A DNA stretch of 64,000 nucleotides from Candidatus Eiseniibacteriota bacterium (GTDB lineage: Bacteria > Orphanbacterota > Orphanbacteria > Orphanbacterales > Orphanbacteraceae). Positions 1 to 64,000 of this stretch are shown here, in pieces; the stretch's first letter is position 1; the number at the start of each line of letters is the position of its first letter. The notes beneath the pieces are model-generated. The model was given only the letters and a program-made list of their open reading frames with translations. It was not told the DNA's origin and made no database searches. The stretch spans positions 26,519 to 90,518 of the forward strand of contig JAFGGD010000031.1 of NCBI GenBank assembly GCA_016930695.1, written 5' to 3'. Both the position numbers and the translations under genes were made by a program.

Positions 1-660
1 GATACCGGCCATCTCGGTCGCCATGGAGGCCATGGTCACTCGGCCGGCGAGATCCAGTTCGTCGATGACTTCGCCGTAAAACTCCGCGGCGTATCCGAGC
101 AGCGTGTTCGCGCCGAGCTTCCGGAGTGCGGCGAGCACGAGGTCTTTCGGCCCCGCCTCCGGCGCCGGCTTCCCCCGGAAGAGGATCTTCACGGATGGAG
201 GGACCTTGAACCAGACCCGGCCGAAAGCCCAGGCGTGGGCGATGTCCACGTCTCCCATCCCCTGGCCGAAGGCGCCGATCGCTCCCAGGATGTTGGCGTG
301 GGAGTCGGTGGAGACGAGGGTGGATCCCGGAACCGCGAGCCCTTCGTCGATCGCCAGATGGGTCCCGATCCCCTGGTCGATGTCGTACACACGGATCCCG
401 TGTTCGCGCGCGAAGAGGCGGCAGATCTGTTGGTTGGTGGCGTATTTCTGATCCGATCCGCCGGGATTACAGTCGAACGTGAAAAAGGTTTTGGACGGAT
501 CATCGATCCCCAAACCGTTTTCGCGGATGTTTTTCACGACGTTGGCGCCGCCGAAGTCGCGGGCCACGCGGACGTCGATCGTGATGTCGACGATCTCGCC
601 GGGAGAAACCTCCTTGCCGCCATGGGCGCCGAGGATCTTTTCGATGATGGTCTTCCCCAT
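1..660 (-). CDS. leuC: 3-isopropylmalate/homoaconitate dehydratase large subunit (aconitase family, LeuC type), 5' part only. The start codon is at 660-658 and the C-terminus lies beyond the window start.
   Basis: The reverse-complement translation begins MGKTIIEKILGAHGGKEVSPGEIVDITIDVRVARDF...STDSHANILGAIGAFGQGMGDVD, which matches the N-terminal consensus of LeuC/HACN-type aconitases. GAGGAG sits 6 nt upstream of the ATG at 660. It is missing from the ORF track only because it has no in-window stop. Confidence 0.8.
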   Translation of the reverse strand, partial: MGKTIIEKILGAHGGKEVSPGEIVDITIDVRVARDFGGANVVKNIRENGLGIDDPSKTFFTFDCNPGGSDQKYATNQQICRLFAREHGIRVYDIDQGIGTHLAIDEGLAVPGSTLVSTDSHANILGAIGAFGQGMGDVDIAHAWAFGRVWFKVPPSVKILFRGKPAPEAGPKDLVLAALRKLGANTLLGYAAEFYGEVIDELDLAGRVTMASMATEMAGI

Positions 661-837
661 GTTCGTTCTCCTCGCCGGCCGGATGGAGATCCGGTACCGG
701 CGGATGGAATGAGACTCGAAAGGCGGTTGCTCGGGCGCGGAGCCGGGAGCGGTTCCGAGCGCGGACGGGGACCGCCCGCCCTCAGGATCGAAGAAAGAAG
801 AGCGGGCGATCTTCCGGGACGACATCGCCTAACTAGT

Positions 838-854
838 TATCATGCAATATGATA
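838..854. promoter_or_regulatory. 17-bp palindrome TATCATGCAATATGATA in the divergent leuC / lipoprotein intergenic region; a candidate operator.
   Basis: The palindrome is seen directly in the sequence (6-bp arms TATCAT/ATGATA around GCAAT). It lies in a relatively AT-rich stretch between two divergently transcribed genes. No regulator is known to bind it. Confidence 0.25.
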
Positions 855-1093
855 CGGACGAAGAAAAGTGTATCCGGAGCAACCCGGCAAGTCAATCGGA
901 ATCGGGAGCGGCCGGGCGCGTATTCGCGCCGCACCGGCTTTTCCGGAGGGTGCGCGCCGATGGGAGGAAGCGAAGACGGAAAAGGCTTGGCCCATAAGGA
1001 TTCGAGATTTAGTGTCGACGGGGACGAGCGATCCGTCGGTTCGCAAGGAACGAGACGGAATGTTGTATTCGTTTTGCATGGGAGGGAGTGACC

Positions 1094-2113
1094 ATGAAGG
1101 TGTTGGTCGGAATGCTGGCGTTTGTTCTTCTCCTTTCCGTATCCGGGTGCGGGGACGACGACGATTCCCCCACGGGGAACGACGCGACTCATCTGACCGC
1201 CTCGCTGATCGCGGCGCCCTCTTCCGGGACGGTGCTCACCGATTTCTCCTTCAACGCATCGGGAAGCGACGCCGGGAGCGCGTCGATCCGGTTCCGCTGG
1301 GACTGGGAAAACGACGGGGCGTGGGATACGGACTGGGCGGACGACGCCGTGGTCACGCACCGTTACGCGTCGGGGGACACGATCGCCGTCGCGGTGGAAG
1401 CCCGTGCCGGCTCCTTGCTCGACACCGCCTACGCCGTCGTCTATCTGAACGACGATCACGGCGCGCGCGTCGACTCGGTGGTCCTCCGGGACGGCGGGGC
1501 GAACGGCATGACCAACGACGGCGAGGCCCTTTGGATCACCGGATGGATGGAGGACATCTACAAGGTCGACGTCGCGCTGGGCGTCATCGTGGACACCATA
1601 GACGGTCTCTCCAATTGGACCGGCGCGATTACCTGGGACGGAGATAATCTCTGGGCGACGGACTTCGATGGCGGTCCCAAGCTGTTCGAGCGGGATCCCC
1701 TGACGGGGGAAACCTACGGCAGCTTCGACATCGCGTACAGTGCGGCCGCGGGCGGCGTCGCCTGGGACGGCGAAGCCTTTTACGTGGGAAGTGACTTGAA
1801 TTCGCTCGGGGACCGGGGGGACGGTCTCATCCATCGCTATCTGCCGGACGGGACGGAGACCGGCGCGATTCCGAGCCCCCGGGGGAGCGAACACCCTCGC
1901 GGACTCGCCTTCGACGGCGAGGATCTCTGGGTCGTGATCGTCTCCGACATAGGCGGCGCGGTGGACACCCTCTATGTGGTCGACAAGGACGACGGCACCG
2001 TGCTCCGCACTCTGTATCACCAGGGCCTCAGCGGGGACATGACGGTCATGGACGACCACGTCTGGGTCGTGACGTCGGCCTGTCCCTGCCGCGCGGTGAA
2101 GGTCGTTCCCTGA
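1094..2113 (+). CDS. Secreted lipoprotein with a PKD-like segment and beta-propeller repeats, possibly of the glutaminyl-cyclase-like/YVTN type.
   Basis: A signal peptide plus lipobox (LLLSVSGC) follows GGAGGGAG 5 nt upstream of the ATG at 1094. Repeated DGxxLW/DGxxFY blades (DGEALWITGW, DGDNLWATDF, DGEAFYVGSD, DGEDLWVVIV) and an FRWDWENDGAWD motif are present. The function is not assigned. Confidence 0.6.
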   Translation: MKVLVGMLAFVLLLSVSGCGDDDDSPTGNDATHLTASLIAAPSSGTVLTDFSFNASGSDAGSASIRFRWDWENDGAWDTDWADDAVVTHRYASGDTIAVAVEARAGSLLDTAYAVVYLNDDHGARVDSVVLRDGGANGMTNDGEALWITGWMEDIYKVDVALGVIVDTIDGLSNWTGAITWDGDNLWATDFDGGPKLFERDPLTGETYGSFDIAYSAAAGGVAWDGEAFYVGSDLNSLGDRGDGLIHRYLPDGTETGAIPSPRGSEHPRGLAFDGEDLWVVIVSDIGGAVDTLYVVDKDDGTVLRTLYHQGLSGDMTVMDDHVWVVTSACPCRAVKVVP

Positions 2114-2137
2114 TCCGTCTCTCCGAGGTGAAAAGAA

Positions 2138-2172
2138 CGCGGGGGGCGCGCGCAGGCGCCCCGCGTTTTTTC
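2138..2172 (+). terminator. Rho-independent terminator after the lipoprotein gene.
   Basis: A GC-rich imperfect hairpin gcgggggg-cgcgcgcag-gcgccccgc is followed by TTTTTT. Confidence 0.55.
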
Positions 2173-2273
2173 CCCTACACACCCTCTCCTCGAGCGCCTC
2201 ATCATTCTTCCGAAACGCCGCCGGTTGACAAGCCGGCGCGCCGCGTGCCACCCTGTCCACGAAAGGCGCGGCG

Positions 2274-3743
2274 ATGCGAAAACGTTTACATCCTCTCCTT
2301 AGACGGTTTCGTCTCATTCCCGGCGCGGCGGTAATCGCGGTCGCGGCGGTCGCGGCCGGATGCGGGGGTGCTTCCGAGGAGGCGCGCGAAAGCGTTTCCT
2401 TCTCCGCCGAACGGGCGGAGGCTTTTCTCGACACGCTCGAGGAGAGGACCTTCCTCTATTTCTGGGAGACCGCCGATCCCCGCACCGGGCTCGCGCCGGA
2501 CCGCGCCCCGACCCGTTCCTTCATGAGCACGGCCGCCACCGGTTTCGCGCTCACCGCCTACCCGATCGGCGCGGAGCGGGGATACGTCACCCGGGAGGCC
2601 GCGGCGGAACGGGTCCGCACGACACTCCACTTCTTCCTTCGAGCGCCCCGGGGGACCGATCCCTCCGCCTGCGCCGGGCACCGCGGCTTCTTCTATCATT
2701 TCCTCGACCGCGAGACGGGATGCCGTTTCGGCGAGGTGGAGCTCTCCACCGTCGACACCGCCCTCCTCCTGGCCGGCGCCCTCTTCTGCCGCGGATATTT
2801 CGACCGCGACGAGCCGGTGGAGGGGGAAATCCGGGCGGCGACGGATTCCCTCTACGCCCGCGTCGATTGGACCTGGGCGCAGCCCCGCGCGCCGATGATC
2901 GTCCACGGCTGGACGCCGGAGGCGGGCTTCCTCCCCTATGACTGGCGCGGTTACAACGAGGCGATGATTCTCTACATTCTCGCCCTCGCCTCGCCCACCC
3001 ACCCTGTCGGCGCGGACGCCTACGAGGCGTGGCTCGCCGGGTACCGCTGGGGCGAGTTCCACGGCCGCGAACAGATCGGTTTCGCTCCCCTCTTCGGCCA
3101 TCAATACACCCACGTATGGATCGACTTCCGCGGCGTCCAAGATCGTTTCACTCGTGAAAAGGGAATCGACTATTTCGAGAACTCCCGCCGCGCGGCGCTC
3201 TCCCAGAGGGATTACGCCGTCGAAAACCCGGGCGGTTGGATCGGCTACGGCGAACTCGCCTGGGGGCTCACCGCCTGCGACGGACCGGTGCATGGACAAT
3301 GGACGATCGGCGGGAGGGAGAGGCGATTCCAAACCTATTGGGCGAGGGGCGCCTCGTTCACGGAGATCCAGGACGACGGCACCCTCTGCCCGTCGGCGGC
3401 CGCCGCGTCGATCGCCTTCGCCCCCGATGTCGTCCTCCCGACCCTTCTCGCCATGCGCGCCGAGCACGGCGGCCGCCTTTTCTCCGACTACGGATTCCTA
3501 GACTCCTTCAATCCGACATTCGTCCTCGACGTGCCGGTGCAGCACGGACGCGTGCACGGCGCGAAGGGCTGGTATGACACCGACTACATCGGGATCGACC
3601 AGGGTCCGATCCTGGCGATGATCGAGAACCACAGGACCGGGTTGGTATGGAGCGTGATGCGGCGCAACCCGCACATCCTACGGGGTCTCCGGGCGGCCGG
3701 CTTCACGGGCGGGTGGTTGGACACCGCGCGGGCCGACCGATGA
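2274..3743 (+). CDS. Lipoprotein glycoside hydrolase-like protein with an (alpha/alpha)6 fold (GH144 / DUF3131-like, putative endo-beta-1,2-glucanase family); paralogue of 26471..28051.
   Basis: The lipobox is AAVAAGCGG. Motifs DTALLLAGALFCRGYF, YNEAMILYILALASPTHP and DYFENSRRAALSQRDYAVENPGGWIGYGELAWGLTACDGP are shared almost word for word with the ORF at 26471. The family assignment comes from memory of GH144-type sequences. Confidence 0.6.
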   Translation: MRKRLHPLLRRFRLIPGAAVIAVAAVAAGCGGASEEARESVSFSAERAEAFLDTLEERTFLYFWETADPRTGLAPDRAPTRSFMSTAATGFALTAYPIGAERGYVTREAAAERVRTTLHFFLRAPRGTDPSACAGHRGFFYHFLDRETGCRFGEVELSTVDTALLLAGALFCRGYFDRDEPVEGEIRAATDSLYARVDWTWAQPRAPMIVHGWTPEAGFLPYDWRGYNEAMILYILALASPTHPVGADAYEAWLAGYRWGEFHGREQIGFAPLFGHQYTHVWIDFRGVQDRFTREKGIDYFENSRRAALSQRDYAVENPGGWIGYGELAWGLTACDGPVHGQWTIGGRERRFQTYWARGASFTEIQDDGTLCPSAAAASIAFAPDVVLPTLLAMRAEHGGRLFSDYGFLDSFNPTFVLDVPVQHGRVHGAKGWYDTDYIGIDQGPILAMIENHRTGLVWSVMRRNPHILRGLRAAGFTGGWLDTARADR

Positions 3744-5092
3744 CCCGGGACGGTGACCGGCGGCGCGCCCCCGGCCGTTTCACCGCCCGAACGCTCTTCC
3801 GCTTTCTCCTTTTCCTCTCGTTCGCGGCGGCGCTCGGCGTCTCCTGCCGGGACTCGGGCGACGCCCGCCGCACCCTCCGTTTTTGGGCGATGGGGAGGGA
3901 GGGGGAGGTGGTTCAGGAGCTAATGAGCGGTTTCGAGGGGGAGAACCCGGGGCTTCACGTCGAGGTGCAGCAGATCCCCTGGTCGGCGGCTCACGAGAAG
4001 CTTCTCACCGCTCACGTCGGCCGGTCCACGCCGGACGTCGCCCAGATCGGCAACACGTGGATCGCCGAGTTCGTCGCCCTCCGCGCGCTGGAGCGGCTGG
4101 ACGAGCGCGCGGCGCGCTCCGCCGGCGTCCCGGAGGAGTCTTTCTTCCCCGGCATCTGGGACACAAACATCATCGACGGCGCGCTCTACGGAATCCCCTG
4201 GTACGTGGACACACGCGTTCTTTTCTATCGAAAGGATATCCTGGCGCGCACCGGACGGGACGCCGTTCCGGAGACGTGGGAGGAGTGGCGGGAGGCGATG
4301 ATGGAGATCAAGGCGTCCGCCGATCCCGATCATTACGCCGTCTTTCTGCCGACCAACGAGCCGACGCAGGCGGTGATCTTCGGCCTCCAGGCGGGGTCGA
4401 CCCTCCTCGCGGAAAACGGCACGCGGGGCGCTTTCTCGGGCCCCGCCTTTCGGCGCGCGTTCCGGTTCTACATCGATCTCTTCCGTGACGGTCTCGCCCC
4501 GCCGGTGAGCAACACGGAGGTGTCCAACCTCTACCGGGAATTCGCGCGCGGCTATTTCGCGATGTACATCACCGGTCCCTGGAACCTGGGTGAGTTCCGG
4601 AACCGGCTCCCGGAGGAGTTGCAGGACGAGTGGGCGGTCGCGCCCCTTCCCGGTCCGGGATCCGCCGACGCGGGGGTCTCCCTCGCCGGCGGATCGAGCC
4701 TCGTTCTTTTCCGGGAATCTCGTGAAAAGGAGGACGCCTGGCGGCTCGTGGAGTTTCTTTCCCGCCCCGAGAACCAGCTCCGTTTCTACCATCTCACCGG
4801 AGACCTGCCGGCGCGCGTCGAGGCGTGGCGGGATTCCGCCCTCGCCGGCGATCCGAGAATCAACGCTTTCGAAACGCAGCTCCGGCGGGTGGTCTCCACG
4901 CCCAAGGTTCCCGAGTGGGAGCAGATCGCCACGCGGGTGATGATGCGCGCCGAGGAGGCGATACGCGGCAGCGCGCCCCCCGACTCGGCCCTAGCGGCGC
5001 TCGACCGGGACGTGGATCGGATTCTGGAGAAGAGGCGTTGGATGATCGAACGGGAGAGGGAAACCGCGGCTTCTCCGGAGGAAGGGTCGTGA
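3740..5092 (+). CDS. Sugar ABC transporter substrate-binding lipoprotein (family 1 extracellular solute-binding protein).
   Basis: The ATG at 3740 overlaps the upstream TGA (ATGA). The signal and lipobox are FLLFLSFAAALGVSC. Typical SBP_bac_1 motifs are present (IPWSAAHEKLLTAHVGRSTPDVAQIGNTWIAEFV; WYVDTRVLFYRKD). Confidence 0.85.
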   Translation: MTRDGDRRRAPGRFTARTLFRFLLFLSFAAALGVSCRDSGDARRTLRFWAMGREGEVVQELMSGFEGENPGLHVEVQQIPWSAAHEKLLTAHVGRSTPDVAQIGNTWIAEFVALRALERLDERAARSAGVPEESFFPGIWDTNIIDGALYGIPWYVDTRVLFYRKDILARTGRDAVPETWEEWREAMMEIKASADPDHYAVFLPTNEPTQAVIFGLQAGSTLLAENGTRGAFSGPAFRRAFRFYIDLFRDGLAPPVSNTEVSNLYREFARGYFAMYITGPWNLGEFRNRLPEELQDEWAVAPLPGPGSADAGVSLAGGSSLVLFRESREKEDAWRLVEFLSRPENQLRFYHLTGDLPARVEAWRDSALAGDPRINAFETQLRRVVSTPKVPEWEQIATRVMMRAEEAIRGSAPPDSALAALDRDVDRILEKRRWMIERERETAASPEEGS

Positions 5093-5982
5093 GCGGGATC
5101 GTCGAACGGCGGCAGAGCCGGGCGGCGTGGTTCTTCCTCACGCCGGCCTTCTTCCTGATCGTGGTCTTCTTTTTCCTCCCCATCCTGGCCGGTTTCGTTC
5201 TCAGCCTGACCGATTTCGATATCTACTCCATCGGGTCCCTGAAGAACGCGCGTTTCGTGGGGTTCCGCAACTACGCGGGGACCCTCCGGGGCGGGGAGTT
5301 CTGGAACGCGCTCCGGAACACGGCGTATTTCGTTTTTCTGGGCGGGCCCCTCTCGGTGCTCACCTCCTTGGCGGCCGCGCTCCTGGTGAACGCGCGGCTC
5401 GTCCGCTTCAAGGGAGTTTTCCGGACCGTCTATTTCGCGCCGGTCGTCACCACGCTGGTGGCGGTCGCGATCGTCTGGCGCTATCTGTACCACCCGCGCT
5501 ACGGCCTCCTCAACTTCGCGCTGGCGAAGTGCGGCGTCCCCGCCGTGGACTGGCTCGGCGACCCGGCCTGGGCGATGCCCGCCATCATTCTGATGTCCGT
5601 CTGGAAGAACTTCGGCTACAACATGCTCATCTTCATCGCGGGGCTGCAGAGCATACCGGAGGAACTCTACGAGGCGGCCCGCGTCGACGGCGCCGGCTTC
5701 CTGCGGAGCTTCCGCCATATCACCCTCCCCGGCCTCGCGCCGACCTTTCTCTTCGTCAGCGTGCTCACCATGATCGGCTCCTTCCAGCTCTTCGCCGAGC
5801 CTTACGTGATGACCCAGGGGGGACCGCTCCGGAGCACCACCAGCGTGATCCTGTTGATGTACGAAGAGGGTTTCCGATGGTGGCGCCTCGGTAAGGCGTC
5901 GGCGATCGCTTTCCTCCTCTTCGTGATCGTCATGGCCGGGACGATGATCCAACTGCGGTTCCGCCGGGAGGAGCAGGAATGA
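5089..5982 (+). CDS. Sugar ABC transporter permease (MalF/UgpA-like).
   Basis: The GTG start overlaps the SBP stop (GTGA). There are multiple transmembrane segments and the EAA-loop-like motif YEAARVDGAGFLRSFRHITLPGLAP. Confidence 0.85.
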   Translation: MSGIVERRQSRAAWFFLTPAFFLIVVFFFLPILAGFVLSLTDFDIYSIGSLKNARFVGFRNYAGTLRGGEFWNALRNTAYFVFLGGPLSVLTSLAAALLVNARLVRFKGVFRTVYFAPVVTTLVAVAIVWRYLYHPRYGLLNFALAKCGVPAVDWLGDPAWAMPAIILMSVWKNFGYNMLIFIAGLQSIPEELYEAARVDGAGFLRSFRHITLPGLAPTFLFVSVLTMIGSFQLFAEPYVMTQGGPLRSTTSVILLMYEEGFRWWRLGKASAIAFLLFVIVMAGTMIQLRFRREEQE

Positions 5983-6800
5983 GGAGGAAGCTCGGCGCGC
6001 CGGTTCTCTACGCGATGCTCCTTTTGGGGGCGGTGGTGACTCTTACCCCTCTTCTCTGGATGATCGCGGCGTCCTTCATGCACACAGGCGAGGCGGCGAC
6101 CGTCCCGCCCCGCTTCATCCCCCGCGAGGCGACCCTCGAACATTACCGGGCGCTTTTCACCCGCCTCGACCTGACGCGATGCCTGCTGAACAGCTCGATC
6201 ATCAGCGTCTCGGTGACCCTTCTCTCCCTGCTGATCAATTCCATGGCCGGCTACGCCTTCGGGAAGCTCCGTTTTCCGGGACGGGAACGCCTCTTCCGCG
6301 TTCTCCTCATGGGGCTGATGATCCCGGCGCAGGTCGGCATGCTCCCCCTCTTCCTTCTTCTCAAGCAGATGGGGCTCGTGAACACCTACGCGGGGGTCTT
6401 CATTCCTTACCTGGCGAACATCTTCGGCATCTTCCTCATCCGCCAGTACGTGCAGGGGGTGCCGGACGATCTTCTCGACGCGGCGCGCATCGACGGCGCC
6501 GGCGAGTTCCGCATCTTCCGCGTCGTGGTGCTCCCCCTGATCCGTCCGATTCTGGTCACGCTTGCGGCGTTCACCTTCATCAGCGTTTGGAACGACTTCC
6601 TCTGGCCGCTCATCATGCTGAGCGACGAGGCGAAGTACACGCTCCCGGTGGCGCTGGCGGGCCTCGTCGGCGAGCACGTGCAGGACACGGAGCTGATGAT
6701 GGCCGGCTCGGTGATCACCACCCTCCCGGTTCTCGCCGTCTTCCTCTTCTTCCAGAGGGTCTACGTAAAGGGGATCATGGCGGGCGGGGTGAAAGGTTAG
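5979..6800 (+). CDS. Sugar ABC transporter permease (MalG/UgpE-like).
   Basis: An ATGA overlap joins it to the upstream permease. The EAA motif LLDAARIDGAGEFRIFRVVVLPLIRP is present. No ATPase gene sits in the operon, so the ATPase is presumably shared and encoded elsewhere, as with MsmK. Confidence 0.85.
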   Translation: MRRKLGAPVLYAMLLLGAVVTLTPLLWMIAASFMHTGEAATVPPRFIPREATLEHYRALFTRLDLTRCLLNSSIISVSVTLLSLLINSMAGYAFGKLRFPGRERLFRVLLMGLMIPAQVGMLPLFLLLKQMGLVNTYAGVFIPYLANIFGIFLIRQYVQGVPDDLLDAARIDGAGEFRIFRVVVLPLIRPILVTLAAFTFISVWNDFLWPLIMLSDEAKYTLPVALAGLVGEHVQDTELMMAGSVITTLPVLAVFLFFQRVYVKGIMAGGVKG

Positions 6801-6807
6801 AAGACCG

Positions 6808-9800
6808 ATGAAAAATGGGCTCGCCCTTTTTCTTCTCGCCGCCGTCCTCTCGATCGTTTCGTCCGCCGGCGCGGCGGACACCGTCTCGGGGACGGAGACG
6901 ATCCTTCTCGACGACTTCGCAAGCCTCGATGGATGGACCGCCCATCCCTCCGACGGGGTGGAGGCGGTTCTCCGCGAGGAGAACGGCGCGCTCCGCGTCG
7001 ATTTCCGTTTTCTCTCCGGCGCCGGCTACGCCGTCTTCCGCAAGGATTTCGCCGTCAATCTCCCGGAGAACTACGCCTTCACCTTCCGCGTGCGCGGCGA
7101 CGCGCCTCCGAACCATCTGGAGTTCAAGCTGATCGACGCGACCGGCGAGAACGTCTGGTGGTCGGTTCTCCGGGACCACGAATTTCCGAACGAGTGGGAG
7201 ACGATCCGGATCAAGAAGAGGAAGATCTCCTTCGCCTGGGGACCGGCGGGCGGGGGCGAACCGTCGGAGATCGCGGCGATCGAGTTCGCCGTCACCGCCG
7301 GGAGCGGGGGTTCGGGGACGGTCTGGATCGACGACCTCGCCCTCACGCCCCTCCCGCCGCCCAATCCGAATCCCCCCGCGCCGGTCGTCGCCGGCTGTTC
7401 GTCCTTCCGGCCGGGACATGAACCGGAGAAGGCGATCGACGGGGACGATAACACCTATTGGAGTACTGTCGAAGGCGACACCGATCATTGGATCGAATTC
7501 GATCTGGGCGTCCCCCGGGAACTCTCCGGGCTGTATGTACTGTGGCATGTTCGTCCACGTAAGATCGATATTCGGGTTTCGGATGATGGAAACGAATGGC
7601 GCCTGATACGCGATGCGAAATGGCGAACAATCTACTGCGGTGGTGTAAATTTCTATAGATTGGAATTGGTCTTTCTGCCCGAGACGGAGGCGACCAGGCT
7701 TCGATTGGATATGAAGTCTACACATCTTGGGATTAAAGAAATACGGATCCAACCGCTCGAATGGGCGGCGACGAGAAACGACATCTTCGAGAGGATCACG
7801 GAGAACTCGCCCCGGGGGATGTACCCGAGAGGGATGACCGGCGAGGCGGTCTACTGGACGACGGTCGGCGCCGACGGCGGAATCGTCAACGGATTGATCA
7901 GCGAAGACGGGGCCGTGGAGGTCGGGCCGGGATCGTTCTCCATCGAGCCGTTCCTATTCGATGATCTCTATACTACCGGTTGGGACGGATCGGAGATCAC
8001 TTATTCCCTCAAGGAGAGTCTCTTTCCTGTTCCGACGGTGACCCGACGACACCGCGACCTTCTTCTTGAAATCACCGCTTTTGCGGTGGAGAAGGAGGCG
8101 GCATCATCAATGGTCATGCATTATCGATTGAGAAACAAAAAGAGATATCCCCAAAGGGGCCAGTTCCTATTGGCTCTCCGGCCTTTCCAGGTCAATCCTC
8201 CCTATCAGTTTCTGAATGTAACCGGCGGGACGGCGAGAGTGGATTCGATCGAGAATAGCGGATCGAAGGTGCGTGTGAATGGAAGGAAATGGGTATTTTT
8301 CTTGCGAAAACCGGATGGTTCTTTTCCCGCCGTTTTCGAAAAGGGAATGAGGATCAAGATGTTTACGGAATCGCGTTGGGGTAATGGATACATTCCTTTT
8401 TGCAAAGACTGGGATTCCGTGACCGATCCCTTCGGCGCCGCGTCGGCTGTGTTCGTCTACCCCTATTATATTCCCCCCGGCGAAGAGATGCGTGTCGATT
8501 GGGTAATCCCTCTCGACGGTGAGCCGATCCTTCCGGAGGAGGAGGGAGAGGCCGCCGCCGCGGAATGGGTCGACCGGGAACTGGAGAAAGCGATCGAGAG
8601 ATGGCGGGAACGCCTCGGACCGGTGACGATCGACCTCCCCGACAAGGAGGTGGAAAACACGCTGAAGAGCCAGATCGGCTACATCCTGGTGAACCGCGCC
8701 GGTCCCGCGATCCGTCCCGGGACGCGCTCCTACGCCCGCTCCTGGATACGGGACGGGGCGCTCACCTCCTCGGCGCTCCTCCGCCTCGGGATCGACGAGC
8801 CGGCTCGGGAGTTCCTCGAATGGTTCGCGCCGCACCAGTACGAGAGCGGCAAGATCCCCTGCGTCGTCGACGACCGGGGCGCCGATCCCGTTCCGGAGCA
8901 CGACAGCTCAGGCGAGTTCCTCTTCCTGATCGCCGAGATCGTTCGCTATACGAAGGATCGCGCGCTCGCCGATGAGATGTGGCCCCGCGCCGAGGCGGCG
9001 GCGGCGTACCTCGACTCCTTGCGCGGCACGAGGCGCACCGACGAGTACCGTACGCCGGAGAAGAGACACTTCTTCGGGCTCCTTCCCCCTTCGATCAGCC
9101 ATGAAGGATACTCGGCGAAACCGATGCACTCCTACTGGGACGACTTCTGGGCGCTCCGCGGATTCCGGGACGCGGCCTACCTCGCCGGCGTCGTCGGGCG
9201 CGAGGCGGAGAGGGAACGCTGGGCCGCGGTCGCGGAGGAGTTCGCCGCCGATCTGGCCGCCTCCATCGCGGCGGCGATGGAGCACCACGGGATCGACTAC
9301 GTTCCCGGATGCGCCGACCTGGGAGATTTCGATCCCACGTCGACCACAATCGCTCTCTCTCCCGTCGGCGCCGGGGATCTCGCCCCCGAGGGGGCCATCC
9401 GCCGCACCTTCGAACGGTACGGGGAGTTCTTCGAGGAACGGCGGACCACCGGCAAGTGGGAGGCGTTCACCCCCTATGAGCTCCGGAACATCGGCGCCTT
9501 CGCCCGTCTCGGCATGCGGGGGGAGATCGCCGGGATGCTGGAGTGGTTCCTCCGTTACAGGCGGCCGCAAGGTTGGAACCACTGGGCGGAAGTGGTCTGG
9601 AAAGAGGAGAGGCTCCCCCGTTTCATCGGCGACATGCCGCACACATGGGTCGGCTCCGACTTCATCCGTTCCGTGCTCGACATGCTCGCCTTCGTCCGCG
9701 AATCGGACGGGGCGATCGTCGTGGGAGCGGGAATACCCGTCGAATGGCTGGCCGGCGAGGGGGTGAGCGTGAAGAATCTACAGACCCCCTACGGGACGAT

Positions 9801-10002
9801 CGGATTCATCATGCTGCACGAGGGGGAGGAGACGCGAATCGACGTGGAGGGGACGGCGATGCCCCCCGGCGGAATCGAACTCCGCGCCCCCTTCGATGGA
9901 TCGATCGAGTCGGCGACCGTGAACGGCGCGCCCGCCTCGCCCGGCCCGGAGGGGGAAATCCTCGTGCGCGCCCTTCCGGCGCGGGTCGTGCTGAAGCGGT
10001 GA
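6808..10002 (+). CDS. Secreted multidomain protein: signal peptide, CBM-like beta-sandwich, Pro-rich linker, F5/8 type C (discoidin) domain, and an (alpha/alpha)6 glycoside-hydrolase-like domain (GH15-like, tentative).
   Basis: The signal peptide is MKNGLALFLLAAVLSIVSSAGA. The discoidin motif is KAIDGDDNTYWSTVEGDTDHWIEFDL. The C-terminal half carries SWIRDGALTSSALLRLG, reminiscent of the GH15 WxRD region; the family is unconfirmed. Two markedly lower-GC patches (about 7540-7770 and 7960-8460) lie inside the gene. Confidence 0.6.
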   Translation: MKNGLALFLLAAVLSIVSSAGAADTVSGTETILLDDFASLDGWTAHPSDGVEAVLREENGALRVDFRFLSGAGYAVFRKDFAVNLPENYAFTFRVRGDAPPNHLEFKLIDATGENVWWSVLRDHEFPNEWETIRIKKRKISFAWGPAGGGEPSEIAAIEFAVTAGSGGSGTVWIDDLALTPLPPPNPNPPAPVVAGCSSFRPGHEPEKAIDGDDNTYWSTVEGDTDHWIEFDLGVPRELSGLYVLWHVRPRKIDIRVSDDGNEWRLIRDAKWRTIYCGGVNFYRLELVFLPETEATRLRLDMKSTHLGIKEIRIQPLEWAATRNDIFERITENSPRGMYPRGMTGEAVYWTTVGADGGIVNGLISEDGAVEVGPGSFSIEPFLFDDLYTTGWDGSEITYSLKESLFPVPTVTRRHRDLLLEITAFAVEKEAASSMVMHYRLRNKKRYPQRGQFLLALRPFQVNPPYQFLNVTGGTARVDSIENSGSKVRVNGRKWVFFLRKPDGSFPAVFEKGMRIKMFTESRWGNGYIPFCKDWDSVTDPFGAASAVFVYPYYIPPGEEMRVDWVIPLDGEPILPEEEGEAAAAEWVDRELEKAIERWRERLGPVTIDLPDKEVENTLKSQIGYILVNRAGPAIRPGTRSYARSWIRDGALTSSALLRLGIDEPAREFLEWFAPHQYESGKIPCVVDDRGADPVPEHDSSGEFLFLIAEIVRYTKDRALADEMWPRAEAAAAYLDSLRGTRRTDEYRTPEKRHFFGLLPPSISHEGYSAKPMHSYWDDFWALRGFRDAAYLAGVVGREAERERWAAVAEEFAADLAASIAAAMEHHGIDYVPGCADLGDFDPTSTTIALSPVGAGDLAPEGAIRRTFERYGEFFEERRTTGKWEAFTPYELRNIGAFARLGMRGEIAGMLEWFLRYRRPQGWNHWAEVVWKEERLPRFIGDMPHTWVGSDFIRSVLDMLAFVRESDGAIVVGAGIPVEWLAGEGVSVKNLQTPYGTIGFIMLHEGEETRIDVEGTAMPPGGIELRAPFDGSIESATVNGAPASPGPEGEILVRALPARVVLKR

Positions 10003-10018
10003 CGGCGCCGCGAGACCT

Positions 10019-10723
10019 TTATTCGTAAATCGCTTTCCGCACCACTTCGCGCCAGACCGCGTACCCCTTCTCGTTCATGTGGAGCATGTCCTCGAGGAAG
10101 AGTTCCTCGATCGGCTCCCCCTTCTCGTTCAGCATGGGCGAGGCCACGTCGATGAAGGCGAGAAGGGTGTCGGCGTCGCACGCCTCGCGCAGCAGCCGGT
10201 TCACGCGGATCGTCTCCGGAAGAAACTCCCGCCGGGAGGGGCTCGGTTTGACGGAGATAACGTGAATCTTCGTGCCGGGGAGGGACGCGCGGACGAGGGA
10301 GACGAACGAGTCGAATGCCGCGAACACCTTTTCCGGCGGCACGCCGAGGGCGATGTCGTTGTCCCCCTCGTAGAGGAGGATCGCCGAGGGGCGGTAGGGG
10401 AGAACGATCCTCCCCGCGAAGAAGAGGGCGTCCAGCATGGTGCTCCCGCCGAACCCGCGGGGAATCACCGTCGCCGGCGCGAGGTCCGCGGCGAGAGTGG
10501 GGTGCCACATCCGCATACTGGAGCTTCCGATGCAGAGGAGCGCTCCTTCGGGTGGGAAGCACTCCCGGTCGGCCGCTTCGAAGGCGGCGATGTCCCCCTC
10601 GAAGCGACGGGGGTCGGGAAAGGGGGCGCCGGCGCGGGCGGGCGCGATAGCTCCGATCACCAGAAGCAGAAGGACGGCCGCCGCGGCGCGCGCCCCCCGG
10701 TCCTCCCTTGCGGATCCGATCAT
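10019..10723 (-). CDS. SGNH/GDSL-family hydrolase (esterase/deacetylase-like), secreted.
   Basis: The signal peptide is AAVLLLLVIGAIAPARAGA. The motifs are LLCIGSSSM (the GDS(L) block) and ILLYEGDNDI...DMLHMNEKGY (the DxxH block). GGAGG lies upstream of the ATG at 10723, which overlaps the GH1 stop (ATGA). Confidence 0.75.
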   Translation of the reverse strand: MIGSAREDRGARAAAAVLLLLVIGAIAPARAGAPFPDPRRFEGDIAAFEAADRECFPPEGALLCIGSSSMRMWHPTLAADLAPATVIPRGFGGSTMLDALFFAGRIVLPYRPSAILLYEGDNDIALGVPPEKVFAAFDSFVSLVRASLPGTKIHVISVKPSPSRREFLPETIRVNRLLREACDADTLLAFIDVASPMLNEKGEPIEELFLEDMLHMNEKGYAVWREVVRKAIYE

Positions 10724-12120
10724 CCTCGTTCCTCCCCGTCGAGAACGCCGCCGTTCGTCTCGATCACTTTCCGGTAGAAGCGGCCGCTCCTCTTCCACGT
10801 TCGCTTTTGGGTGGCATAGTCGACGTGAAAAACGCCGAACCGTTTGGTGAACCCCCGGCTCCATTCCAAATTGTCCATGAGGGACCAGACGAAGTAGCCG
10901 CGCAGGCCCGCGCCGCGGCGGATCGCCTCGCGCGCCGCTTTCAGGTGGGAACGCAGGTAGGCGACGCGGAGTGGATCCTCCACCGTCTCTCCCTCCGCGC
11001 GGGGCGGATCGGGGAAAGCGGCGCCGTTCTCCGTCACGTAGAGGGGGATGCTCCCGTAGAGCTCCTTCAGCCGCAGAAGAACGCGCGTGAGCCCTTCGGG
11101 GTGGACCTCCCAACCGGTTTCGGTATAAAGAGAGTCCTCCAAGCGCACCGACGATTCGCGATCCGGCAGCGCGCCGCCGTCGCGCCGCACCACGGCGCGC
11201 GTGTAGTAGTTGACGCCCAGAAAATCGATCGGTTCGCCGATGAGCGCCAGATCCTCGGGCGTGTAGTCGACCCACGCCGGGCCGTAGATATCCGGGAGAC
11301 CCGCGGGCGGCCGCCCGAGCAAGACCGGATCGAGATACTGGCGGTTCATGTAGATGTCGCCCCGTTCCGCCGCCGCCCGGTCTTCTTCGGCGTCCGAGGC
11401 CGGCTCCTTGGGCTCCAGGTTGGCCACCAGGCCGATGGGCGCCGCCCCCTCGGCCCGCCCCGCCCGGAGGGCGAGGCCGTGGGCCCGAAGGAGGGCGCGC
11501 GAGACCTTCGCCGTCTCCGCCGCGCTCCGATGTCCGGGGGGATGTACTCCCGCCATGAATCCAGCATGGGCGATCACCCAGGGCTCGTTGATCGTCATCC
11601 ACATGGAGACCCGATCGCCGAGCGCGCGGAAGGCCACCGACGCGTAGGCGGCGAATCGTTCCTCCATGGAGGGATCGAGCCATCCGCCGCGCTCGTCCAG
11701 AGCGGCGGGATGGTCCCAGTGGTAGAGGGTGGCGCAGGGTCGGATCCCCCGATCGAGAAGGAGATCGACGAGGCGGGAGTAGAAATCGAGGCCCGCCCGG
11801 TTGATCGAGTTCCCTCCATCGGGGAAGATCCGGGACCAGGCGATGCTGAAGCGGTAGGCGCCGAGCCCCATCTCCTTCATGAGATCCGCGTCGCCGCCGG
11901 CGCGCCGGTAGTGATCGGATGCCACGTCGCCGGTGGAGCCGTCCTCGGTCCCGCCGGGGGCGTGGGTGAAACGGTGCCAATTGCTCGGCCCCGCCCCGTC
12001 CGCCAGAGGAGATCCTTCGATCTGATAGGCGGAGGTCGCCGCCCCCCAGAGAAAACCCTCGGGGAAACGGGAGGAGCGCGGAGGGGGATCGTTCTTTTCA
12101 GCCCAGGATGATTCGGACAT
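10720..12120 (-). CDS. GH1 beta-glucosidase.
   Basis: FPEGFLWGAATSAYQIEG and the nucleophile motif YVTENGAAF are canonical GH1 signatures. The length (466 aa) is typical. Confidence 0.9.
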   Translation of the reverse strand: MSESSWAEKNDPPPRSSRFPEGFLWGAATSAYQIEGSPLADGAGPSNWHRFTHAPGGTEDGSTGDVASDHYRRAGGDADLMKEMGLGAYRFSIAWSRIFPDGGNSINRAGLDFYSRLVDLLLDRGIRPCATLYHWDHPAALDERGGWLDPSMEERFAAYASVAFRALGDRVSMWMTINEPWVIAHAGFMAGVHPPGHRSAAETAKVSRALLRAHGLALRAGRAEGAAPIGLVANLEPKEPASDAEEDRAAAERGDIYMNRQYLDPVLLGRPPAGLPDIYGPAWVDYTPEDLALIGEPIDFLGVNYYTRAVVRRDGGALPDRESSVRLEDSLYTETGWEVHPEGLTRVLLRLKELYGSIPLYVTENGAAFPDPPRAEGETVEDPLRVAYLRSHLKAAREAIRRGAGLRGYFVWSLMDNLEWSRGFTKRFGVFHVDYATQKRTWKRSGRFYRKVIETNGGVLDGEERG

Positions 12121-15100
12121 GATGGGTTTGGCCGTCCTCGTCGAAGGGGATGCGAACGGAGCCTTTTTCCACCGGAAGGGGGCGGCCGTCCAATTCCGCC
12201 GCCGTCACCTTTTCCGCGCGGCGGTTCGGGTTCTCCATCTCGATTTCGTAGACCGTCTCTCTCCCCGGAACCCGGAATCGAACGGAACAGCGCGGCCACT
12301 CGTCCGGCACGCGCGGCCGGATCCGGAGCGCCTTCCCTCCCTCCAGGCGGAGGCCCAGGATCGATTCGACGGCGACCCGGTACATCCAGGCCGCCGAGCC
12401 GGTGTACCAGGTCCAGCCGCCGCGCCCCAGATGGGGCGGCTCGCCGTAAACGTCCGCGGCGATCACATAGGGCTCGGCGCGGTAGACGGCGACCCCTTCC
12501 GGCGAGCCGGCGCGCGTGACCGGCGAGAGCATCTCGAGGAGATCCGCCGCGCGTCCGCGCCGTCCTCGCTCGGCCAGGGCCGCGACCAGCCAGAGAGCGG
12601 CGTGTGTGTACTGCCCGCCGTTTTCGCGGACGCCGGGCAGGTATCCCTTGATGTATCCGGGATCCTGCGGCGTGTCGGCGAAGGGAGGAGTGAGCAGGCG
12701 GATCAGGCCATCCTTTTCCGAGACCAGGTGCTTTTCGGCGGAGTCGAGCGCTCGTTCGGCGCGATCCGGGGGCGCCGCGCCGGAGAGGACCGACCACGCC
12801 TGGGCCAGCGCGTCGATGCGGCACTCCGCGCTCTCCCGCGATCCGAGTGGAGTCCCGTCGTCGTAGAAGCCCCGGAGATACCAGTCGCCGTCCCAACCGG
12901 AATCGTTCAGCGCCTTCCCGAGTCCCTCGCGCGCGGCGCGGTACCGGGCGGCGCGTTCGGCGTCCCCACGCTCCTCGCAGACCGGGATGAATCGTTCCAG
13001 CAGGGCGAAGAGGAAGAACCCCATCCAGACGCTTTCCCCTTTCCCCAGGCGTCCCACCCGGTTCATGCCGTCGTTCCAGTCCCCGGTGCCGAAGAGGGGG
13101 AGCCGGTGATCGCCCACGGCGAGAGAGAGATCGATCGCCCGGACGCAGTGGTCGTAGAGGTCGCCGGACAACCCGGATGGGCGGGGTCGGACAAACACTT
13201 CGTCGACGCCCTCCGCCGGAAGAGGCGCCGTCAGGTAGGGAATCGGGACGCGCCAGACGGCATCGTCCCCGGACGTTTCGACATAAAAAGTCGTTATGTA
13301 TGGTAACCAGAGCCGATCGTCGGCGAACCGCGTGCGGATGCCCGCGTCTTCCGGGGGATGCCACCAGTGCAGGACGTCTCCCTCGACGAACTGATGCGCC
13401 GCGTGAAGGAGGATCTGTTCGCGGGTTTTTTCCGGGCGAAGGTAGACGAGCGCCGAGGCGTCCTGGATCTGATCGCGGAAGCCGAAGGCGCCGCCGGACT
13501 GGTAGAGGGCGGTTCTCCCCCGTAATCGGCAGGCGACGGCCTGATAGGGGAGCCAGCCGTTCACCATGATGTCGAGGGCGGGGACCGGCGTTCGGATGCA
13601 CAGGCCGGATCGCATCCGCCGCCACTCCTCCCGCGCGACGTCCAGGGCGCGTTCGACCGCCCCGTCCGCCCGGTACCGCGCGATCAGCGACCGGACCTCC
13701 TCCGCATTCGATCCCTCTCCGAAGAGGAAGGCGCACTCCGCCGAACCGCCGGGCGGGAGTTCGATCGATATTTTTTCCGTGAAGCAAGGATCCAGGTTCG
13801 CCCCCGTCTCTCCCCCCGGCGGATCGTCGTGGAGGAGCGCCGCCGGACGGGCCGCGTCTCCTCCGGCGCCGAGAAAGGCGGCGCGGTCGCAACTGTAATA
13901 GGTCGGACCGGTCGCGGCCGGGGCGACGGCGGCGGCGAATGTCACCGCCCGCGCGAAGGAGCCGGCGAAACGGTTTTCCGCGAGGAGCGCCTTCCCGTTC
14001 GGTTCGAAACGGGTGACTACGAAGCGGCCGCTCTCCTCGGGGGTCGCGCCGAGCACCAGACGGCGATGCGAAAAAAGGCCGAGCCGGCGCGTTTCACCGC
14101 TCCGGTTCGTCAGGCGCACGCGTGTGATCTTCACCGGGTCCCGCGTGGGGACGAAGAATGTGACCTCCTGCTCGATGCCGAGGCTCTTTCCCCGGAAGAG
14201 GGTGTATCCGAATCCGTGCCGTACCTCGCACTCTTCCGGGCCGTCGGCCGGTCCGGGAAGGGGGGACCGGAACTCGCCGCTCTCCTCGTCGCGCATGTAA
14301 AGCGCCTCGCCGTGGGGATCGCGCAGGGGATCGTTCGCCCATGGGGTCAAACGGTGCTCGCGGCTGTTCCCGCTCCACGTGCAACCGGCGCCTCTCTCGC
14401 TCACCAGGAAGCCGACTCGGTCGTTGGCGATCACGTTGATCCACGGGAGGGGGGGAAGACGGAGTTTTCCGTCCGCCCCGGGGCGGAGGCGGATCACGTA
14501 CTCCGAGCCGTCCGGCGTGAATCCCCCGAAGCCGTTGGGGAAAAGAAGATCGCCGTCTCCTTCGGGGAAGACGCTCGCGCCTCCGGCGTCGTGTCGCGCT
14601 TTCCCCGCCGTTTCCCCGGCGGGGGGTACGATCTCCACGGCGCCTCCGCGGCAGAGATCGGGCATCTCCCTCGTAAGGACCAGGCGGGCCGCCGCCTCGA
14701 GGAGATCCGCCCTCTCCGCCGGTATCGTTTCCCGGTCGATGAAGTGCACCGTCCCTCCGTCGTCGAACGGTTTCTCCGGAGATTGGGCGAGTGACGGGTC
14801 GTTCGTGAAAACGACGAGGGGAAAATCGATCCCCGACTTTTTCCAGTAGCGAAGGGCGCTTCGCATCTCCGGGAGAAGGAGGGCTCCCTCCGGAGAGTCG
14901 GCGCGCAGGACGATGTAGGGCGTACCGGGAGAGAGGCCGAAACGCGCGAGGTCCTCCGGCCGTCCCCGAAGACATTCGAGCACCTCCGGCGCGGCCCGAA
15001 GGGAACGTTGGCCGTAAAGAATCGCTCCGGCGAGCGCCTCGTAATACTCCGCCCGGTCCTCCCCGAGTTCCGAGTCGTCGATGCATCCGCGCGCCCTCTC

Positions 15101-15985
15101 CCGGGATCCGGCGAATGCGCGCTCGGCCGCGCCTTCATCCGTCCAGGTCCGGACCAGCGCGAGGGCGTCCTCTTCGACGGGCGCCACGCCCATCAGGAAG
15201 AGGAAGCGAGCCTCGCCGCCCGGACGCAGGAGCGCCTTTCGACGGAGCGCGAAAACGGGGTCGAGCACATTGCCGGAAGAACCGGAGAGGGGCGTGCCGG
15301 CGCTGAGGGCGAGCGGGTCCGCCGGGGATCGACCACGGCCGAGAAAGAGGGCGCGGTCCGTCTCGAACTCGAGCTTTCCCGCGCCGGAGAGCGCGGCGAA
15401 CATCCGGGGATGTCGCTCCGAACCGGACCGGCCGCGGCGTCTCGCGAAAAGCGCGCCCGTCCGGGAGTCGTGCGCGGTCTGCACGAAGAGCTTGGAGAAC
15501 GCCGGGTGGGCGGCGTACGCGCCTGGTTGATCCAGCACGATCTCCGCGTACCCGGTCAGTTCCAATCGACGCTCCCGAACGGACCGGTTGGCGAGCGTGA
15601 TTCTGCGGATTTCGAGGTCCGCGCCGGTGGGTACGCACGTCTCCATGCGGGCATCGATTCCCCCCTGCCGGCGGTCGATGGTGACCACCCCCGGTTCCCA
15701 CTCCGCGCGGTAACCCGCGGCCCCCGATGGGAGGGGATGCCTGCCGATCGACCAAAACCTCCCGCTCTCTTCGTCCCGAAGATAAAAGAGGAGTCCGGTG
15801 TCGTCCTCGAGGGGATCGCCGCTCCAACGGGTCAGCGCGTAATCCTCCCAGCTCGACCTTCCCGTTCCCGCGCCGGTCATGAGCACGGTATACCGGCCGT
15901 TGCCAAGAAATCGGGCGGGAGGGGTCCTCTCTCCACGTCCGTCGAGGGGGGGAAAGTGGGAAGTCTGTCGCAACGACCTCTCCAT
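12098..15985 (-). CDS. GH94-family glycoside phosphorylase-like enzyme, 1295 aa, with two tandem N-terminal beta-sandwich domains and a C-terminal (alpha/alpha)6 catalytic domain. 1,2-beta-oligoglucan phosphorylase is the preferred guess.
   Basis: GH94 N-domain-like motifs occur twice (FLGNGRYTVLMTGAGTGRSSW and VGFLVSERGAGCTWSGNSREHRLTPWANDP). The catalytic-domain motifs are FGFRDQIQDASAL and GTGDWNDGMNRVG. Its size is close to the roughly 1100-aa SOGP-type GH94 enzymes. Confidence 0.75.
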   Translation of the reverse strand: MERSLRQTSHFPPLDGRGERTPPARFLGNGRYTVLMTGAGTGRSSWEDYALTRWSGDPLEDDTGLLFYLRDEESGRFWSIGRHPLPSGAAGYRAEWEPGVVTIDRRQGGIDARMETCVPTGADLEIRRITLANRSVRERRLELTGYAEIVLDQPGAYAAHPAFSKLFVQTAHDSRTGALFARRRGRSGSERHPRMFAALSGAGKLEFETDRALFLGRGRSPADPLALSAGTPLSGSSGNVLDPVFALRRKALLRPGGEARFLFLMGVAPVEEDALALVRTWTDEGAAERAFAGSRERARGCIDDSELGEDRAEYYEALAGAILYGQRSLRAAPEVLECLRGRPEDLARFGLSPGTPYIVLRADSPEGALLLPEMRSALRYWKKSGIDFPLVVFTNDPSLAQSPEKPFDDGGTVHFIDRETIPAERADLLEAAARLVLTREMPDLCRGGAVEIVPPAGETAGKARHDAGGASVFPEGDGDLLFPNGFGGFTPDGSEYVIRLRPGADGKLRLPPLPWINVIANDRVGFLVSERGAGCTWSGNSREHRLTPWANDPLRDPHGEALYMRDEESGEFRSPLPGPADGPEECEVRHGFGYTLFRGKSLGIEQEVTFFVPTRDPVKITRVRLTNRSGETRRLGLFSHRRLVLGATPEESGRFVVTRFEPNGKALLAENRFAGSFARAVTFAAAVAPAATGPTYYSCDRAAFLGAGGDAARPAALLHDDPPGGETGANLDPCFTEKISIELPPGGSAECAFLFGEGSNAEEVRSLIARYRADGAVERALDVAREEWRRMRSGLCIRTPVPALDIMVNGWLPYQAVACRLRGRTALYQSGGAFGFRDQIQDASALVYLRPEKTREQILLHAAHQFVEGDVLHWWHPPEDAGIRTRFADDRLWLPYITTFYVETSGDDAVWRVPIPYLTAPLPAEGVDEVFVRPRPSGLSGDLYDHCVRAIDLSLAVGDHRLPLFGTGDWNDGMNRVGRLGKGESVWMGFFLFALLERFIPVCEERGDAERAARYRAAREGLGKALNDSGWDGDWYLRGFYDDGTPLGSRESAECRIDALAQAWSVLSGAAPPDRAERALDSAEKHLVSEKDGLIRLLTPPFADTPQDPGYIKGYLPGVRENGGQYTHAALWLVAALAERGRRGRAADLLEMLSPVTRAGSPEGVAVYRAEPYVIAADVYGEPPHLGRGGWTWYTGSAAWMYRVAVESILGLRLEGGKALRIRPRVPDEWPRCSVRFRVPGRETVYEIEMENPNRRAEKVTAAELDGRPLPVEKGSVRIPFDEDGQTHHVRIILG

Positions 15986-16112
15986 CGAAGTCTGTAACTC
16001 CTAAAACTACAGATAGTTGTGCGAAGGAGGGGGCGGCGGGCCCCTTTTCCCTCGCGCAGGGCTCTCTCGGACCCCCGCGCATGGTGCCTTTTTATTCACT
16101 TTCCATCAAGGC

Positions 16113-16157
16113 TTGACATAAGTATGTCAGATGTGCGATCATTTGTAAACGGTTACA
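16113..16157. promoter_or_regulatory. Divergent promoter region between the GH94 operon and lacI, holding a -35-like TTGACA and two operator-like palindromes.
   Basis: TTGACA is at 16113-16118. A perfect palindrome TGACATAAGTATGTCA lies at 16114-16129. A LacI/CcpA-type site TGTAAACGGTTACA lies at 16144-16157 (consensus TGNAANCGNTTNCA). All three lie in the only AT-rich stretch of a 70% GC region. Confidence 0.45.
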
Positions 16158-16252
16158 TCGAGTCGTGGGATCAGTCCGGGTGGGCCGGGATCCCAAAGAT
16201 CGAGCCTCGTCCGGCCCGAGAGATAAGATTCCCGACCTTGAGGAGCATCTCT

Positions 16253-17320
16253 ATGGCGACGATCAAGGACGTGGCCCGCGAAGCTGGCGTGTCGGTTGCC
16301 ACCGTTTCCCGTGTGTTCAATGACAGCCCACTGGTGAGTGAGATCACCACCAGCCACGTTCTCGAGGTGGCGCAACGGCTGGATTATTGGCCGAACGGAG
16401 CGGCGCGGAGCCTCAGCACCAATCGCACCGGCACGCTCGGTGTCGTCCTGCCCGACCTTTACGGTGAATTCTTCTCCGAGATCATCCGCGGGATCGACAC
16501 CGCGGCCCGCGAAGAGAAATACCAGATCCTCCTCTCCAGCTCCCACGCCGCCGAAGCGGAACTGGTTTCCGCGGCGCAGGCGATGCGCGGCCGGATCGAC
16601 GGGCTGATCGCCATGGCGCCTCACGTCGACTCCGCGAGATCGCTGGTCGATTTCGCACGGCACTTTCCCGTCGTCCTTCTCAACCCGGGAATGCCCGCGG
16701 AAAACTGCTCCGTCATCTCCATCGCGAATTTCGAGGGAGCCCGCGCCATGGTCCGCCATTTGATCGGGGTGGGCCACCGGCGCATCGCCATGGTGCTCGG
16801 CCCTTCAGGGAACGTGGACGCCGAGGAGAGGCGGAGGGGTTACCGCCGGGCGTTGGATGAAGAAGGGATCGAGGTCGATCCCGCCTTGGAAATCGAAGGC
16901 AATTTCGATCAGGAATCGGGCTACGAGAGCGCGGCCCATCTTCTCCGGCTCGATCCGCGCCCCACCGCGGTTTTCGCCGCCAACGACTGGATGGCCTTCG
17001 GACTGCTGAGCGCGCTCGCCGACGCGGGGATCCGGGTCCCGCAGGAGATGGCGATCACCGGTTTCGACGACATGAGCATCGCCGCCTTCCTCAGTCCTCC
17101 CCTCACGACCGTGCGGGTGGACGCGGTGGAGCTGGGGAAGAGGGCCGTGCAGCTTTGGTTCGACTCGATTCACGCTCGGGAAGAGGAGCGGTTTTTCGCG
17201 TATCAGGTCCTGCCGACCTCTCTCGTGGTTCGCGGCTCCTGCGGCGCGCCGAACGGAACGGCGGCGCCGGAACGTTCGGGCCGATGGACGAACCACGGGA
17301 GGGAAGAAGAACGGGAATGA
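16253..17320 (+). CDS. LacI-family transcriptional regulator.
   Basis: The N-terminal HTH MATIKDVAREAGVSVATVSRVFN is canonical. AGGAGC lies 6 nt upstream. A periplasmic-binding-fold sugar-binding core follows. Confidence 0.9.
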   Translation: MATIKDVAREAGVSVATVSRVFNDSPLVSEITTSHVLEVAQRLDYWPNGAARSLSTNRTGTLGVVLPDLYGEFFSEIIRGIDTAAREEKYQILLSSSHAAEAELVSAAQAMRGRIDGLIAMAPHVDSARSLVDFARHFPVVLLNPGMPAENCSVISIANFEGARAMVRHLIGVGHRRIAMVLGPSGNVDAEERRRGYRRALDEEGIEVDPALEIEGNFDQESGYESAAHLLRLDPRPTAVFAANDWMAFGLLSALADAGIRVPQEMAITGFDDMSIAAFLSPPLTTVRVDAVELGKRAVQLWFDSIHAREEERFFAYQVLPTSLVVRGSCGAPNGTAAPERSGRWTNHGREEERE

Positions 17321-17433
17321 GGACGGGGAGCCGGGCACGACGCCCGGCCATTTCTTTTCGCGTATTGCCGAACGGGGAAGGATCGATCGGTCTTCCGCTC
17401 CGGCGGGACCGGCGAAAGCAGGAGGATGGAGGA

Positions 17434-19329
17434 ATGAGAGGGAGAGGTACAACGGCCGTACTGATCGGCGCGCTTCTGATCGCGTCGACGACCGTCTTCG
17501 GCCAGGCTCCGCGGGAGGACGCCATCTGGGCGCGCTCCACCGACGGAGCGGCCATCACGTTGGACGGCGTGCTGGACGAACCCGCCTGGGCGTCGGCCGA
17601 ATCGATTTCGGTCCAATGGAGCGAAAACGCCGGTATCCCCGGGAGCGGTTGGAAACTGGAGATCGGTGTTCTACCCAAGGACCCCACGCACGCGACTCTG
17701 AAACTTCTCGTGGCGGACAATCAGCTCTATCTGGGCGCCGTCATTCCGGACAGCTCGATCGGCGGCGGTCCGGCCTTCAACCGTTTCGACGGGTTGCTGA
17801 TGGCGATCAAGGATCACGCGGATACGTACGCCCCCAAGCCGCCGTCGGAGTATTTCTACTCCTGGTGGTACCAGGATTGTCCCGATTCCATGGCGCCGGG
17901 GAAAGAGCCCGGGTTCATCGGCAGGTGGGGGAACTTCCCGCCCTGCACGGAACGGGATTCGACGCAGATCGCCAACTGGGACGCCGTGACCGTGGTGAAC
18001 GGCCTCACCAACGACGACACGGTGATCGATCAGGGCTACACCATTGAGATGCGATTCAACCTCACCCCGATGGGCTACGACGTGACGCAGCCGGAAGGGG
18101 ACATCGTCGAGTGGAACGTCTCCGTCTATGACGCCGATTGGTTCTGGCCGATCAACGCGACCAAGGTGTCCGGGAACCGCGTCTGGTGGCAAGGACCGTG
18201 GGGGAACACCGCGTTCTACAGCGAAGTCCGCGTGCACGCGCGCCCCGACGTGACGATCCATTCCGGCCCGGTTCCGGTGATCGAGCCGGAGCTGCGGATA
18301 TCGAACGGGATCGCCTACGACCCGCCGATCATCGACGGCGCGCTCGACGAGACGGTTTGGGACAACGTCCCCTCCTTCGACATCCGCTGGGACGACTCCA
18401 CCCTCCGCGAAACCTATCCCGCGGTGGGACCCCACCGCGCGGGCCAGTATCAGCCCGAGGTGAACGGCGGGCTGGCGGCCGTTCTGGATCCCGCCGACGC
18501 GACGGTGAAACTCTTCTTCCGTGAGGACACGCTCTATTTCGGGTTCGACGTGCGGGACCAGGTGGTGCAGTACCACCCCGAGTTCGACCGTTGGGACGGC
18601 GTGTTGATCAGCATCGACGATCGCGGTCAGCTGAGCGCCGACTCCACGCTGCTCAGCCAGAGGCTCTCCTTCCAGGTCGCCGGGGACGGGTCCGCCCTAC
18701 CGGGTGATTATCTCCCTTACCTGATCGACTCTCTCGGCGGCGCCCGGCTCGCCCTCGCCCTCAAAGGGGGGACGACCGTCGACACGTTCGGTGTTACGCC
18801 CGACTCCGGTTACACCGCCGAGCTGGCTATCGATCTGACCAAGTTCGGATACCCGCCCGGCCGGGGGGACGGCTCGTTCTTCTTCGGCATCAATCTGTTG
18901 GACGGCGATTCCTTCCTGCCGACCAGCGACAGCTACGGCACCCGGACCTGGTGGTTCCGCGAGTACAACGGGACCTGCTGCCCCGTCTGGGCCTACCTGG
19001 ATCCGACCTGTTTGACCGTCGGCGTGGAGGAGGCGGATCAGCCGAGGAAACCCGGGGTGCTCGGCAACTTCCCGAACCCCTTCCGCGGGGGCACGACGGT
19101 CCGCTATATGCTGCCCGAGCGGAGCGACGTCACCATCGAGGTGTTCGACATCCGCGGGCGCCTGGTGAGCAAGCAGAACCTGGGCGATCAGGAGGCGGGC
19201 CTGCGCTCCTTCGACCTCCGGAACATCGACGGAAGCGCCGGCGTCTATTTCTACCGGATCCGCTCGGTGAACGGGAGAACCGGCGCCCGGAACGGTTCGA
19301 CGACCGGAAAGATGACGCTGATTCGGTAA
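17434..19329 (+). CDS. Secreted protein with two CBM9/DOMON-like carbohydrate-binding domains and a C-terminal T9SS sorting domain.
   Basis: GGAGGATGGAGG lies upstream of the ATG at 17434. The signal peptide is AVLIGALLIASTTVFGQAP. DGVLDEPAWASAESI and IDGALDETVWDNVPSF are twin CBM9-like signatures. The C-terminal domain is GNFPNPFRGGTTVRYMLPERSDVTIEVFDIRGRLV...GVYFYRIRS. Confidence 0.65.
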   Translation: MRGRGTTAVLIGALLIASTTVFGQAPREDAIWARSTDGAAITLDGVLDEPAWASAESISVQWSENAGIPGSGWKLEIGVLPKDPTHATLKLLVADNQLYLGAVIPDSSIGGGPAFNRFDGLLMAIKDHADTYAPKPPSEYFYSWWYQDCPDSMAPGKEPGFIGRWGNFPPCTERDSTQIANWDAVTVVNGLTNDDTVIDQGYTIEMRFNLTPMGYDVTQPEGDIVEWNVSVYDADWFWPINATKVSGNRVWWQGPWGNTAFYSEVRVHARPDVTIHSGPVPVIEPELRISNGIAYDPPIIDGALDETVWDNVPSFDIRWDDSTLRETYPAVGPHRAGQYQPEVNGGLAAVLDPADATVKLFFREDTLYFGFDVRDQVVQYHPEFDRWDGVLISIDDRGQLSADSTLLSQRLSFQVAGDGSALPGDYLPYLIDSLGGARLALALKGGTTVDTFGVTPDSGYTAELAIDLTKFGYPPGRGDGSFFFGINLLDGDSFLPTSDSYGTRTWWFREYNGTCCPVWAYLDPTCLTVGVEEADQPRKPGVLGNFPNPFRGGTTVRYMLPERSDVTIEVFDIRGRLVSKQNLGDQEAGLRSFDLRNIDGSAGVYFYRIRSVNGRTGARNGSTTGKMTLIR

Positions 19330-19418
19330 CGGGATCACCGGCGGGCGGGGGCGGAGGTCCGCCCCGCGCCCGCCGTGGAGGGAGGGGGCCGATCCCCTTC
19401 GGCGAGAACGGAGAGACG

Positions 19419-22085
19419 GTGTTGGGCGACGCGACATTTCCACGCGCCCGGGCGATTCGTGCGGCGGCGGCGGTGCTGCTCGCCGTCCTGATCCCCTGCG
19501 CCGCGTGGGCGGGAACGACCGGCAAGATCGCCGGTTTCGTTATCGATTACCGGGACAAGCCGATCACGGGGGCTTCGGTCACGGTGATGGAAACGGCCCA
19601 GTTCGCCCTCACCGACGGCGCGGGCCGTTTCAATCTCATCGGGATCCCGGCGGGCGTCTACCGTCTCCAGGTTTCGAAAATGGGCCACATGACCGTGATC
19701 GTGACGGACGTGGTGGTCAGCGCGGATCAGACCGTCTGGCTGGACGTGGATATCCCCGCGTCGACGGACGTGATGTCGGTGATCGAGGTCGTGGCGGACC
19801 GGCCGGTGGTGGAGGTCAACCTCACCAGCTCCATGGTCACGCTGACCGCCGCCGAGATCGAGGATCTGCCGGTGCAGGAACTGCAGGACGTGGTCAATCT
19901 GCAGGCGGGGGTCGTGGACGGGCACTTCCGCGGGGGGCGGATCGGCGAGGTGCAGTTCCAGGTCGACGGCGTCACCGTGAACAACGCCTACGACAACAAG
20001 TCCAGCCTCCGCTTGGACCGTTCTCTCCTGCAGGAGGTGCAGGTGATCAGCGGCACTTTCGACGCCGAGTACGGCCAGGCGATGAGCGGCGTCGTGAACG
20101 CCGTCCTTCGGCGGGGGACTCCGGAATTCCGCTGGAGCATCGAGGCGTTCACCGGCGACCACGTGATGACCGGCGGCGAGGATCGCCGTTTTACCGCCGA
20201 TCCGACAAAGCCCGCCTCCGTGCGGAACACGCAGTTCACCCTGAGCGGCCCCACGGGCCTCCCGGAGACGGTCTTCCTCTTGAACGCGCAGCGCTACACG
20301 GACCAGAGCTTCGTCATCGCGGAGCGGCGCTTCCTCCCGACGGACGACTCCGATTTCGAGAACAAGATCTATTATCCGAACGGAGACAGCACGGAAGTTC
20401 CCCTCGGATTCTCCAAGGAATGGTCCGGCGCGGTGAAGATCACCAACACCTCCCTGGGGAAAGTCCGCGTCTCCTATCAGGCCATCCTCAACCACATCGA
20501 GAACAAGCGGGCCGATTTCGCGTACCGCTACAATCCCGAGGGATTGGCGACGCAGAGGACCTTCTCGCTCGTCCACGGCATCGACGTCAATCACGACCTG
20601 AACGGCTCTTTCTTCTATAACCTGAGCCTTCGCCACAACTATTTCGATTATTCCGACTACGTCTACGAGGACGTGTACGACGTTCGGTACGACCAGGCCG
20701 GACCGACGGTCTCGGACGACAACTACGAGCCGGGCGCTTTCATCCAGGGCGTGGATTTCACCCGCTTCGAGCAGAGAACCGAGACGTTTCTGCTGAAGAC
20801 CTCCCTGGTCGGCCAGGCGACGCAGGAACATATGGTCAAGGTGGGCGGCGAGATCCAGTTGCCGGCGATTCGTTTCGGAACGCCCGGCCATCTGGTGTAC
20901 ACCACCGTGGACGGCGTGGAAGCCCTGGTGCGGCACGTGGAAGATTCGCCGGACTTTCCGCAGGTGAGCGAGTACGAGCCGGTGATCGGCGCCGCCTTCG
21001 CGCAGGACCAGGTGGAGTGGAACGACGTTACCCTGCGCGCGGGGCTGCGGTTCGATTACTTCGACGCCCGCTCCACCGTCCCCGGCGATCCGGCCAATCC
21101 GGCGAACTCCATCAGCGGCGCCCCCGAGTCGCACCCGCGGGATACGAGCCGGAAGGCCTTTCTCTCCCCCCGGTTGGGCGTGGCCTATCCGATCACGGAC
21201 CGGGCGGCGCTTCATTTCGCCTACGGTCATTTCGTTCAGTTCCCGCCCATCGGCAGGATCTTCGACAACGCGGACTATCGAATTCTCAAGGATCTGCAGG
21301 CGGGCGGCATCGATTACGGCGTCATGGGGAACCCGGACATCGGGCCGGAGAAGACGATCCAGTACGAGTTCGGATACAAACAGGCGATCACGCCGGATCT
21401 CGGCATGGACCTGACCCTCTTCTACAAGGACATCCGCGATCTGATCGGCGTCGAATTCGTCTCCACCTATAACGCCGCCGAGTACGCCCGCCTGACCAAC
21501 ATCGATTTCGGGAGCGTCGTCGGCTTCACGCTGGCGCTGGACCGGCGGCGCGTCGGCATGCTGAGCGCCTCGATGGATTACACCTGGCAGATGGCTCGGG
21601 GGAACTCGAGCGATCCCCGGGAGACGGCGACCCGCGCCGAGGCGGGGGAGGACCCGCGCCCCCGGCAGATCCCCTTCGACTGGGACCAGAGACACACCTT
21701 CAACATGACGGTGAGCCTCTCCCGGCCGGAGAACTTCACGGTGAGCGCCATCCTGCGCGCGGCGAGCGGCCAGCCCTACACGCCGGTGTTGGAGTCCGGC
21801 TTCGGCTACGGCCTCGAGGCGAACTCGGGCCGGAAGCCGGCGTCGGCGCTGATCGATCTGCGCGCGGAAAAGGCGGTCCGGACCGCCCGCGGGAAGATGA
21901 GCGTCTTCTGCCGCGTCTTCAATCTGCTCGACGAGAGGTTCTTCAACGGTTTCATTTTTCCCGACACGGGGAGCCCCTACTATTCGCGGTTCCCCGTCGC
22001 CAACGCGGTATCCCTGTCCGATCCCACGCGCTTCTACGAGGCGCGCCGGATCGAGCTGGGCTTGAAATTCGGCATGGGAGGGTAG
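19419..22085 (+). CDS. TonB-dependent outer-membrane receptor with an N-terminal carboxypeptidase-regulatory-like domain.
   Basis: The GTG start leads into the signal peptide AAAAVLLAVLIPCAAWAGT. GKIAGFVIDYRDKPITGASVTV is CarbopepD_reg-like. The plug consensus is LQEVQVISGTFDAEYGQAMSGVVNAVLRRG. A long beta-barrel follows. Confidence 0.7.
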   Translation: MLGDATFPRARAIRAAAAVLLAVLIPCAAWAGTTGKIAGFVIDYRDKPITGASVTVMETAQFALTDGAGRFNLIGIPAGVYRLQVSKMGHMTVIVTDVVVSADQTVWLDVDIPASTDVMSVIEVVADRPVVEVNLTSSMVTLTAAEIEDLPVQELQDVVNLQAGVVDGHFRGGRIGEVQFQVDGVTVNNAYDNKSSLRLDRSLLQEVQVISGTFDAEYGQAMSGVVNAVLRRGTPEFRWSIEAFTGDHVMTGGEDRRFTADPTKPASVRNTQFTLSGPTGLPETVFLLNAQRYTDQSFVIAERRFLPTDDSDFENKIYYPNGDSTEVPLGFSKEWSGAVKITNTSLGKVRVSYQAILNHIENKRADFAYRYNPEGLATQRTFSLVHGIDVNHDLNGSFFYNLSLRHNYFDYSDYVYEDVYDVRYDQAGPTVSDDNYEPGAFIQGVDFTRFEQRTETFLLKTSLVGQATQEHMVKVGGEIQLPAIRFGTPGHLVYTTVDGVEALVRHVEDSPDFPQVSEYEPVIGAAFAQDQVEWNDVTLRAGLRFDYFDARSTVPGDPANPANSISGAPESHPRDTSRKAFLSPRLGVAYPITDRAALHFAYGHFVQFPPIGRIFDNADYRILKDLQAGGIDYGVMGNPDIGPEKTIQYEFGYKQAITPDLGMDLTLFYKDIRDLIGVEFVSTYNAAEYARLTNIDFGSVVGFTLALDRRRVGMLSASMDYTWQMARGNSSDPRETATRAEAGEDPRPRQIPFDWDQRHTFNMTVSLSRPENFTVSAILRAASGQPYTPVLESGFGYGLEANSGRKPASALIDLRAEKAVRTARGKMSVFCRVFNLLDERFFNGFIFPDTGSPYYSRFPVANAVSLSDPTRFYEARRIELGLKFGMGG

Positions 22086-22090
22086 GCGAA

Positions 22091-25000
22091 GTGCGGACGG
22101 GCCTCTTCCATTCCAAGAAGACGAGGGAAAAGGGAGCCGGCCGGCGGGCGAAGCGGCTCCGCCTTCTCGGCGCCGCGGCGGCGCTGTCGCTCCTGTGCGT
22201 ATCGAAGCCGGCGGGCGAACTCCAGCCGTTGGTCTCCGCGGACGAGCGCGGCCGAGTCGACGCCGAGCGCGCGGGGCACCACGACGCGGCCGACCTCCGC
22301 ACGATCTTCTACAACTTCGGGATGGTGGGGGACTATCCGCCCGACCCGGGGAACGTGGACCTTTCCGTGTTCCACTCCGCCGAGGTTCCGAAGGGGAGCG
22401 GCATGAATTACTGCGACGGCATCACCCCCTTCGTGCTCGCCAAGATCACCCAGAGGAACGGGCTGGACGCCTACATCATGGAGACCGGGTTCCGGGAGAG
22501 GCAGGGGATCTCCCCCTACTACAACCGGGTCATGCGTTTTGAACCCAGGCCCGGCTATTTCCAGGCGGATCCGACTCTGAACCTCGCCCGCTCCCCGGCG
22601 GTGAGCCATGATCCGCGCACCTGGCCGTACCAGTGGCCGGACCGCATGGACGATCCGGACGATCCGGGCTGGTCGGGGGATTGGAACGGTTACTTCGGAA
22701 AGAGGGCGGCGGCGGACCAGGAAAGCTACACCGTCATGGACGATGACTTCTACGACGCCTGGGACTTCTACCCGGACAGCCGCGACTCGACCCGTCACGG
22801 GCTCGGGCTCCGGATCGAGGTGCGCGGTTTCCAGTGGTCCAACCCCCAGGCGAGCAACGTCATCTTCTGGCACTACGACATCACCAACGAGGGGACCACC
22901 GACTACAACGACAACATCATTTTCGGTCTCTATATGGATTCGGGCGTCGGCGGCTCGGCTCTTTCCTGCGACGGGATCTATGAGTCCGACGACGACAACG
23001 CCTACTTCGACAAGTCGTCGGGTCTCAATTTGGTTTACACCTGGGACAAATACGGACACGGCGTGGACCTCTCCGGCAAATGCGGCGACACCGGCTATCT
23101 CGGCTACGCCTATCTGGAGACCCCCGGCGCTCCGCTGGACGGGATCGACAACGACGAAGACGGCATCCTGAACGAAAGGCGGGACGGCGGCCCCGGCGAG
23201 AAGATCGTCGGCAGGGACGCCATCCGCGCGTGGACCTCCCTCTACTACGACATGGACAAGTTCGAGGAGACCTACGGCCTCCTCACGGAGCGGCCGGCTT
23301 ACAAAATCGGCGAGTGGTGGACCGGCGACGAGGACATGGACTGGAACCCGGAGTTGCACGACGTCGGCGCCGACGGCGTTCCCGAGACGGAGGACACCGG
23401 CGAAGGGGACGGCATGCCGACCGCCGGAGAGCCCTACTTCGACGAGACGGATCTGAACGAATCGGACATGATCGGTCTCACCGGGTTCAAGATGAACCGG
23501 ATCCGCGCCGGGCAGGGGAATCCGAACCCGGAGGTGGACGGCATCCTCTTCTACATGAACGACGCGCGCTGGCCCGAGCGCCTCTACGATCAGTTCACCG
23601 ATCCGAACGCGGCGGACCGCTTCGACTCGGCGCTCGCCGCGAACTACAACATCGGATTCCTCTTCGCCTCCGGACCCTTCATCCTCCGCGCCGGCCAGAC
23701 GGAGCGGTTCAGCCTCGCCCTCGCCTATGGCGCCAATCTGGGCGAACTGCGCAACACGGTGAAAACGGTCCAGCAGATCTACGACGCGAACTATCAGTTC
23801 GCCGTGCCGCCGCCGCTCCCCACGCTGACCGCGGAAACGGGCGACGGCTTCGTGCGGCTCTCCTGGGACGACCAGGCGGAGCACGGTTTCGACCCGGTCA
23901 CCTTCACCAACGATTTCGAGGGGTACAGGATCTATCGCTCCACCGATCCGGAGTTCCGCGATCCCCGGGTGATCACCACCGGGTCCGGCACCGGCCCCAT
24001 CGGCAACGGCCGGCCGATCGCACAGTTCGACGTGGCCGACTCGATCGCGGGGTATTCGAACCAGACCTGGGAAGGGGTGGCTTACTGGCTGGGGGACGAA
24101 ACGGGGATCACGCACACCTGGACCGACTCGACGGTGACCAACGGGCGGAAGTACTACTACGCGGTCACCTCCTACGATTACGGATCCGATTCGCTCGGCT
24201 TCTATCCCTCCGAAAACTCGATCAACGTCTCCCGGACCCCCCGAGGGGGCGAGATCCTGCCGCAGAACGTGGTGGCGGTCCGGCCGGAGCCGAAGGTCAC
24301 CGGGTACGTGCGGGCCGAGACGGACACGGTGGCGCACCGGGAGGGGCGCGGCTCGGGCGAGGCGGAGATCCTGGTGGTGAACTCCAACCTCGTCCCGGAC
24401 GAACACGTTTTCGAGATTCGATTCAAGACCCCCTCGGAGGACAGCCTGCGGGCCATTTCCTATTCGCTGGTCGACAGCACCGAAGGCCGGACCGTCTTCT
24501 CCCGCGGCATGGACTTGAACGGCGAGGGAACCGGACCGGTGGGGGACGGCATGCTTCCAGTGGTCCGCACGCCGGCCACCGTTTTCGTGGACAGCGCCGC
24601 CTCCGGGTTCGTCCCCGGCGGCCCGACGAACACGCGCCTGAAGATCTCCTATTTGGAGGTGCTCCCGATCAACCTGAGGCGGCCCGGCTTCCCGGACGAC
24701 CTCACCGTCACCTTCTCGGACGACGTGGTGGACACGTCGCTGGCGATCTTCCCCCTTCCGGCGAAGCCGGCCAAGTTCCGCGTGGTCGCGCGCGCCGAAG
24801 AGGGGGACGGAAATCTCGATTTCCGATTCCGCGACGTGGACGGGGACGGCACCCTGAGCGATCCGTCGGAGTACGTCGACGTGGTCACCTATTCCGACGG
24901 ACTTCCCGGAGTGCCGATGGTGACCTGGCGCGTCCAGCTCGACACGGTCGGCCAGGGGGAACGCGGAGAGATGATTCCGCCCGCCGGAGGGGACGTGTAC

Positions 25001-25405
25001 GAGGTGTTCCTGACGCGTCCCTACGGCGCGGACGACGTCTTGGCCTTCCGGACAAGCGGCGAGCGGATCGACGAGGGGAAGGAAGAGGGGGCGGAGCTCG
25101 CCCCTTACGTGGTGCCCAATCCGTACGTGGGATCCGCCTCCTTCGAAGCGGAGAGGTACGCCACCTCCGGGCGGGGCGAGCGGCGGATCGAGTTCCGCGG
25201 CCTCCCCCGGGGCAGCACGATCCGGATCTACACGGTGACGGGGGAGCTGGTGCGGACGCTCCACCACGACGGATCGGACGACGGCGCCGTGGCCTGGGAT
25301 CTGCGCACCAAGGACAACCTCGACGTCGCGCCCGGGCTGTACATCTATCACGTCGACGCGGGCCGGGTCGGCACGCACGTCGGCAAGTTCGCGATCATCA
25401 AATGA
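22091..25405 (+). CDS. Large (1104 aa) secreted Asp-rich protein with a T9SS C-terminal sorting domain. Possible PorU-like protein or surface glycan-binding protein.
   Basis: The signal is LLGAAAALSLLCVS. Thrombospondin-type-3-like acidic Ca-binding repeats are present (DGIDNDEDGILNE; DEDMDWNPELHDVGADGVPETEDTGEGDGMP). The C-terminal domain is PNPYVGSASFEAE...IRIYTVTGELVRTL...GLYIYHV. It sits immediately upstream of the PorV-like gene. Confidence 0.5.
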   Translation: MRTGLFHSKKTREKGAGRRAKRLRLLGAAAALSLLCVSKPAGELQPLVSADERGRVDAERAGHHDAADLRTIFYNFGMVGDYPPDPGNVDLSVFHSAEVPKGSGMNYCDGITPFVLAKITQRNGLDAYIMETGFRERQGISPYYNRVMRFEPRPGYFQADPTLNLARSPAVSHDPRTWPYQWPDRMDDPDDPGWSGDWNGYFGKRAAADQESYTVMDDDFYDAWDFYPDSRDSTRHGLGLRIEVRGFQWSNPQASNVIFWHYDITNEGTTDYNDNIIFGLYMDSGVGGSALSCDGIYESDDDNAYFDKSSGLNLVYTWDKYGHGVDLSGKCGDTGYLGYAYLETPGAPLDGIDNDEDGILNERRDGGPGEKIVGRDAIRAWTSLYYDMDKFEETYGLLTERPAYKIGEWWTGDEDMDWNPELHDVGADGVPETEDTGEGDGMPTAGEPYFDETDLNESDMIGLTGFKMNRIRAGQGNPNPEVDGILFYMNDARWPERLYDQFTDPNAADRFDSALAANYNIGFLFASGPFILRAGQTERFSLALAYGANLGELRNTVKTVQQIYDANYQFAVPPPLPTLTAETGDGFVRLSWDDQAEHGFDPVTFTNDFEGYRIYRSTDPEFRDPRVITTGSGTGPIGNGRPIAQFDVADSIAGYSNQTWEGVAYWLGDETGITHTWTDSTVTNGRKYYYAVTSYDYGSDSLGFYPSENSINVSRTPRGGEILPQNVVAVRPEPKVTGYVRAETDTVAHREGRGSGEAEILVVNSNLVPDEHVFEIRFKTPSEDSLRAISYSLVDSTEGRTVFSRGMDLNGEGTGPVGDGMLPVVRTPATVFVDSAASGFVPGGPTNTRLKISYLEVLPINLRRPGFPDDLTVTFSDDVVDTSLAIFPLPAKPAKFRVVARAEEGDGNLDFRFRDVDGDGTLSDPSEYVDVVTYSDGLPGVPMVTWRVQLDTVGQGERGEMIPPAGGDVYEVFLTRPYGADDVLAFRTSGERIDEGKEEGAELAPYVVPNPYVGSASFEAERYATSGRGERRIEFRGLPRGSTIRIYTVTGELVRTLHHDGSDDGAVAWDLRTKDNLDVAPGLYIYHVDAGRVGTHVGKFAIIK

Positions 25406-25419
25406 GCGGCGGAAGAAAA

Positions 25420-26430
25420 ATGCGCTTCTTTACGATCGTCATCGCGCTCCTGATCCTGGCGTCGCCGGGGTGCGTCTTCGCCCAGAGCAAGACCGGGACG
25501 GCGATCGGGCAGTTCCTGCTCATCGAGCCGAGCGCGCGCTTCGCCGCCATGGGGAACGCGGGGGTGTCCGCGGCGGAGGGGATCCAGGGCGCCTATTACA
25601 ACCCCGCCGCCGTCGGCGCCCTCGATCGCCGGGAGCTGATGTTCACGCACAGCACCTGGCTCGCGGACATTTCCTACGACTACGCCGCGCTGGCGATTCC
25701 GGTGCGGTCGCTCGGGACGTTCTTCGCGGCGGTGACGTCTCTGAACTCGGGAGAGATGGACGTGCGGACGGTCGAGCAACCGCTCGGAACGGGGGAGCGT
25801 TTCGACGCGGCGGATCTGGCGTTCGGTCTCGGTTACGGGCGGCGGATTACCGACCGCTTCGACGCGGGAGTGCAGATCAACTATGTGGACCAGCGGATCT
25901 GGCACAGTTCCCTCCGCACGGTTACGTTGAATGTGGGCACTCTCTACCGGATCACCGAGGGCGGGCTCCGCATCGGGTCGAGCCTCGTGAACTATGGAAC
26001 GAAGGCCGGGTTCGGCGGGAGGGATCTCCGCATTCAGTATGACGCCGATACCGACATCTACGGCGACAACAGCTCCCTTCCCGCGGAGCAGCACACGGAG
26101 GAGTACGCCCTCCCCGTTCTGTTCCGCGTCGGCCTTCTCTGGCCGGTCCGGACCGGGGAGGAGCATCGGTTACTCACGGCGATCGACGCCTTCCACCCCA
26201 GCGACAACACGGAGAGCGTCAGCATGGGCGCGGAATGGATCTGGAAAGAGGCGTTTTCGGCGCGTGGCGGGTATCAAGACCTTTTCCAGCAGGACGCCGA
26301 GGTCGGTTGGACCTTCGGGCTCGGCTTCCGGCAGGTGATGGAGACCTACGGGTTCGATCTGGATTACGCCTGGGCGGACCATGGAAGACTGGAGGACACG
26401 CATCGCGTCACTTTCGTGGTGCGCTTCTGA
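25420..26430 (+). CDS. porV: PorV/LptO-family outer-membrane beta-barrel (T9SS shuttle protein-like).
   Basis: The signal peptide is MRFFTIVIALLILASPGCVFAQ. The N-terminal motif FLLIEPSARFAAMGNAGVSAAEGIQGAYYNPAA matches the conserved PorV N-terminus. Alternating beta-strand periodicity runs through to a C-terminal aromatic residue (VTFVVRF). The start could be the ATG at 25402 instead. Confidence 0.6.
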   Translation: MRFFTIVIALLILASPGCVFAQSKTGTAIGQFLLIEPSARFAAMGNAGVSAAEGIQGAYYNPAAVGALDRRELMFTHSTWLADISYDYAALAIPVRSLGTFFAAVTSLNSGEMDVRTVEQPLGTGERFDAADLAFGLGYGRRITDRFDAGVQINYVDQRIWHSSLRTVTLNVGTLYRITEGGLRIGSSLVNYGTKAGFGGRDLRIQYDADTDIYGDNSSLPAEQHTEEYALPVLFRVGLLWPVRTGEEHRLLTAIDAFHPSDNTESVSMGAEWIWKEAFSARGGYQDLFQQDAEVGWTFGLGFRQVMETYGFDLDYAWADHGRLEDTHRVTFVVRF

Positions 26431-26470
26431 CGGACGCCGCGAAGGCGGTCCCGGAAGGTAGGAAACAACG

Positions 26471-28051
26471 ATGAAACGAATGAAGTGGATGGTCGGAGCG
26501 CTCCTCCTCCTGACGGTGGCCGCGGCGGACGCGCAGATCACCGATGAGGCGCTTCTGGACTCGCTCCAGAGGACCGCTTTCGATTTTTTCTGGAATGAGG
26601 CGAATCCGACCACGGGATTGATCCGGGACCGGAGCGCATCCTGGTCCCCCTGCAGCATCGCTTCCACCGGGTTCGGCCTCACGGCGATCTGCATCGGCAT
26701 CGAACACGGTTGGATCACACGCGAGCAGGGGAGGGAGAGGATCCTGGCGGCACTGCGGACCTTCTGGAACGCGCCCCAGGGGAGCGGTTCGAGCGGCTTC
26801 GCGGGCTACAAGGGGCTCTTCTATCACTTCCTGACCATGGACACCGCGGAGAGAACCTGGGACTGCGAGCTCTCCACCATCGACACGGCTCTTCTCTTCG
26901 CGGGCATTTTCGACGCGAAGGAATATTTCGACGGGACCGATTCCCTCGACGTGGAGGTTCGCTCTCTGGCCGACTCGATCACCACACGGGCGGAGTGGGA
27001 TTGGATCCACTCCGGCTGGGGGATCCGGATGGGCTGGAAGCCGGACACCGGATTCTCCGGATACGGCGACTGGATCGGCTACAACGAGGCGATGATCCTC
27101 TACATCATCGCCCTCGGATCGCCCACGCATCCGGTGCCCGCCTACTCCTGGACCGCCTGGACGAGCGGCTACGACTGGCGGACCAACTACGGCTACACCT
27201 ACGTGGAGTTCCCGCCCCTCTTCGGCCACCAGTATTCGCACTGCTGGATCGATTTCCGCTGCATCCAGGACGCCTACATGCAGTCGAAGGGGATCGATTA
27301 TTTCGAGAACTCCCGGCGCGCCACGCTCGCCCAGAGGGCGTACTGCATCGACAATCCCGGCAACCACATCGGCTACAGCGACAGCCTCTGGGGAATCACC
27401 GCGGGGGACGGTCCCTTCGGCTACACGGCCCGCGGGGCGCCCCCCGGTCAGAACGACGACGGGACGATCACCCCCTCGGCGACGGTCAGTTCACTCCCCT
27501 TCGCGCCGGAGGTGGTCATGGCGGCCACCCGCAACATGTACAATGCGTACGGTTCCCAGCTCTGGATGGAGTACGGGTTCCGGGACGGTTTTAACCTCAA
27601 CTACGCCTGGTGGGGGCCGGATGTGATCGGCATCTCCGAGGGCCCCATCCTTCTGATGATCGAGAACTACCTGAACGGTTCGGTCTGGAGCCGGTTCACG
27701 CAGAACGACGACATCCGGGCCGGTCTGGAAGCGGCGGGATTCACCGGCTGTTTCGTCGCCGTGGACGGGCCGGCGGAGGAGGAGTCGCCGACGGCGCTCC
27801 TCGCCGGGAACCGGCCCAATCCCTTCCGGGGGGAGACCACCATCTGGTTCCGCATGCCGGAGAGGGGTTCGGCGAGGCTGACGGTCTACAACGTGGCCGG
27901 GCGCGAGGTCGCCCGCCTCTTCGACGGAGAGAGGAGCGCCGGCTTCCACCAGATCGAGTGGAACGGCGCCGGGCTTCCGAGCGGCGTGTATTACTACCGC
28001 CTCCAAACGGAGACGGAGACTTTCATAAAGAGGTGCGTGCTTCTGAGGTAA
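26471..28051 (+). CDS. GH144/DUF3131-like (alpha/alpha)6 glycoside hydrolase fused to a T9SS C-terminal sorting domain; paralogue of 2274..3743.
   Basis: The signal peptide is LLLLTVAAADAQ. It shares the motifs DTALLFAGIF, YNEAMILYIIALGSPTHP and DYFENSRRATLAQRAYCIDNPGNHIGYSDSLWGITAGDGP with its paralogue. The C-terminal domain is GNRPNPFRGETTIWFRMPERGSARLTVYNVAGREV...GVYYYRL. Confidence 0.65.
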   Translation: MKRMKWMVGALLLLTVAAADAQITDEALLDSLQRTAFDFFWNEANPTTGLIRDRSASWSPCSIASTGFGLTAICIGIEHGWITREQGRERILAALRTFWNAPQGSGSSGFAGYKGLFYHFLTMDTAERTWDCELSTIDTALLFAGIFDAKEYFDGTDSLDVEVRSLADSITTRAEWDWIHSGWGIRMGWKPDTGFSGYGDWIGYNEAMILYIIALGSPTHPVPAYSWTAWTSGYDWRTNYGYTYVEFPPLFGHQYSHCWIDFRCIQDAYMQSKGIDYFENSRRATLAQRAYCIDNPGNHIGYSDSLWGITAGDGPFGYTARGAPPGQNDDGTITPSATVSSLPFAPEVVMAATRNMYNAYGSQLWMEYGFRDGFNLNYAWWGPDVIGISEGPILLMIENYLNGSVWSRFTQNDDIRAGLEAAGFTGCFVAVDGPAEEESPTALLAGNRPNPFRGETTIWFRMPERGSARLTVYNVAGREVARLFDGERSAGFHQIEWNGAGLPSGVYYYRLQTETETFIKRCVLLR

Positions 28052-28171
28052 GAGACAAACGAAGCGAGAGAGACGACCTATGTGCGAACCGGTCCGGAGG
28101 CGAGGAGGTGAGTGGACCGGCCGGTAGGATGACGGAGAGAGAAACCTGAAACCGAGAAAAGGAGAACGACA

Positions 28172-28969
28172 ATGAAACGTAAGGGTAACGGAGCTTGGAC
28201 GGCGCTTCTGGTCGTCGTCGCGGTGGCTTTCGCGGCGACCCAGGCGGCGGCGACGCCGGCCGTCAACTCGGTCGTGTTCCATCTGAACATCTGGGAAGAC
28301 TGCCTCACGCACACGGTCTCCACCGTGAACAACTACCCGTCGCAGGTCTGCATCAACGACGATTGGACCTGCACGTCCGGGTACGCCGATCTGCACAACT
28401 GGCACCTCTCCGATGACGGAGTCGCGGGCGCCGTGTTCAACAACGGCGACGGCTTCCGTCTGAAAGCGGAGCTGGTGATCAGCGGAACGGGGAACGCCGA
28501 GGCGGGCCTGATGGTCGCTCCCTGGTGGGCCCAGAACACGGACGGGCGTTTCAACGTCCGGACCACGGACGGCGAGATCGCCTGCTTCGGCGGCCGCCTC
28601 CCCTTCTATTCCTTCACGGTGAACCACGGCATCAGCTACGTGAAGGGTGACGCGATCATCCTCGAGGTGATCTACCTTCCCAACGGTCTCTCGGTTACGA
28701 ATCCGGCGACCATCACCTACAACCTCACCTACAACAGCGTGGACTACACCAGCGGCCCCATCGCGTTCGACGAGGGGAACCCGGCGGAGCCTTACGGCAC
28801 CTGGGGAATGCTGGACAACGCCCGCGTCGGTGGGTACGTGCAGGAACTCCTCGGCGGCGCCGTGGGCCAGGTGCTGACGACCTGGTGCAGCTTCGAGTTC
28901 GAGGACCTCGGCGGTCCGACCGCGACCGAGGCGACCAGCTGGGGTGACGTGAAGACCCTCTTCCGGTAG
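28172..28969 (+). CDS. Secreted hypothetical protein (265 aa) with no recognisable family.
   Basis: AAGGAGAACGACA-ATG is a strong RBS. The signal peptide is ALLVVVAVAFAATQAAA. A clean terminator follows. The GC content is slightly lower than in the neighbouring genes. Confidence 0.55.
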   Translation: MKRKGNGAWTALLVVVAVAFAATQAAATPAVNSVVFHLNIWEDCLTHTVSTVNNYPSQVCINDDWTCTSGYADLHNWHLSDDGVAGAVFNNGDGFRLKAELVISGTGNAEAGLMVAPWWAQNTDGRFNVRTTDGEIACFGGRLPFYSFTVNHGISYVKGDAIILEVIYLPNGLSVTNPATITYNLTYNSVDYTSGPIAFDEGNPAEPYGTWGMLDNARVGGYVQELLGGAVGQVLTTWCSFEFEDLGGPTATEATSWGDVKTLFR

Positions 28970-28991
28970 ATTCTCTATCTCAGACGGCACC

Positions 28992-29028
28992 GAGCCGCCT
29001 CCGCTTCGGCGGGGGCGGCTCTCTTTTT
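28992..29028 (+). terminator. Rho-independent terminator with a UUCG-type tetraloop between converging genes.
   Basis: The stem agccgcctccgc / gcgggggcggct flanks a ttcg loop and is followed by ctcTTTTTTcc. Confidence 0.6.
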
Positions 29029-29040
29029 TCCCGCTCCGCC

Positions 29041-30738
29041 TTACTCCCCGAAGCCGGGAAGAATCACGCCGCGTTTTTCGTCGTAAAGATAGGGGCGCCT
29101 CTCCGGGAAGCATTCCTCGAGGAGTGTCCGATTCCTCTCCGGGCCCAGATCGTAGGCGAAGACGCGCTCCGCCGCCGCGAGATCGGGGTCGTTGTTCAAA
29201 AAGTCGATCTCCGGGTTGTGCGCCCGTCCGTAGCGGAGGAAGAGGATCGAGCCGGCGGGCGTCTTCCTCTCCACCTCGGAGTAGAAACGGGCGTGGGCGC
29301 GCGCCTTCGCTCTTCGATACTCCACGTGGAAGGGGAGGCGCGCCGCCGCGAGGCCGGTGCCCAGGAGGAAGAGGAGGATCACCGACCAGGCGGCCGCCGG
29401 TCGCCCCGCCCGCCGCGCCGCGGCGAGGGCGGAGCGCGCCCCGAGAAGGGGGAGCAGGAGGAGCGCCGGGGTGATCTCGTGGTAGTAACGCCCCCAGGGG
29501 AACCAATAGAGGAGGTAGGCGCCGTGGGAGAGCGCGATGAAAAGAAGCGTCCAGAGCGCCGTCCTCCTCCCGCCGGGGAGGGCGATTAGAGGAAGGAGGA
29601 AGAGGAAGAGAAGAGGGGGAGACGACTCTCCGGCGGTCATCGGGATCCGCATCCGGAAAAGAGTCCCCAGCGCGAACCCCGGCGTGTAGCGCAGTCGGTT
29701 CGGGTAGAGAATCGTTTCATTATATAGGCGCTTCCCGGGGCCGACCGGACGCTCCTCGATTTCCTCCTCACCGGAGGCGAAACCGAAGGTGTCCTCCGGC
29801 TGGCTCGTCCTGGCGTAGAGCTGCCACGGCGTGACCAGGGGGGAGCCTGTGACCGCCCGGTTGTAGGCGAGGCCCGTTCCGATCAGGAAGAGGAGAGGGA
29901 TCCCCCCCGCCGCGATCGCCGCCGGCCGGAGGAGAGCCTTCCGCGCCTCCCGCCGCGATCCGATCAGCGCCGCCAGGAAGAGCGCGAGAACGGAGGCGTT
30001 CAGAGGGCGCGTCAGCCAGGCGAGGCCGAGGGCGGTTCCCGCGAGGGCCGCGTTCGCCCTCCCCCCGCGCTCCACGGCGCGCGCCGCGAAGTAGAGGGTT
30101 GCGAGAAGGAAGAGGAGATTCCCGGTCTGGGAGAGGTATGTGGTCGCGCTCTCCACCTGCGCCGGCGCGATCCCGAAGAGGAAAACGAGGAGCAGGGAGC
30201 CCCCGGCGCCGATCACCCTCTTTGCGAGAAGGCCGAGAAGAACCAGGGAGAGACCAGACGCGAGAAGAGGACCGATCCAAGGAATACCGGCCGCCGAACC
30301 GGGAAGGAGGAGGAGCGCATGGCCGGGCGGATACTTGGATGCGTAGACCGGGTCGGTCAATATATGGAAGGCGTCGAAGGCGACCCTGTCCGGTGGTGGG
30401 GGGAAGAAAAGCCGCCCGGCGAGAAAGGACTTCGCCTGGAAGAGGTAGGCGAACTCGTCGTGCACCACCGGTTGGAAACCATATCCCCGTCCCCCCCAGA
30501 GCCAGGCGTAGAAGACTGTGAGAAGAAGGGCGAGGAGCGGCAGGAGAAGGGGGAACCGGTTGTCCGCCCACGACTCGATCCGGTCCGCAGGGGGGGCGAG
30601 GCGCGCCGGAAGCGGTAGGAGGGAGAGGAGTGCGACCGCGACCACGGCGACCGCCGCCGCGAGATTCCCGCCGAAACCGATCGTCGCCGCGAGGAAGAGA
30701 AAGGCGGCGACCGGAATGATCCGGCGGACCTCCGACAC
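29041..30738 (-). CDS. Polytopic membrane glycosyltransferase (GT39/GT83-like, ArnT/PMT_2 family).
   Basis: GGGAGGG lies 5 nt upstream of the GTG at 30738. At least 10 hydrophobic helices are present. The N-terminal periplasmic loop motif is HDEFAYLFQAKSFLAG. Confidence 0.6.
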   Translation of the reverse strand: MSEVRRIIPVAAFLFLAATIGFGGNLAAAVAVVAVALLSLLPLPARLAPPADRIESWADNRFPLLLPLLALLLTVFYAWLWGGRGYGFQPVVHDEFAYLFQAKSFLAGRLFFPPPPDRVAFDAFHILTDPVYASKYPPGHALLLLPGSAAGIPWIGPLLASGLSLVLLGLLAKRVIGAGGSLLLVFLFGIAPAQVESATTYLSQTGNLLFLLATLYFAARAVERGGRANAALAGTALGLAWLTRPLNASVLALFLAALIGSRREARKALLRPAAIAAGGIPLLFLIGTGLAYNRAVTGSPLVTPWQLYARTSQPEDTFGFASGEEEIEERPVGPGKRLYNETILYPNRLRYTPGFALGTLFRMRIPMTAGESSPPLLFLFLLPLIALPGGRRTALWTLLFIALSHGAYLLYWFPWGRYYHEITPALLLLPLLGARSALAAARRAGRPAAAWSVILLFLLGTGLAAARLPFHVEYRRAKARAHARFYSEVERKTPAGSILFLRYGRAHNPEIDFLNNDPDLAAAERVFAYDLGPERNRTLLEECFPERRPYLYDEKRGVILPGFGE

Positions 30739-30826
30739 GATTACCCTCCCATGGTCAACAAACACAATTACAATAGATTGTGTAACAAACCTCAACCGTA
30801 TTCTAGGCGATGGTGCCTCTTTCTAC

Positions 30827-31228
30827 TCATCCCTCGCAAAGCTCGATCAGGATTCCTCCCGTCCCCTTGGGATGAAGAAAGGCGATCTTCTTCCCCTCCG
30901 CGCCGAGACGCGGCTTCTCGTCCACCAGGGGGATGCCCGCCTCCTTCAACTCGGCGAGCGCACCCTCGATATCCTCGACATGGATGGCGAGGTGGTGAAT
31001 ACCGCTCCCTCTCTTGGCGAGGTACTTCCCGATCGGCCCCTCGTCCCGCGTGCTCTCCAGGAACTCGACCGACGTTTCGCCCACGCGGAAGCAGGTCGCC
31101 CGCACCCCCTGGTCCGGAATCTCCTCGCAGTGAGGCTCCCGACCATGGAAGAGCACCTTCAGAGCGGGACGCATCCCCTCCAGATCCTGAATCGCCACGC
31201 CCACATGATCGATTCGCTTGACTCGCAA
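30827..31228 (-). CDS. mce: Methylmalonyl-CoA epimerase (VOC/glyoxalase family).
   Basis: MRVKRIDHVGVAIQDLE...IHHLAIHVEDIEGALAELKEAGI; the size is 133 aa. Confidence 0.8.
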   Translation of the reverse strand: MRVKRIDHVGVAIQDLEGMRPALKVLFHGREPHCEEIPDQGVRATCFRVGETSVEFLESTRDEGPIGKYLAKRGSGIHHLAIHVEDIEGALAELKEAGIPLVDEKPRLGAEGKKIAFLHPKGTGGILIELCEG

Positions 31229-31297
31229 CGGTTCACTCCAATCGTTTCGTGTGTTTTCGAAGACCCTCGCGCCCTCTTCTCGCGCGCGCGGGCGATC

Positions 31298-32419
31298 TTA
31301 CTCCGGGGTCTCTTCTCTTTTCGGCGAGCATTCGAACAGTTCGAGTAACTCGCCGGCGGCGGTGGTCGCCGGGAGGCGCCCCTCCGTCACCTCTTTCTCC
31401 AGTTGGGGGAGGCGTCGGCGCACCTCCGGATGCAAGAGGAATAGATCCCGCAGGCGGTCGCGCACCAGGGCGTGCATCCATTCCCTCTCCTGCGCCCGGC
31501 GGCGGCGCTCGAAAGCGCCGGAGTCGCGCGTGATCTCGACGAACCGCTCGATCGTCCGCCAGATCCCCTCGACCCCCTCGCCGGTCAGGGCGGAGGCGGC
31601 GAAGGCCTTCGTCGTCCATCCCTCCGTCGCCGGCCGCAGATAATGGAGCGCCTTCTCGTATTCCGACCGCGCCCTCTCGGCGGCGTCCCGGTTCCCGCCG
31701 TCCGCCTTGTTCACGAGCACCGCGTCGGCGATTTCCATGATCCCCTTCTTCATCCCCTGCAGCTCGTCCCCCGCGCCCGGGATCAGGAGGAGGAGGAAGA
31801 AGTCGACCATGGAGCGGACCACGATCTCGTTCTGTCCGACGCCGACCGTCTCGATCAGGATGACGTCGTACCCGGCCGCCTCGAAGAGGATCACCGTCTC
31901 CCTTGTTTTTCGGGTGACGCCGCCGAGCGTTCCGCCGGAGGGGGAGGGGCGGATGAAGGCGCCGGGATGGTTCGCCAGGTGTTCCATGCGGGTCTTGTCG
32001 CCGAGGATGCTCCCGCCGCTCACGCTGCTGGACGGATCGACGGCGGTCACCGCCACGCGATGGCCGCGGCCGGCCAGCTCCATGCCGACCGTCTCGATGA
32101 AGGTGCTTTTCCCGGCGCCGGGAACACCGGTCACGCCGACGCGGATCGATCGGCCCGCGCGGGGGAGAAGCGACTGCAACACCCCGCGCGCCCGGGCGAA
32201 GTCGGCGGGGGCGTTCGACTCGACGAGGGTGATCGCGCGGGCGAGCCGGTTGCGGTCGCCGGAGAGAACCCCCTCCACGTACTCCTCCGTGGAGAGGGGC
32301 GCCCTCTTCGCACCGGTCCGGAGCGGGGGAGGAGGGGGCTCCACTCCCTTGCGGACCTGCAGGGTCGGCTTGGGCTCTTCCCTCTCGGGATCGTTGTGGT
32401 TCGTTTCGTCGCGCGTCAC
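31298..32419 (-). CDS. meaB: Methylmalonyl-CoA mutase-associated G-protein chaperone MeaB/ArgK.
   Basis: The P-loop is GVTGVPGAGKSTFIE. VNKAD is the NKxD motif. The gene lies directly downstream of mutB. Confidence 0.9.
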   Translation of the reverse strand: MTRDETNHNDPEREEPKPTLQVRKGVEPPPPPLRTGAKRAPLSTEEYVEGVLSGDRNRLARAITLVESNAPADFARARGVLQSLLPRAGRSIRVGVTGVPGAGKSTFIETVGMELAGRGHRVAVTAVDPSSSVSGGSILGDKTRMEHLANHPGAFIRPSPSGGTLGGVTRKTRETVILFEAAGYDVILIETVGVGQNEIVVRSMVDFFLLLLIPGAGDELQGMKKGIMEIADAVLVNKADGGNRDAAERARSEYEKALHYLRPATEGWTTKAFAASALTGEGVEGIWRTIERFVEITRDSGAFERRRRAQEREWMHALVRDRLRDLFLLHPEVRRRLPQLEKEVTEGRLPATTAAGELLELFECSPKREETPE

Positions 32420-32423
32420 GTCT

Positions 32424-34622
32424 CTACTCTTCCGGCTCTCCGTCGTAGCCGAGCCGCCTGTTCAGCTCCCGCAGGAGTTCCCGCGCCGCGTCGGGGATCA
32501 CCGTTCCCGGCCCGAAGACCGCCGCCGCCCCCTGTTCGTAGAGGTAGGCGTAGTCCTGCGCGGGAATGACCCCGCCGGCGATCACCAGGATGTCTTCCCG
32601 GCCGAGCTTCTTCAACTCCTGAACCAGCTGCGGCAGGAGCGTCTTGTGTCCCGCCGCCAGGCTGCTCATGCCGACCATGTGGACGTCGTTTTCCACCGCC
32701 TGCCGCGCCGTCTCCTCCGGCGTCTGGAAGAGCGGCCCCACGTCGACGTCGAAGCCGAGATCGGCGAAGGCGGTGGCGACCACCTTGGCGCCGCGGTCGT
32801 GCCCGTCCTGTCCCATCTTGGCGACCAGGATCCGCGGGCGCCGCCCCTCGCGCTCCTCGAAACGCTCGATCATTTTACGGATCTCTCGAATGGCGTCCTC
32901 TCCCGCGTATTCGGAGGAGTAGACCCCCGAAACGGTCCTCGTCTCCGCCTTGTGGCGTCCCCACACGCTCTCCAGCGCGTCGCTGATCTCGCCGAGCGTA
33001 CAGCGCGCCCGCGCCGCCTCCACGCTGAGGGCGAGGAGGTTTCCCTCGCCGGTTTCGGCCGAACGGGTGAGCGCCTCGAGCGCCGCCTTCACGGCGCCGG
33101 CGTCCCTCTCCTCCCTCAGCCGCCGGAGGCGCTCGATCTGCCGCCGACGCACCTCCGTGTTGTCCACCTCGAGGATCTCCAGGGGATCCTCCTTGTCGAG
33201 GCGATAACGGTTCACGCCGACGATCGTCTCCCTCCCGGAGTCGATGTGCGCCTGCCGGCGCGCCGCCGACTCCTCGATCCGCATCTTGGGGATACCCGTC
33301 TCGATCGCCTTCGCCATGCCTCCCAGCTTTTCCACCTCTTCGATGTGCTCCCAGGCGCGTTTCCGGATCCGGTCGGTGAGCGCCTCGAGGTAGTACGAGC
33401 CTCCCCAGGGATCGACGATCCGGCAAAGGCCGGTCTCTTCCTGCAGGTAGATCTGCGTGTTGCGGGCGATCCGCGCGGAGAAGTCGGTGGGGAGGGCGAT
33501 CGCTTCGTCCAGCGCGTTGGTGTGCATCGACTGTGTATGGCCGAGGGCGGCCGCCATCGCCTCGATGCAGGTGCGGACCACGTTGTTGAAGGGGTCCTGC
33601 TCCGCCAGGCTCCATCCCGAGGTCTGGCTGTGCGTGCGGAGCGCCATCGACTTGGGGTTCTTCGGGTGGAAACGTTTCATCAGCGTCGCCCAGATCACCC
33701 GGGCGGCGCGCATCTTCGCCACCTCCATGAAGTAGTTCATTCCCTGGGCCCAGAAGAAGGAGAGCCGCGGGGCGAAGGCGTCGATGTCCATGCCGGCGGC
33801 GATGCCGGTCCGAACGTACTCGAGTCCGTCGGCGAGGGTGTAGGCCAGTTCCAGGTCCGCCGTGGCGCCCGCCTCCTGCATGTGGTAGCCGGAGATGGAG
33901 ATGCTGTTGAACTTGGGCATCCGCTCCGCCGTGTAGGCGATGATGTCGGCGATGATCCGCATGCTCGGGAGGGGGGGATAGATGTAGGTGTTGCGGACCA
34001 TGAATTCCTTCAGGATGTCGTTCTGAATCGTGCCGGCCAGTTCCTCGAGCGCCGCCCCCTGCTCCAGCGCGGCGACGATGTAGAAGGCCATCACCGGCAG
34101 GACCGCGCCGTTCATGGTCATGGAGACGGACATCCGGTCGAGGGGGATGCCGTCGAAGAGGATCTTCATGTCCAGGATCGAGTCGATCGCCACGCCCGCT
34201 TTTCCCACGTCGCCGATGACGCGCGGGTGGTCCGAGTCGTAGCCCCGGTGGGTGGCGAGGTCGAAAGCGACGGAGAGGCCCTTCTGGCCGGCGGCGAGAT
34301 TGCGCCTGTAAAAGGCGTTCGACTCTTCGGCGGTGGAGAAGCCGGCGTACTGGCGCACCGTCCAGGGGCGCATCACGTACATGGTCGCGTAGGGTCCCCG
34401 CAGGAAGGGGGGGATGCCGGCGGTGTAGCCGATGTGCTCCAGCCCCTCCGTATCGGCGGGGCCATAGAGCGGTTCCACGTCGATTTGCTCGTTCGTTCGC
34501 CAGACCAGGTCCTCGGGGTCGCGACCGGTCTCCTTCTTCACGCGCCGCCCCCACTCTTCCCGGGAAAAGGCGGGGTCCGGAGCGCTCCACTCCATGTTGC
34601 GGTAGTCGGGGATGCGGCTCAT
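32424..34622 (-). CDS. mutB: Methylmalonyl-CoA mutase large (alpha) subunit with a C-terminal B12-binding domain.
   Basis: [13 protein letters not shown]...[53 protein letters not shown]. The C-terminal DxHxxG-type B12 domain is [19 protein letters not shown]. The ATG at 34622 overlaps the mutA stop (ATGA). Confidence 0.9.
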
Positions 34623-36790
34623 CGCTTCACTCCGATCGTGTCGGCCAGCGCGCGGAGAGAGGCGAGCGCGTCGGCGCGCAGGTGGATGAACTCGTCCACG
34701 CCCGCTTCGCGGAAGGCGTCGGCGTGTTCCTTCGGGAAGCCGGCGAGGATGATCCGCCGGGGCGGGTTCGGAGCGGCTCGGAGCGCCGCGACGATCGCCG
34801 GGACCGCTTCCGGGTAGCGGTCGTCGGTGGAAACGATCGCCACCGCCGGCGCTTCGGACGCGAGCGCCTCCCGCGCCGCGTCGCCGGGGGTTTCGAAGGA
34901 GCGGTCGTGTATCGTTTCGAATCCGCCGATCTCGTAGAAGGATCGCGTGAACTCCAGACGGGCCATGTACGCCGACGGAGGGCCGATGTTGGCGAAAAAG
35001 ACCTGCGGCGGCGCGCCGGAGCGGGCGCGCCACTCGAGCACCGTCGCGCGCAACACCTCGTAATCGTGGGCGGACCGGAAGGTCGGGATCGGCTCCACCC
35101 GCGTTTCCTCGTCCTCGCCGCGCCGGAGCATGCGGGTGAATTCGCCGATGGTGGCGCCGTGGAGCGCCGCGTCAGCCGCCGCCTCGAAGAGGTCCTCCGG
35201 TTTCGATCGGAGGATGGTGCCGAGCTTCTCCAGCACGCGGATCTGCTCGGCGTGCTCCGGCGAGACGCGAAGCTCGCGGAGGCGCGCGGCGCGCCGGGCG
35301 TGGATCGACTCATAATCGGGAAAACGACGGACCGGCGGCCCCTCTTCCCGGTTCGGATAGCGGTTCACGCCGATCAGCACGTCGGTCCGGACGGCGACCC
35401 TCTTCCGGCGGTTCCGCGCCGTCTCGGCGATCTTGCTCTGCGGAATCCCGTTCAGGAGCGCCGCAGGCATCCCCCCCGCTTCTTCGATCTCCCGGAAGAG
35501 ATCCCAGGCGCGGCGGGCCATCTCGTGGGTGAGCGACTCCACGGCCCAGCCGCCTCCCGCCGGATCGATCACGCGGTCGAAGCGGCATTCCTCGCGCAGG
35601 ATCGTCTGGGTGTTGCGCGCGATCCGCCGGGCCGTGTCTCCGGGGAGTCCGAGGAGCCGGTCGAAGGGCTCCACGTGCAGGCTGTCGCAGCCTCCCATCA
35701 CGGCGGCGAAGGCCTGCGTGGTCCCGCGGAGAATGTTGACGTGTCGATCGAATGTGGTGCTGTCCACCGAGGAAGTGCGGGCGTGAATGTGCATGCGGGC
35801 GGCCAGGTCGCCGCGGCCGCACCCCTCCAACGCCCGGTGCCAGAGGAGCCGGGCCGCGCGGAACTTGGCGATCTCCGGGAAGAAGCCGGTCCCGGCCGAG
35901 AGGCCGAACAGGATCCGGGGCGCGACGATCTCCACGCCGAGGCCGCGCTGCTCGAGCCGGCGGAGCGCCTCCACCGCCGAGGCGAGCGTGAAGGCGAGTT
36001 CTTGGACGGCGTCGCCTCCTCCCTCGTGCCAAGCGAAACCGTAGGCGGCGAGGGTGCGGAGCATCGGCGCGTTCTCCGCCGCCCAACGGGTGAGGTGGGC
36101 CAGCTCATCGTAGGCGCGGTCGAGGGAAACGGGGAGCCGTCCGTGAACGGCCAGGCCCGTCATCGGATCCATGCCGACGGAGCCGCGGAGGCGCGCGGGG
36201 TCCGTTCCCCTTTTCCGGGCGAGCGCGATCAGAAGCGCCGCCACCGGCATCGCCGCCGAACCGGGTTGGAGATAGACAGGCGTGCGCTCCAGATCCACCC
36301 CTTCGAGAGCGCGGGAGAGGCCGATCACCGAAGCGATCGACGTGCCGCCCCGCCCCACGTCCCCCGGTTCCGCCTGATCCGGATCGAGACCGGCCTGGGC
36401 CGCTCGGTCCAGGATCAGGTTCACCGCGGTTTGGCCCCTCTCCAGATCGTGCCGGAGCGCCCGGTTGAACTCGTCGTAAGTGGGGAAGGGGAGTTCCTGC
36501 GCCACGTACCAACCGTCCGCCCGATAGCCGGCGGCGCGGCATCCGCGGAGAAAGGGAGCTTCGCCCGGCGCCGCGCCGAGTCCGGGAAGATCCTTCACGT
36601 CTTCGGCGTCGTAGATGGGGCGGAGGGTGATCCCTTCATCGGTTTCGGTGAAGAGTGTTTTCTCGAAGGGGCGACCCTTGAGGAGGCGGATCGCCTCCTC
36701 GCGCCACTCCTCCGGTCCGGGGAGGGGGAAATCGTCGCGAAGCGGGATCGAAGCGATCCGATCCGCGCCGCCGCTTACGTCGTCAGCCAT
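34619..36790 (-). CDS. mutA: Methylmalonyl-CoA mutase small (beta) subunit.
   Basis: The N-terminus is [34 protein letters not shown] mutase TIM-barrel-like core lacks the B12 His motif. It is translationally coupled to mutB. Confidence 0.85.
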
Positions 36791-37157
36791 CGTGTCGACC
36801 ACCCATCGGTTGCGGGGCGGCGGGCGCTCGGCCCGCGCGGCCCTTTTCCTGGCGAACCGGAAGGGGAGCCCGCGCCGGGACGTTCCCCTCTCGACCGGCC
36901 GCGGCGGGTCGTGAAGCCGGGTACGCGTCGCCGCGTGTGATTTTTTTCGCCGGAGCGGGGATCGGCTCGCCTCGGGATTCTCCCGGGAAGCGCGGCGGCG
37001 GGCCATCCCGTTCCGGATCGATCCGGACGGGGCGCGGGAACGATTCGCCGTCACGCGGCGCTCGCCGTGATCTCCCGCGCGGAATCGGGGAAAGTGTAGC
37101 ACATGGATGGGCGGGGGGTAACCTCGCCGAAGGGGCATCGCTCGGCGGGGAAACGGG

Positions 37158-37187
37158 TTGACAGCCCCTCGGGGCGCCCGGTAGGCT
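37158..37187 (+). promoter_or_regulatory. Candidate sigma70-type promoter for the acyl-CoA dehydrogenase gene.
   Basis: TTGACA at 37158-37163, a 17-18 nt spacer, then TAGGCT at 37182-37187. The start codon lies about 87 nt downstream. Confidence 0.35.
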
Positions 37188-37273
37188 CCTCACACCAGTC
37201 AAACGGAATCCATGATCGACGGGGTTCCTCATCGCGGGTTTCCCCGCCCTAGAACCGCACAGAGGTAGTGAAG

Positions 37274-38419
37274 ATGCACTTTGGGTTGACCGAAGAACAG
37301 GAAATGATCCGGAACATGGCGCGCCAGTTCGCCTCCGATATCCGCGAGGAAGCGCAGAAGGCGGAGGATGAAGGGGTTTTCTCACGGGAATTGGCGGGCA
37401 AGCTCGCCCGGAACGGTTTCCTCGGCATGTGCGTGCCCGAGGAATACGGCGGCCAGGAGATGGATTTTCTCAGCTACCTGATCGCCACCGAGGAGATCTC
37501 CCGGGCGGCCGCCGGACAGGGCATGCTCGTCGGGCTCCATAACTCGCTCCTCAACTTCCCGCTGCAACACTTCGGCACGGAGGAGCAGAAGCGGAAATAC
37601 CTGGTCGGTTCGGCGACGGGCGCGCTGCTCGGCTGCTACGCCCTCACCGAGCCGGAGGCGGGATCGAACGCCACCAACCTGAAGACGATCGCCCGCAAGG
37701 ACGGGGACGACTATGTGATCAACGGGCGGAAGATCTTCATCACCAACGGATCGGTGGCGGATTTCGTCATCCTTTTCGCGAGGCTCGAGCGGAACGGCAA
37801 GCTCACCCGCCACGTTTCCGCCTTTCTCATCGACAAGGGAACTCCCGGGTTCTCCGTCGGCACGGTGGAACAGAAGATGGGCCTCAAGAGTTCTCCCACG
37901 GCGGAGCTGATCTTCGAGGACGTGAAGGTCGGTCCCGAGTCGCTTCTCGGTCCCGAGGGGAAGGGGCTTCGTGTGGGGGTGGACACGCTTCACGGCGGCC
38001 GGATCGCGGTGGCGGCGTCCGGCGTCGGCATGGCCGAGGAGGCTTTCGTCTGCGCCCGCGCCTACGCGCTCGAGCGCGAGCAGTACGGTCACAAGATCGC
38101 CGACTTCCAGGGGATTCAGTGGATGCTCGCCGACATGCGGACCGAGATCGATATGGCCCGGCTGGTCACCTACGACGCGGGCTGGCGGAAGCAGGAGGGG
38201 CTTCCCTACGCGCGGCAGGCGTCGCAGGCGAAGCTGGTCGCTACCGAGACGGCCACCCGCTGCGCGGGCCGCGCCATCCAGATTCACGGCGGGTACGGAT
38301 ACATGCGGGAGTACCGCATGGAGCAGATCTACAGGGACGCCAAGGCGGCGGAGATCTTCGAGGGAACCTCGGAAGTGCAGAGGAGCACCATCGGCCGGGA
38401 TGTGCTGAAGGGGGATTAG
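37274..38419 (+). CDS. Acyl-CoA dehydrogenase (short/branched-chain, butyryl-CoA dehydrogenase-like).
   Basis: MHFGLTEEQEMIRNMARQFA...YALTEPEAGSNATNL...GGYGYMREYRMEQIYRDAKAAEIFEGTSEVQR is the canonical ACAD start and end. Confidence 0.85.
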   Translation: MHFGLTEEQEMIRNMARQFASDIREEAQKAEDEGVFSRELAGKLARNGFLGMCVPEEYGGQEMDFLSYLIATEEISRAAAGQGMLVGLHNSLLNFPLQHFGTEEQKRKYLVGSATGALLGCYALTEPEAGSNATNLKTIARKDGDDYVINGRKIFITNGSVADFVILFARLERNGKLTRHVSAFLIDKGTPGFSVGTVEQKMGLKSSPTAELIFEDVKVGPESLLGPEGKGLRVGVDTLHGGRIAVAASGVGMAEEAFVCARAYALEREQYGHKIADFQGIQWMLADMRTEIDMARLVTYDAGWRKQEGLPYARQASQAKLVATETATRCAGRAIQIHGGYGYMREYRMEQIYRDAKAAEIFEGTSEVQRSTIGRDVLKGD

Positions 38420-38437
38420 CTCCGCGGGAACGACGCG

Positions 38438-38476
38438 TTGGTTCGGGGCCGCCTTCCTCGGGAGGCGGCCTTTTCG
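38438..38476 (+). terminator. Rho-independent terminator after the acyl-CoA dehydrogenase gene, lying between converging genes.
   Basis: The hairpin ggccgccttcc-tcg-ggaggcggcc is followed by TTTTCG. Confidence 0.55.
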
Positions 38477-38488
38477 CGCCCGCCGGTT

Positions 38489-40411
38489 TCAGCGCGGTTC
38501 GGCGGTTTCGCCGTTTTCGGCGGCGGCGCGTCGTAGCTCGTCGAGCGCCCCCGCCGCCATCTTCCCGATCCGTGTCCCCGGCGCGACGGAGACCGCCCCC
38601 TGGAAAGCGCCTATCGCTTCGCGTGTCAATCCCAGGTCTCTCAGCGTCAACCCCAGGTTGTACGCCGCGTCCTGCATCCTCCCGTCTTTTTCAAGACCGC
38701 GCAGGAACCAGTGGACCGCCTCCCGGTTCTCGCCCCCGCGCCGGTAGGCCATGCCGATCCAGAAGTACCCCTTGGCGTATGCGGGAGCGCGCTCCAGCAG
38801 CGAGACGAAGAAATCGACCGCGTCGGCGTAACGCCCGGTGGTGATCAGCAGGTTGCCGATGTTGTCGTAGATTCGTTGGCGGCCGGGGCAGATCTCGGCA
38901 AGCTCGTAGAGCACCTCCAGGGAGGAGTCCAACTCGCCGTAGGTGTAGTAGGCCATAGCCCGGTGAAGACCGTCGATGCAGGGGACCAGATCCTTGGGGT
39001 CCTCCTCCGTTTCCGTCGCCGATGCGTCCGCCGGCCCGTCCCTCTGGATGTACCCGATCGCTTCGAGACGCTCCCGCGTTTCCTCGTCGATCTCCTCCTC
39101 CTCCCGCTCCTCACTCGGTTTCCACTCGTCGACGAAATCCTGCATCTCCCGGGCCCGGCTTCGCTCCAGCATAAACAGGTTTTCCGTTTCGCCCGGATCG
39201 GCCGCCAGGTTGTACAGCTCCGGCTTGGGCGCCTCGATGTACTTCCAGTCCCCATCCTGGACGCCGAAGAGCCGGCTCGCGGCGTGGTGACCCGGCGAAT
39301 AGGTTTCGACGTAATTGACCAGCTTCCGGTTTCGCTCCTCCCCCAGCAGGAGGGGGACCAGGCTTTTCCCCTGCGTCTCTTCCGCGCCGGGGAGGCCGGT
39401 CAGCTCGAGGAGGGTGGGAAAGACATCCACGCTTCGGGCCGGCGACTCGACCAGCCGCGGCCAAGCGGGGGGGAGGGCGCCGCCGCCGATGATCAGGGGG
39501 ATGCGCAACGTGGATTCATAAAGGAAAGTGTCGTGGTACATCTCGCGGTGCTGGCCGAGTCCCTCGCCGTGATCGGCGGAGAGCACGATCAGCGTTCTCT
39601 CCCAGAGACCCTTCTCGCGCAGCATCCACTCCAGCTCGCCGATCGCCCGATCCAGAAAGGCGACCTCGCCGTCGTACTGGCGATCCGGCCAGCTCCTTTC
39701 GGGAAAGAGACCGTCGTAGGGGGGAGGCGGGTCGTAGGTTTCGTGGGGATCGAAATAGTGGAGCCAAAGGAAAAAGGGCTCCGAGCCTCCCTGTGCGAGC
39801 CACGCGCGGACGCGGGCGTTCACCTCGTTCGCCCGGCGCTGATCCGCGTTCCGGGAGATCTGGCTCCCCCTCGGGCCCCGCGCGATCCGCTGGTCGTAGA
39901 TGGTGAAAAGATCGGGCATCGTGTCGTCGTACTCGTCGAACCCTTGGTCGAGGCCGTACTTCTTATCGAGCTGGAAGGAGGAGACGATCGCCGCGGTCCG
40001 ATAACCCCCGGCGCTCAGGCGCTCCGCCAGGGTGATCCTCTCCGGGTCCAGACTGTAGGCGCCGTTGTCGTGGACTCCGTGGCGGGAGGGGGAGAGCCCC
40101 GTGAGAAAGCTGGTGTGGGAGGGGAGAGTGAGAGGGACGCTGGCGACCATTTCCGGAAAGAAAACCCCCTGCCGTGCGAGACGGTCCATGTTCGGGGTGA
40201 GGGCTCCCGGGTATCCATATGTGGCGAGCCTGTCCGCCCGGAGGGTGTCGATGGTGATCAGGATCAGATTCACGCCGGGCAGAAGAGGGGGGCGCGCGCA
40301 TCCCAGGGGAAGGAAGAGGAGGAGGGTCGCGCAAACGCCCCACCACACCCCACCCTTTGTGCGGCGGGACCGCCTTTTTTTGTTATTACTAATTTTGATA
40401 GTGCATTGCAT
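38489..40411 (-). CDS. Sulfatase-fold (alkaline-phosphatase superfamily) lipoprotein with a C-terminal TPR domain. Thr and His replace the FGly-motif Cys and Arg.
   Basis: The lipobox is LFLPLGC. The sulfatase blocks are LILITIDTLRADRL, FLWLHYFDPHETY and SADHGEGLGQHREMYH. The nucleophile motif reads T-L-P-S-H-T-S-F-L-T-G where a sulfatase would have C/S-x-P-S-R. TPR repeats occur at the C-terminus. A longer ORF reaches 40489, but the Met at 40411 gives a proper signal peptide. Confidence 0.7.
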   Translation of the reverse strand: MQCTIKISNNKKRRSRRTKGGVWWGVCATLLLFLPLGCARPPLLPGVNLILITIDTLRADRLATYGYPGALTPNMDRLARQGVFFPEMVASVPLTLPSHTSFLTGLSPSRHGVHDNGAYSLDPERITLAERLSAGGYRTAAIVSSFQLDKKYGLDQGFDEYDDTMPDLFTIYDQRIARGPRGSQISRNADQRRANEVNARVRAWLAQGGSEPFFLWLHYFDPHETYDPPPPYDGLFPERSWPDRQYDGEVAFLDRAIGELEWMLREKGLWERTLIVLSADHGEGLGQHREMYHDTFLYESTLRIPLIIGGGALPPAWPRLVESPARSVDVFPTLLELTGLPGAEETQGKSLVPLLLGEERNRKLVNYVETYSPGHHAASRLFGVQDGDWKYIEAPKPELYNLAADPGETENLFMLERSRAREMQDFVDEWKPSEEREEEEIDEETRERLEAIGYIQRDGPADASATETEEDPKDLVPCIDGLHRAMAYYTYGELDSSLEVLYELAEICPGRQRIYDNIGNLLITTGRYADAVDFFVSLLERAPAYAKGYFWIGMAYRRGGENREAVHWFLRGLEKDGRMQDAAYNLGLTLRDLGLTREAIGAFQGAVSVAPGTRIGKMAAGALDELRRAAAENGETAEPR

Positions 40412-40518
40412 TAATTGATTAAACCAAATTCTTGCCCCCTCGCGTCCCCGGAAAGACGAGGAGGAGGGGAAAAAAGTGAAAATTCCCATTTTTTCGCTCT
40501 ATAGAGGCGAAAAAAGTA

Positions 40519-40580
40519 TTGACGCCTATTTCGATGGGGCCTAATGTGGGCCCAGGTGGGTGGAAGTGGCGCATAATGGG
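40519..40580 (+). promoter_or_regulatory. Pmra-like promoter for the dcw cluster with an MraZ-box direct-repeat array.
   Basis: TTGACG at 40519-24, a 17-nt spacer, TAATGT at 40542-47. Four direct repeats sit at exact 10-bp phasing: GTGGG (40546), GTGGG (40556), GTGGC (40566) and ATGGG (40576). This matches the GTGGG-N5 MraZ operator architecture described in E. coli, Bacillus and Mycoplasma. Confidence 0.5.
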
Positions 40581-40749
40581 TTTTCTGAGCGTTCGCCACA
40601 ACCGCAAAAAACGTCCGGGATTGATCGCCTTTCGCTGATAGCCCTCCTGAGCGCTTTGCGAGCGCTCCACCCGATGGGGCCAGTATAGGAACGGCGACCC
40701 GGAAGCGCAACCTCCGGCGCGCCCCTTCCACCACCGCATCGGAGGCGAA

Positions 40750-41214
40750 GTGGGCAGACTACTCGGTCGCTACCAGGCCACATTGGACGAGAAGGGGAGA
40801 ACCAACATCCCCGCCCGCATCCGGAGGGTTCTCTCACCCGACCCGGAATCGCCGATCATCATCACCCGCGGATACGATGACTGTCTCGCCGTCTATCCCC
40901 TCGCCGAATGGGAGGCGGTGGAAAAAGACCTTCGCGCCCTCCCCTACAACGTCGGCAACACTCGTCTCTTCGCGCGCGAAATGGCCTCCCACGCCGTGGA
41001 GGCCGGACTGGACCGGTCGGGGCGGATCCTGATCCCCCGGGAACACCGCGAGTGGGCTCACCTGGAGAAGGACATTCTCGTCCTCGGCGTCATCACGCAT
41101 CTTGAACTGTTCAATCCTGAAATATACGAGCGGTATCGATCCGGATACGGCATGACCTACGAAGGGGTCGCCGAGGAGATGCAGAAGTACCGCTCCACCG
41201 GCCGGCAGGAATGA
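40750..41214 (+). CDS. mraZ: Transcriptional regulator MraZ.
   Basis: GTG start with GGAGG upstream. MGRLLGRYQATLDEKGRTNIPARIR, followed by the second DxxGR repeat (GLDRSGRILIPREHRE). Confidence 0.85.
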   Translation: MGRLLGRYQATLDEKGRTNIPARIRRVLSPDPESPIIITRGYDDCLAVYPLAEWEAVEKDLRALPYNVGNTRLFAREMASHAVEAGLDRSGRILIPREHREWAHLEKDILVLGVITHLELFNPEIYERYRSGYGMTYEGVAEEMQKYRSTGRQE

Positions 41215-42200
41215 TCCGGAGCGGAGACGTTCCCGGGCGACCCGAACACGTGCCCGTCCTTCTGCCGGAGACCGTCGAGGCGCTGCGCCCCTTTCCGGGC
41301 GGGCTCTTCGTGGACGGCACACTCGGCCCGGGCGGCCACGCGGAGGCGGTGCTCAAGGATGTGCGGGGAATCGAAGCCTTCGTCGGCATCGATCGGGACG
41401 GCGAGACGCTCGCCTCGGCGCGGACACGACTCGCCGGAATCTCCTTACCATCCCGTTTCGCGCACGGCGATTTCCGCGACTTGGTCCGCCTGGTCGGAGA
41501 GGAATGGTTGGGAAGGGTCGGCGGCGTACTGCTCGACCTGGGCGTTTCGTCGATTCACCTGGATGATCCGGAACGCGGTTTCAGCCACGGCGCGGAGGGG
41601 CCACTCGACATGCGCATGAACCGTCGGGACGAAAAGAGCGCCTTCGACGTGGTGAACGGCTACGACGAGAAACGTCTCGCCGACACGATCCGGCGTTACG
41701 GCGAGGAGAGGAACGCCCGTGCGATCGCGCGGGAGATCGTTCGGGAAAGGGAGTCCGGACCGATCCGGGACACCGCCCGCCTCGCCCGGGCCGCGGGGCG
41801 CCGGATCCCGGCGCGCATGCGGACCAAGGGACTCTCCCGTGTTTTTCAGGCGATCCGGATCGAGGTGAACGACGAACTGGGCGCGCTCGAGTCCGGCCTG
41901 GACGGCGCGTTGGAGCTGCTCGCGCCGGGCGGACGTCTCGTCGTAATCGCCTATCACTCCCTCGAAGACAGGATCGTGAAGGAGCGTTTCCGGCAGTGGG
42001 AACGCGGCTGTGTCTGCCCGCCCCGGGCGCCGGTCTGTCTCTGCGGGCGCGGGCCGCTGGTTCGTCTCCCGCACCGGCGTGCGATCCGCCCCGGCGCGGA
42101 GGAGACGGCGCGAAATCCGCGAGCACGAAGCGCCCGGCTCCGCACGGCGGAAAAGCTCGGCGGCGGCGCGGCGCGAGCGGGGGAGGAGGATCTCGGATGA
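41211..42200 (+). CDS. rsmH: 16S rRNA (cytosine1402-N4)-methyltransferase RsmH.
   Basis: HVPVLLPETVEAL...FVDGTLGPGGHAEAVL...GGRLVVIAYHSLEDRIVK. It overlaps the mraZ stop. Confidence 0.9.
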   Translation: MIRSGDVPGRPEHVPVLLPETVEALRPFPGGLFVDGTLGPGGHAEAVLKDVRGIEAFVGIDRDGETLASARTRLAGISLPSRFAHGDFRDLVRLVGEEWLGRVGGVLLDLGVSSIHLDDPERGFSHGAEGPLDMRMNRRDEKSAFDVVNGYDEKRLADTIRRYGEERNARAIAREIVRERESGPIRDTARLARAAGRRIPARMRTKGLSRVFQAIRIEVNDELGALESGLDGALELLAPGGRLVVIAYHSLEDRIVKERFRQWERGCVCPPRAPVCLCGRGPLVRLPHRRAIRPGAEETARNPRARSARLRTAEKLGGGAARAGEEDLG

Positions 42201-42646
42201 CGCGGAAAGGAACGAAAGAGAAGCGGCGGCGGCTTCACACGCCCCGCCTTTCCGTTCCGCCGGCGAAGCGGTTCCTGCCGGCGCTTCTGGCGGCGGTGAT
42301 CCTTCTCGTCGCGTGCGTCTCCCAGCGTTTTTCCGTCGTTCAGATGCACCAGGAGAACATGGAACTCCGGGCGGAGTTGGAGAAGCATCGCGGCGCGCGG
42401 GAGAGGGAGGAGGCGAACGTGGCCGCCCTTCTCGCCCGCGGTCGCATCGAACGGCTCGCCAGGGAGCGGCTGGAACTGCGGCCTCCGGAGCAGGGCGAAC
42501 AGGTCTTCCTCGTCGAGTGGACCGCCCCGATCCAGGGCGGAGGAGGGGAAGGATTGTTCGGGGGCGCCGGACGCGGACTGGTCGAGCTCATCGGCCTCGC
42601 CCGCGGCGATGCCGTCGATGGACGGGGGACGGGGGGGGGACGGTGA
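42197..42646 (+). CDS. ftsL: Cell-division protein FtsL-like (single TM plus coiled coil).
   Basis: ATGA overlap with rsmH. The TM segment is FLPALLAAVILLVACV. The coiled coil and RIERLARERLEL motif are present. Its position between rsmH and ftsI supports the call. Confidence 0.65.
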   Translation: MTRKGTKEKRRRLHTPRLSVPPAKRFLPALLAAVILLVACVSQRFSVVQMHQENMELRAELEKHRGAREREEANVAALLARGRIERLARERLELRPPEQGEQVFLVEWTAPIQGGGGEGLFGGAGRGLVELIGLARGDAVDGRGTGGGR

Positions 42647-44577
42647 GTCCTTTCGGTCGAAAGATCCGCATGTTCGTGGTCGTGACGGCCTGCCTCGCCT
42701 GTTGGGGCGTCCTCTTCGCCGGTTTGGTGCGCACGCAGATCGTGCGGCACGAAGAGTACCAGAACCGGGCCGAGCGGCAGCACACCTGCCGCGTCGAGGT
42801 GCCCTGCGACCGTGGACGGATCCTGGACCGGAACGGTGTGTTACTCGCCGGTACCCTCTCCTCCCCTTCGATCATCGCCAACCCGAGCCAGATTCGGAAC
42901 ACGGCCGAAACCGCCGCGCGGCTCGCGCCGATTCTGGGGCTTTCCTGCTCGTCGATCCGGAGCCGCATCTCGCGCGGGGGACATTTCGTTTGGCTCGAAA
43001 GGAAAACCGAGCCCGCCGTCGCGGAGCGGGCGCTCGCCGAAAACCTCCCCGGCGTCTACACCCTCCCCGAAAAGGATCGTGTCCATCCGCGGGGGGAACT
43101 CGCCCGGCTGGTGGTGGGGATCACGGACGTGGACAACCGGGGGCTCGAGGGGGTGGAGAAGTGCTTCGACGATTTCCTCGGCGGCGAGCCGGGTTGGCAG
43201 GTGTTGCAGAGGATTCCCGAACGGCGGAGCCGAAGCCTCCCCGATTTTCCCGCGGAGCCTCCTCGGGACGGTTGCGACGTGGTGCTCACGCTGGACGCGC
43301 GCATCCAAAGCGCGGTGGAGCTTGAGCTGGGGCGGGCGGTGGAGGAGCACGGCGCTTCCTGGGGGATGGCGCTCGCCATGGACCCGGCCACGGGCGAGAT
43401 TCTGGCGCTCGCCGCCACCGAGCCCGGCGCGGGGGCAGAGGCGGCGGCGCTGAACCGTTGTGTGGCGGCGCAGTTCGAACCGGGCTCCACGTACAAACTG
43501 ATCACCTACGCCGCGGCGCTGGAGGAGGGAGTGGTCCGCCCGGAGGACGTTTTCGACGCCGGCGGCGGGAAGATGAATTTCGGCGGCTACACCATCCATG
43601 ACCCGAAGGAATACGACAGCCTGACCGTCCGGGAGGCTTTCGAGTTTTCCTCCAATATCGTGACCGCCCAGGTGGCGCTTCGTCTCGGCGCGGAGGCGCT
43701 CTACTCCTATTCGCGCGCCTTCGGCATCGGCGCGCGCACCGGCGTGGAACTTCCCGGCGAAGTGACCGGGATGCTCCGCCGTCCCTGCGAGTGGAGCCGC
43801 CGCTCGCTCGCCACCGTGGCGATCGGCCACGAGGTGGCGGTCAATCTGATCCAGATGGTTTCCGCCTACGCCGCCGTCGCCAATGACGGCGTGCTGATGG
43901 AGCCGCGCATCGTCCGAGAGATCCTCTCGCCGGAGGGGAAACGGATCCGCGGTTACCCCCCCGTGCCGGTGCGCCGGGTCGTCTCGCGGGAGACGGCGTC
44001 GCTCCTGCGCGATTTTCTTCGAGGCGTGGTGGAGCGGGGGACCGGACGCGCCGCGGACCTCGGCGTGCTCCAGGCGGCGGGAAAGTCGGGAACGGCGCAG
44101 ATGCTGGAAGAGGGGGGCGGCTTCTCGAACCGTCGATACACCTCCTCCTTTATCGGATTCGTGCCGGTGGAGGAACCGCGCATCGTCGTCGCGGTCGTGT
44201 TGGTCGACCTGTCGGGGGTGTTTTACGGCGGTCTGGTGGCCGCTCCCGTCTTCCGGGAGATCCTGTGGAAGACGGCCTGTTGCGACCTGAGCGAGCCTTT
44301 GCGGGACGTGCTCGAGAGGGACGCGGCGGGCCGATGGGCCATGGCCGAGCGGACGTGCCGCCTGGACCCGGCGCCGGCGCCCGAGGCGCGGCCGGGTCCG
44401 GCGGCGGCCATGCCCGCCCTCGTCGGCCTTCCCCTACGGGAGGCGAAGAGAGTGTTGCTCGATTCGGGAATGCGGGTGCGTTGCGAGGGGACGGGAACGG
44501 TGACGGCGCAGGATCCGTCGCCGGGGGTCGCCCTGCAGCCGGGGGAACGTTCGTATCTAAAGGGAAGCGGAACGTGA
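42643..44577 (+). CDS. ftsI: Peptidoglycan D,D-transpeptidase FtsI (PBP3) with one C-terminal PASTA domain.
   Basis: GTGA overlap with ftsL. The N-terminal TM is followed by RGRILDRNGVLLA and SxxK/SxN/KTG blocks (STYKL, SSN, KSGTAQ). The C-terminal PASTA-like segment is MPALVGLPLREAKRVLLDSGMRVRCEGTGTVTAQDPSPG. Confidence 0.85.
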   Translation: MSPFGRKIRMFVVVTACLACWGVLFAGLVRTQIVRHEEYQNRAERQHTCRVEVPCDRGRILDRNGVLLAGTLSSPSIIANPSQIRNTAETAARLAPILGLSCSSIRSRISRGGHFVWLERKTEPAVAERALAENLPGVYTLPEKDRVHPRGELARLVVGITDVDNRGLEGVEKCFDDFLGGEPGWQVLQRIPERRSRSLPDFPAEPPRDGCDVVLTLDARIQSAVELELGRAVEEHGASWGMALAMDPATGEILALAATEPGAGAEAAALNRCVAAQFEPGSTYKLITYAAALEEGVVRPEDVFDAGGGKMNFGGYTIHDPKEYDSLTVREAFEFSSNIVTAQVALRLGAEALYSYSRAFGIGARTGVELPGEVTGMLRRPCEWSRRSLATVAIGHEVAVNLIQMVSAYAAVANDGVLMEPRIVREILSPEGKRIRGYPPVPVRRVVSRETASLLRDFLRGVVERGTGRAADLGVLQAAGKSGTAQMLEEGGGFSNRRYTSSFIGFVPVEEPRIVVAVVLVDLSGVFYGGLVAAPVFREILWKTACCDLSEPLRDVLERDAAGRWAMAERTCRLDPAPAPEARPGPAAAMPALVGLPLREAKRVLLDSGMRVRCEGTGTVTAQDPSPGVALQPGERSYLKGSGT

Positions 44578-46085
44578 TGACCGTGGAGAACCAGGCGATG
44601 CGTTTCGATCTCCTTCTCGAGGAGGCGGCGCTTCCGGTGAAAGAACGGGTGGGCGATTGCGCGGTGCCCGTCCGGCGGATCACGGCCGACTCCCGCGCCG
44701 CCGGTCCCGAGAGCCTCTTCGTCGCCCTCCGCGGTTTCCGCACAGACGGCCACCGCTTCCTCCGGGAAGCCGCGGAGCGGGGCGCCTCGGCGGCTCTGGT
44801 GGAGCAGCCGAACCGCGCCGTGCGGATCCCTCAAGCGGTTGTGCCGGACACGCGGATCGCCCTCGGTGAAGCGGCGGACCGTTTGTACGGAAGGCCGAGC
44901 CGGGCGATTCCGGTCTTCGGCGTGACCGGCACGAACGGCAAGACCACGGTGATCCATCTGCTCGCGTCGATCCTTCGCTCCGCCGGCGGGCGGTGCGGGC
45001 TCCTGGGCACCCTCGGATACAAGTGGGACGGCGAAAGCCTGGAGGCGCCGAACACGACGCCCGGTCCGGACGTGATCCACGGCCTGCTCGCGCGGATGCG
45101 GGCGGACGGGATCGATCGGGTCGCCATGGAGGTCTCCTCGCACGCCGTCTCACTGAAGCGTGTTTCCGGGCTCAAGCTCCAAGCGTTGGCGCTCACCAAC
45201 GTCACCCGGGATCACCTCGACTTCCATCGGAGCGAGGAGCGCTACCGGGAAGCGAAGCGCCGTCTTTTCTTTCCGGAGCTCGCCGGAGAAGACAGAGTGG
45301 AGGTCGGCGCGGCGGTCTTGAACCGGGACGATCCGGTCGGCGCGGAGCTGGCGGCGGAATCCCCGCTGCCGCGGATCACCTATTCCGTCGGCGGCGACGC
45401 GGACCTTCGCGGAGAGATCCTCGCCTCCGAACCGGAAGGGCTCCGCCTCCGTCTCCGTTACGAGGGGGAGGAGGCGGAGACGCGCCTCCCCATGGCGGGC
45501 GCCTTCAACGCCGCGAACGCGCTCGCCGCCGCCGGACTCGCTCTCACCGCGGGGGTCCGCCTCGCGGAGGCGGCCGCCGGGCTCGCCTGGGCGGCTCCTC
45601 CTCCCGGAAGGATGGAGAGAGTCGCCGGCGACCAAGACTTCACCGTAATCATCGATTACGCCCACACGCCCGACGGATTCCGGCAACTCCTTCCCGCCGT
45701 CCGAGCCTTCACCGTGGCCCGGCTGATCGTCGTGTTCGGATGCGGCGGCGAGCGGGACGAGGGGAAGCGGGCGATCATGGGTGAGATCGCCGGGGCCGGG
45801 GCGAACCTGGTGGTTCTGACCGATGACAACCCGCGCGGGGAGGACCCGGCGAAGATTCGTGCGCAGGTCGAGGAGGGGTTGCGGAAAGCCGGCGCGATCT
45901 ACCAGGTGATTCCGGACCGGAGGGAGGCGATCGCCCACGCTTTCCGCGTCGCCGCCCCGGGGGACACGGTGGTCCTCGCCGGCAAGGGACACGAGCGCTA
46001 TCAGATCATCGGCCGCGAAAAATTCTCCTGGGACGAGCGGGCGACGGCGGAGGAGCTTCTCGCCGAAGGGGGGGGCGGATCGTGA
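44577..46085 (+). CDS. murE: UDP-MurNAc-L-Ala-D-Glu:meso-DAP ligase MurE.
   Basis: GVTGTNGKTT; DNPRGEDP (the DAP-specific DNPR motif). The start overlaps the ftsI stop. Confidence 0.9.
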   Translation: MTVENQAMRFDLLLEEAALPVKERVGDCAVPVRRITADSRAAGPESLFVALRGFRTDGHRFLREAAERGASAALVEQPNRAVRIPQAVVPDTRIALGEAADRLYGRPSRAIPVFGVTGTNGKTTVIHLLASILRSAGGRCGLLGTLGYKWDGESLEAPNTTPGPDVIHGLLARMRADGIDRVAMEVSSHAVSLKRVSGLKLQALALTNVTRDHLDFHRSEERYREAKRRLFFPELAGEDRVEVGAAVLNRDDPVGAELAAESPLPRITYSVGGDADLRGEILASEPEGLRLRLRYEGEEAETRLPMAGAFNAANALAAAGLALTAGVRLAEAAAGLAWAAPPPGRMERVAGDQDFTVIIDYAHTPDGFRQLLPAVRAFTVARLIVVFGCGGERDEGKRAIMGEIAGAGANLVVLTDDNPRGEDPAKIRAQVEEGLRKAGAIYQVIPDRREAIAHAFRVAAPGDTVVLAGKGHERYQIIGREKFSWDERATAEELLAEGGGGS

Positions 46086-47497
46086 GCGCCTACACCCCCG
46101 AACGCATCGCGGACATTCTTCAAGGGGAGCTTCTCGCCTCGCCCGCTCCTGCGGCCGATTGCCGGGGCGCCTCGGTCGACACCCGCCGGATCCGGCAAGG
46201 GGAGATCTTCTTCGCCCTCGTCGGCGAAAGGACCGACGGGCACCTCTTCGTAGAGGAGGCGTTCCGGAGGGGGGCGGAGGCGGCGGTGGTGCGGCGGTCC
46301 CGCGCGGGCGACCTGCCGGCGACGATCGACCGGGGCCGGGTGGTGGCGGTGGAGGAGCCGGCGGCGGCGCTGGAGAAACTCGCGGCGCATCACCGGGACC
46401 GCCTCGGCGCGCGGGTGCTGGCGGTGACCGGCACGAACGGCAAGACGACCACCAAGGAGCTGATCGCCGCGGCGCTTCGCGGAGCGGGGCGGACGGCATC
46501 GTCGCCGGAAAACTGGAACACGGCGATCGGCGTCTCTCTCGCGATCCTGCGCGTCGAGGAGGGGACCCGTTGGGCGGTGCTCGAACTGGGGATCAGCGCG
46601 CCGGGAGAGATGATCCGTCTCGCGTCCATCGTCCGTCCCGACGCGGCGGTGTTCACGAACGTCCGCGCCGCCCACCTGGAGGGGCTCGGATCGTTGGAGA
46701 ACACGGCGCGGGAGAAGTGCCTGCTCCTCAACCGTCTCGCGCCCGGCGGGGCGGTGTACGCCAACGGCGACGATCCGGTTCTCCTTCGCACGATCCGCCT
46801 GGCCGGGCGGGAGCCGGTCACCTTCGGTTTCTGCCCGGAGTGCGCGATCCGTCCGGAGAAAACCGATCCCTGGGGGGACGAGGGGATCCGCCTCGAGATG
46901 CCCGAGGGCTCCTCCTTTCGAGTCGATTTATACGGAAATCATCAAGTCCCGAATCTACTCGCCGCGATCGCCGTGGCCCGCGGCGAGGGGATTGACGACG
47001 GCGCGATCGCCCGGGGACTGCGAGGATTCACCCCTCCGCCGGGAAGGTTCCGGCCGATCCGGGAGGAGGGAGTCCTCTTTATCGACGACACCTACAACGC
47101 GAATGTCGCTTCCGTCACCGGCGCGATCGAGTTTCTCGCGCGCCGCCCCTCCGGCCGCCGGCACCTTCTGTTCGGCGACATGATGGAGTTGGGCGCGGAG
47201 GAGGAACGGGCCCACCGGGAGGTGGGAATGGCCGCCGCCGGCGCCGGGCTGGACCGGCTCTGGCTCGTCGGGGAACGGACGCGGCACACCGCCGAGGCGG
47301 CCTCCGCCGCCGGCATGCCGCCGGAGCGGATCGTGCGGTGCGGAGAAGACCGAGAGGCGTGGGCGGAGCGGATCGCCGGCGAACTCGAGCCGGGGGACAC
47401 GCTGGTCGCCAAGGCTTCCCGGGCGATGGCGATGGAACGGATTCTCCGCGCGGTGCGCCGGGCCTACTCGGCGGCGGCGCGCGGGAGCGAGGCGTAG
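46082..47497 (+). CDS. murF: UDP-MurNAc-tripeptide:D-Ala-D-Ala ligase MurF.
   Basis: GTGA overlap. AVTGTNGKTTTKE. Mur ligase central and C-terminal domains are present. Confidence 0.9.
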   Translation: MSAYTPERIADILQGELLASPAPAADCRGASVDTRRIRQGEIFFALVGERTDGHLFVEEAFRRGAEAAVVRRSRAGDLPATIDRGRVVAVEEPAAALEKLAAHHRDRLGARVLAVTGTNGKTTTKELIAAALRGAGRTASSPENWNTAIGVSLAILRVEEGTRWAVLELGISAPGEMIRLASIVRPDAAVFTNVRAAHLEGLGSLENTAREKCLLLNRLAPGGAVYANGDDPVLLRTIRLAGREPVTFGFCPECAIRPEKTDPWGDEGIRLEMPEGSSFRVDLYGNHQVPNLLAAIAVARGEGIDDGAIARGLRGFTPPPGRFRPIREEGVLFIDDTYNANVASVTGAIEFLARRPSGRRHLLFGDMMELGAEEERAHREVGMAAAGAGLDRLWLVGERTRHTAEAASAAGMPPERIVRCGEDREAWAERIAGELEPGDTLVAKASRAMAMERILRAVRRAYSAAARGSEA

Positions 47498-48583
47498 ATG
47501 CTTTATCTTTTGCTCTATCCGCTGCGGGACGTCTATTCGTTCCTCAACGTTTTTCGCTACATCACCTTCCGTTCCGCTTACGCGGCCGTCTCGGCGCTGC
47601 TCCTCTGCTTCCTGCTCGGGCCATGGGTGATCCGGCGGCTCCGGGCGAGACAGTTCGTCGAGACGGGGAGCGACCTCACTCCCGACACGCACCGTGCGAA
47701 GCGGGGAACGCCCACGATGGGGGGGATCCTGATCCTCTTCGCGATTCTGCTTCCCACCCTTCTCTGGGCGGACCTCACCAATCGGTACGTGCAGCTCGCC
47801 CTCCTCTCCACGGTCTGGCTCGGAGCCATCGGGCTATTGGACGACTATTTGAAATCGGTCCGTAAGCTCCCGAAGGGGCTGGTGGGACGGTACAAGCTGG
47901 CCGGGCAGATCGGCCTCGGCGTATTCCTCGGCGTGATGCTCGTTCACTTCGCGCCGGAGCCGGAATGGGCGACCAAGACGGCGCTCCCCTTCCTCAAGGA
48001 CCGGACGATCGATTTTCGCTGGTTCTACGTTCCCTTCGTCGTCTTCGTGCTCACCGGGTCGTCGAACGCGGTGAACCTGACCGACGGTCTGGACGGCCTC
48101 GCCATCGGACTCACGGCTCTCGCCGCGTTCACGTTCGGCGTGATGGCCTACGTGGCCGGCCACGCCCAGTTCGCCGGATACCTGAACATTCCTTTCCTGA
48201 AGGGAGTGGGCGAGCTGACCGTCTTCTGCGGCTCTCTGGCCGGGGCGGCGCTCGGCTTCCTCTGGTGGAACACCCATCCGGCCCAGATCTTCATGGGCGA
48301 CACCGGTTCGCTCGCGCTGGGCGGCCTCCTCGCGGTGATCGCCGTGTTCATCAAAATGGAGTTTCTCCTCGCTCTCGTCGGGGGCGTGTTCGTGCTCGAA
48401 GTGCTCTCGGTCATCATCCAGGTGACCTCCTTCCGCTTGCGCGGCAAGAGGGTTTTCCGCATGGCGCCGTTGCACCACCACTTCGAACTGATGAAGTGGC
48501 CCGAGCAGAAAGTGGTGGTCCGATTCTGGATCATCGGAATCCTATTCGCGTTGCTCTCGCTGAGCACGCTGAAGCTGCGGTAA
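47498..48583 (+). CDS. mraY: Phospho-MurNAc-pentapeptide translocase MraY.
   Basis: MLYLLLYPLRD...KRGTPTMGGILIL...NLTDGLDGLAIG. It has 10 TM segments. Confidence 0.9.
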   Translation: MLYLLLYPLRDVYSFLNVFRYITFRSAYAAVSALLLCFLLGPWVIRRLRARQFVETGSDLTPDTHRAKRGTPTMGGILILFAILLPTLLWADLTNRYVQLALLSTVWLGAIGLLDDYLKSVRKLPKGLVGRYKLAGQIGLGVFLGVMLVHFAPEPEWATKTALPFLKDRTIDFRWFYVPFVVFVLTGSSNAVNLTDGLDGLAIGLTALAAFTFGVMAYVAGHAQFAGYLNIPFLKGVGELTVFCGSLAGAALGFLWWNTHPAQIFMGDTGSLALGGLLAVIAVFIKMEFLLALVGGVFVLEVLSVIIQVTSFRLRGKRVFRMAPLHHHFELMKWPEQKVVVRFWIIGILFALLSLSTLKLR

Positions 48584-49965
48584 TGAAAGACGAACCGAAA
48601 CGCACGCTGGTGTTGGGGCTCGCCCGGAGCGGGCGGGGGGCGGTGGACCTCTTGCTCCGCCTCGGGACCCCGCCCATCGGCTATGACCAACGCCGGCCGG
48701 AGGACGACGAGCAGCGCGAGAGGATCCGCCTCTGGGAATCGGAGGGGGCGCGCTTCCTTTTCGGTGAGCCGGATGCATCGATGCTGAGCGGCGTGGACCG
48801 CGTGGTGGTCAGCCCCGGCCTGCCGCCCGGCCACCTCCTCCTCGAGGAGGCGCGGCGGCGCGGCGTGGAGATCATCGCGGAGATCGAACTCGCTTTTCGC
48901 GTCATGGATGCGCGGCTCACCGCCGTGACCGGCACCAACGGCAAGTCGACCACCACGACGCTCATCGGCGAGATCCTGAAGCGGGACGGGCGGCGGACCG
49001 CCGTGGCGGGGAACATCGGTCGTCCCCTCTGCGACGCGGTCGGTCCCTACCGTGACTTCGACGAGATCGTGGCGGAGATCTCCAGCTTCCAGCTCGAGGG
49101 GGTGGAACGTTTCCGCCCGCGCCTCTCGGTGCTGCTGAACGTGACCGAGGACCACCTGGATCGACACGGCACATTCGAAGAATACCTTCGCCTCAAGGGG
49201 CGTGTTTTCGAGAACCAGCGAGAGGGGGACTGGGCGGTCCTCAATTACGACGATCCCGCCTGCCGGCGCATGGTCCGCAAGGGAGGAGCGCGGACGGCGT
49301 GGATCAGCCGGACCGCGCAGGGCGGATTCCCCGGCGTCTACCTGCGATACGGCGAGATTCTCTCCACGCTGGGCGGGGACGAGGAACTCGTCGGGTTGGA
49401 GAGGGACATCGCCGTGCCCGGTCCGCACAACCGGACCAACGCCCTCGCCGCGACGGCGATCGCGAAAATCCTCGGCGTGCCGAACAACGTGATTCGGACC
49501 ACGCTTCGCGAGTTCCCCGGCCTGGAGCACCGGCTCGAGCGTGTGGAGACGGTGCGGGGGATCCACTTCATCAACGACTCGAAGGCGACCAACGTGGAGT
49601 CGGTTTATTACGCGCTGCAGAGTTTCGACGCGCCGATCGTCTGGATCGCCGGCGGCCGGCCGAAGAAACCGACCTTCGATACCCTTCGGGATCTGGTGGC
49701 GATTCACGTGCGCTCGATGGTGCTGATCGGCGAGGCGCGGCGGCTGCTCGAGGAGGCTTTCCCCGACGTGTCGGACCGTTACTACGCCGATTCGATGGAG
49801 CAGGCGGTGCGGATCGCCTACCGGGTCGCCCGGAAGGGGGACGTGGTCCTCCTATCGCCGGGATGCACCAGCTTCGACTGGTATCACGATTTCGAGGAGC
49901 GTGGCCGGGACTTCAAGAGCGAGGTCCGCGCCCTGGCGGAGAGGGAGAAGCATGACGAGGCGTGA
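48583..49965 (+). CDS. murD: UDP-MurNAc-L-Ala:D-Glu ligase MurD.
   Basis: AVTGTNGKSTTTTLIGEIL. The start overlaps the mraY stop. Confidence 0.9.
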   Translation: MKDEPKRTLVLGLARSGRGAVDLLLRLGTPPIGYDQRRPEDDEQRERIRLWESEGARFLFGEPDASMLSGVDRVVVSPGLPPGHLLLEEARRRGVEIIAEIELAFRVMDARLTAVTGTNGKSTTTTLIGEILKRDGRRTAVAGNIGRPLCDAVGPYRDFDEIVAEISSFQLEGVERFRPRLSVLLNVTEDHLDRHGTFEEYLRLKGRVFENQREGDWAVLNYDDPACRRMVRKGGARTAWISRTAQGGFPGVYLRYGEILSTLGGDEELVGLERDIAVPGPHNRTNALAATAIAKILGVPNNVIRTTLREFPGLEHRLERVETVRGIHFINDSKATNVESVYYALQSFDAPIVWIAGGRPKKPTFDTLRDLVAIHVRSMVLIGEARRLLEEAFPDVSDRYYADSMEQAVRIAYRVARKGDVVLLSPGCTSFDWYHDFEERGRDFKSEVRALAEREKHDEA

Positions 49966-51139
49966 TGAAGTCCGGACGGACGGATTCACCGGTGAGCGGA
50001 CCGGACCGGACCGTGTGCTGTTCGTGGTCGTGCTGATGCTCGTCGCCATCGGCATCGTGGCGGTTTTCAGCGCCAGCGCTTTCCGCGCCGCCGAGGTGTA
50101 CCGGGACGCCGCATTTTTCCTCGAGCGGCACCTGATCCGCGTGGCCTTCGCGCTGGTCGGCTGCGCCCTCGCCTATCGCAGCGATTATCGGTATCTGACC
50201 CGGCACTCCCGGCCGCTCCTTCTGCTCGGCATCGCCCTGCTGGTGGCGGTGCTCCTGGTCGGCTGGGAGGACGACGTGCGCGGCGGCCGCCGCTGGATCC
50301 GCCTCGGCCCGATCAACCTGCAGCCCAGCGAGGTGGCGAAGCTCCTGGTGGTGGTGTATCTCGCCGATTTCTTGAGCCGTAAACAGGAGCACCTCGCTAG
50401 TTTCCGGCGGATCGCCGTGCCGGTGGTGATCGTGCTCAGCCTGGTGGCGGTCCTGATCGCGCTCCAGAGAAACCTCTCCGGCGTTTTCCACGTCGCGCTC
50501 CTCGCGACGGTCCTTCTCTTCCTCGGCGGCGCCAAGATCCGGCACCTGTTCGTGCTCGGTCTTCTCTTCTCCGTCGTGGCGGGCGCCTCCGTGGCCCGCA
50601 ATCCCTATCAACGCGGGCGGATCGAAGCCTTCTTGAACGGCCGGCAGGACCTGCAGGTCGCCGACTACCAGGTGGATCAGTCGCTGATCGCCCTCGGCTC
50701 CGGCGGCTGGACCGGCGTCGGAGTGGGACAGTCCAAGCAGAAGTTTTTCTTTCTCCCCGATTCCCACACCGATTTCGTGCTCGGCATCGTCGGCGAGGAA
50801 CTGGGCTTCGTCGGCGCCGGCGGTGTGATGGTGCTTTTCCTGCTCTTCGGGTGGAGAGGTGCGCGGATCGCCGTGCGCGCGCCGGACACGGCGGGCCGGC
50901 TGTTGGCCGCCGGGATCACCCTGCTGGTGTTTCTCTACGCCATGCTGAATATCGCGGTCGTTACCGGAGCGGCGCCCACAACCGGCGTGCCGCTCCCCTT
51001 CGTGAGCTACGGCGGATCGTCCCTTCTGGTCACCCTCGTCGGGTCGGGGATTCTGTTGAACATTTCGCGCCACGCCTATCGGCGCTCCTGGGCGACGGCG
51101 GAGACGGCGAAGAGGCGCCTCGGAAACGGAGAACGATGA
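49952..51139 (+). CDS. ftsW: Peptidoglycan glycosyltransferase FtsW (SEDS family).
   Basis: Ten TM segments. SEDS motifs LGPINLQPSEVAKL and PDSHTDFVLGIVGEELGFVGA. It overlaps murD by 14 nt. Confidence 0.85.
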   Translation: MTRRDEVRTDGFTGERTGPDRVLFVVVLMLVAIGIVAVFSASAFRAAEVYRDAAFFLERHLIRVAFALVGCALAYRSDYRYLTRHSRPLLLLGIALLVAVLLVGWEDDVRGGRRWIRLGPINLQPSEVAKLLVVVYLADFLSRKQEHLASFRRIAVPVVIVLSLVAVLIALQRNLSGVFHVALLATVLLFLGGAKIRHLFVLGLLFSVVAGASVARNPYQRGRIEAFLNGRQDLQVADYQVDQSLIALGSGGWTGVGVGQSKQKFFFLPDSHTDFVLGIVGEELGFVGAGGVMVLFLLFGWRGARIAVRAPDTAGRLLAAGITLLVFLYAMLNIAVVTGAAPTTGVPLPFVSYGGSSLLVTLVGSGILLNISRHAYRRSWATAETAKRRLGNGER

Positions 51140-52293
51140 ACGTGCTCTTTGCGGGCGGGGGAACGGGCGGCCACCTTTTTCCGGCGGTGGCCGTGATCGA
51201 GGCGCTTCGGGAGACGGCGCCGGAGGCGCGGCCCCTCTTCGTGCTCGGCGGAAGTCGCGGCGCGTCGCTGTTGGAGCGCTACGGGATCGCCTGGCGATCC
51301 ATCCCGGTGCGCGGTATGCCCCGGGGAGGCGCCGCGCGTATGCCCCTCTTCGCCCTCCGGCTCGTCGCGGGAACTGTCGCGAGTCTGGCGCTGACGGCGC
51401 GGCTCCGGCCGGCGGCGGTGCTCGCCATGGGGGGGTACGCGAGCACGCCGGTCGCCTTCGCGGCGCGGTTGCTCGGACGGCCGGTCTTCGCGGCCGAGCA
51501 GAACGCGGTGGCCGGCGTCGCCACGCGGTGGAACGCGCGCTTCGCCCGGCGTCTTTTCCTCGGCTATGAGGGGGCGCTCTCCGGAGCGCCGCGCGGCTGC
51601 GCACTGGAGACGACCGGGATACCGGTGCGGCGGGAGATCCTCCGTGGAGATCGTGCCCGCGCTCTCGATCGCTGGGGTCTCGACGGGGACCGCCGCACCG
51701 TGCTCGTGCTCGGCGGCAGCCAGGGGGCGCGCGGACTGAACCGTCTGGTGATCGGCGCGCTCCGGCTTTGGGGCCGGGAGGGGGAGGGGGCGCAGGTCCT
51801 CTTCCAGACAGGGGAGGCGGATTGGGAGACGGTCCGGGATTCCTGCGGCCGGATCGCTCCCCTCGTTCGCCCCCACCCCTTCCTGGACGAGATGGGCGAC
51901 GCCTACGCCGCGGCGGACCTGGTGATCTGTCGCGCCGGCGCGTCCACGTTGGCGGAGATCAACGCCGTCGGGCTCCCCGCGGTCCTGGTCCCCTTCCCAG
52001 CGGCCACGGATCGGCACCAGTCGAAGAACGCGCTCCACCTCGCCCGGAGCGGAGCGGCGATCGCCCGGGAGGAGGAGGAGTGGACGCCGGAGGCGTTGCT
52101 CGTCGCCGTTCAGGGTCTGTTGGAGAATGAAAAGTTGCGGAGTGAAATGGCGAATCGAAGCCGCGCCCTGGGCCGACCGGACGCGGCGGAGCGGATCGCC
52201 GCGAGATTGACGGAGGCGATGGGAAAGGGGAAGAGGCGTGCGCGGACTGACGTTGGTGAAGCCGGCGCCCGCGCCGGAACCGGAGACGAGTGA
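51136..52293 (+). CDS. murG: UDP-GlcNAc:lipid I GlcNAc transferase MurG.
   Basis: MNVLFAGGGTGGHLFPAVAVIEAL. ATGA overlap. Confidence 0.9.
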   Translation: MNVLFAGGGTGGHLFPAVAVIEALRETAPEARPLFVLGGSRGASLLERYGIAWRSIPVRGMPRGGAARMPLFALRLVAGTVASLALTARLRPAAVLAMGGYASTPVAFAARLLGRPVFAAEQNAVAGVATRWNARFARRLFLGYEGALSGAPRGCALETTGIPVRREILRGDRARALDRWGLDGDRRTVLVLGGSQGARGLNRLVIGALRLWGREGEGAQVLFQTGEADWETVRDSCGRIAPLVRPHPFLDEMGDAYAAADLVICRAGASTLAEINAVGLPAVLVPFPAATDRHQSKNALHLARSGAAIAREEEEWTPEALLVAVQGLLENEKLRSEMANRSRALGRPDAAERIAARLTEAMGKGKRRARTDVGEAGARAGTGDE

Positions 52294-53701
52294 AGTGATC
52301 TTCGGACGGGTGCGTCGGATCCATTTGATCGGTATCGGCGGAACCGGGATGAGCGGGATCGCCGAGATCCTCCTTAACCTCGGTTTCGAGGTTTCCGGGT
52401 CGGATCTGGTTTCCACGGATGTGACGGAGAGGCTCGAACGTCTCGGCGCCACGATCGTCCGCGGGCACGGCTCGGCGCTGGTGGAACAGGCGGGCGTGGC
52501 GGTGGTCAGCTCCGCCGTCTCCCGCGAGAACCCCGAAGTGGTTCTCGCCCGCGCGGCGGGCGTGCCGGTGATTCCCCGGGCGGAGCTTCTGGCGGAGCTG
52601 ATGCGCGTCAAGCGGGGCGTCGCCGTCGGGGGCGCCCACGGGAAGACGACCACCACATGGATGATCGGCCTCGTTCTCGCCCGCGCGGATCGGGACCCGA
52701 CGGTGGTGGTGGGCGGGCGGCTGAATCAGCTCGGAACCAACGCCCGGTTGGGCGAAGGGGATCTTCTGGTGGCGGAGGCGGACGAGAGCGACGGCACTTT
52801 CCTGATGTTGGCGCCGGAGCTGGCGGTGGTGACGAACATCGACCGGGAGCATCTCGATTTCTACGAGAACCTGGAGGCGATCAAGGAAGCCTTCGCCCGC
52901 TTCTGCAACCGGGTCCCCTTCTTCGGCGCGGCGGTGGTGAACGGAGACGACCCGGAGCTACGGGCGCTTCTTCCTCGGGTGACCCGCCGGGTCGTCACCT
53001 TCGGCGTCGATCCGGGCGCGGATGTCCGCGCCGAAAAGATCCGGCAGCACGGCCAGGAGAGCCGTTTCACGGTGAGCGTCTCGGGACGGGAACTGGGGGA
53101 GGCGCGCCTCTTCACCCCCGGCCTCCACAACGTGCGCAACGCCCTGGCGGCGATCGCCGTCGGCTTGGAGTTGGAGATCCCCTTCCCGGTCATCGCCGAG
53201 GGTCTCGAGGATTTTCGCGGCATCCACCGTCGGATGGAGGTGAAGGGGGAACACCGGGGCCGCCTGGTGATGGACGATTACGGCCACCACCCGACGGAGG
53301 TGAGGGCGACTCTCGCGGCGCTTCGCGACGCCTATCCGAACCGTCGCCTGGTTGTGGTTTTCCAGCCCCACCGGTTTACGCGGACCGAGCGGCTGGCCGA
53401 GGAGTTCGGCGATGCCTTCGCCGACGCGCACCGCCTTTTTCTTCTCGACGTGTACGCCGCCGGGGAGAGGCCGATTCCGGGTGTCGATTCCGGGCGGATC
53501 GCCGACGCCGTGGAACGCGCCGGCGGGCCGGAGCCGGTCTGGATCCGGGAACGGGAGGAAGCGGTGGAGCGGATCGCCGGCGAGAGCCTGGCGGGCGACC
53601 TGATTCTCACCCTGGGCGCGGGCGACGTTTGGCGAGTCGGCGAGGAGATTTTTCTCGCGCTCACCCGGCGGCCGGGCGGGGGCGGAGGTTTCTTCGGTTG
53701 A
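52238..53701 (+). CDS. murC: UDP-MurNAc:L-Ala ligase MurC.
   Basis: RRIHLIGIGGTGMSGIAEIL; AVGGAHGKTTTTWMIG. The start is ambiguous: the GTG at 52238 overlaps murG by 56 nt, while the in-frame GTG at 52295 does not overlap. Confidence 0.85.
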   Translation: MRGLTLVKPAPAPEPETSEVIFGRVRRIHLIGIGGTGMSGIAEILLNLGFEVSGSDLVSTDVTERLERLGATIVRGHGSALVEQAGVAVVSSAVSRENPEVVLARAAGVPVIPRAELLAELMRVKRGVAVGGAHGKTTTTWMIGLVLARADRDPTVVVGGRLNQLGTNARLGEGDLLVAEADESDGTFLMLAPELAVVTNIDREHLDFYENLEAIKEAFARFCNRVPFFGAAVVNGDDPELRALLPRVTRRVVTFGVDPGADVRAEKIRQHGQESRFTVSVSGRELGEARLFTPGLHNVRNALAAIAVGLELEIPFPVIAEGLEDFRGIHRRMEVKGEHRGRLVMDDYGHHPTEVRATLAALRDAYPNRRLVVVFQPHRFTRTERLAEEFGDAFADAHRLFLLDVYAAGERPIPGVDSGRIADAVERAGGPEPVWIREREEAVERIAGESLAGDLILTLGAGDVWRVGEEIFLALTRRPGGGGGFFG

Positions 53702-53715
53702 TTTTGGTGGTTGAG

Positions 53716-54627
53716 ATGCAAAAGAAAGAAGTCGAGCGGCGGATCAGCGATGCTGTGGAGGGGCGCTGCGAACGGGAAGCGCCGCTGAAGCCGTACACCA
53801 CCTTCCGGATCGGCGGGCCGGCGGACCTTCTGGTCCACGCCCGTACCGAGGAGGAGATTCGCGGCGTGCTCCGGATTCTGGACGGGACGGATGTCCCCCT
53901 GACGGTGCTCGGCGGCGGCTCGAACATACTCGTGCGGGACGGCGGCGTTCGCGGCGTGGTCCTCCGGCCGGAGGGACTCGGTGCAATCGCCGAGCGGGAC
54001 GGCGGAATCGTCGAAGCGGGGGCGGGCGTATCTTTCGGGGCGCTTCTCCGCTTCACGCGCGAGAGGGGGCTCACGGGGTTGGAGTTTCTCGCCGGCATTC
54101 CCGGCGCGGTGGGGGGCGGAATCGCCACGAACGCCGGAGCCTTCGGCACGTCGCTGGGGGAGCGGACCGTGGAAGCGCGTGTCCTGGACCGTCGCGCCGT
54201 CACCCGTTCGATTCCGCGGGAGGAACTCCGTTTCGGCTATCGCCGCTCCGAGCTCCCCGGCGGGGCGGTCGTGGTCGCGGCGACCTTCCACCTCGAGAAG
54301 GACGACCCGAAAGCGGTGGAGGAGCGGATCCGCGCGAACCGCGAAGTCCGGGCGCGCACCCAACCGCTCGACCGGCCGAGCGCGGGCTGCGTTTTCCGAA
54401 ACCCTTCGCCGGACCGGTCCGCGGGGAAACTGATCGATGAGGCGGGTTGCAAGGGGATGCGGGTGGGCGGCGCCGTCGTGTCGCCGGTGCACGCCAACTG
54501 GATCGTGAACGATGGGGGGGCGACGGCGCGGGACGTGCTCGCCCTCCTGGACGAGGTGCGGCGGATCGTGCGGGAAAGGAGCGGCGTGCTCCTGGAGCCG
54601 GAGATTCGCGTGGTGGGTGAGGCATGA
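53716..54627 (+). CDS. murB: UDP-N-acetylenolpyruvoylglucosamine reductase MurB.
   Basis: LKPYTTFRIGGPADLL...LGGGSNIL; the FAD-binding PCMH fold is present. The C-terminus reads SAGCVFRNP. Confidence 0.85.
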   Translation: MQKKEVERRISDAVEGRCEREAPLKPYTTFRIGGPADLLVHARTEEEIRGVLRILDGTDVPLTVLGGGSNILVRDGGVRGVVLRPEGLGAIAERDGGIVEAGAGVSFGALLRFTRERGLTGLEFLAGIPGAVGGGIATNAGAFGTSLGERTVEARVLDRRAVTRSIPREELRFGYRRSELPGGAVVVAATFHLEKDDPKAVEERIRANREVRARTQPLDRPSAGCVFRNPSPDRSAGKLIDEAGCKGMRVGGAVVSPVHANWIVNDGGATARDVLALLDEVRRIVRERSGVLLEPEIRVVGEA

Positions 54628-55376
54628 AGCGAAGACGCCGTTCGCCCTGGAAGAGGAGAGTGGCCGCGGTCGGGTTGCTCGTGGTGGTGGCGGGAGTCTC
54701 CTACGGCTTCGAGCGGGGGCGGGTCTGGCTCGTCGCCGAAGGGCGTTTTCCGATCACCGAGATCCGCGTCGAAGGGAACGACCTCCTCTGGGAGGGGGAG
54801 GTGCTCGAGACGGCGCGGGTGGAGCGGGGGACGAACCTCTTCCGGCTCGATGCGGGCGAAGTGGAGCGGCGGCTCGAGGAGTGGCCCTGGATCCGGAGCG
54901 CGCGGGTCCGGCGCCGCCCGCCGGGGACCGTACGCATCCGGGTGGAGGAGGCGCGCCCCTGGCTGCTCGCCCTGGAGGGCGGGGAGGCTCGTTTCGTGGA
55001 TCGAAGTGGGGTCGAGTTCCCCACGCTCGGCAAGGAGGAGCGGATCGATCTGCCCCTTCTGACCGGCCCGGCGGCGCGGCGAGGCGAGGTGGTGCCCCTT
55101 CTCGCCGCGGCCTTTCCGCCGGATGAGGATTGGGTCTCCCGATGCGCGGCGGAGGTGCGAATCGACAGCAGCGGCGCCGTCGCGTTCCGGGAGATGCGAT
55201 TCGGCGCGAGGGTCCGCTTCGGCGCGGACCGATTCGCGCGGAAGGCGGCGCGGTTGGAATCGGTGCTCCGGGAATGGGAGAGGTGCGGCCGGGGTTTCGG
55301 CGAGTTGGATCTCCGTTTCCGGGACCAGGCGATCGCCCGGGGCGCTCCGCGCGCCCCGCGGGGGCGTTCGCTCTAG
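54624..55376 (+). CDS. ftsQ: Cell-division protein FtsQ/DivIB (TM plus POTRA).
   Basis: ATGA overlap with murB. The TM is VAAVGLLVVVAGV. The POTRA-like segment is ITEIRVEGNDLL...LEEWPWIRSARVRRRPPGTVRIRVEE. Confidence 0.8.
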   Translation: MKRRRRSPWKRRVAAVGLLVVVAGVSYGFERGRVWLVAEGRFPITEIRVEGNDLLWEGEVLETARVERGTNLFRLDAGEVERRLEEWPWIRSARVRRRPPGTVRIRVEEARPWLLALEGGEARFVDRSGVEFPTLGKEERIDLPLLTGPAARRGEVVPLLAAAFPPDEDWVSRCAAEVRIDSSGAVAFREMRFGARVRFGADRFARKAARLESVLREWERCGRGFGELDLRFRDQAIARGAPRAPRGRSL

Positions 55377-55443
55377 GAGGGACGGCGACGCCGCCGTTTT
55401 AGAAACGATCGATGGCGCAAGCAATCGTTACGGGGAGGAGAGG

Positions 55444-56685
55444 ATGGCTGCAGAACGGATGATCACCGGAATCGACATCGGCACGTCGAAGGTGTGCACC
55501 GTCGTCGCCGAGGTTGCCGGGGAGGGCGACCCCGAAATCGTCGGTGTCGGCCTCAGCCGGTCCGAGGGGGTCCGCCGCGGTGTGGTGGTGAACGTGGAGA
55601 AGACGGTGGAGGCGGTGGCCCGCTCCGTTCAGGAAGCGGAACGGATGGCCGGAGTGAAAGTGGACGAAGCCTTCGTGGGAATTTCCGGCCGACATATTCA
55701 GGGAGTGAACAGTTCGGCGGTGATCGCCGTCTCCCGGACCCATGACGAGATCACGCCGGGGGACCTGGAGCGCGTGCTCGACCAGGCCCAGGCGGTTTCC
55801 ATCCCTTCGGACCGGCGGGTGCTCCACGTGCTCCCGCTGGAGTTCGCCGTGGACGACCAGGACGGTATCCGCAACCCGGTGGGGATGTCCGGCATCCGTC
55901 TCGAAACGGAGGTCCACATCATCACCGCGGCGGCGACGTCGGCGCGGAACGTGGAGAAGTGCGTCCACCGCGCCGGCGTGGAGGTGAAGGAACTGGTTCT
56001 CGAAGGGTACGCATCGAGCCACGCCGTGCTCGAGGAGGACGAGCGGGAGCTGGGCGCGGTGCTTCTCGACATCGGCGGAGGGAACACGAACGTCACCCTG
56101 TTTCTGAACGGTTCGATCCATCACACCTCATCGATCGGACTGGGCGGAGAGAACGTAACCAGCGATATCGCCATCGGCCTCCGCACCCCCCTCGCGGAGG
56201 CGGAGGCGCTCAAGATTCACTACGGCCACGCCCTCGCGGCGCAGGCGCCCGCGGACCGGGAGATCCAGGTCCCCGGCATCGGCGGGAGGGCGGATCGGGC
56301 GATCTCGCAGCAGGTGCTCTGCTCCATCATCGAATCCCGGGTCGAGGAGATCCTGGAGCTGGCGTACCGGGAAGCTCGGGGGACGGACCTGCTCGACCTG
56401 ATCGGAGGCGGCGTGGTGGTGACCGGAGGAACGGCGGACCTGCGCGGCGTGGCGGACCTGGTCGAGGCGGTGTTCGAGATGCCGGTCAAGGTCGGCACGC
56501 CCCGTCGGGTGGTCGGTCTCATGGACGAGGTGAACACGTCCCGCTTCTCCACCGCGGTGGGACTCGTGCGGTACGGACGGGAACGGGAGCGCCGTGGCTC
56601 GGTGCGCGCCCCCGTGGCGTTCCGGACCGGCGGCGGGCTGCAGCGAATGGGGAGCTGGCTGAAAGCGGTTGTGAATCAGTTTTAG
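55444..56685 (+). CDS. ftsA: Cell-division protein FtsA.
   Basis: GGAGGAGAGG-ATG. The actin-fold motifs are ITGIDIGTSKVCTVV, GISGRHI and LDIGGGNTNV. Confidence 0.9.
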   Translation: MAAERMITGIDIGTSKVCTVVAEVAGEGDPEIVGVGLSRSEGVRRGVVVNVEKTVEAVARSVQEAERMAGVKVDEAFVGISGRHIQGVNSSAVIAVSRTHDEITPGDLERVLDQAQAVSIPSDRRVLHVLPLEFAVDDQDGIRNPVGMSGIRLETEVHIITAAATSARNVEKCVHRAGVEVKELVLEGYASSHAVLEEDERELGAVLLDIGGGNTNVTLFLNGSIHHTSSIGLGGENVTSDIAIGLRTPLAEAEALKIHYGHALAAQAPADREIQVPGIGGRADRAISQQVLCSIIESRVEEILELAYREARGTDLLDLIGGGVVVTGGTADLRGVADLVEAVFEMPVKVGTPRRVVGLMDEVNTSRFSTAVGLVRYGRERERRGSVRAPVAFRTGGGLQRMGSWLKAVVNQF

Positions 56686-56706
56686 ACGGGTGAAGGAGGA
56701 ATTGCG

Positions 56707-57885
56707 GTGTTTGAATTCGTAACCAGTCACGTGGACACGGCCAAGATCAAGGTGGTCGGAGTCGGGGGAGCCGGGGGGAACGCGATCAATCGAATGATCG
56801 AAGCGGGGCTTTCGGGCGTGGAGTTCTGCGCCATGAACACGGACAGCCAAGCCCTCGCTCAGTCCCTCGCGCAGCACCGTCTGCAGATCGGGGACAAGAT
56901 CACCGGCGGGCTCGGATCCGGCGGCCTGCCCGAGGTAGGGAGGCGGGCGGTGGAGGAGAGCCGGGAGATGATCGTGGACGTGCTGGACGGCGCGAACATG
57001 GTGTTCGTCACCGCGGGCATGGGCGGCGGCACCGGCACCGGCGCGGCGCCCGTGGTGGCCGAGGTGGCCCGCGAATTGGGCGCCCTCACCGTCGGCATCG
57101 TCACCAAGCCTTTCGAGTTCGAGGGGCGGCGGCGGATGCGCCAGGCCGAGGAAGGGCTGGCGGAGCTGAAGTCGATGGTGGACACGATGATCGTCATCCC
57201 CAACCAGAGGCTCCTCTCGGTGGTCGGTCCGGGCGTCTCCCTGCTCGAAGCCTTCGCCACCGCCGACGAAGTGCTGCTGCGGGCTACCCGGGGCATCAGC
57301 GAGCTGATCACCCTTCCCGCGCTGGTGAACCTCGACTTCGCCGACGTGCGCACCATCATGTCCAATATGGGCGACGCCCTGATGGGGACCGGCGCCGCGA
57401 CCGGCGAGAACCGGGCGCTGGAGGCGACCAACCAGGCGATCTCCAGTCCGCTCCTGGAGGACGTGACGATCCACGGCGCCCGGGGGGTGCTGATCAGCAT
57501 CGCCGGCGGCACGGATCTGACGTTGCAGGAGGTGAACGAGGCGACGAGCATGGTCTGCGACGAGGCGGGACCGGAGGCGAACATCATTTTCGGCGCCATG
57601 GTGAGCGACGATCTCCAGGGGGAGGTGCGGGTGACGGTGATCGCCACCGGCGTGGGCGCCCGCGCGGAACAGCGAATCCCGGAGCCGGCCCGCAAGGTGA
57701 TCCCCTGCGAGGCGCGTATCGTCGAGAGCCGCGACCCGGCGGATCTGACGGACCTGCAGACCCCCGCCTTCCGCCGGCGAGAGGGGATGCTCTCCCGTCT
57801 GAAGGCGCGTCGCCGCGCAGTCAACTACGGCCGGGACGAGGACGATCTGGACACGCCGACCTTCCTGCGCGCCCAGGCGGACTGA
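56707..57885 (+). CDS. ftsZ: Cell-division GTPase FtsZ.
   Basis: GAAGGAGG-GTG. The tubulin signature is [16 protein letters not shown]...[13 protein letters not shown]. Confidence 0.95.
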
Positions 57886-58107
57886 CCGGGTCCGGCCGGA
57901 AGAGGATGGGGGCGGACGCGGCGCCGCTTGTCGCCTCGTCCCCGCCGGTTCACCCGGAGTCGCGAATCCCGACGGCCGGATCGGCCCGAAAAACACCGCC
58001 GGGCCGTTCCGCATCGCCGGCGTCCCGTCACGGAGCGTCTCGTCGCTCCACTCCTTCACCCCGCGGGACGGACGGGGGAACGCGATCGTCGCGGGCGAAT
58101 CGGATCG

Positions 58108-58144
58108 GGTCGCGCCGTCCTGGCGCGGCCCGCTTTTCTTTCGT
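58108..58144 (+). terminator. Rho-independent terminator after ftsZ at the end of the dcw operon.
   Basis: The hairpin gggtcgcgcc-gtcct-ggcgcggccc is followed by gcTTTTCTTTcg. A TACAAT -10-like hexamer at 58144-58149 may serve the next gene. Confidence 0.55.
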
Positions 58145-58184
58145 ACAATGGTATCTCTCCCCGTTTCGCGGAAAGGGGGCGGCC

Positions 58185-60719
58185 GTGTCCCGTTCGATCC
58201 ATGCGCAGCGCACATGTACGCCGTTTTCTCCGCGCGTGCCCGCCCTCGCTTTACTGATCGCCGTCCTTCTTTTCCCGTCCACCGCCGCGTCCGGCGAGAA
58301 AGGGTTCTCCTTCGTCGTCACCGGCGACATCCACTTCTACACGGAAGGCGCCTTCGATTCCTCCGCGTATTTCCGCGGGGTTTGCGAGGCGATCGCCCTT
58401 CACGACCCGGGAGCGTTCCTGATCAGCCCGGGGGATATGGCCCCCCCCGCATCGGCCCGCGCCGTCATCGATCGGGTCCTCGGGACAAATCAGATCTGGT
58501 TCCCATGCACGGGAAACCACGACATCGAATCCGAATCTTATATAGAATATTTGCGTCAATATGTTCTGGACCCGAACGGAGAGTCGGAGCCGAACCTGGT
58601 CCGTCTCGGCCCGCCCGGATCGGAAAACACCACCTACTCCTTCCGATGTGGAAACGCGCATTTCGCCGTGATCAACGAGTACTACGACGGGACGAGCGAC
58701 GCGGGAGGCGACGGGGACGTGCCGGAGGCGCTTTACGACTGGCTCGCCGAGGACCTCGCCGCCGCCGGCGCGGAGCACCTCTTCGTGATCGGACACGAAC
58801 CGGCCTACGTGAAACCGGACGCCTGGAACGACCGCCTCCGTCACCTGGGTCAGAGCCTGGACAAACATCCGGAAAACAGGGACCGTTTCTGGAGCCTTTT
58901 GGCGGAGCACGACGTGGTCGCCTATCTGTGCGGTCACTCGCATAACGCGAGCGTCTACCGGCAGGACGGCGTCTGGCAGATCGACGGGGGGCACAGCATG
59001 GGCGCGGGCGATCCCGATGCGCCGAGTCATTTTTCCATCATTCGCGTGGAGGGGGAGCGGGTGGTCCTCGAGAGCTACCGGGATTTGCACGACGGCGTTT
59101 ACGATTACGATGACGTGGTGGAGAAGCACGTGATCCGCGCGCCGGGGGGCGTGGTCCCCCTCGTCGGCACGGGCTCGGTCTGGCGCTACCGGGACGCGGG
59201 GACGGACCCGGGGGGCACTTGGCGGAAGCCCGCCTACGACGACGCCGCCTGGAGCACTGGACCGGCTCCTCTCGGCTACGGCGAGGGGGACGAGGGGACC
59301 GTCGTGGACTATGGGCCGGATCCGTGGGAGAGGCGCATCACCACCTATTTTCGCCACGCCTTCGAGGCGCCCGACGGCGCGGATCGTTTCCTCTCGCTGA
59401 TCGTTCGCGTGGACCGGGACGACGCCGCGATCGTCTATCTGAACGAGCGGGTGATCCTCTGGAGCAATCTGGACCGGGACAGCGTGGTGACCCACGAAAC
59501 CCGCGCGTCGCGGATCGTCGGCGGCGACGAAGAGAAGGAGTACGTCATCGCCATCGCCGATCCTTCTCTCCTCCTTCCGGGGAGGAACATGCTGGCGGCC
59601 GAGGTGCACCAGGCCAACAGCGCCAGCTCGGACCTCCGCTTCGACATGGAGCTTTACGCGCTCGCCGATCGGGATTCGACCGACACGGACGGGGACGGGA
59701 TCATCGACGTCGTAGAGGGGGAGGGGGACCGGGACGGCGACGGCGTGCCGAACCGTGAAGACTACGACCCGACCGGATACTTCTACGACGAGGCGGACGG
59801 AAGGATTCTCGCGGGGGGGAGGATCTCCGTGGAGGGACCGGGCGCGGTGACGCTCCACGCCGACGGTTCCGATGGACGCTATCGCTTCTCGGTGGACTCG
59901 GCGGGGGTCTACGCGATCGAGGCGGTGCCGCCCCCCGGATACGAGCCGAGCGACGCGTGCCCCGTCCGGCCGGACACGGTGCGCGCCGACCCGGACGCCC
60001 CCATCGCGCTCGGCGCCGGAGAAGACGGCGCTTCGGGGTTTCTCGTTTCGCCGTCCTGCGCGGCTCACTACCGCGCGGTCCGTTTCCCCGGCCCCGGTTT
60101 CGCCCTCGTCCATGACAACTTCCCCTTCCGCGTCGTTTCTCCGGCGGAGACCGTTTTGGGATACCTGATCGCGGAGGCGGAGGGGGAGGAAGTGGTGGTT
60201 CGCTGGGAAACCCTCGCGGAACCGGAGGGGGTACGCTTCCGTCTTCGCCGTCTCTTCGGGGGCGAGTCGGATGTCCTGTGCGCCGCCGCCGAGAGGGTCG
60301 AACGGGAGGAAGGTGGTGCCGTTTATACCTATAGGGATCGGCCGGAGGCGAACGGTTCCTATCGTTACCGGTTGGACACGATCGACGACGCGGACACGGT
60401 CCTCGCGGGAGAGGCGGTGATCCTCTTCGAAGGGCTTCCGCTCCGATACCGTCTGACCGTGGCCGGCCCCAATCCATTCCGCTCCACCGTTCGCTTCCTC
60501 GTCGAACTCCCCGAGCGTGCCGCGGTGGAGATGGATCTCTTCGATATCCGGGGGAGGCGGGTTCGGCGTCTCCTCGGCGTCGAGAGCGCGCCCGGCGCCC
60601 GCTTCCTCGAATGGGACGGGAGGAACGACCGGAGGGAACCGGTTCCGAGCGGTCTCTACTTCTGCCGCTTCCGTTCCGGTTTTCGCGTCCTTCACGCCCG
60701 GGTGATACTTATGCGTTAA
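58185..60719 (+). CDS. Secreted calcineurin-like metallophosphoesterase with acidic Ca-binding repeats and a T9SS C-terminal sorting domain.
   Basis: GTG start with AAGGGGG upstream. The signal is ALALLIAVLLFPSTAASG. The MPE motifs are VVTGDIHFY, PGDM, CTGNHD and GHEP...CGHSH. Acidic repeats read DTDGDGIIDVVEGEGDRDGDGVPNREDYD. The C-terminal domain is GPNPFRSTVRFLVELPERAAVEMDLFDIRGRRV...GLYFCRF. Confidence 0.65.
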   Translation: MSRSIHAQRTCTPFSPRVPALALLIAVLLFPSTAASGEKGFSFVVTGDIHFYTEGAFDSSAYFRGVCEAIALHDPGAFLISPGDMAPPASARAVIDRVLGTNQIWFPCTGNHDIESESYIEYLRQYVLDPNGESEPNLVRLGPPGSENTTYSFRCGNAHFAVINEYYDGTSDAGGDGDVPEALYDWLAEDLAAAGAEHLFVIGHEPAYVKPDAWNDRLRHLGQSLDKHPENRDRFWSLLAEHDVVAYLCGHSHNASVYRQDGVWQIDGGHSMGAGDPDAPSHFSIIRVEGERVVLESYRDLHDGVYDYDDVVEKHVIRAPGGVVPLVGTGSVWRYRDAGTDPGGTWRKPAYDDAAWSTGPAPLGYGEGDEGTVVDYGPDPWERRITTYFRHAFEAPDGADRFLSLIVRVDRDDAAIVYLNERVILWSNLDRDSVVTHETRASRIVGGDEEKEYVIAIADPSLLLPGRNMLAAEVHQANSASSDLRFDMELYALADRDSTDTDGDGIIDVVEGEGDRDGDGVPNREDYDPTGYFYDEADGRILAGGRISVEGPGAVTLHADGSDGRYRFSVDSAGVYAIEAVPPPGYEPSDACPVRPDTVRADPDAPIALGAGEDGASGFLVSPSCAAHYRAVRFPGPGFALVHDNFPFRVVSPAETVLGYLIAEAEGEEVVVRWETLAEPEGVRFRLRRLFGGESDVLCAAAERVEREEGGAVYTYRDRPEANGSYRYRLDTIDDADTVLAGEAVILFEGLPLRYRLTVAGPNPFRSTVRFLVELPERAAVEMDLFDIRGRRVRRLLGVESAPGARFLEWDGRNDRREPVPSGLYFCRFRSGFRVLHARVILMR

Positions 60720-60839
60720 AGAATTAGCTGCGCGCCGCCACGGACCACCCCGCGGCGGGTCGATTTTTCGTCCGCCTCGGAACGTGCACGGTGGTAGGAT
60801 GAGAGCGAGGCGAACGCCGGCGGGCGGAGAGGAGTACCG

Positions 60840-61304
60840 ATGCGCGTGACCTATGAATCGATCGGCGTCGCCCGATCCCCTTTCCACACCATGGCGGAGA
60901 CGCCGAGACAACCGCGGGTGAGCGACGTCGAGGGGACCATTGAGATCGACGAGGCCTTCGCCGAGGGGCTCAAGGACATTGAAGGATTCTCCCACATCTG
61001 GGTGATCTTCCACGCCCATCGCGCCGATTTTCACCAGCTCTTGGTGAAGCCTTACCTGGACGACCGGCTCCGGGGAGTCTTCGCGTGCCGCGCCCCCCGG
61101 CGCCCCAACCCGATCGGCCTCTCCCTCCTCCGGCTCCTCGGACGGGAGGGCTCCGTCCTCCGCGTGAGCGGCATGGATCTCCTGGACGGAACGCCGATCC
61201 TCGACATCAAACCGCACGTTCCCGAATTCGATCATGAAGCGGGGGCGCGGATCGGCTGGCTCGAGGGGAAGGAGATCGAGCGGTTGGACGAGGAGAGGGA
61301 TTAG
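60840..61304 (+). CDS. trmO: tRNA (adenine37-N6)-methyltransferase TrmO/TsaA (YaeB family).
   Basis: YESIGVARSPF...PRQP...IEIDEAFAEGLKDIEGFSHIWVIFHAH...RRPNPIGLSLLRL...LDGTPILDIKP. Confidence 0.8.
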   Translation: MRVTYESIGVARSPFHTMAETPRQPRVSDVEGTIEIDEAFAEGLKDIEGFSHIWVIFHAHRADFHQLLVKPYLDDRLRGVFACRAPRRPNPIGLSLLRLLGREGSVLRVSGMDLLDGTPILDIKPHVPEFDHEAGARIGWLEGKEIERLDEERD

Positions 61305-61338
61305 TCCGGTCCCTCGCTCCGGATTCCGAGAGGGTTTC

Positions 61339-61995
61339 TCACGATCCCCCGTCGCCGAACCGCTCCACCCACCCCCCGACCTTCTTCCGGAAAGGCTCCT
61401 CGATCGGCCGCCCCGATTCGGGTGGATCATTGATGAAGGAAGGATCACCGGTCTCGAGGAAACGGGCCATTCCCTCTTCGTTCGCCCAGTAAAAAAGACC
61501 CCAGTTCTCCAGGCTCCATTCCGGATCGTACTCGTTCACCTCGTAATCGATATAAAAGAGGCGTTCTCGCCGGAGGAGGAAGTTGGTGGGGAACCAGTCC
61601 AGGTTGAGACCGCTGCGCCGGGCGAGCCTCGCGATCGAGAAGAGGCCGGGAAGCATGGACGAGGGGTCGCCGCCGCCGGCGATCCTCTCCGCCGCGGTGG
61701 GACCCTCTAAATATTCCTTTACCAGAAAGCGCTTTTCCCGATCGAAGAGGAGGAGACGCGGAACGGGGATGCCGATCCGGAGGAGCGAGCGGTACGCTTC
61801 CCGTTCCGGATCGGCGCGGTTCCCCTCGAAGCGGTAGTAGGGGTTCGGCTCGTCGTGCATTACCTTGAGCACCACCCGCGCCCCGCCGCGGCGGGCGAGA
61901 TAGGAATGGGCCGATTTTCCTTTGCCGATCAACCGCTCGACTCGGCAGGACGCGCCGGAAGCGGGGAAACGATCGCCGGGGCGCAGGATCTCCAT
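61339..61995 (-). CDS. Small atypical protein-kinase-like protein (RIO/Kdo-kinase-like fold).
   Basis: GGAGGAA lies upstream of the ATG at 61995. The Gly-rich loop is IGKGKSAHSY. VVLKV is a candidate beta3 Lys. LVKEYLEG is hinge-like. LDWFPTNFLL and FYIDYE occupy the catalytic and DFG-loop positions. The longer ORF reaching 63108 in the same frame is an artefact. Confidence 0.5.
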   Translation of the reverse strand: MEILRPGDRFPASGASCRVERLIGKGKSAHSYLARRGGARVVLKVMHDEPNPYYRFEGNRADPEREAYRSLLRIGIPVPRLLLFDREKRFLVKEYLEGPTAAERIAGGGDPSSMLPGLFSIARLARRSGLNLDWFPTNFLLRRERLFYIDYEVNEYDPEWSLENWGLFYWANEEGMARFLETGDPSFINDPPESGRPIEEPFRKKVGGWVERFGDGGS

Positions 61996-62178
61996 CAGGG
62001 CCGTTCCTCCGAGTCGACCGTAATCGATTGCGGCAAAAGAGACAAGCAGGTCGGGTACGGCATGAATCCGTCCGGTTTCTCTCTCCGCTCGGGGGAGGCG
62101 AAAGGATCGGCACGCTTCTGCCGATCTTTTTGGGAGAGCCCCCTCGGGAATGGCGGGGAATGGAGAGGAAGGGGAAGG

Positions 62179-62856
62179 ATGGAACGGGTCGCCTTGTTCC
62201 CTCATCTGTTTCAGGAAGTGCAGCTCCGTTTCGATCGCGGTTTCGGGCCGGAAGTGTTCCGCACGCGGATCGAGGGCTTGGACGAGAAGACCATCACCGT
62301 CGGCGCCCCGATGGAAGGGCGCGGCACGGGCGCCCTCTCTCCCGATCTCCGGTTCGAGGTGATGGCCGTGGCCGAGGACGGCCTCCATTTCGCCGCCACC
62401 TATCTGGTCCGGGTGATCTACCGGGCGGACGAGCCTTGCCTCGTTCTCCACCGGCCGAAATCGGAAAAGATCGTGCAGCGGCGGGATCATTGCCGCGCCG
62501 AGTGCGCCGTCAATCTGGATTACCGGATGATCGACGCGCCGGGGGTGCGGACGATCCTCCCCTTCCAGGCGGCGCTCTGCAAGAACCTGAGCGGCGGCGG
62601 TCTGCTCCTCGTCCTTCCGCTTGCCGTGCCGGCCAAGGAGCACGTGGAGCTGGAGATCCCCGTGGATACGTCTCCCGTCCGCGTGATCGGGAAAATCGTC
62701 GGCGAGCGGCCCTGGCCGCGCCATGATGGACGTACCGCCTACGGCGTCGAATTCCTCGACCTCGACGAAATGAACCGGGAGAGACTCATCCATTTCGTCT
62801 TCGCCCGCGCGCGGGAGGACGCCTTCCTCCGCTGGCGAAACCGAAACTGGAGCTGA
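62179..62856 (+). CDS. PilZ-domain c-di-GMP receptor (YcgR-like N-domain plus PilZ).
   Basis: GGAAGGGGAAGG-ATG. The RxxxR motif is QRRDHCR. The D/NxSxGG motif is CKNLSGGGLLL. Both are in canonical order and spacing. Confidence 0.65.
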   Translation: MERVALFPHLFQEVQLRFDRGFGPEVFRTRIEGLDEKTITVGAPMEGRGTGALSPDLRFEVMAVAEDGLHFAATYLVRVIYRADEPCLVLHRPKSEKIVQRRDHCRAECAVNLDYRMIDAPGVRTILPFQAALCKNLSGGGLLLVLPLAVPAKEHVELEIPVDTSPVRVIGKIVGERPWPRHDGRTAYGVEFLDLDEMNRERLIHFVFARAREDAFLRWRNRNWS

Positions 62857-62929
62857 CCGCTCCACAGCGGCGGCGGCTCCGGCCATCCACGCGGATGGAA
62901 GCGGGCTTCTTCGGATTCCCCGGACATCG

Positions 62930-63802
62930 TTATCGCAATCGGATCGCCTTCTGCGTCTTTTCCAGGTTGCCCGCGCGCAGGCGGCAGAAATAGATCCCCG
63001 CGGGAATCTCCTCTCCTCTATCGTCCCGTCCGTCCCAGACGACGACGTGCGAACCGGCGCCCGCGGAGCCGTCCACCGGATGGGCGACCGATCGACCCCG
63101 AAGATCATAGATATCGAGTGTCACCGGTCCCGCCTCGGGAAGGATGTAGCGGATGATCGTCGCGTCGCGAAAAGGATTGACGACCGTGAGATCGAAGAGG
63201 GGCGCCGCTTCGCCCTCCTCCACGCCGACGCAGGAGTAGTCCACCGTCAGGTAGGGGCGCATTCCCGGATTCCCGCATTCCTTCGAGTAGAACTTGCTCC
63301 ACTTCTCGCCGTCCAGTCCTTCGATCACGAATCCGCAATTCGCCGACGTTCCGCCGATCCAGTCCCGTACGCGGTCGGTGACGTCGATCGCATACCATCC
63401 CAGGTCGGGCCCGAAGGTGTACGTGAGAAATGGCGTGGATTCGTGGGGGATGTGGGTCGTGTGGTCCCATGTCTCCTCGTTCCACTCCTCGGTGATTCCA
63501 TAGAAGTTCACGGCGGTGTAGAAGTGGCTCGGGCAGCGGAAGAAACGGTACAGGTGAAGCGTCGCGGAGTCGATCGCCGCCGGCGCGCCGTCCCAATCGA
63601 AGCGCATCATGATCCTCTCGAAATGTCCGACGCCCGAGTAGTTCGCCACCCAGAGTTCCGTTTCCGTGGGCGGCGTTCCCGAGTGGTTCGGATCGCTGTA
63701 CATATCGTCCGACGGCTCGAATGTCATCGTTTCCGCACGCGGGGCGGAGAAGGCCGTCGCCGAGACGAGGGTCGCGATGAGCGCAAGTGTGGTTCCTTTC
63801 AT
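62930..63802 (-). CDS. Secreted DNRLRE-domain protein with a T9SS C-terminal sorting domain.
   Basis: The signal is LALIATLVSATAFSAP. The DNRLRE-type N-domain reads VANYSGVGHFERIMMRFDWDG...IDSATLHLY. The C-terminal domain is VVNPFRDATIIRYILPEAGPVTLDIYDLRGRSV...GIYFCRLRAG. Confidence 0.55.
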   Translation of the reverse strand: MKGTTLALIATLVSATAFSAPRAETMTFEPSDDMYSDPNHSGTPPTETELWVANYSGVGHFERIMMRFDWDGAPAAIDSATLHLYRFFRCPSHFYTAVNFYGITEEWNEETWDHTTHIPHESTPFLTYTFGPDLGWYAIDVTDRVRDWIGGTSANCGFVIEGLDGEKWSKFYSKECGNPGMRPYLTVDYSCVGVEEGEAAPLFDLTVVNPFRDATIIRYILPEAGPVTLDIYDLRGRSVAHPVDGSAGAGSHVVVWDGRDDRGEEIPAGIYFCRLRAGNLEKTQKAIRLR

Positions 63803-63833
63803 GTCCGGATCTCCTTTTACGGTTCAATGGTTC

Positions 63834-64000
63834 AGTAGCCGGTTTGCAGGCGAACCAGGAAGCGGGACGCCTCTTCCTCCACCGTTTCGCCGAGAATCTC
63901 TTCCGGAGTGTCGATCGGTGTTTCGTAATCGACGCGGAGGGAGCCCCCCGATTCGGCCAGCTCCAGGGTGATCCCCGCCGTGATGTAGGAGATTCCATAG
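63834..64000 (-). CDS. 3' end of an unidentified CDS that continues beyond the window end.
   Basis: An open frame on the minus strand ends ...LELAESGGSLRVDYETPIDTPEEILGETVEEEASRFLVRLQTGY with a stop at 63836-63834. Codon usage matches the neighbouring genes. There is no family call. Confidence 0.35.

Follow-up and report, generated by a model that had tools for sequence, protein, structure and literature searches.

Within the window, the 64,000-nucleotide stretch of Candidatus Eiseniibacteriota DNA that was analyzed, three co-directional genes on the plus strand follow one another with gaps of 5 bp and 14 bp: a TonB-dependent transporter (TBDT, 19419-22085), a secreted protein of 1104 aa which we name BIG here (22091-25405), and an outer-membrane beta-barrel (25420-26430). 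These reading frames and their spacing are as the sequence-only reading had described them. The TBDT frame opens with GTG at 19419, with GGAGAG ahead of the start, and closes with TAG at 22085; BIG runs from GTG at 22091 to TGA at 25405, and the barrel from ATG at 25420 to a stop at 26430, with an alternative in-frame ATG at 25402 that overlaps the BIG stop codon (ATGA). The short gaps and the possible ATGA overlap indicate a tight operon structure, which we count in favor of a glycan-uptake module.

The trio is nested in a complete beta-1,2-glucan utilization locus of this Candidatus Eisenbacteria MAG, spanning about 1-29 kb. Upstream of the TBDT lies a secreted CBM9-containing protein with a canonical T9SS type A C-terminal domain (CTD) (17155..19329, plus strand; Pfam Por_Secre_tail and CBM9_1, TIGR04183 44.1 bits), whose true start is probably downstream of 17155; it is a candidate surface glycan-binding protein and the usual fourth member of the cassette. 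Downstream of the barrel, a homologue of GH144-type endo-beta-1,2-glucanases (26471..28051, plus strand; PF10091 263 bits, Por_Secre_tail) matches PDB entries 8xul (E=1.8e-118) and 5gzh, an endo-beta-1,2-glucanase (E=5e-54), and its canonical type A CTD predicts an extracellular location. The locus further holds a LacI-family regulator (16019..17320, plus strand; Pfam LacI and Peripla_BP_3), whose start is uncertain, as its HTH motif is not reached until aa 81 of the frame, a GH94 phosphorylase homologue (12098..15985, minus strand; Pfam GH94 domains, PDB 8rf9 with E=1.2e-259) and a GH1 beta-glucosidase (10720..12204, minus strand; PF00232, 488 bits). Pfam matches on the plus strand add a second GH144-type glucanase with no CTD match (2229-3743), an ABC sugar-binding protein (3578-5092, stop-to-stop bounds) and two ABC permeases (4726-5982 and 5895-6800). 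The ABC binding protein matches Lin1841 (5ysb, E=1.5e-72), a sophoro-oligosaccharide-binding protein. The substrate is assigned because GH144, GH94 SOGP-type phosphorylase and Lin1841-like homologues are co-located, which makes this, by homology, a beta-1,2-glucan utilization cluster. No T9SS core genes (SprA/Sov translocon, PorKLMN/GldKLMN motor) and no canonical porU-porV pair were found within the 64-kb window; the canonical type A CTDs of the two neighboring proteins imply, as judged from their sequences, that a T9SS is present in the genome. The tail of a third protein (62930-63823, minus strand) resembles a CTD only weakly, with 32.1 bits on FlgD_ig and, short of the cut-off of 27, 19.7 bits on CHU_C.

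The first protein of the trio, of 888 aa, is identified as a TonB-dependent transporter by its domain matches. A signal peptide is followed by a CarboxypepD_reg N-domain (aa 37-111, about 19527-19751; PF13620, 54.7 bits), a Plug (aa 135-225, about 19821-20093; PF07715, 28.1 bits vs a cut-off of 23.9) and a 22-strand-type barrel (Pfam match at aa 372-836; PF00593 TonB_dep_Rec, 118.2 bits vs 27), all of which exceed the Pfam cut-offs, so that the earlier description of a TBDT with such an N-domain is borne out. PF25183 also matches (37.3 bits), and a TonB-box-like SVIEVVADRP was read by eye between the N-domain and the Plug. Membership in the SusC/RagA subfamily was rejected, as TIGR04056 scored 34.9 bits against a cut-off of 368.25 and covered only the N-terminal 125 aa.

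A "hypothetical protein" in a Candidatus Eisenbacteria MAG matches BIG at 100% identity, and more than 1500 homologues share 66-78% identity with it; the family comprises 4192, 1971 and 565 clusters at E<=1e-3, 1e-10 and 1e-30, respectively. Searches of Pfam and NCBIfam gave no family model for the full protein, and the Pfam search gave no sequence match to CAZy-related families. A signal peptide (aa 1 to about 44) precedes an N-core (aa 45-580, 22223..23830) which models as a galactose-mutarotase-like beta-supersandwich and has, at aa about 345-520 (roughly 23123-23650), an insertion that is rich in Asp and in part helical; the structural matches of this core share only 7-14% sequence identity with it. 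Proteins other than lectins have this fold too, among them epimerases and the periplasmic domain of YidC. Next come an FN3 domain (aa about 576-720) and variable Ig-like beta-sandwich domains (aa about 721-1004), together at 23816..25102, where the pLDDT of the full-length AF2 model is above 85 and Foldseek retrieves FN3 strings and PorZ 5m11; the FN3 sequence match is weak (E=0.24), and residues 735-1004 show just 46% identity among orthologues. The Asp content, which the sequence-only reading had pointed out together with secretion and a CTD, is indeed high, 9.7% overall and 12-14% in residues 46-520, with a DxDxDG motif at aa 353 inside the insertion. C293 and C331 are invariant among orthologues, and D218, R245, D353, E362, D454 and D459 are invariant in the superfamily alignment (A3), the last four situated in acidic loop or DxDxDG-like motifs of the kind usual at Ca2+ sites. 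Between loci for different substrates the core retains 35-45% identity, which is odd for a specificity determinant; it may dock on the TBDT, with specificity then given by other parts of BIG or by CBM proteins. A SusD/RagB identity was rejected on the lack of a Pfam match, the mostly beta model and the signal peptides of the homologues, which are of the SPase-I type ending in AQ.

The BIG CTD (aa 1005-1104, 25103..25405) aligns with the canonical type A CTDs of the neighbors with a probability of 96% (hhalign; E=2.9e-9, 72 columns), while on TIGR04183 it reaches 15.8 bits, under the curated cut-off of 23. Among 37 BIG family members 32 match this type A model at E<1 (best 7e-6), and only two match the type B model TIGR04131. 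A family-specific E...GRGER insertion (aa 1013-1029, pLDDT below 50 in the AF2 model) separates the VVPNPY motif from the first strand of a beta-sandwich modeled at aa 1030-1104, and the terminal motif is GKFAIIK. By profile comparison the domain is therefore classed as homologous to type A CTDs, yet divergent through its inserted loop. Its top NCBIfam match is the tail of PorZ in 35/37 family members, followed by that of PorU in 33/37, all far under the curated whole-protein cut-offs; the CTDs of the neighboring CBM9 and GH144 proteins never match PorZ. The BIG CTD is also unusually well conserved (74%, equal to the BIG core), whereas the cleavable-type CTDs of these two neighbors are conserved at 39-42%. 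PorZ and PorU are the T9SS proteins with retained CTDs, which bind PorQ and PorV respectively (PMC10202324).

The third protein, of 336 aa, is a member of the PorV/PorQ family according to its full-length profile match: NF033709 gives 180.9 bits where 90 are required, with aa 30-335 aligned to profile positions 4-325 of 326 and the N-terminal FL...ARxxxMGxA motif included, and the PorV-like barrel proposed earlier is thereby confirmed. Its signal peptide ends in ...CVFAQ and its N-terminal motif is GQFLLIEPSARFAAMGNAGVS; of the sequences in the PDB, F. johnsoniae PorV (6h3i_F) matches it best, with E=3.5e-6 over the N-terminal 140 aa. Neither of the two specific identities was accepted. PorQ is the best-scoring specific model, with 87.8 bits on NF033711 against 220 and a coverage of only aa 7-195, ahead of PorV with 61.9 bits on NF033710 against 250 (Pfam PF19572, 18.1 vs 27).

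The arrangement of the three genes is far from chance. The TBDT is directly upstream of BIG in 61 of the 62 testable orthologous loci and the barrel directly downstream in 67/67, these loci, from several FCB-group phyla, being labelled Eisenbacteria, Gemmatimonadetes, Calditrichaeota, KSB1/Zhuqueibacterota, Ignavibacteriota, Krumholzibacteriia, Rhodothermales and Chlorobiales. A CBM9 protein precedes the TBDT in 58/80 loci, some with 2-4 tandem copies, and a LacI-family regulator is syntenic in 38/80. All eight paralogous contexts whose flanks are long enough show the trio in this order as well. There the trios adjoin enzymes for mannosides, mannan, starch and beta-glucan, with GH38/GH130, GH26, GH99, GH3/GH5, amylase/GH57 and GDSL genes as neighbors of BIG paralogues of 31-35% identity, and one context is that of the cultured Rosettibacter firmus. 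Divergence among paralogous trios is parallel (TBDT 32-34%, BIG 31-35%, barrel 32-39%), which fits a unit duplicating as a whole. Strict adjacency is not universal, since in a WOR-3 locus another CTD protein is placed between BIG and the barrel. The trio is the invariant core of the beta-1,2-glucan locus and recurs in many sugar-utilization loci of bacteria without SusD; for Ignavibacteriales, a scarcity of susCD genes in CAZyme clusters has been reported (PMC10576277). It is a widespread, unannotated module and not an oddity of one genome, contrary to the earlier view of the arrangement as unusual. A co-diverging barrel is paired one-to-one with every BIG paralogue, which points to a dedicated partner of BIG and makes it unlikely that the barrel within the array serves the T9SS as a general shuttle, as first supposed.

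Four known systems resemble this locus in part. As in the SusC/SusD loci of Bacteroidia, a TBDT whose N-terminal part has the same make-up (CarboxypepD_reg-like domain, TonB box, plug) is encoded directly upstream of a presumably surface-exposed partner, in a regulated cluster with CAZymes, extra binding proteins and inner-membrane importers, and the pair has been duplicated many times with differing enzyme sets. The trio differs in that its TBDT falls outside the SusC/RagA family and that BIG, which has no Pfam match, has a predicted supersandwich/FN3 fold instead of the TPR-like fold of SusD. Moreover, BIG is a predicted T9SS cargo with its own beta-barrel and not a lipoprotein, which makes this a module of three genes. 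The PorZ-PorQ and PorU-PorV pairs of Porphyromonas gingivalis likewise combine a large T9SS cargo, with a CTD that the BIG CTD resembles, and a PorV/PorQ-family barrel, to which the cargo is bound through its retained CTD (PMC10202324); the same may hold for BIG. However, BIG has neither the beta-propellers of PorZ nor the C25 peptidase of PorU, the trio barrel is under both equivalog cut-offs, and those pairs are single-copy secretion components while BIG and its barrel are multi-copy and sited in catabolic loci beside a TBDT. In pairs of a type B CTD cargo and a PorP/SprF-family protein, such as SprB-SprF of Flavobacterium johnsoniae, the cargo gene is similarly followed by that of a cognate PorV-like barrel, proposed to anchor or specifically export the cargo, and many such paralogous pairs exist per genome, as for BIG. 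Type B cargo genes adjoin the gene of their cognate PorP/SprF barrel (PMC10202324). The BIG CTD is instead type-A-like, with TIGR04183 and PorZ matches dominating over TIGR04131, the trio barrel belongs to the PorV/PorQ family and not to PorP/SprF, and the context is nutrient uptake and not gliding adhesins. As to the substrate, the beta-1,2-glucanase (SGL) gene cluster of Ignavibacterium album (genes including IALB_1177, 1179, 1185 and 1187) similarly has, in the part of its description covered here, two GH144, GH94, a sophoro-oligosaccharide-binding ABC system and a TBDT (PMC8861115). In that same part of the source only a GH35 transferase is characterized, the role of the TBDT is labelled speculative and without biochemical evidence, and we found no gene like BIG or PorV mentioned (PMC8861115).

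We consider it probable that the trio encodes an outer-membrane beta-1,2-glucan uptake module in which BIG, held on the barrel, is a SusD-like partner of the TBDT. The presumably T9SS-secreted GH144 endoglucanase and the CBM9 protein would act on the polymer outside the cell. BIG would leave the cell through the Sec system followed by the T9SS, and its uncleaved CTD would dock on the dedicated PorV/PorQ-family barrel encoded directly downstream, on the model of PorZ with PorQ and of PorU with PorV, which would place BIG at the cell surface beside the TBDT. From there its carbohydrate-binding-type supersandwich core, on an FN3/Ig stalk, could capture oligosaccharides and pass them to the TBDT, a role likened to that of SusD and the surface glycan-binding lipoproteins serving SusC in Bacteroidia. 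After TonB-energized import the second GH144, the ABC importer, the GH94 phosphorylase and the GH1 beta-glucosidase would complete the pathway under LacI control. The earlier suggestions, that BIG binds glycan or Ca at the surface and does not act as a protease, and that T9SS anchoring is linked to TonB-dependent uptake, were thus right in spirit: no peptidase domain was found, and we infer both binding and anchoring.

The barrel could also be a dedicated export cofactor or shuttle that takes BIG through the T9SS, not a permanent anchor, with BIG then attached otherwise or released and still serving the TBDT. SprF, which is needed for the secretion of SprB, would be the model for such a role. 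One-to-one pairing and co-divergence suit an anchor no better than they suit a specific chaperone or shuttle, and PorV itself is a shuttle (PMC10202324); nevertheless, a merely cleaved signal would be expected to drift, as the CTDs of the neighbors do, while that of BIG is as conserved as its core and resembles two CTDs known to be retained, so we regard this export role as rather unlikely. Still less probable is a catalytic role at the surface, in which BIG would be built on the supersandwich as, for instance, a novel glycanase, lyase or epimerase instead of serving in binding or as a lid. The fold does support catalysis in galactose mutarotases and six residues are invariant in the superfamily, but four of these lie in the Ca2+-type motifs, CAZy-related families do not match, and the same core with its invariant residues is shared by beta-1,2-glucan, mannoside, mannan, starch and beta-glucan loci, which makes a substrate-specific active site unlikely.

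Hardly any weight can be given to the porU-porV analogy of the sequence-only reading, that is, a T9SS sortase and attachment-complex shuttle which by chance lie inside a nutrient-uptake array. A large CTD protein does precede a PorV-family barrel and the BIG CTD weakly matches the PorU tail, but BIG contains no Peptidase_C25 domain with a His/Cys dyad and no other protease domain, the PorU sortase model NF033707 reaches 17.6 bits against 420 on the CTD only, and the barrel is under the PorV cut-off and nearer to PorQ. Hundreds of paralogous trios tied to differing CAZyme sets are, in addition, incompatible with a single housekeeping pair. It is also very improbable that the genes are unrelated to anchoring, the barrel being a channel of the FadL/OmpP1 type whose substrate is small or hydrophobic, or the TBDT an exporter as Oar is for PopC in Myxococcus. 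The Toluene_X match (PF03349, E=0.001) is weak, 18.0 bits against a cut-off of 29.7, as compared with the full-length PorV_fam match, and the FadL/OmpP1/TodX identity was rejected. Secretion dependent on an Oar-type TBDT is described in the part of the source covered here (PMC6434023); the T9SS CTDs on BIG and its neighbors mean that no other exporter is needed, and the downstream ABC importer and cytoplasmic catabolic enzymes argue for import.

Taken beyond this locus, the preferred reading of BIG as a barrel-held partner of the TBDT leads to a more tentative proposal, which we regard as possible, if somewhat doubtful: a T9SS-anchored counterpart of the SusCD utilisome, in which a private PorQ-like barrel grips the uncleaved CTD of a supersandwich protein exported by the T9SS, and the two import glycans together with a TBDT in FCB-group bacteria and their neighbors outside the class Bacteroidia (Eisenbacteria, Gemmatimonadota, Calditrichota, KSB1, Ignavibacteria, Rhodothermales, Chlorobiales-like and WOR-3). 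We found no published description of the BIG trio in the literature. If the proposal is true, this would be a previously unrecognized three-part outer-membrane glycan importer, and the BIG family would be a marker for polysaccharide utilization loci that are missed by SusC/SusD-based tools.

Because the G+C content of the window is 64-70%, long spurious ORFs are common in it. The three ORFs which the sequence-only reading had named are genuine genes, and their order, a TonB-dependent transporter (TBDT), a 1104-aa secreted protein (here BIG) and an outer membrane barrel, was confirmed by ORF bounds, Pfam and NCBIfam. All three are on the forward strand. The TBDT gene (19419-22085) starts with GTG at 19419, with GGAGAG ahead of it, and stops with TAG at 22085; BIG (22091-25405) follows after 5 bp, with a GTG start at 22091 and a TGA stop at 25405, and the barrel gene (25420-26430) begins with ATG at 25420, 14 bp after BIG. 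An alternative in-frame ATG of the barrel gene at 25402 (region 25402-25422) overlaps the stop codon of BIG (ATGA), an arrangement which implies that BIG and the barrel would be translationally coupled whichever start (25402 or 25420) is used. In Pfam the TBDT matched CarboxypepD_reg, Plug and the TonB-dependent receptor barrel, BIG had no match at all, and the barrel protein had only sub-threshold matches to Toluene_X and PorV. NCBIfam places the latter in the PorV/PorQ family over its full length (NF033709, 180.9 bits against a cut-off of 90), where it does not reach the equivalog level of PorQ (87.8 against 220), PorV (61.9 against 250) or PorV2; among these specific models its top score is that of PorQ. 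The sole NCBIfam match in the 1104 residues of BIG is to the last 70 residues of PorZ. The idea that BIG and the barrel represent a porU-porV-like pair had to be abandoned: BIG lacks a peptidase domain, the barrel does not qualify as a PorV equivalog, and the module occurs in many copies that go with catabolic loci. A FadL channel was rejected for the barrel on a match below threshold and on the import-type gene content, which together with model scores also speaks against an exporter function of the TBDT. Membership of SusC/SusD was rejected on model scores and fold, and a lipoprotein anchor of BIG on its signal peptide, where the 'LSLLC' of the window protein is not conserved and the homologues' signal peptides end in A-Q.

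The 29 kb around the trio is a single carbohydrate locus. It holds a second PF10091/GH144-type enzyme (2229-3743, by Pfam), an ABC sugar-binding protein with two permeases (3578-6800), GH1, GH94 and LacI genes, a CBM9 protein with a canonical T9SS-type C-terminal domain (CTD; 17155-19329) and a GH144-type enzyme, also with a canonical CTD (26471-28051). A 'hypothetical protein' with the same sequence as BIG (100% identity) is found in a Candidatus Eisenbacteria MAG. In PDB the GH144-type enzyme with the CTD matches endo-beta-1,2-glucanase 5gzh (E=5e-54) and 8xul (E=2e-118), the GH94 protein matches 8rf9 (E=1.2e-259), and the ABC binding protein matches the sophoro-oligosaccharide-binding Lin1841 (E=1.5e-72); these three homology results point to beta-1,2-glucan as the putative substrate of the locus. 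Its content matches that of the published beta-1,2-glucanase gene cluster of Ignavibacterium album, a cluster which also includes a GH35 transferase (PMC8861115). In the passages of that paper reached by term searches there is no mention of the two genes that come after the TBDT in the window. Between the ABC permeases and GH1 lies a 1069-aa protein (6793-10002, forward strand) whose sole Pfam match is an F5/8 type C (discoidin) domain at aa 202-311; most of it is outside any Pfam match, and it could be an uncharacterised pathway enzyme. Directly 3' of the GH144-CTD gene a 265-aa ORF without a Pfam match (28172-28969, forward strand) probably belongs to the beta-1,2-glucan locus as one more unannotated gene. 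Its homologues (42-64% identity) were seen in 17 of 80 orthologous loci, at times in two copies (locus L038). An ORF of 366 aa (1013-2113, forward strand) at the left edge of the locus, just before the second GH144 gene, is coding-like in its GC3 but lacks a Pfam match.

More than 1500 database homologues of BIG are 66-78% identical over the full length, all of them unnamed and lacking a Pfam domain. Scanning species-representative genomes with BIG gave 80 loci (57-78% identity), labelled as Eisenbacteria, Gemmatimonadetes, Calditrichaeota, KSB1/Zhuqueibacterota, Ignavibacteriota, Krumholzibacteriia, Rhodothermales, Chlorobiales and 'Bacteroidota' MAGs. The order of genes, as located by tblastn with the window proteins, is near-universal: LacI, one to four CBM9-CTD genes, TBDT, BIG, barrel, GH144-CTD, GH94, second GH144 and the 265-aa protein. 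Where enough flanking sequence was available, the TBDT was directly upstream of BIG in 61 of 62 orthologous loci and the barrel directly downstream in 67 of 67. The only one with TBDT and BIG separated, by about 2 kb (L021, 2243-4263), may have received an insertion. In Calditrichota and KSB1-type loci (L010, L012, L017, L018, L022, L026, L045, L051) the CBM9-CTD gene upstream of the TBDT is present as two to four tandem paralogues, which suggests that the layer of binding proteins has been enlarged. Among orthologues the highest conservation in the locus is that of BIG, with a mean identity to the window of 63%, followed by GH144 with 55%, TBDT and barrel with 53% each and the CBM9 protein with 42%.

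The family to which BIG belongs reaches well beyond these orthologues. When 1.84 billion cluster representatives were searched exhaustively with HMMER, 4192 clusters passed E<=1e-3, 1971 passed E<=1e-10 and 565 passed E<=1e-30. Members of full length have 1000-1600 aa and a signal peptide of the SPase-I type, and the C-terminus of all those inspected reads ...GKFA(I/V)IK or nearly so, for example with IIN or IVN at the end. Nine paralogues (31-45% identity) were looked up, one of which was left out because its 4.4-kb contig is too short for assessment, and all eight remaining loci have the order TBDT, BIG, PorV/UPF0164-type barrel. Their neighbours are diverse: GH38, GH130, an FG-GAP protein with CTD, an MFS transporter and a ROK kinase (L081); a CBM9 protein and a GH26, both with CTDs (L084); a GDSL esterase (L085); FG-GAP/ASPIC and CBM9-CTD proteins (L086); GH99, CBM9-CTD and CBM96-CTD proteins, an SSF transporter and a sulfatase (L088); a CBM20-CTD protein (L090/L091); and, in the cultured Rosettibacter firmus (L092), an amylase and a CBM9 protein with CTDs, three GH3 and a GH5. 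On a WOR-3 metagenome contig (L093, 10001-17703), the cassette is accompanied by GH13/GH57, an ABC system and CBM20, and BIG is separated from the barrel by an extra CTD protein of 949 aa with a Por_Secre_tail/FlgD_ig tail; the two CTD proteins may share a single barrel in this lineage. The cassette frequently has a fourth member, a protein that combines a CBM or FG-GAP with a canonical type A CTD. Compared with the window over the full length, the TBDTs of the paralogous cassettes are 32-34%, the BIG proteins 31-35% and the barrels 32-39% identical. This similar divergence of all three proteins indicates that duplication and divergence affect the trio as a whole, which would be expected of proteins with a joint function.

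In a first AF2 run, with full-length BIG and 77 close orthologues, aa 575-1104 were modelled well, as an FN3 domain, Ig-like sandwiches and the CTD sandwich, while the conserved N-core reached a pLDDT of 40-70. Foldseek against PDB with this model gave only strings of FN3 domains (TM <0.15) and PorZ 5m11, which is uninformative for the core, and the sequence profile of BIG against PDB sequences gave nothing beyond an FN3-like match (E=0.24). The fold of the N-core, a galactose-mutarotase-like beta-supersandwich, was obtained by modelling aa 45-580 with an alignment of diverse paralogues; about 255 residues of the predicted core align with the structural matches, at 7-14% identity. The rest of the core (aa about 345-520) is an Asp-rich (13.7%) insertion of loops and helix. 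Its motifs, of the DGxDNDxDGxxDE type and GEGDGxPTxGEPNFDxTDxxESDQIGLT, are kept superfamily-wide and appear to resemble Ca2+-binding loops. No catalytic (alpha/alpha)6 or other known catalytic domain was found after the core. The variable part of BIG is residues 735-1004, which are 46% identical among orthologues and hardly alignable among paralogues.

In a profile-profile comparison, 37 CTDs of the BIG family matched the canonical CTDs of neighbouring proteins (probability 96%, E=2.9e-9, 72 columns), which makes the BIG CTD a divergent, type-A-like domain of the T9SS. Between VVPNPY and the first strand it carries an insertion particular to the family, with an invariant or near-invariant E and a strongly conserved GRGER consensus, which AF2 left disordered (aa 1013-1029). 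At 74% identity among orthologues the BIG CTD is as conserved as the core, while in the CBM9 and GH144 proteins of these loci the CTD is the least conserved part (39-42%). Against NCBIfam, the tail of PorZ was matched by 35 of the 37 BIG CTDs, that of PorU by 33 and TIGR04183 by 32, all under the curated cut-offs, whereas every one of the ten neighbour CTDs scores above the cut-off of TIGR04183 (28-44 bits) and PorZ is matched by none of them. It is known that the CTDs of PorZ and PorU are not removed and bind the PorQ and PorV barrels; cognate PorV-like barrels were suggested to protect CTDs from cleavage, and the genes of type B cargo are found in clusters with those of their PorP/SprF barrels (PMC10202324). 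Taken together, these observations are explained most simply if BIG remains attached to the cell surface, with its uncleaved CTD bound by a barrel of its own. A role of the barrel as a dedicated SprF-like export chaperone instead of an anchor is less likely but plausible.

In the mechanism proposed, the T9SS would secrete the CBM9 protein and the GH144 enzyme, which would work on extracellular beta-1,2-glucan. BIG would form a complex with its barrel beside the TBDT, where the supersandwich core would bind oligosaccharides and hand them over to the transporter or cap it, and the TBDT would import them in a TonB-driven manner. Catabolism would be completed by the periplasmic GH144 enzyme, the ABC importer, GH94 and GH1, under LacI control. 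Conservation of the BIG core across loci for different glycans counts against a simple role as specificity determinant, and for this reason the core may mediate a substrate-independent step, for example TBDT docking or glycan-chain handling; specificity may be supplied by the variable Ig region and the CBM proteins. That BIG is itself an enzyme seems less probable still than a chaperone role of the barrel, as the same invariant residues are present whatever the substrate of the locus.

Outside the 29-kb locus the window contains methylmalonyl-CoA mutase genes, a sulfatase and an ordinary dcw cluster for cell wall and division (about 41100-57900, forward strand; mraW, Mur ligases, mraY, ftsW, ftsA, ftsZ), the presence of which indicates that the window is chromosomal. 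Within the 64 kb we found no T9SS core genes, no second porU/porV-like pair and no second BIG, barrel or TBDT paralogue. A 297-aa protein with a CBM96 domain and a FlgD_ig/CHU_C-like C-terminal tail (62930-63823, reverse strand) is possibly a further T9SS-type cargo, unlinked to the glucan locus.

The functionally closest system is SusC/SusD. As in SusC, the domain order of the TBDT is CarboxypepD_reg, a TonB-box-like SVIEVVADRP and plug; however, the TBDT falls outside the SusC subfamily, and BIG does not resemble SusD and is no lipoprotein. The anchoring logic is similar to that of PorZ-PorQ, PorU-PorV and SprB-SprF, but the setting of the trio is nutrient uptake. Neither the trio nor the BIG family was found described in the searchable literature, and journals outside it may hold a description. 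In the part of a 2026 review of bacterial glycoside transporters covered by term searches the trio is not mentioned, nor are PorV, T9SS, Ignavibacteria, Gemmatimonadota or Calditrichota, and the Caldithrix abyssi genome paper does not mention the trio either. The published xylan locus Rmar_1067-1073 of Rhodothermus marinus includes LacI, two CTD-bearing CAZymes, the TBDT Rmar_1070, the hypothetical Rmar_1071 with a Por sorting domain and the hypothetical Rmar_1072, the order of the last three being given without comment (PMC6987092). Judged by this published order and annotation, Rmar_1070-1072 are probably the same cassette. R. marinus is cultured and genetically tractable.

The trio can be described as a new and widespread combination of parts that were already known, and the family that carries it is very large and unannotated. 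Polysaccharide utilisation loci are predicted through the SusC/SusD pair. According to a MAG study, the CAZyme clusters of Ignavibacteriales seldom have susCD, which is missing in Ca. Kapabacteria (PMC10576277). The TBDT-BIG-barrel trio would supply abundant lineages of soil, sediment and hot springs with a recognisable uptake module, for which BIG, a family of thousands of clusters now without a Pfam or NCBIfam model, would be an annotation marker. The idea that a cognate PorV-like barrel holds an uncleaved CTD rests at present on the housekeeping pairs PorZ-PorQ and PorU-PorV and on gliding adhesins. For T9SS biology, a barrel-held uncleaved CTD would become a general, many-times-duplicated design for surface nutrient-capture complexes.

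Follow-up and report, generated by a model that had tools for sequence, protein, structure and literature searches.

What reaction does a protein with the fold of a sulfatase catalyse when its nucleophile motif reads T-L-P-S-H in place of C/S-x-P-x-R? This question is raised by a gene on the reverse strand of contig JAFGGD010000031.1 of Candidatus Eiseniibacteriota bacterium (assembly GCA_016930695.1), located in the stretch of 64,000 nucleotides that was analysed as a whole (hereafter the window). In its product, the sulfatase-type catalytic domain lies between a putative lipoprotein signal peptide and a tetratricopeptide repeat (TPR) domain. In this study, we asked which residues of the sulfatase active site are kept, which are replaced, how widely the replacements are shared, and which chemistry they point to.

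Results

Gene and signal peptide

The features of the gene are listed in Table 1. Upstream of the ATG at 40411 the reading frame stays open back to another ATG at 40489, and the NCBI record of the protein (P0001, 100% identity) starts from a GTG at 40348, 21 codons after the ATG at 40411, giving 619 aa. Residue numbers throughout this paper follow the 619-aa numbering of the NCBI start. The GC3 of the CDS is 0.81, which is typical of real genes in the window. Promoter and terminator scans of positions 38300-40800 found none, and neither Rfam nor tRNA scans gave a match anywhere in the window.

The lipobox Cys is encoded at 40298-40300. The Pro at position -3 of the lipobox is non-canonical. 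A Cys right behind the hydrophobic segment is found in all full-length close homologues (P0001-P0021), and lipidation of the protein is predicted from this conserved residue, in agreement with the lipoprotein signal noted in a first-pass annotation of this DNA. In more distant members of the family, the N-terminus is a conventional signal peptide or one membrane anchor. Ahead of the catalytic domain there is nothing but the signal peptide of 17-38 residues with its lipobox; an N-terminal polytopic membrane domain was found neither in this protein nor in the relatives examined.

Table 1. Features of the sulfatase-fold/TPR gene (window positions; residues in 619-aa numbering)
Feature	Positions	Strand	Remarks
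Sulfatase-fold/TPR lipoprotein CDS	38489..40411	-	640 aa from ATG at 40411
Signal peptide (predicted)	40298..40411	-	basic n-region KKRRSRRTK, hydrophobic core, lipobox L-P-L-G-C
Alkaline-phosphatase-superfamily catalytic domain, sulfatase type, including C-terminal subdomain	39104..40273	-	
D34-T-L-R-A-D39, first metal-ligand Asp motif	40232..40249	-	D34, T35, R37 and D39 invariant in 63 sequences
Nucleophile motif T74-L-P-S-H78, replacing C/S-x-P-x-R	40115..40129	-	7stt alignment; invariance; family-wide
N95, 21 residues past the Thr nucleophile	40064..40066	-	Asn in 57 of 63 sequences
H197-Y-F-D200-P-H202, conserved His/Asp/His cluster, candidate second metal site	39743..39760	-	H197, D200 and H202 invariant
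D259-H260-G-E262-...-H267-x-E269-x-x-H272	39533..39574	-	Asp/His metal ligands; invariant
Linker motif D-x-E-T-x-E-[KR]-L-x-[AS]-[LI]-G-Y, residues 421-433	39050..39088	-	conserved
D-P-K-D motif at entry of TPR domain, residues 450-453	38990..39001	-	conserved
TPR domain, nine helices, about four repeats and a capping helix	38513..38986	-	Pfam and structure model

Nucleophile motif

The catalytic domain is matched by the Pfam models PF00884 Sulfatase (139.5 bits), PF01663 Phosphodiest (74.3 bits) and SGSH_C (54.8 bits), and both the N-terminal domain and the C-terminal subdomain of the sulfatase fold are present. The structural sulfatase blocks quoted in the first reading were found, ITIDTLRADRL with D34 at 40247-40249 and FFLWLHYFDPH with H202 at 39743-39745. 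The stretch VPLTLPSHTSFLTG is present as well, with T74 encoded at 40127-40129 and H78 at 40115-40117. When the protein was aligned to the sulfatase 7stt with phmmer, T74 matched the residue that becomes formylglycine and H78 the Arg of the motif, so that the proposed exchange of Cys and Arg for Thr and His was confirmed at the formylglycine motif itself. In this alignment H202 matched the conserved His of sulfatases.

T74, P76 and H78 are invariant in an alignment of 63 sequences. Among the 120 homologues listed, 114 have TxPxH, as do 72 of 79 loci taken from genomes that represent species; the remaining seven loci showed no recognisable motif. Since TxPxH is invariant and family-wide, the Thr/His substitution is neither chance nor sequencing error. 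Beyond the lipobox, no Cys was found in the catalytic domain. A search for the nucleophile motif elsewhere in the protein upheld the position of T74: apart from it, [CS]-x-[PA]-x-R is matched by SWPDR alone, which was rejected as it sits in a non-conserved insertion; 38-43 of the 63 aligned homologues have gaps there.

Family

The motif had been treated as peculiar to one protein, but it is actually the signature of a very large, widespread and uncharacterised family of Thr/His sulfatase-fold TPR proteins. It spans more than ten phyla, and no fewer than 150 clusters at 50% identity belong to it, from Acidobacteriota, Eisenbacteria, Planctomycetota, Myxococcota, Gammaproteobacteria and other phyla. 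In every homologue with a readable motif the Thr is invariant and the His nearly so, and the TPR tail is present in almost all homologues. Of 142 representatives at 50% identity, all with E < 1e-82, 131 retain the motifs. This conservation across representatives and phyla argues for retained catalysis. Literature searches on sulfatase-fold proteins with TPR, on the TLPSH motif and in superfamily overviews found nothing on the family, and an activity report was found for none of its members.

Candidate metal-site residues and sulfate-binding positions

The acid/Asp/His set of the metal site together with the Thr, namely D34, T74, D259 and H260, is invariant in the 63 sequences. The same is true of R37, D39 and T35, the last of which stands in for the second Asp/Gln of sulfatases, and of H78, H197, D200, H202, E228, E262, E269 and H272; the 63 homologues are at 33-56% identity. 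In the 7stt alignment, H272 is a His where sulfatases have a Lys, and GKWH of 7stt aligns to S-S-F-Q, by which the sulfate-binding Lys/His become Ser/Gln. In EfAS (9koq), sulfate is bound by K110/H112 and K324 (PMC12421950). The spacing from H260 to H272 (+12) is the same as that from H312 to K324 in EfAS. The absence of C/S-x-P-x-R, the change of Lys/His to Ser/Gln and that of the second Lys to His rule out a formylglycine sulfatase, and the first-pass annotation was right on this point.

In an hhalign comparison with E. coli EptA, H197, H202, D259, H260, E262 and H272 were placed on the equivalents of MCR-1 H390, H395, D465, H466, E468 and H478, of which we take H390 to be a conserved active-site residue. 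H197, H202, E262 and H272 were aligned with identical spacings. T74 was one column off the catalytic Thr of GTATA and D34 fell on a different residue, and the equivalence of T74 and D34 to EptA residues rests on position in the motif. EptA has a Ser at the position of the invariant D200. In MCR-1, Zn1 is bound by E246, T285, D465 and H466 and Zn2 by H395 and H478, and the roles of D465, H466, E468, H395 and H478 follow the same report (PMC5216409). Judging from these equivalences in sequence, H197, D200, H202, H272 and E262 may have the geometry of a second metal site.

Similarity to nucleotide pyrophosphatase/phosphodiesterase (NPP) was also seen. The N-terminal 118 residues match Xanthomonas NPP (2gsn, E 1e-8), and the NPP/PafA pattern of T-x-P-x-H with an Asn at +21 is present as TLPSH and N95. 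The T74-N95 spacing equals that of T79 and N100 in PafA, two residues given in the title of PDB entry 5too. PF01663 is not the best-scoring model across the whole catalytic core, and only 67 columns were aligned by hhalign with the PF01663 protein from locus L006.

TPR domain and linker

L428, G432 and Y433 of the linker motif are invariant, and the confidence of the structure model is low in this region. At the entry of the TPR domain, D450 is found in 61, P451 in 63 and K452 in 62 of the 63 sequences. The TPR tail recognised earlier is supported by TPR_2, TPR_8, TPR_1, TPR_16 and other Pfam models, which match the C-terminal ~130 residues, and by helices at 455-612 in the structure model with pLDDT > 90. 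This part strongly matches consensus TPR structures, and a weak match to the YbgF TPR model was also obtained. Unlike the catalytic residues, the TPR part is poorly conserved and variable in length. Its coupling to the catalytic domain is nevertheless near-obligatory, with a median length after the nucleophile of 638 aa. At one locus, the catalytic and TPR parts are adjacent split genes.

Genomic neighbourhood

The gene stands by itself: on one side it has a convergent neighbour, an acyl-CoA dehydrogenase gene that runs towards its 3' end, and on the other a divergent one. A functional link to the beta-1,2-glucan locus of the window had been suggested. We rejected this link on the grounds of distance, orientation and lack of conservation: the glucan locus, at 10.7-28 kb, is more than 10 kb from the gene in separate transcription units, a PMT_2 gene and a methylmalonyl-CoA mutase cluster lie between them, and in the four closest genomes conservation of the neighbourhood takes in mraZ and acyl-CoA dehydrogenase but leaves out the glucan genes. 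Alignment of the mraZ-proximal intergenic regions of five genomes gave no convincing shared element; the sole likeness was a short CCACCC-rich stretch. The genomic context of the gene at 38489-40411 contained no substrate clue. In the family, a recurrent pairing with genes of SurA-like prolyl isomerases was found. Marinicella sediminis, which like Pseudomarimonas arenosa is a carrier available in culture, has such an isomerase gene next to its family member. In one distant relative the gene adjoins ATP sulfurylase and APS kinase genes, and such sulfate-activation neighbours are limited to one lineage.

Discussion

We propose, with a confidence somewhat better than even, that this protein is a lipid-anchored, metal-dependent phosphoesterase that uses a Thr nucleophile and docks its partners via the TPR domain. 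The S1 sulfatase scaffold has been retained, and the sulfatase chemistry would have been replaced. Thr74 would be the nucleophile, activated by a divalent metal that is held by D34, T74, D259 and H260. With the cationic sulfate-binding residues gone, phosphoryl rather than sulfuryl groups would be handled. H197, D200, H202 and H272, with E262, would lie where EptA and MCR-1 place the second zinc site, and two metals are probably bound. The second metal site of NPP and alkaline phosphatase is expected at the place equivalent to this His/Asp cluster. The enzyme would form a covalent phospho-Thr intermediate and hydrolyse a phosphodiester or phosphomonoester on the periplasmic side of a membrane, and the C-terminal TPR domain may dock the enzyme to a protein partner or to a protein-borne substrate. 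Those members of the superfamily that are soluble or anchored (NPP, PafA, sulfatases and PMH) are, to our knowledge, hydrolases.

The first-pass annotation had regarded the protein as probably one of the Thr-nucleophile enzymes of the EptA/LtaS/OpgB type. The invariant residues do match those of EptA in hhalign, and the active-site residue set fits phosphoethanolamine transferases about as well as hydrolases; membership in this type is not supported, since the membrane domain is absent. If the protein were such a phosphotransferase, Thr74 would accept phosphoethanolamine or phosphoglycerol from a membrane phospholipid and hand it on to a glycan, lipid or protein of the envelope, and the lipid anchor would have to stand in for the N-terminal polytopic membrane domain, which, as far as we know, handles the lipid donor in every characterised transferase of this kind. 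We regard transfer as unlikely, and as less likely than phosphoester hydrolysis. That domain is missing here and in the relatives examined, and the profile matches to EptA (hhalign E 7e-9, starting at EptA residue 238) and OpgB (3e-6, starting at OpgB residue 158) are far weaker than those to sulfatases. Moreover, the invariant D200 beside H202, where EptA has Ser, resembles the Asp-His-His site of hydrolases.

Overall similarity is highest to true sulfatases, and this counts against a phosphoesterase. It would fit an enzyme that still acts as a sulfatase or in sulfuryl transfer, with Thr or a metal-activated water in place of formylglycine, as would the ATP sulfurylase and APS kinase genes next to the gene of one distant relative. 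We nonetheless find such an enzyme scarcely credible, because the sulfate-binding Lys/His pair and the second Lys are replaced and sulfate-activation neighbours occur in one lineage only. The NCBIfam sulfatase models all fall short of their cut-offs (arylsulfatase, 151 against 481; choline-sulfatase, 137 against 433; PehA, 116 against 900; Mn-arylsulfatase, 75 against 850), and we know of no sulfatase with a Thr nucleophile. A non-catalytic role has been discussed for PbgA/YejM, which has the alkaline-phosphatase fold, and by analogy the protein might be a scaffold or ligand-binding protein whose TPR domain organises periplasmic partners. This is very improbable, since the presumed catalytic residues are all invariant across phyla at 33-56% overall identity, whereas the TPR domain is the poorly conserved and length-variable part, the reverse of what a protein serving only as a scaffold would predict.

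Genome annotation routinely counts PF00884 matches as sulfatases, and with the members of this family among them, the sulfatase content of soil and sediment metagenomes would be overestimated. The family also offers a natural case in which, on a single scaffold, Thr has taken the place of formylglycine, His that of cationic residues and two metals, probably, that of one; this joint swap bears on the interconversion of sulfatase and phosphatase activities in the alkaline-phosphatase superfamily. The TPR domain is fused almost without exception and members are repeatedly paired with SurA-like prolyl isomerases, which suggests a hitherto undescribed function in the envelope. As a much more speculative and quite doubtful extension, a sulfatase scaffold fitted with a Thr and a two-metal His/Asp site may make this family a natural intermediate on the way from sulfatases to enzymes of phosphoryl transfer. 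Recruited by its TPR domain and acting together with SurA-like chaperones, it would strip or remodel phosphate-linked modifications of cell-wall polymers or envelope proteins, and in Eisenbacteria it may be tied to the adjoining cell-division/cell-wall cluster.

Comparison with known systems

NlpI, CpoB/YbgF and LpoA are TPR envelope lipoproteins whose modules dock other envelope proteins. The present protein resembles them in having a lipoprotein or periplasmic TPR module; none of them is known to have a catalytic domain of the alkaline-phosphatase superfamily. Unlike NPP, the ENPPs and PafA (PF01663), the protein follows the sulfatase type in its overall fold and in the second half of the domain. 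The ligands of the second site in NPP are D-x3-H plus a distant His, whereas the candidate Asp-His-His site formed here by the invariant D200, H202 and H272 has D-x-H and a His 12 residues past DHG, a spacing unlike that of NPP, which speaks against the phosphoesterase reading. EptA, EptC, MCR-1, LtaS/LtaP and OpgB differ in possessing the N-terminal polytopic membrane domain and in the context of the Thr, which is GTxTA or TxNxE in these enzymes and TLPSH here. Enzymes of the EptA/LtaS/OpgB kind also have neither the C-terminal sulfatase subdomain nor the TPR tail.

Among the closest known systems are the formylglycine-dependent S1 sulfatases and phosphonate monoester hydrolases, with Formosa agariphila S1_7 (6hhm), E. 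coli AslA and Enterococcus faecium EfAS (9koq) as examples. According to SulfAtlas, Thr occurs in 30 of 59 PF00884 seed sequences. Relative to the S1 sulfatases, Cys/Ser is changed to Thr, the motif Arg to His, the second Asp/Gln to Thr, the sulfate-binding Lys/His to Ser/Gln and the distal Lys (K324 in EfAS) to His272, while H197 and D200 are extra invariant residues and the lipoprotein signal and the TPR tail have been added.

Results

The TLPSH protein has Thr and His at the formylglycine motif. The minus-strand frame of its gene, which ends at 38489, stays open as far back as 40489 and has two candidate start codons. ATG at 40411, taken in the first-pass annotation, gives 640 aa; the N-terminus then has KKRRSRRTK as its basic n-region, followed by a hydrophobic core and L-P-L-G-C. 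The public record P0001, from a Candidatus Eisenbacteria MAG, starts at GTG 40348 (619 aa), is 100% identical to the TLPSH protein and is named 'sulfatase-like hydrolase/transferase'; residues are numbered here on this 619-aa form. In Pfam, PF00884 Sulfatase scores 139.5 bits, SGSH_C 54.8 bits and PF01663 Phosphodiest 74.3 bits, the last mainly over the N-terminal ~70 residues; the C-terminus matches many TPR models. None of the curated NCBIfam models came near its cut-off. The first 118 residues match Xanthomonas NPP (E 1e-8) and sulfatases (E 1e-13).

Aligned by phmmer with the sulfatase 7stt, the protein has T74 at the formylglycine position and H78 opposite the motif Arg. S-S-F-Q takes the place of GKWH, the sulfatase segment with the sulfate-binding Lys and His, and His272 lies opposite the Lys after the DHG/DNG motif. 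The first-pass annotation proposed a Thr-nucleophile phosphotransferase or phosphodiesterase, and every string that it quoted is found in the protein. We looked for a real CxPxR-type motif elsewhere in the protein and found none: apart from SWPDR, inside an insertion absent from most homologues, no string fits [CS]-x-[PA]-x-R, and the catalytic domain has no Cys.

Conservation and distribution of the TLPSH family

The Thr/His motif characterises a whole family rather than a single odd gene. At E <= 1e-10, 7,598 proteins scored in a homologue search, a count inflated by the TPR part. The pattern P-x-T-L-P-[SA]-H-x3-[LIMF]-T-G was present in 114 of the 120 best homologues and was not found in the other 6, at least one of which is an N-terminally truncated sequence. 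The catalytic domain alone was then searched against 1.84 billion 50%-identity representatives. Among the best 150 matches (all E below 1e-82) every readable motif has Thr, and both H-x-x-D-x-H and DHGE...H-x-E-x-x-H are kept in 131/142. Species-representative genomes contain 455 stretches coding for relatives; T...H was found in 72 of the best 79 loci, and the motif was unrecognised in the other 7. Carriers include Eisenbacteria, Gemmatimonadota, Planctomycetota, Myxococcota, Verrucomicrobiota, Spirochaetales, Fermentibacteria, Acidobacteriota (Holophagae, Thermoanaerobaculia, Aminicenantes, Polarisedimenticolia) and Gammaproteobacteria, among them the cultured Marinicella sediminis and Pseudomarimonas arenosa.

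An alignment of 63 sequences with 33-56% identity to the TLPSH protein shows D34, T35, R37, D39, T74, P76, H78, H197, D200, H202, E228, D259, H260, E262, E269, H272 and Y277 to be invariant; N95 is Asn in 57/63.

All full-length close homologues (P0001-P0021) have Cys immediately behind the hydrophobic segment; further out in the family, the N-terminus is an ordinary signal peptide or a single anchor. No polytopic membrane domain was found in any member examined. A long C-terminal TPR extension is present in nearly all relatives, and at one locus the catalytic and TPR parts are adjacent split genes. The TPR domain is poorly conserved in sequence and variable in length, yet almost always there, a pattern more in keeping with docking than with catalysis. 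Between the catalytic and TPR domains is an acidic stretch of low model confidence with two invariant linker motifs (Table). Long architectures consist of a tandemly duplicated catalytic+TPR unit, additional TPRs or, once (P0141), a prolyl isomerase (rotamase) domain fused to the catalytic domain. Tandem gene duplications, and single proteins of 1,300-1,550 aa with two catalytic+TPR units, were seen (L045, L048, L051, L057, L065; P0121-P0123).

Gene neighbourhoods

Table. Features of the window around the TLPSH gene
Feature	Position	Strand	Remark
GH1	10720-12120	-	
GH94 protein	12098-15985	-	1,295 aa; two supersandwich stretches
LacI regulator	16019-17320		
CBM9 protein	17155-19329		T9SS sorting tail
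TonB-dependent receptor	18951-22085		
ORF, 1,104 aa	22091-25405	+	gene-like codon bias; no Pfam match at E <= 1e-5
PF10091 'glucoamylase'-type glycoside hydrolase	26471-28051		T9SS tail
ORF, 265 aa	28172-28969	+	gene-like codon bias; no Pfam match at E <= 1e-5
PMT_2 (ArnT-like) membrane glycosyltransferase	29041-30795	-	
Glyoxalase-fold protein	30827-31297	-	propionate/methylmalonyl-CoA cluster
MeaB	31298-32419	-	propionate/methylmalonyl-CoA cluster
Two methylmalonyl-CoA mutase genes	32424-35033, 34619-37138	-	propionate/methylmalonyl-CoA cluster
Acyl-CoA dehydrogenase	37268-38419	+	converges on 3' end of TLPSH gene
Linker motifs D-x-E-T-x-E-[KR]-L-x-[AS]-[LI]-G-Y and D-P-K-D	38990-39088		residues 421-453
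Intergenic region shared with mraZ	40349-40749		unusually AT-rich near 40375-40500
mraZ-rsmH-ftsL-ftsI-murE-murF-mraY	from 40750		divergent from TLPSH gene

The TLPSH gene stands alone in the window. Its arrangement between the acyl-CoA dehydrogenase gene and mraZ is found in all 4 of the closest genomes (50-59% identity) and in 0/75 other loci. The intergenic region contains the stretch CCACTTCCACCCACC, a related form of which recurs upstream of mraZ at L008, L010 and L011; it may be a MraZ operator.

The glycan-utilisation-type cluster at 10720-28051, with the two Pfam-less ORFs within or beside it, has a gene content consistent with beta-1,2-glucan breakdown. The first-pass annotation had speculatively tied the TLPSH protein to this locus. 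The tie is not borne out: we saw no operon and no conserved link, and the PMT_2 gene, MeaB, the glyoxalase-fold protein and both mutase genes intervene. The cluster is unrelated to the TLPSH gene.

Among distant relatives, a SurA-like PPIC-type prolyl isomerase gene adjoins the family gene in 21/79 loci of several phyla (L024, L034, L041, L043, L050, L056, L063, L078, L079, L083, L085, L086 and others). Such loci, in Holophagae, Thermoanaerobaculia, Gammaproteobacteria and Verrucomicrobiota, have one or two of these lipoprotein genes. Other recurring neighbours are FG-GAP/UnbV_ASPIC proteins (9 loci), C25 peptidases (6 loci) and spermine-synthase-like membrane proteins (6 loci). These associations are those of paralogues, not of the window gene's orthologue group. 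In one lineage (L006/L007, 6020-12212), a family gene comes after ATP sulfurylase and APS kinase genes. Behind it is a split version of the family, first a 431-aa gene for the catalytic part alone and then one for the TPR part; nearby are two genes for PF01663 phosphodiesterases.

Discussion

Thr is invariant, the primary metal site is kept, every sulfate-binding cation has been lost, and a His/Asp cluster has been gained, predicted to be at the place of the EptA/MCR-1 second metal. All this points the same way: the TLPSH family probably carries out phosphoryl (or phosphonyl) transfer via a phospho-Thr intermediate rather than hydrolysis of sulfate esters. We favour a hydrolase of a phosphodiester or monoester over a phospho-alcohol transferase, since a membrane domain that could present a lipid donor is missing and D200 would complete a hydrolase-type Asp-His-His set. 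This reading of the TLPSH protein rests on residue identity, conservation and fold, from which we infer the mechanism. With a motif this common and conserved, its presence in a single gene is no surprise; the interest is in an uncharacterised family, on which we found no study in the open-access literature.

In the Enterococcus faecium sulfatase EfAS, the reference residues are D20, Q21, C61, R65, K110, H112, H220, D311, H312 and K324 (PMC12421950). Compared with this set, the primary metal ligands (D34, D259 and H260) and the 'PH' His (H202) are retained in the TLPSH family, whereas the nucleophile, the Arg, both Lys and one His are exchanged. H272 is at +12 from the DH His, the spacing of K324 in EfAS. 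In a profile-profile alignment, H197, H202, D259-H260-G-E262 and H272 fall on 'vlH', 'gsH', 'DHGE' and 'ylH' of the phosphoethanolamine transferase EptA of E. coli. By conserved motif spacing, we take these positions to be H390, H395, D465/H466/E468 and H478 of MCR-1. The Zn1 ligands of MCR-1 are E246, T285, D465 and H466; its second zinc is held by H395 and H478, with E468 hydrogen-bonded to H478, and the authors state that the second-site positions vary in sulfatases (PMC5216409). The TLPSH family has an extra invariant Asp, D200, two residues ahead of H202. Alkaline phosphatase and NPP have an Asp-His-His second metal site, and D200, H202 and H272 would be a candidate set of this kind. The spacing of 21 between T74 and N95 equals that of T79-N100 in PafA (5too title). 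Thr in many PF00884 seed sequences was already pointed out in the SulfAtlas paper, and the type discussed there is TxNxE (LtaS-like) (PMC5066984); the TLPSH family is filed here as a putative Thr-nucleophile clade on the sulfatase scaffold, TPR-fused and with no membrane domain.
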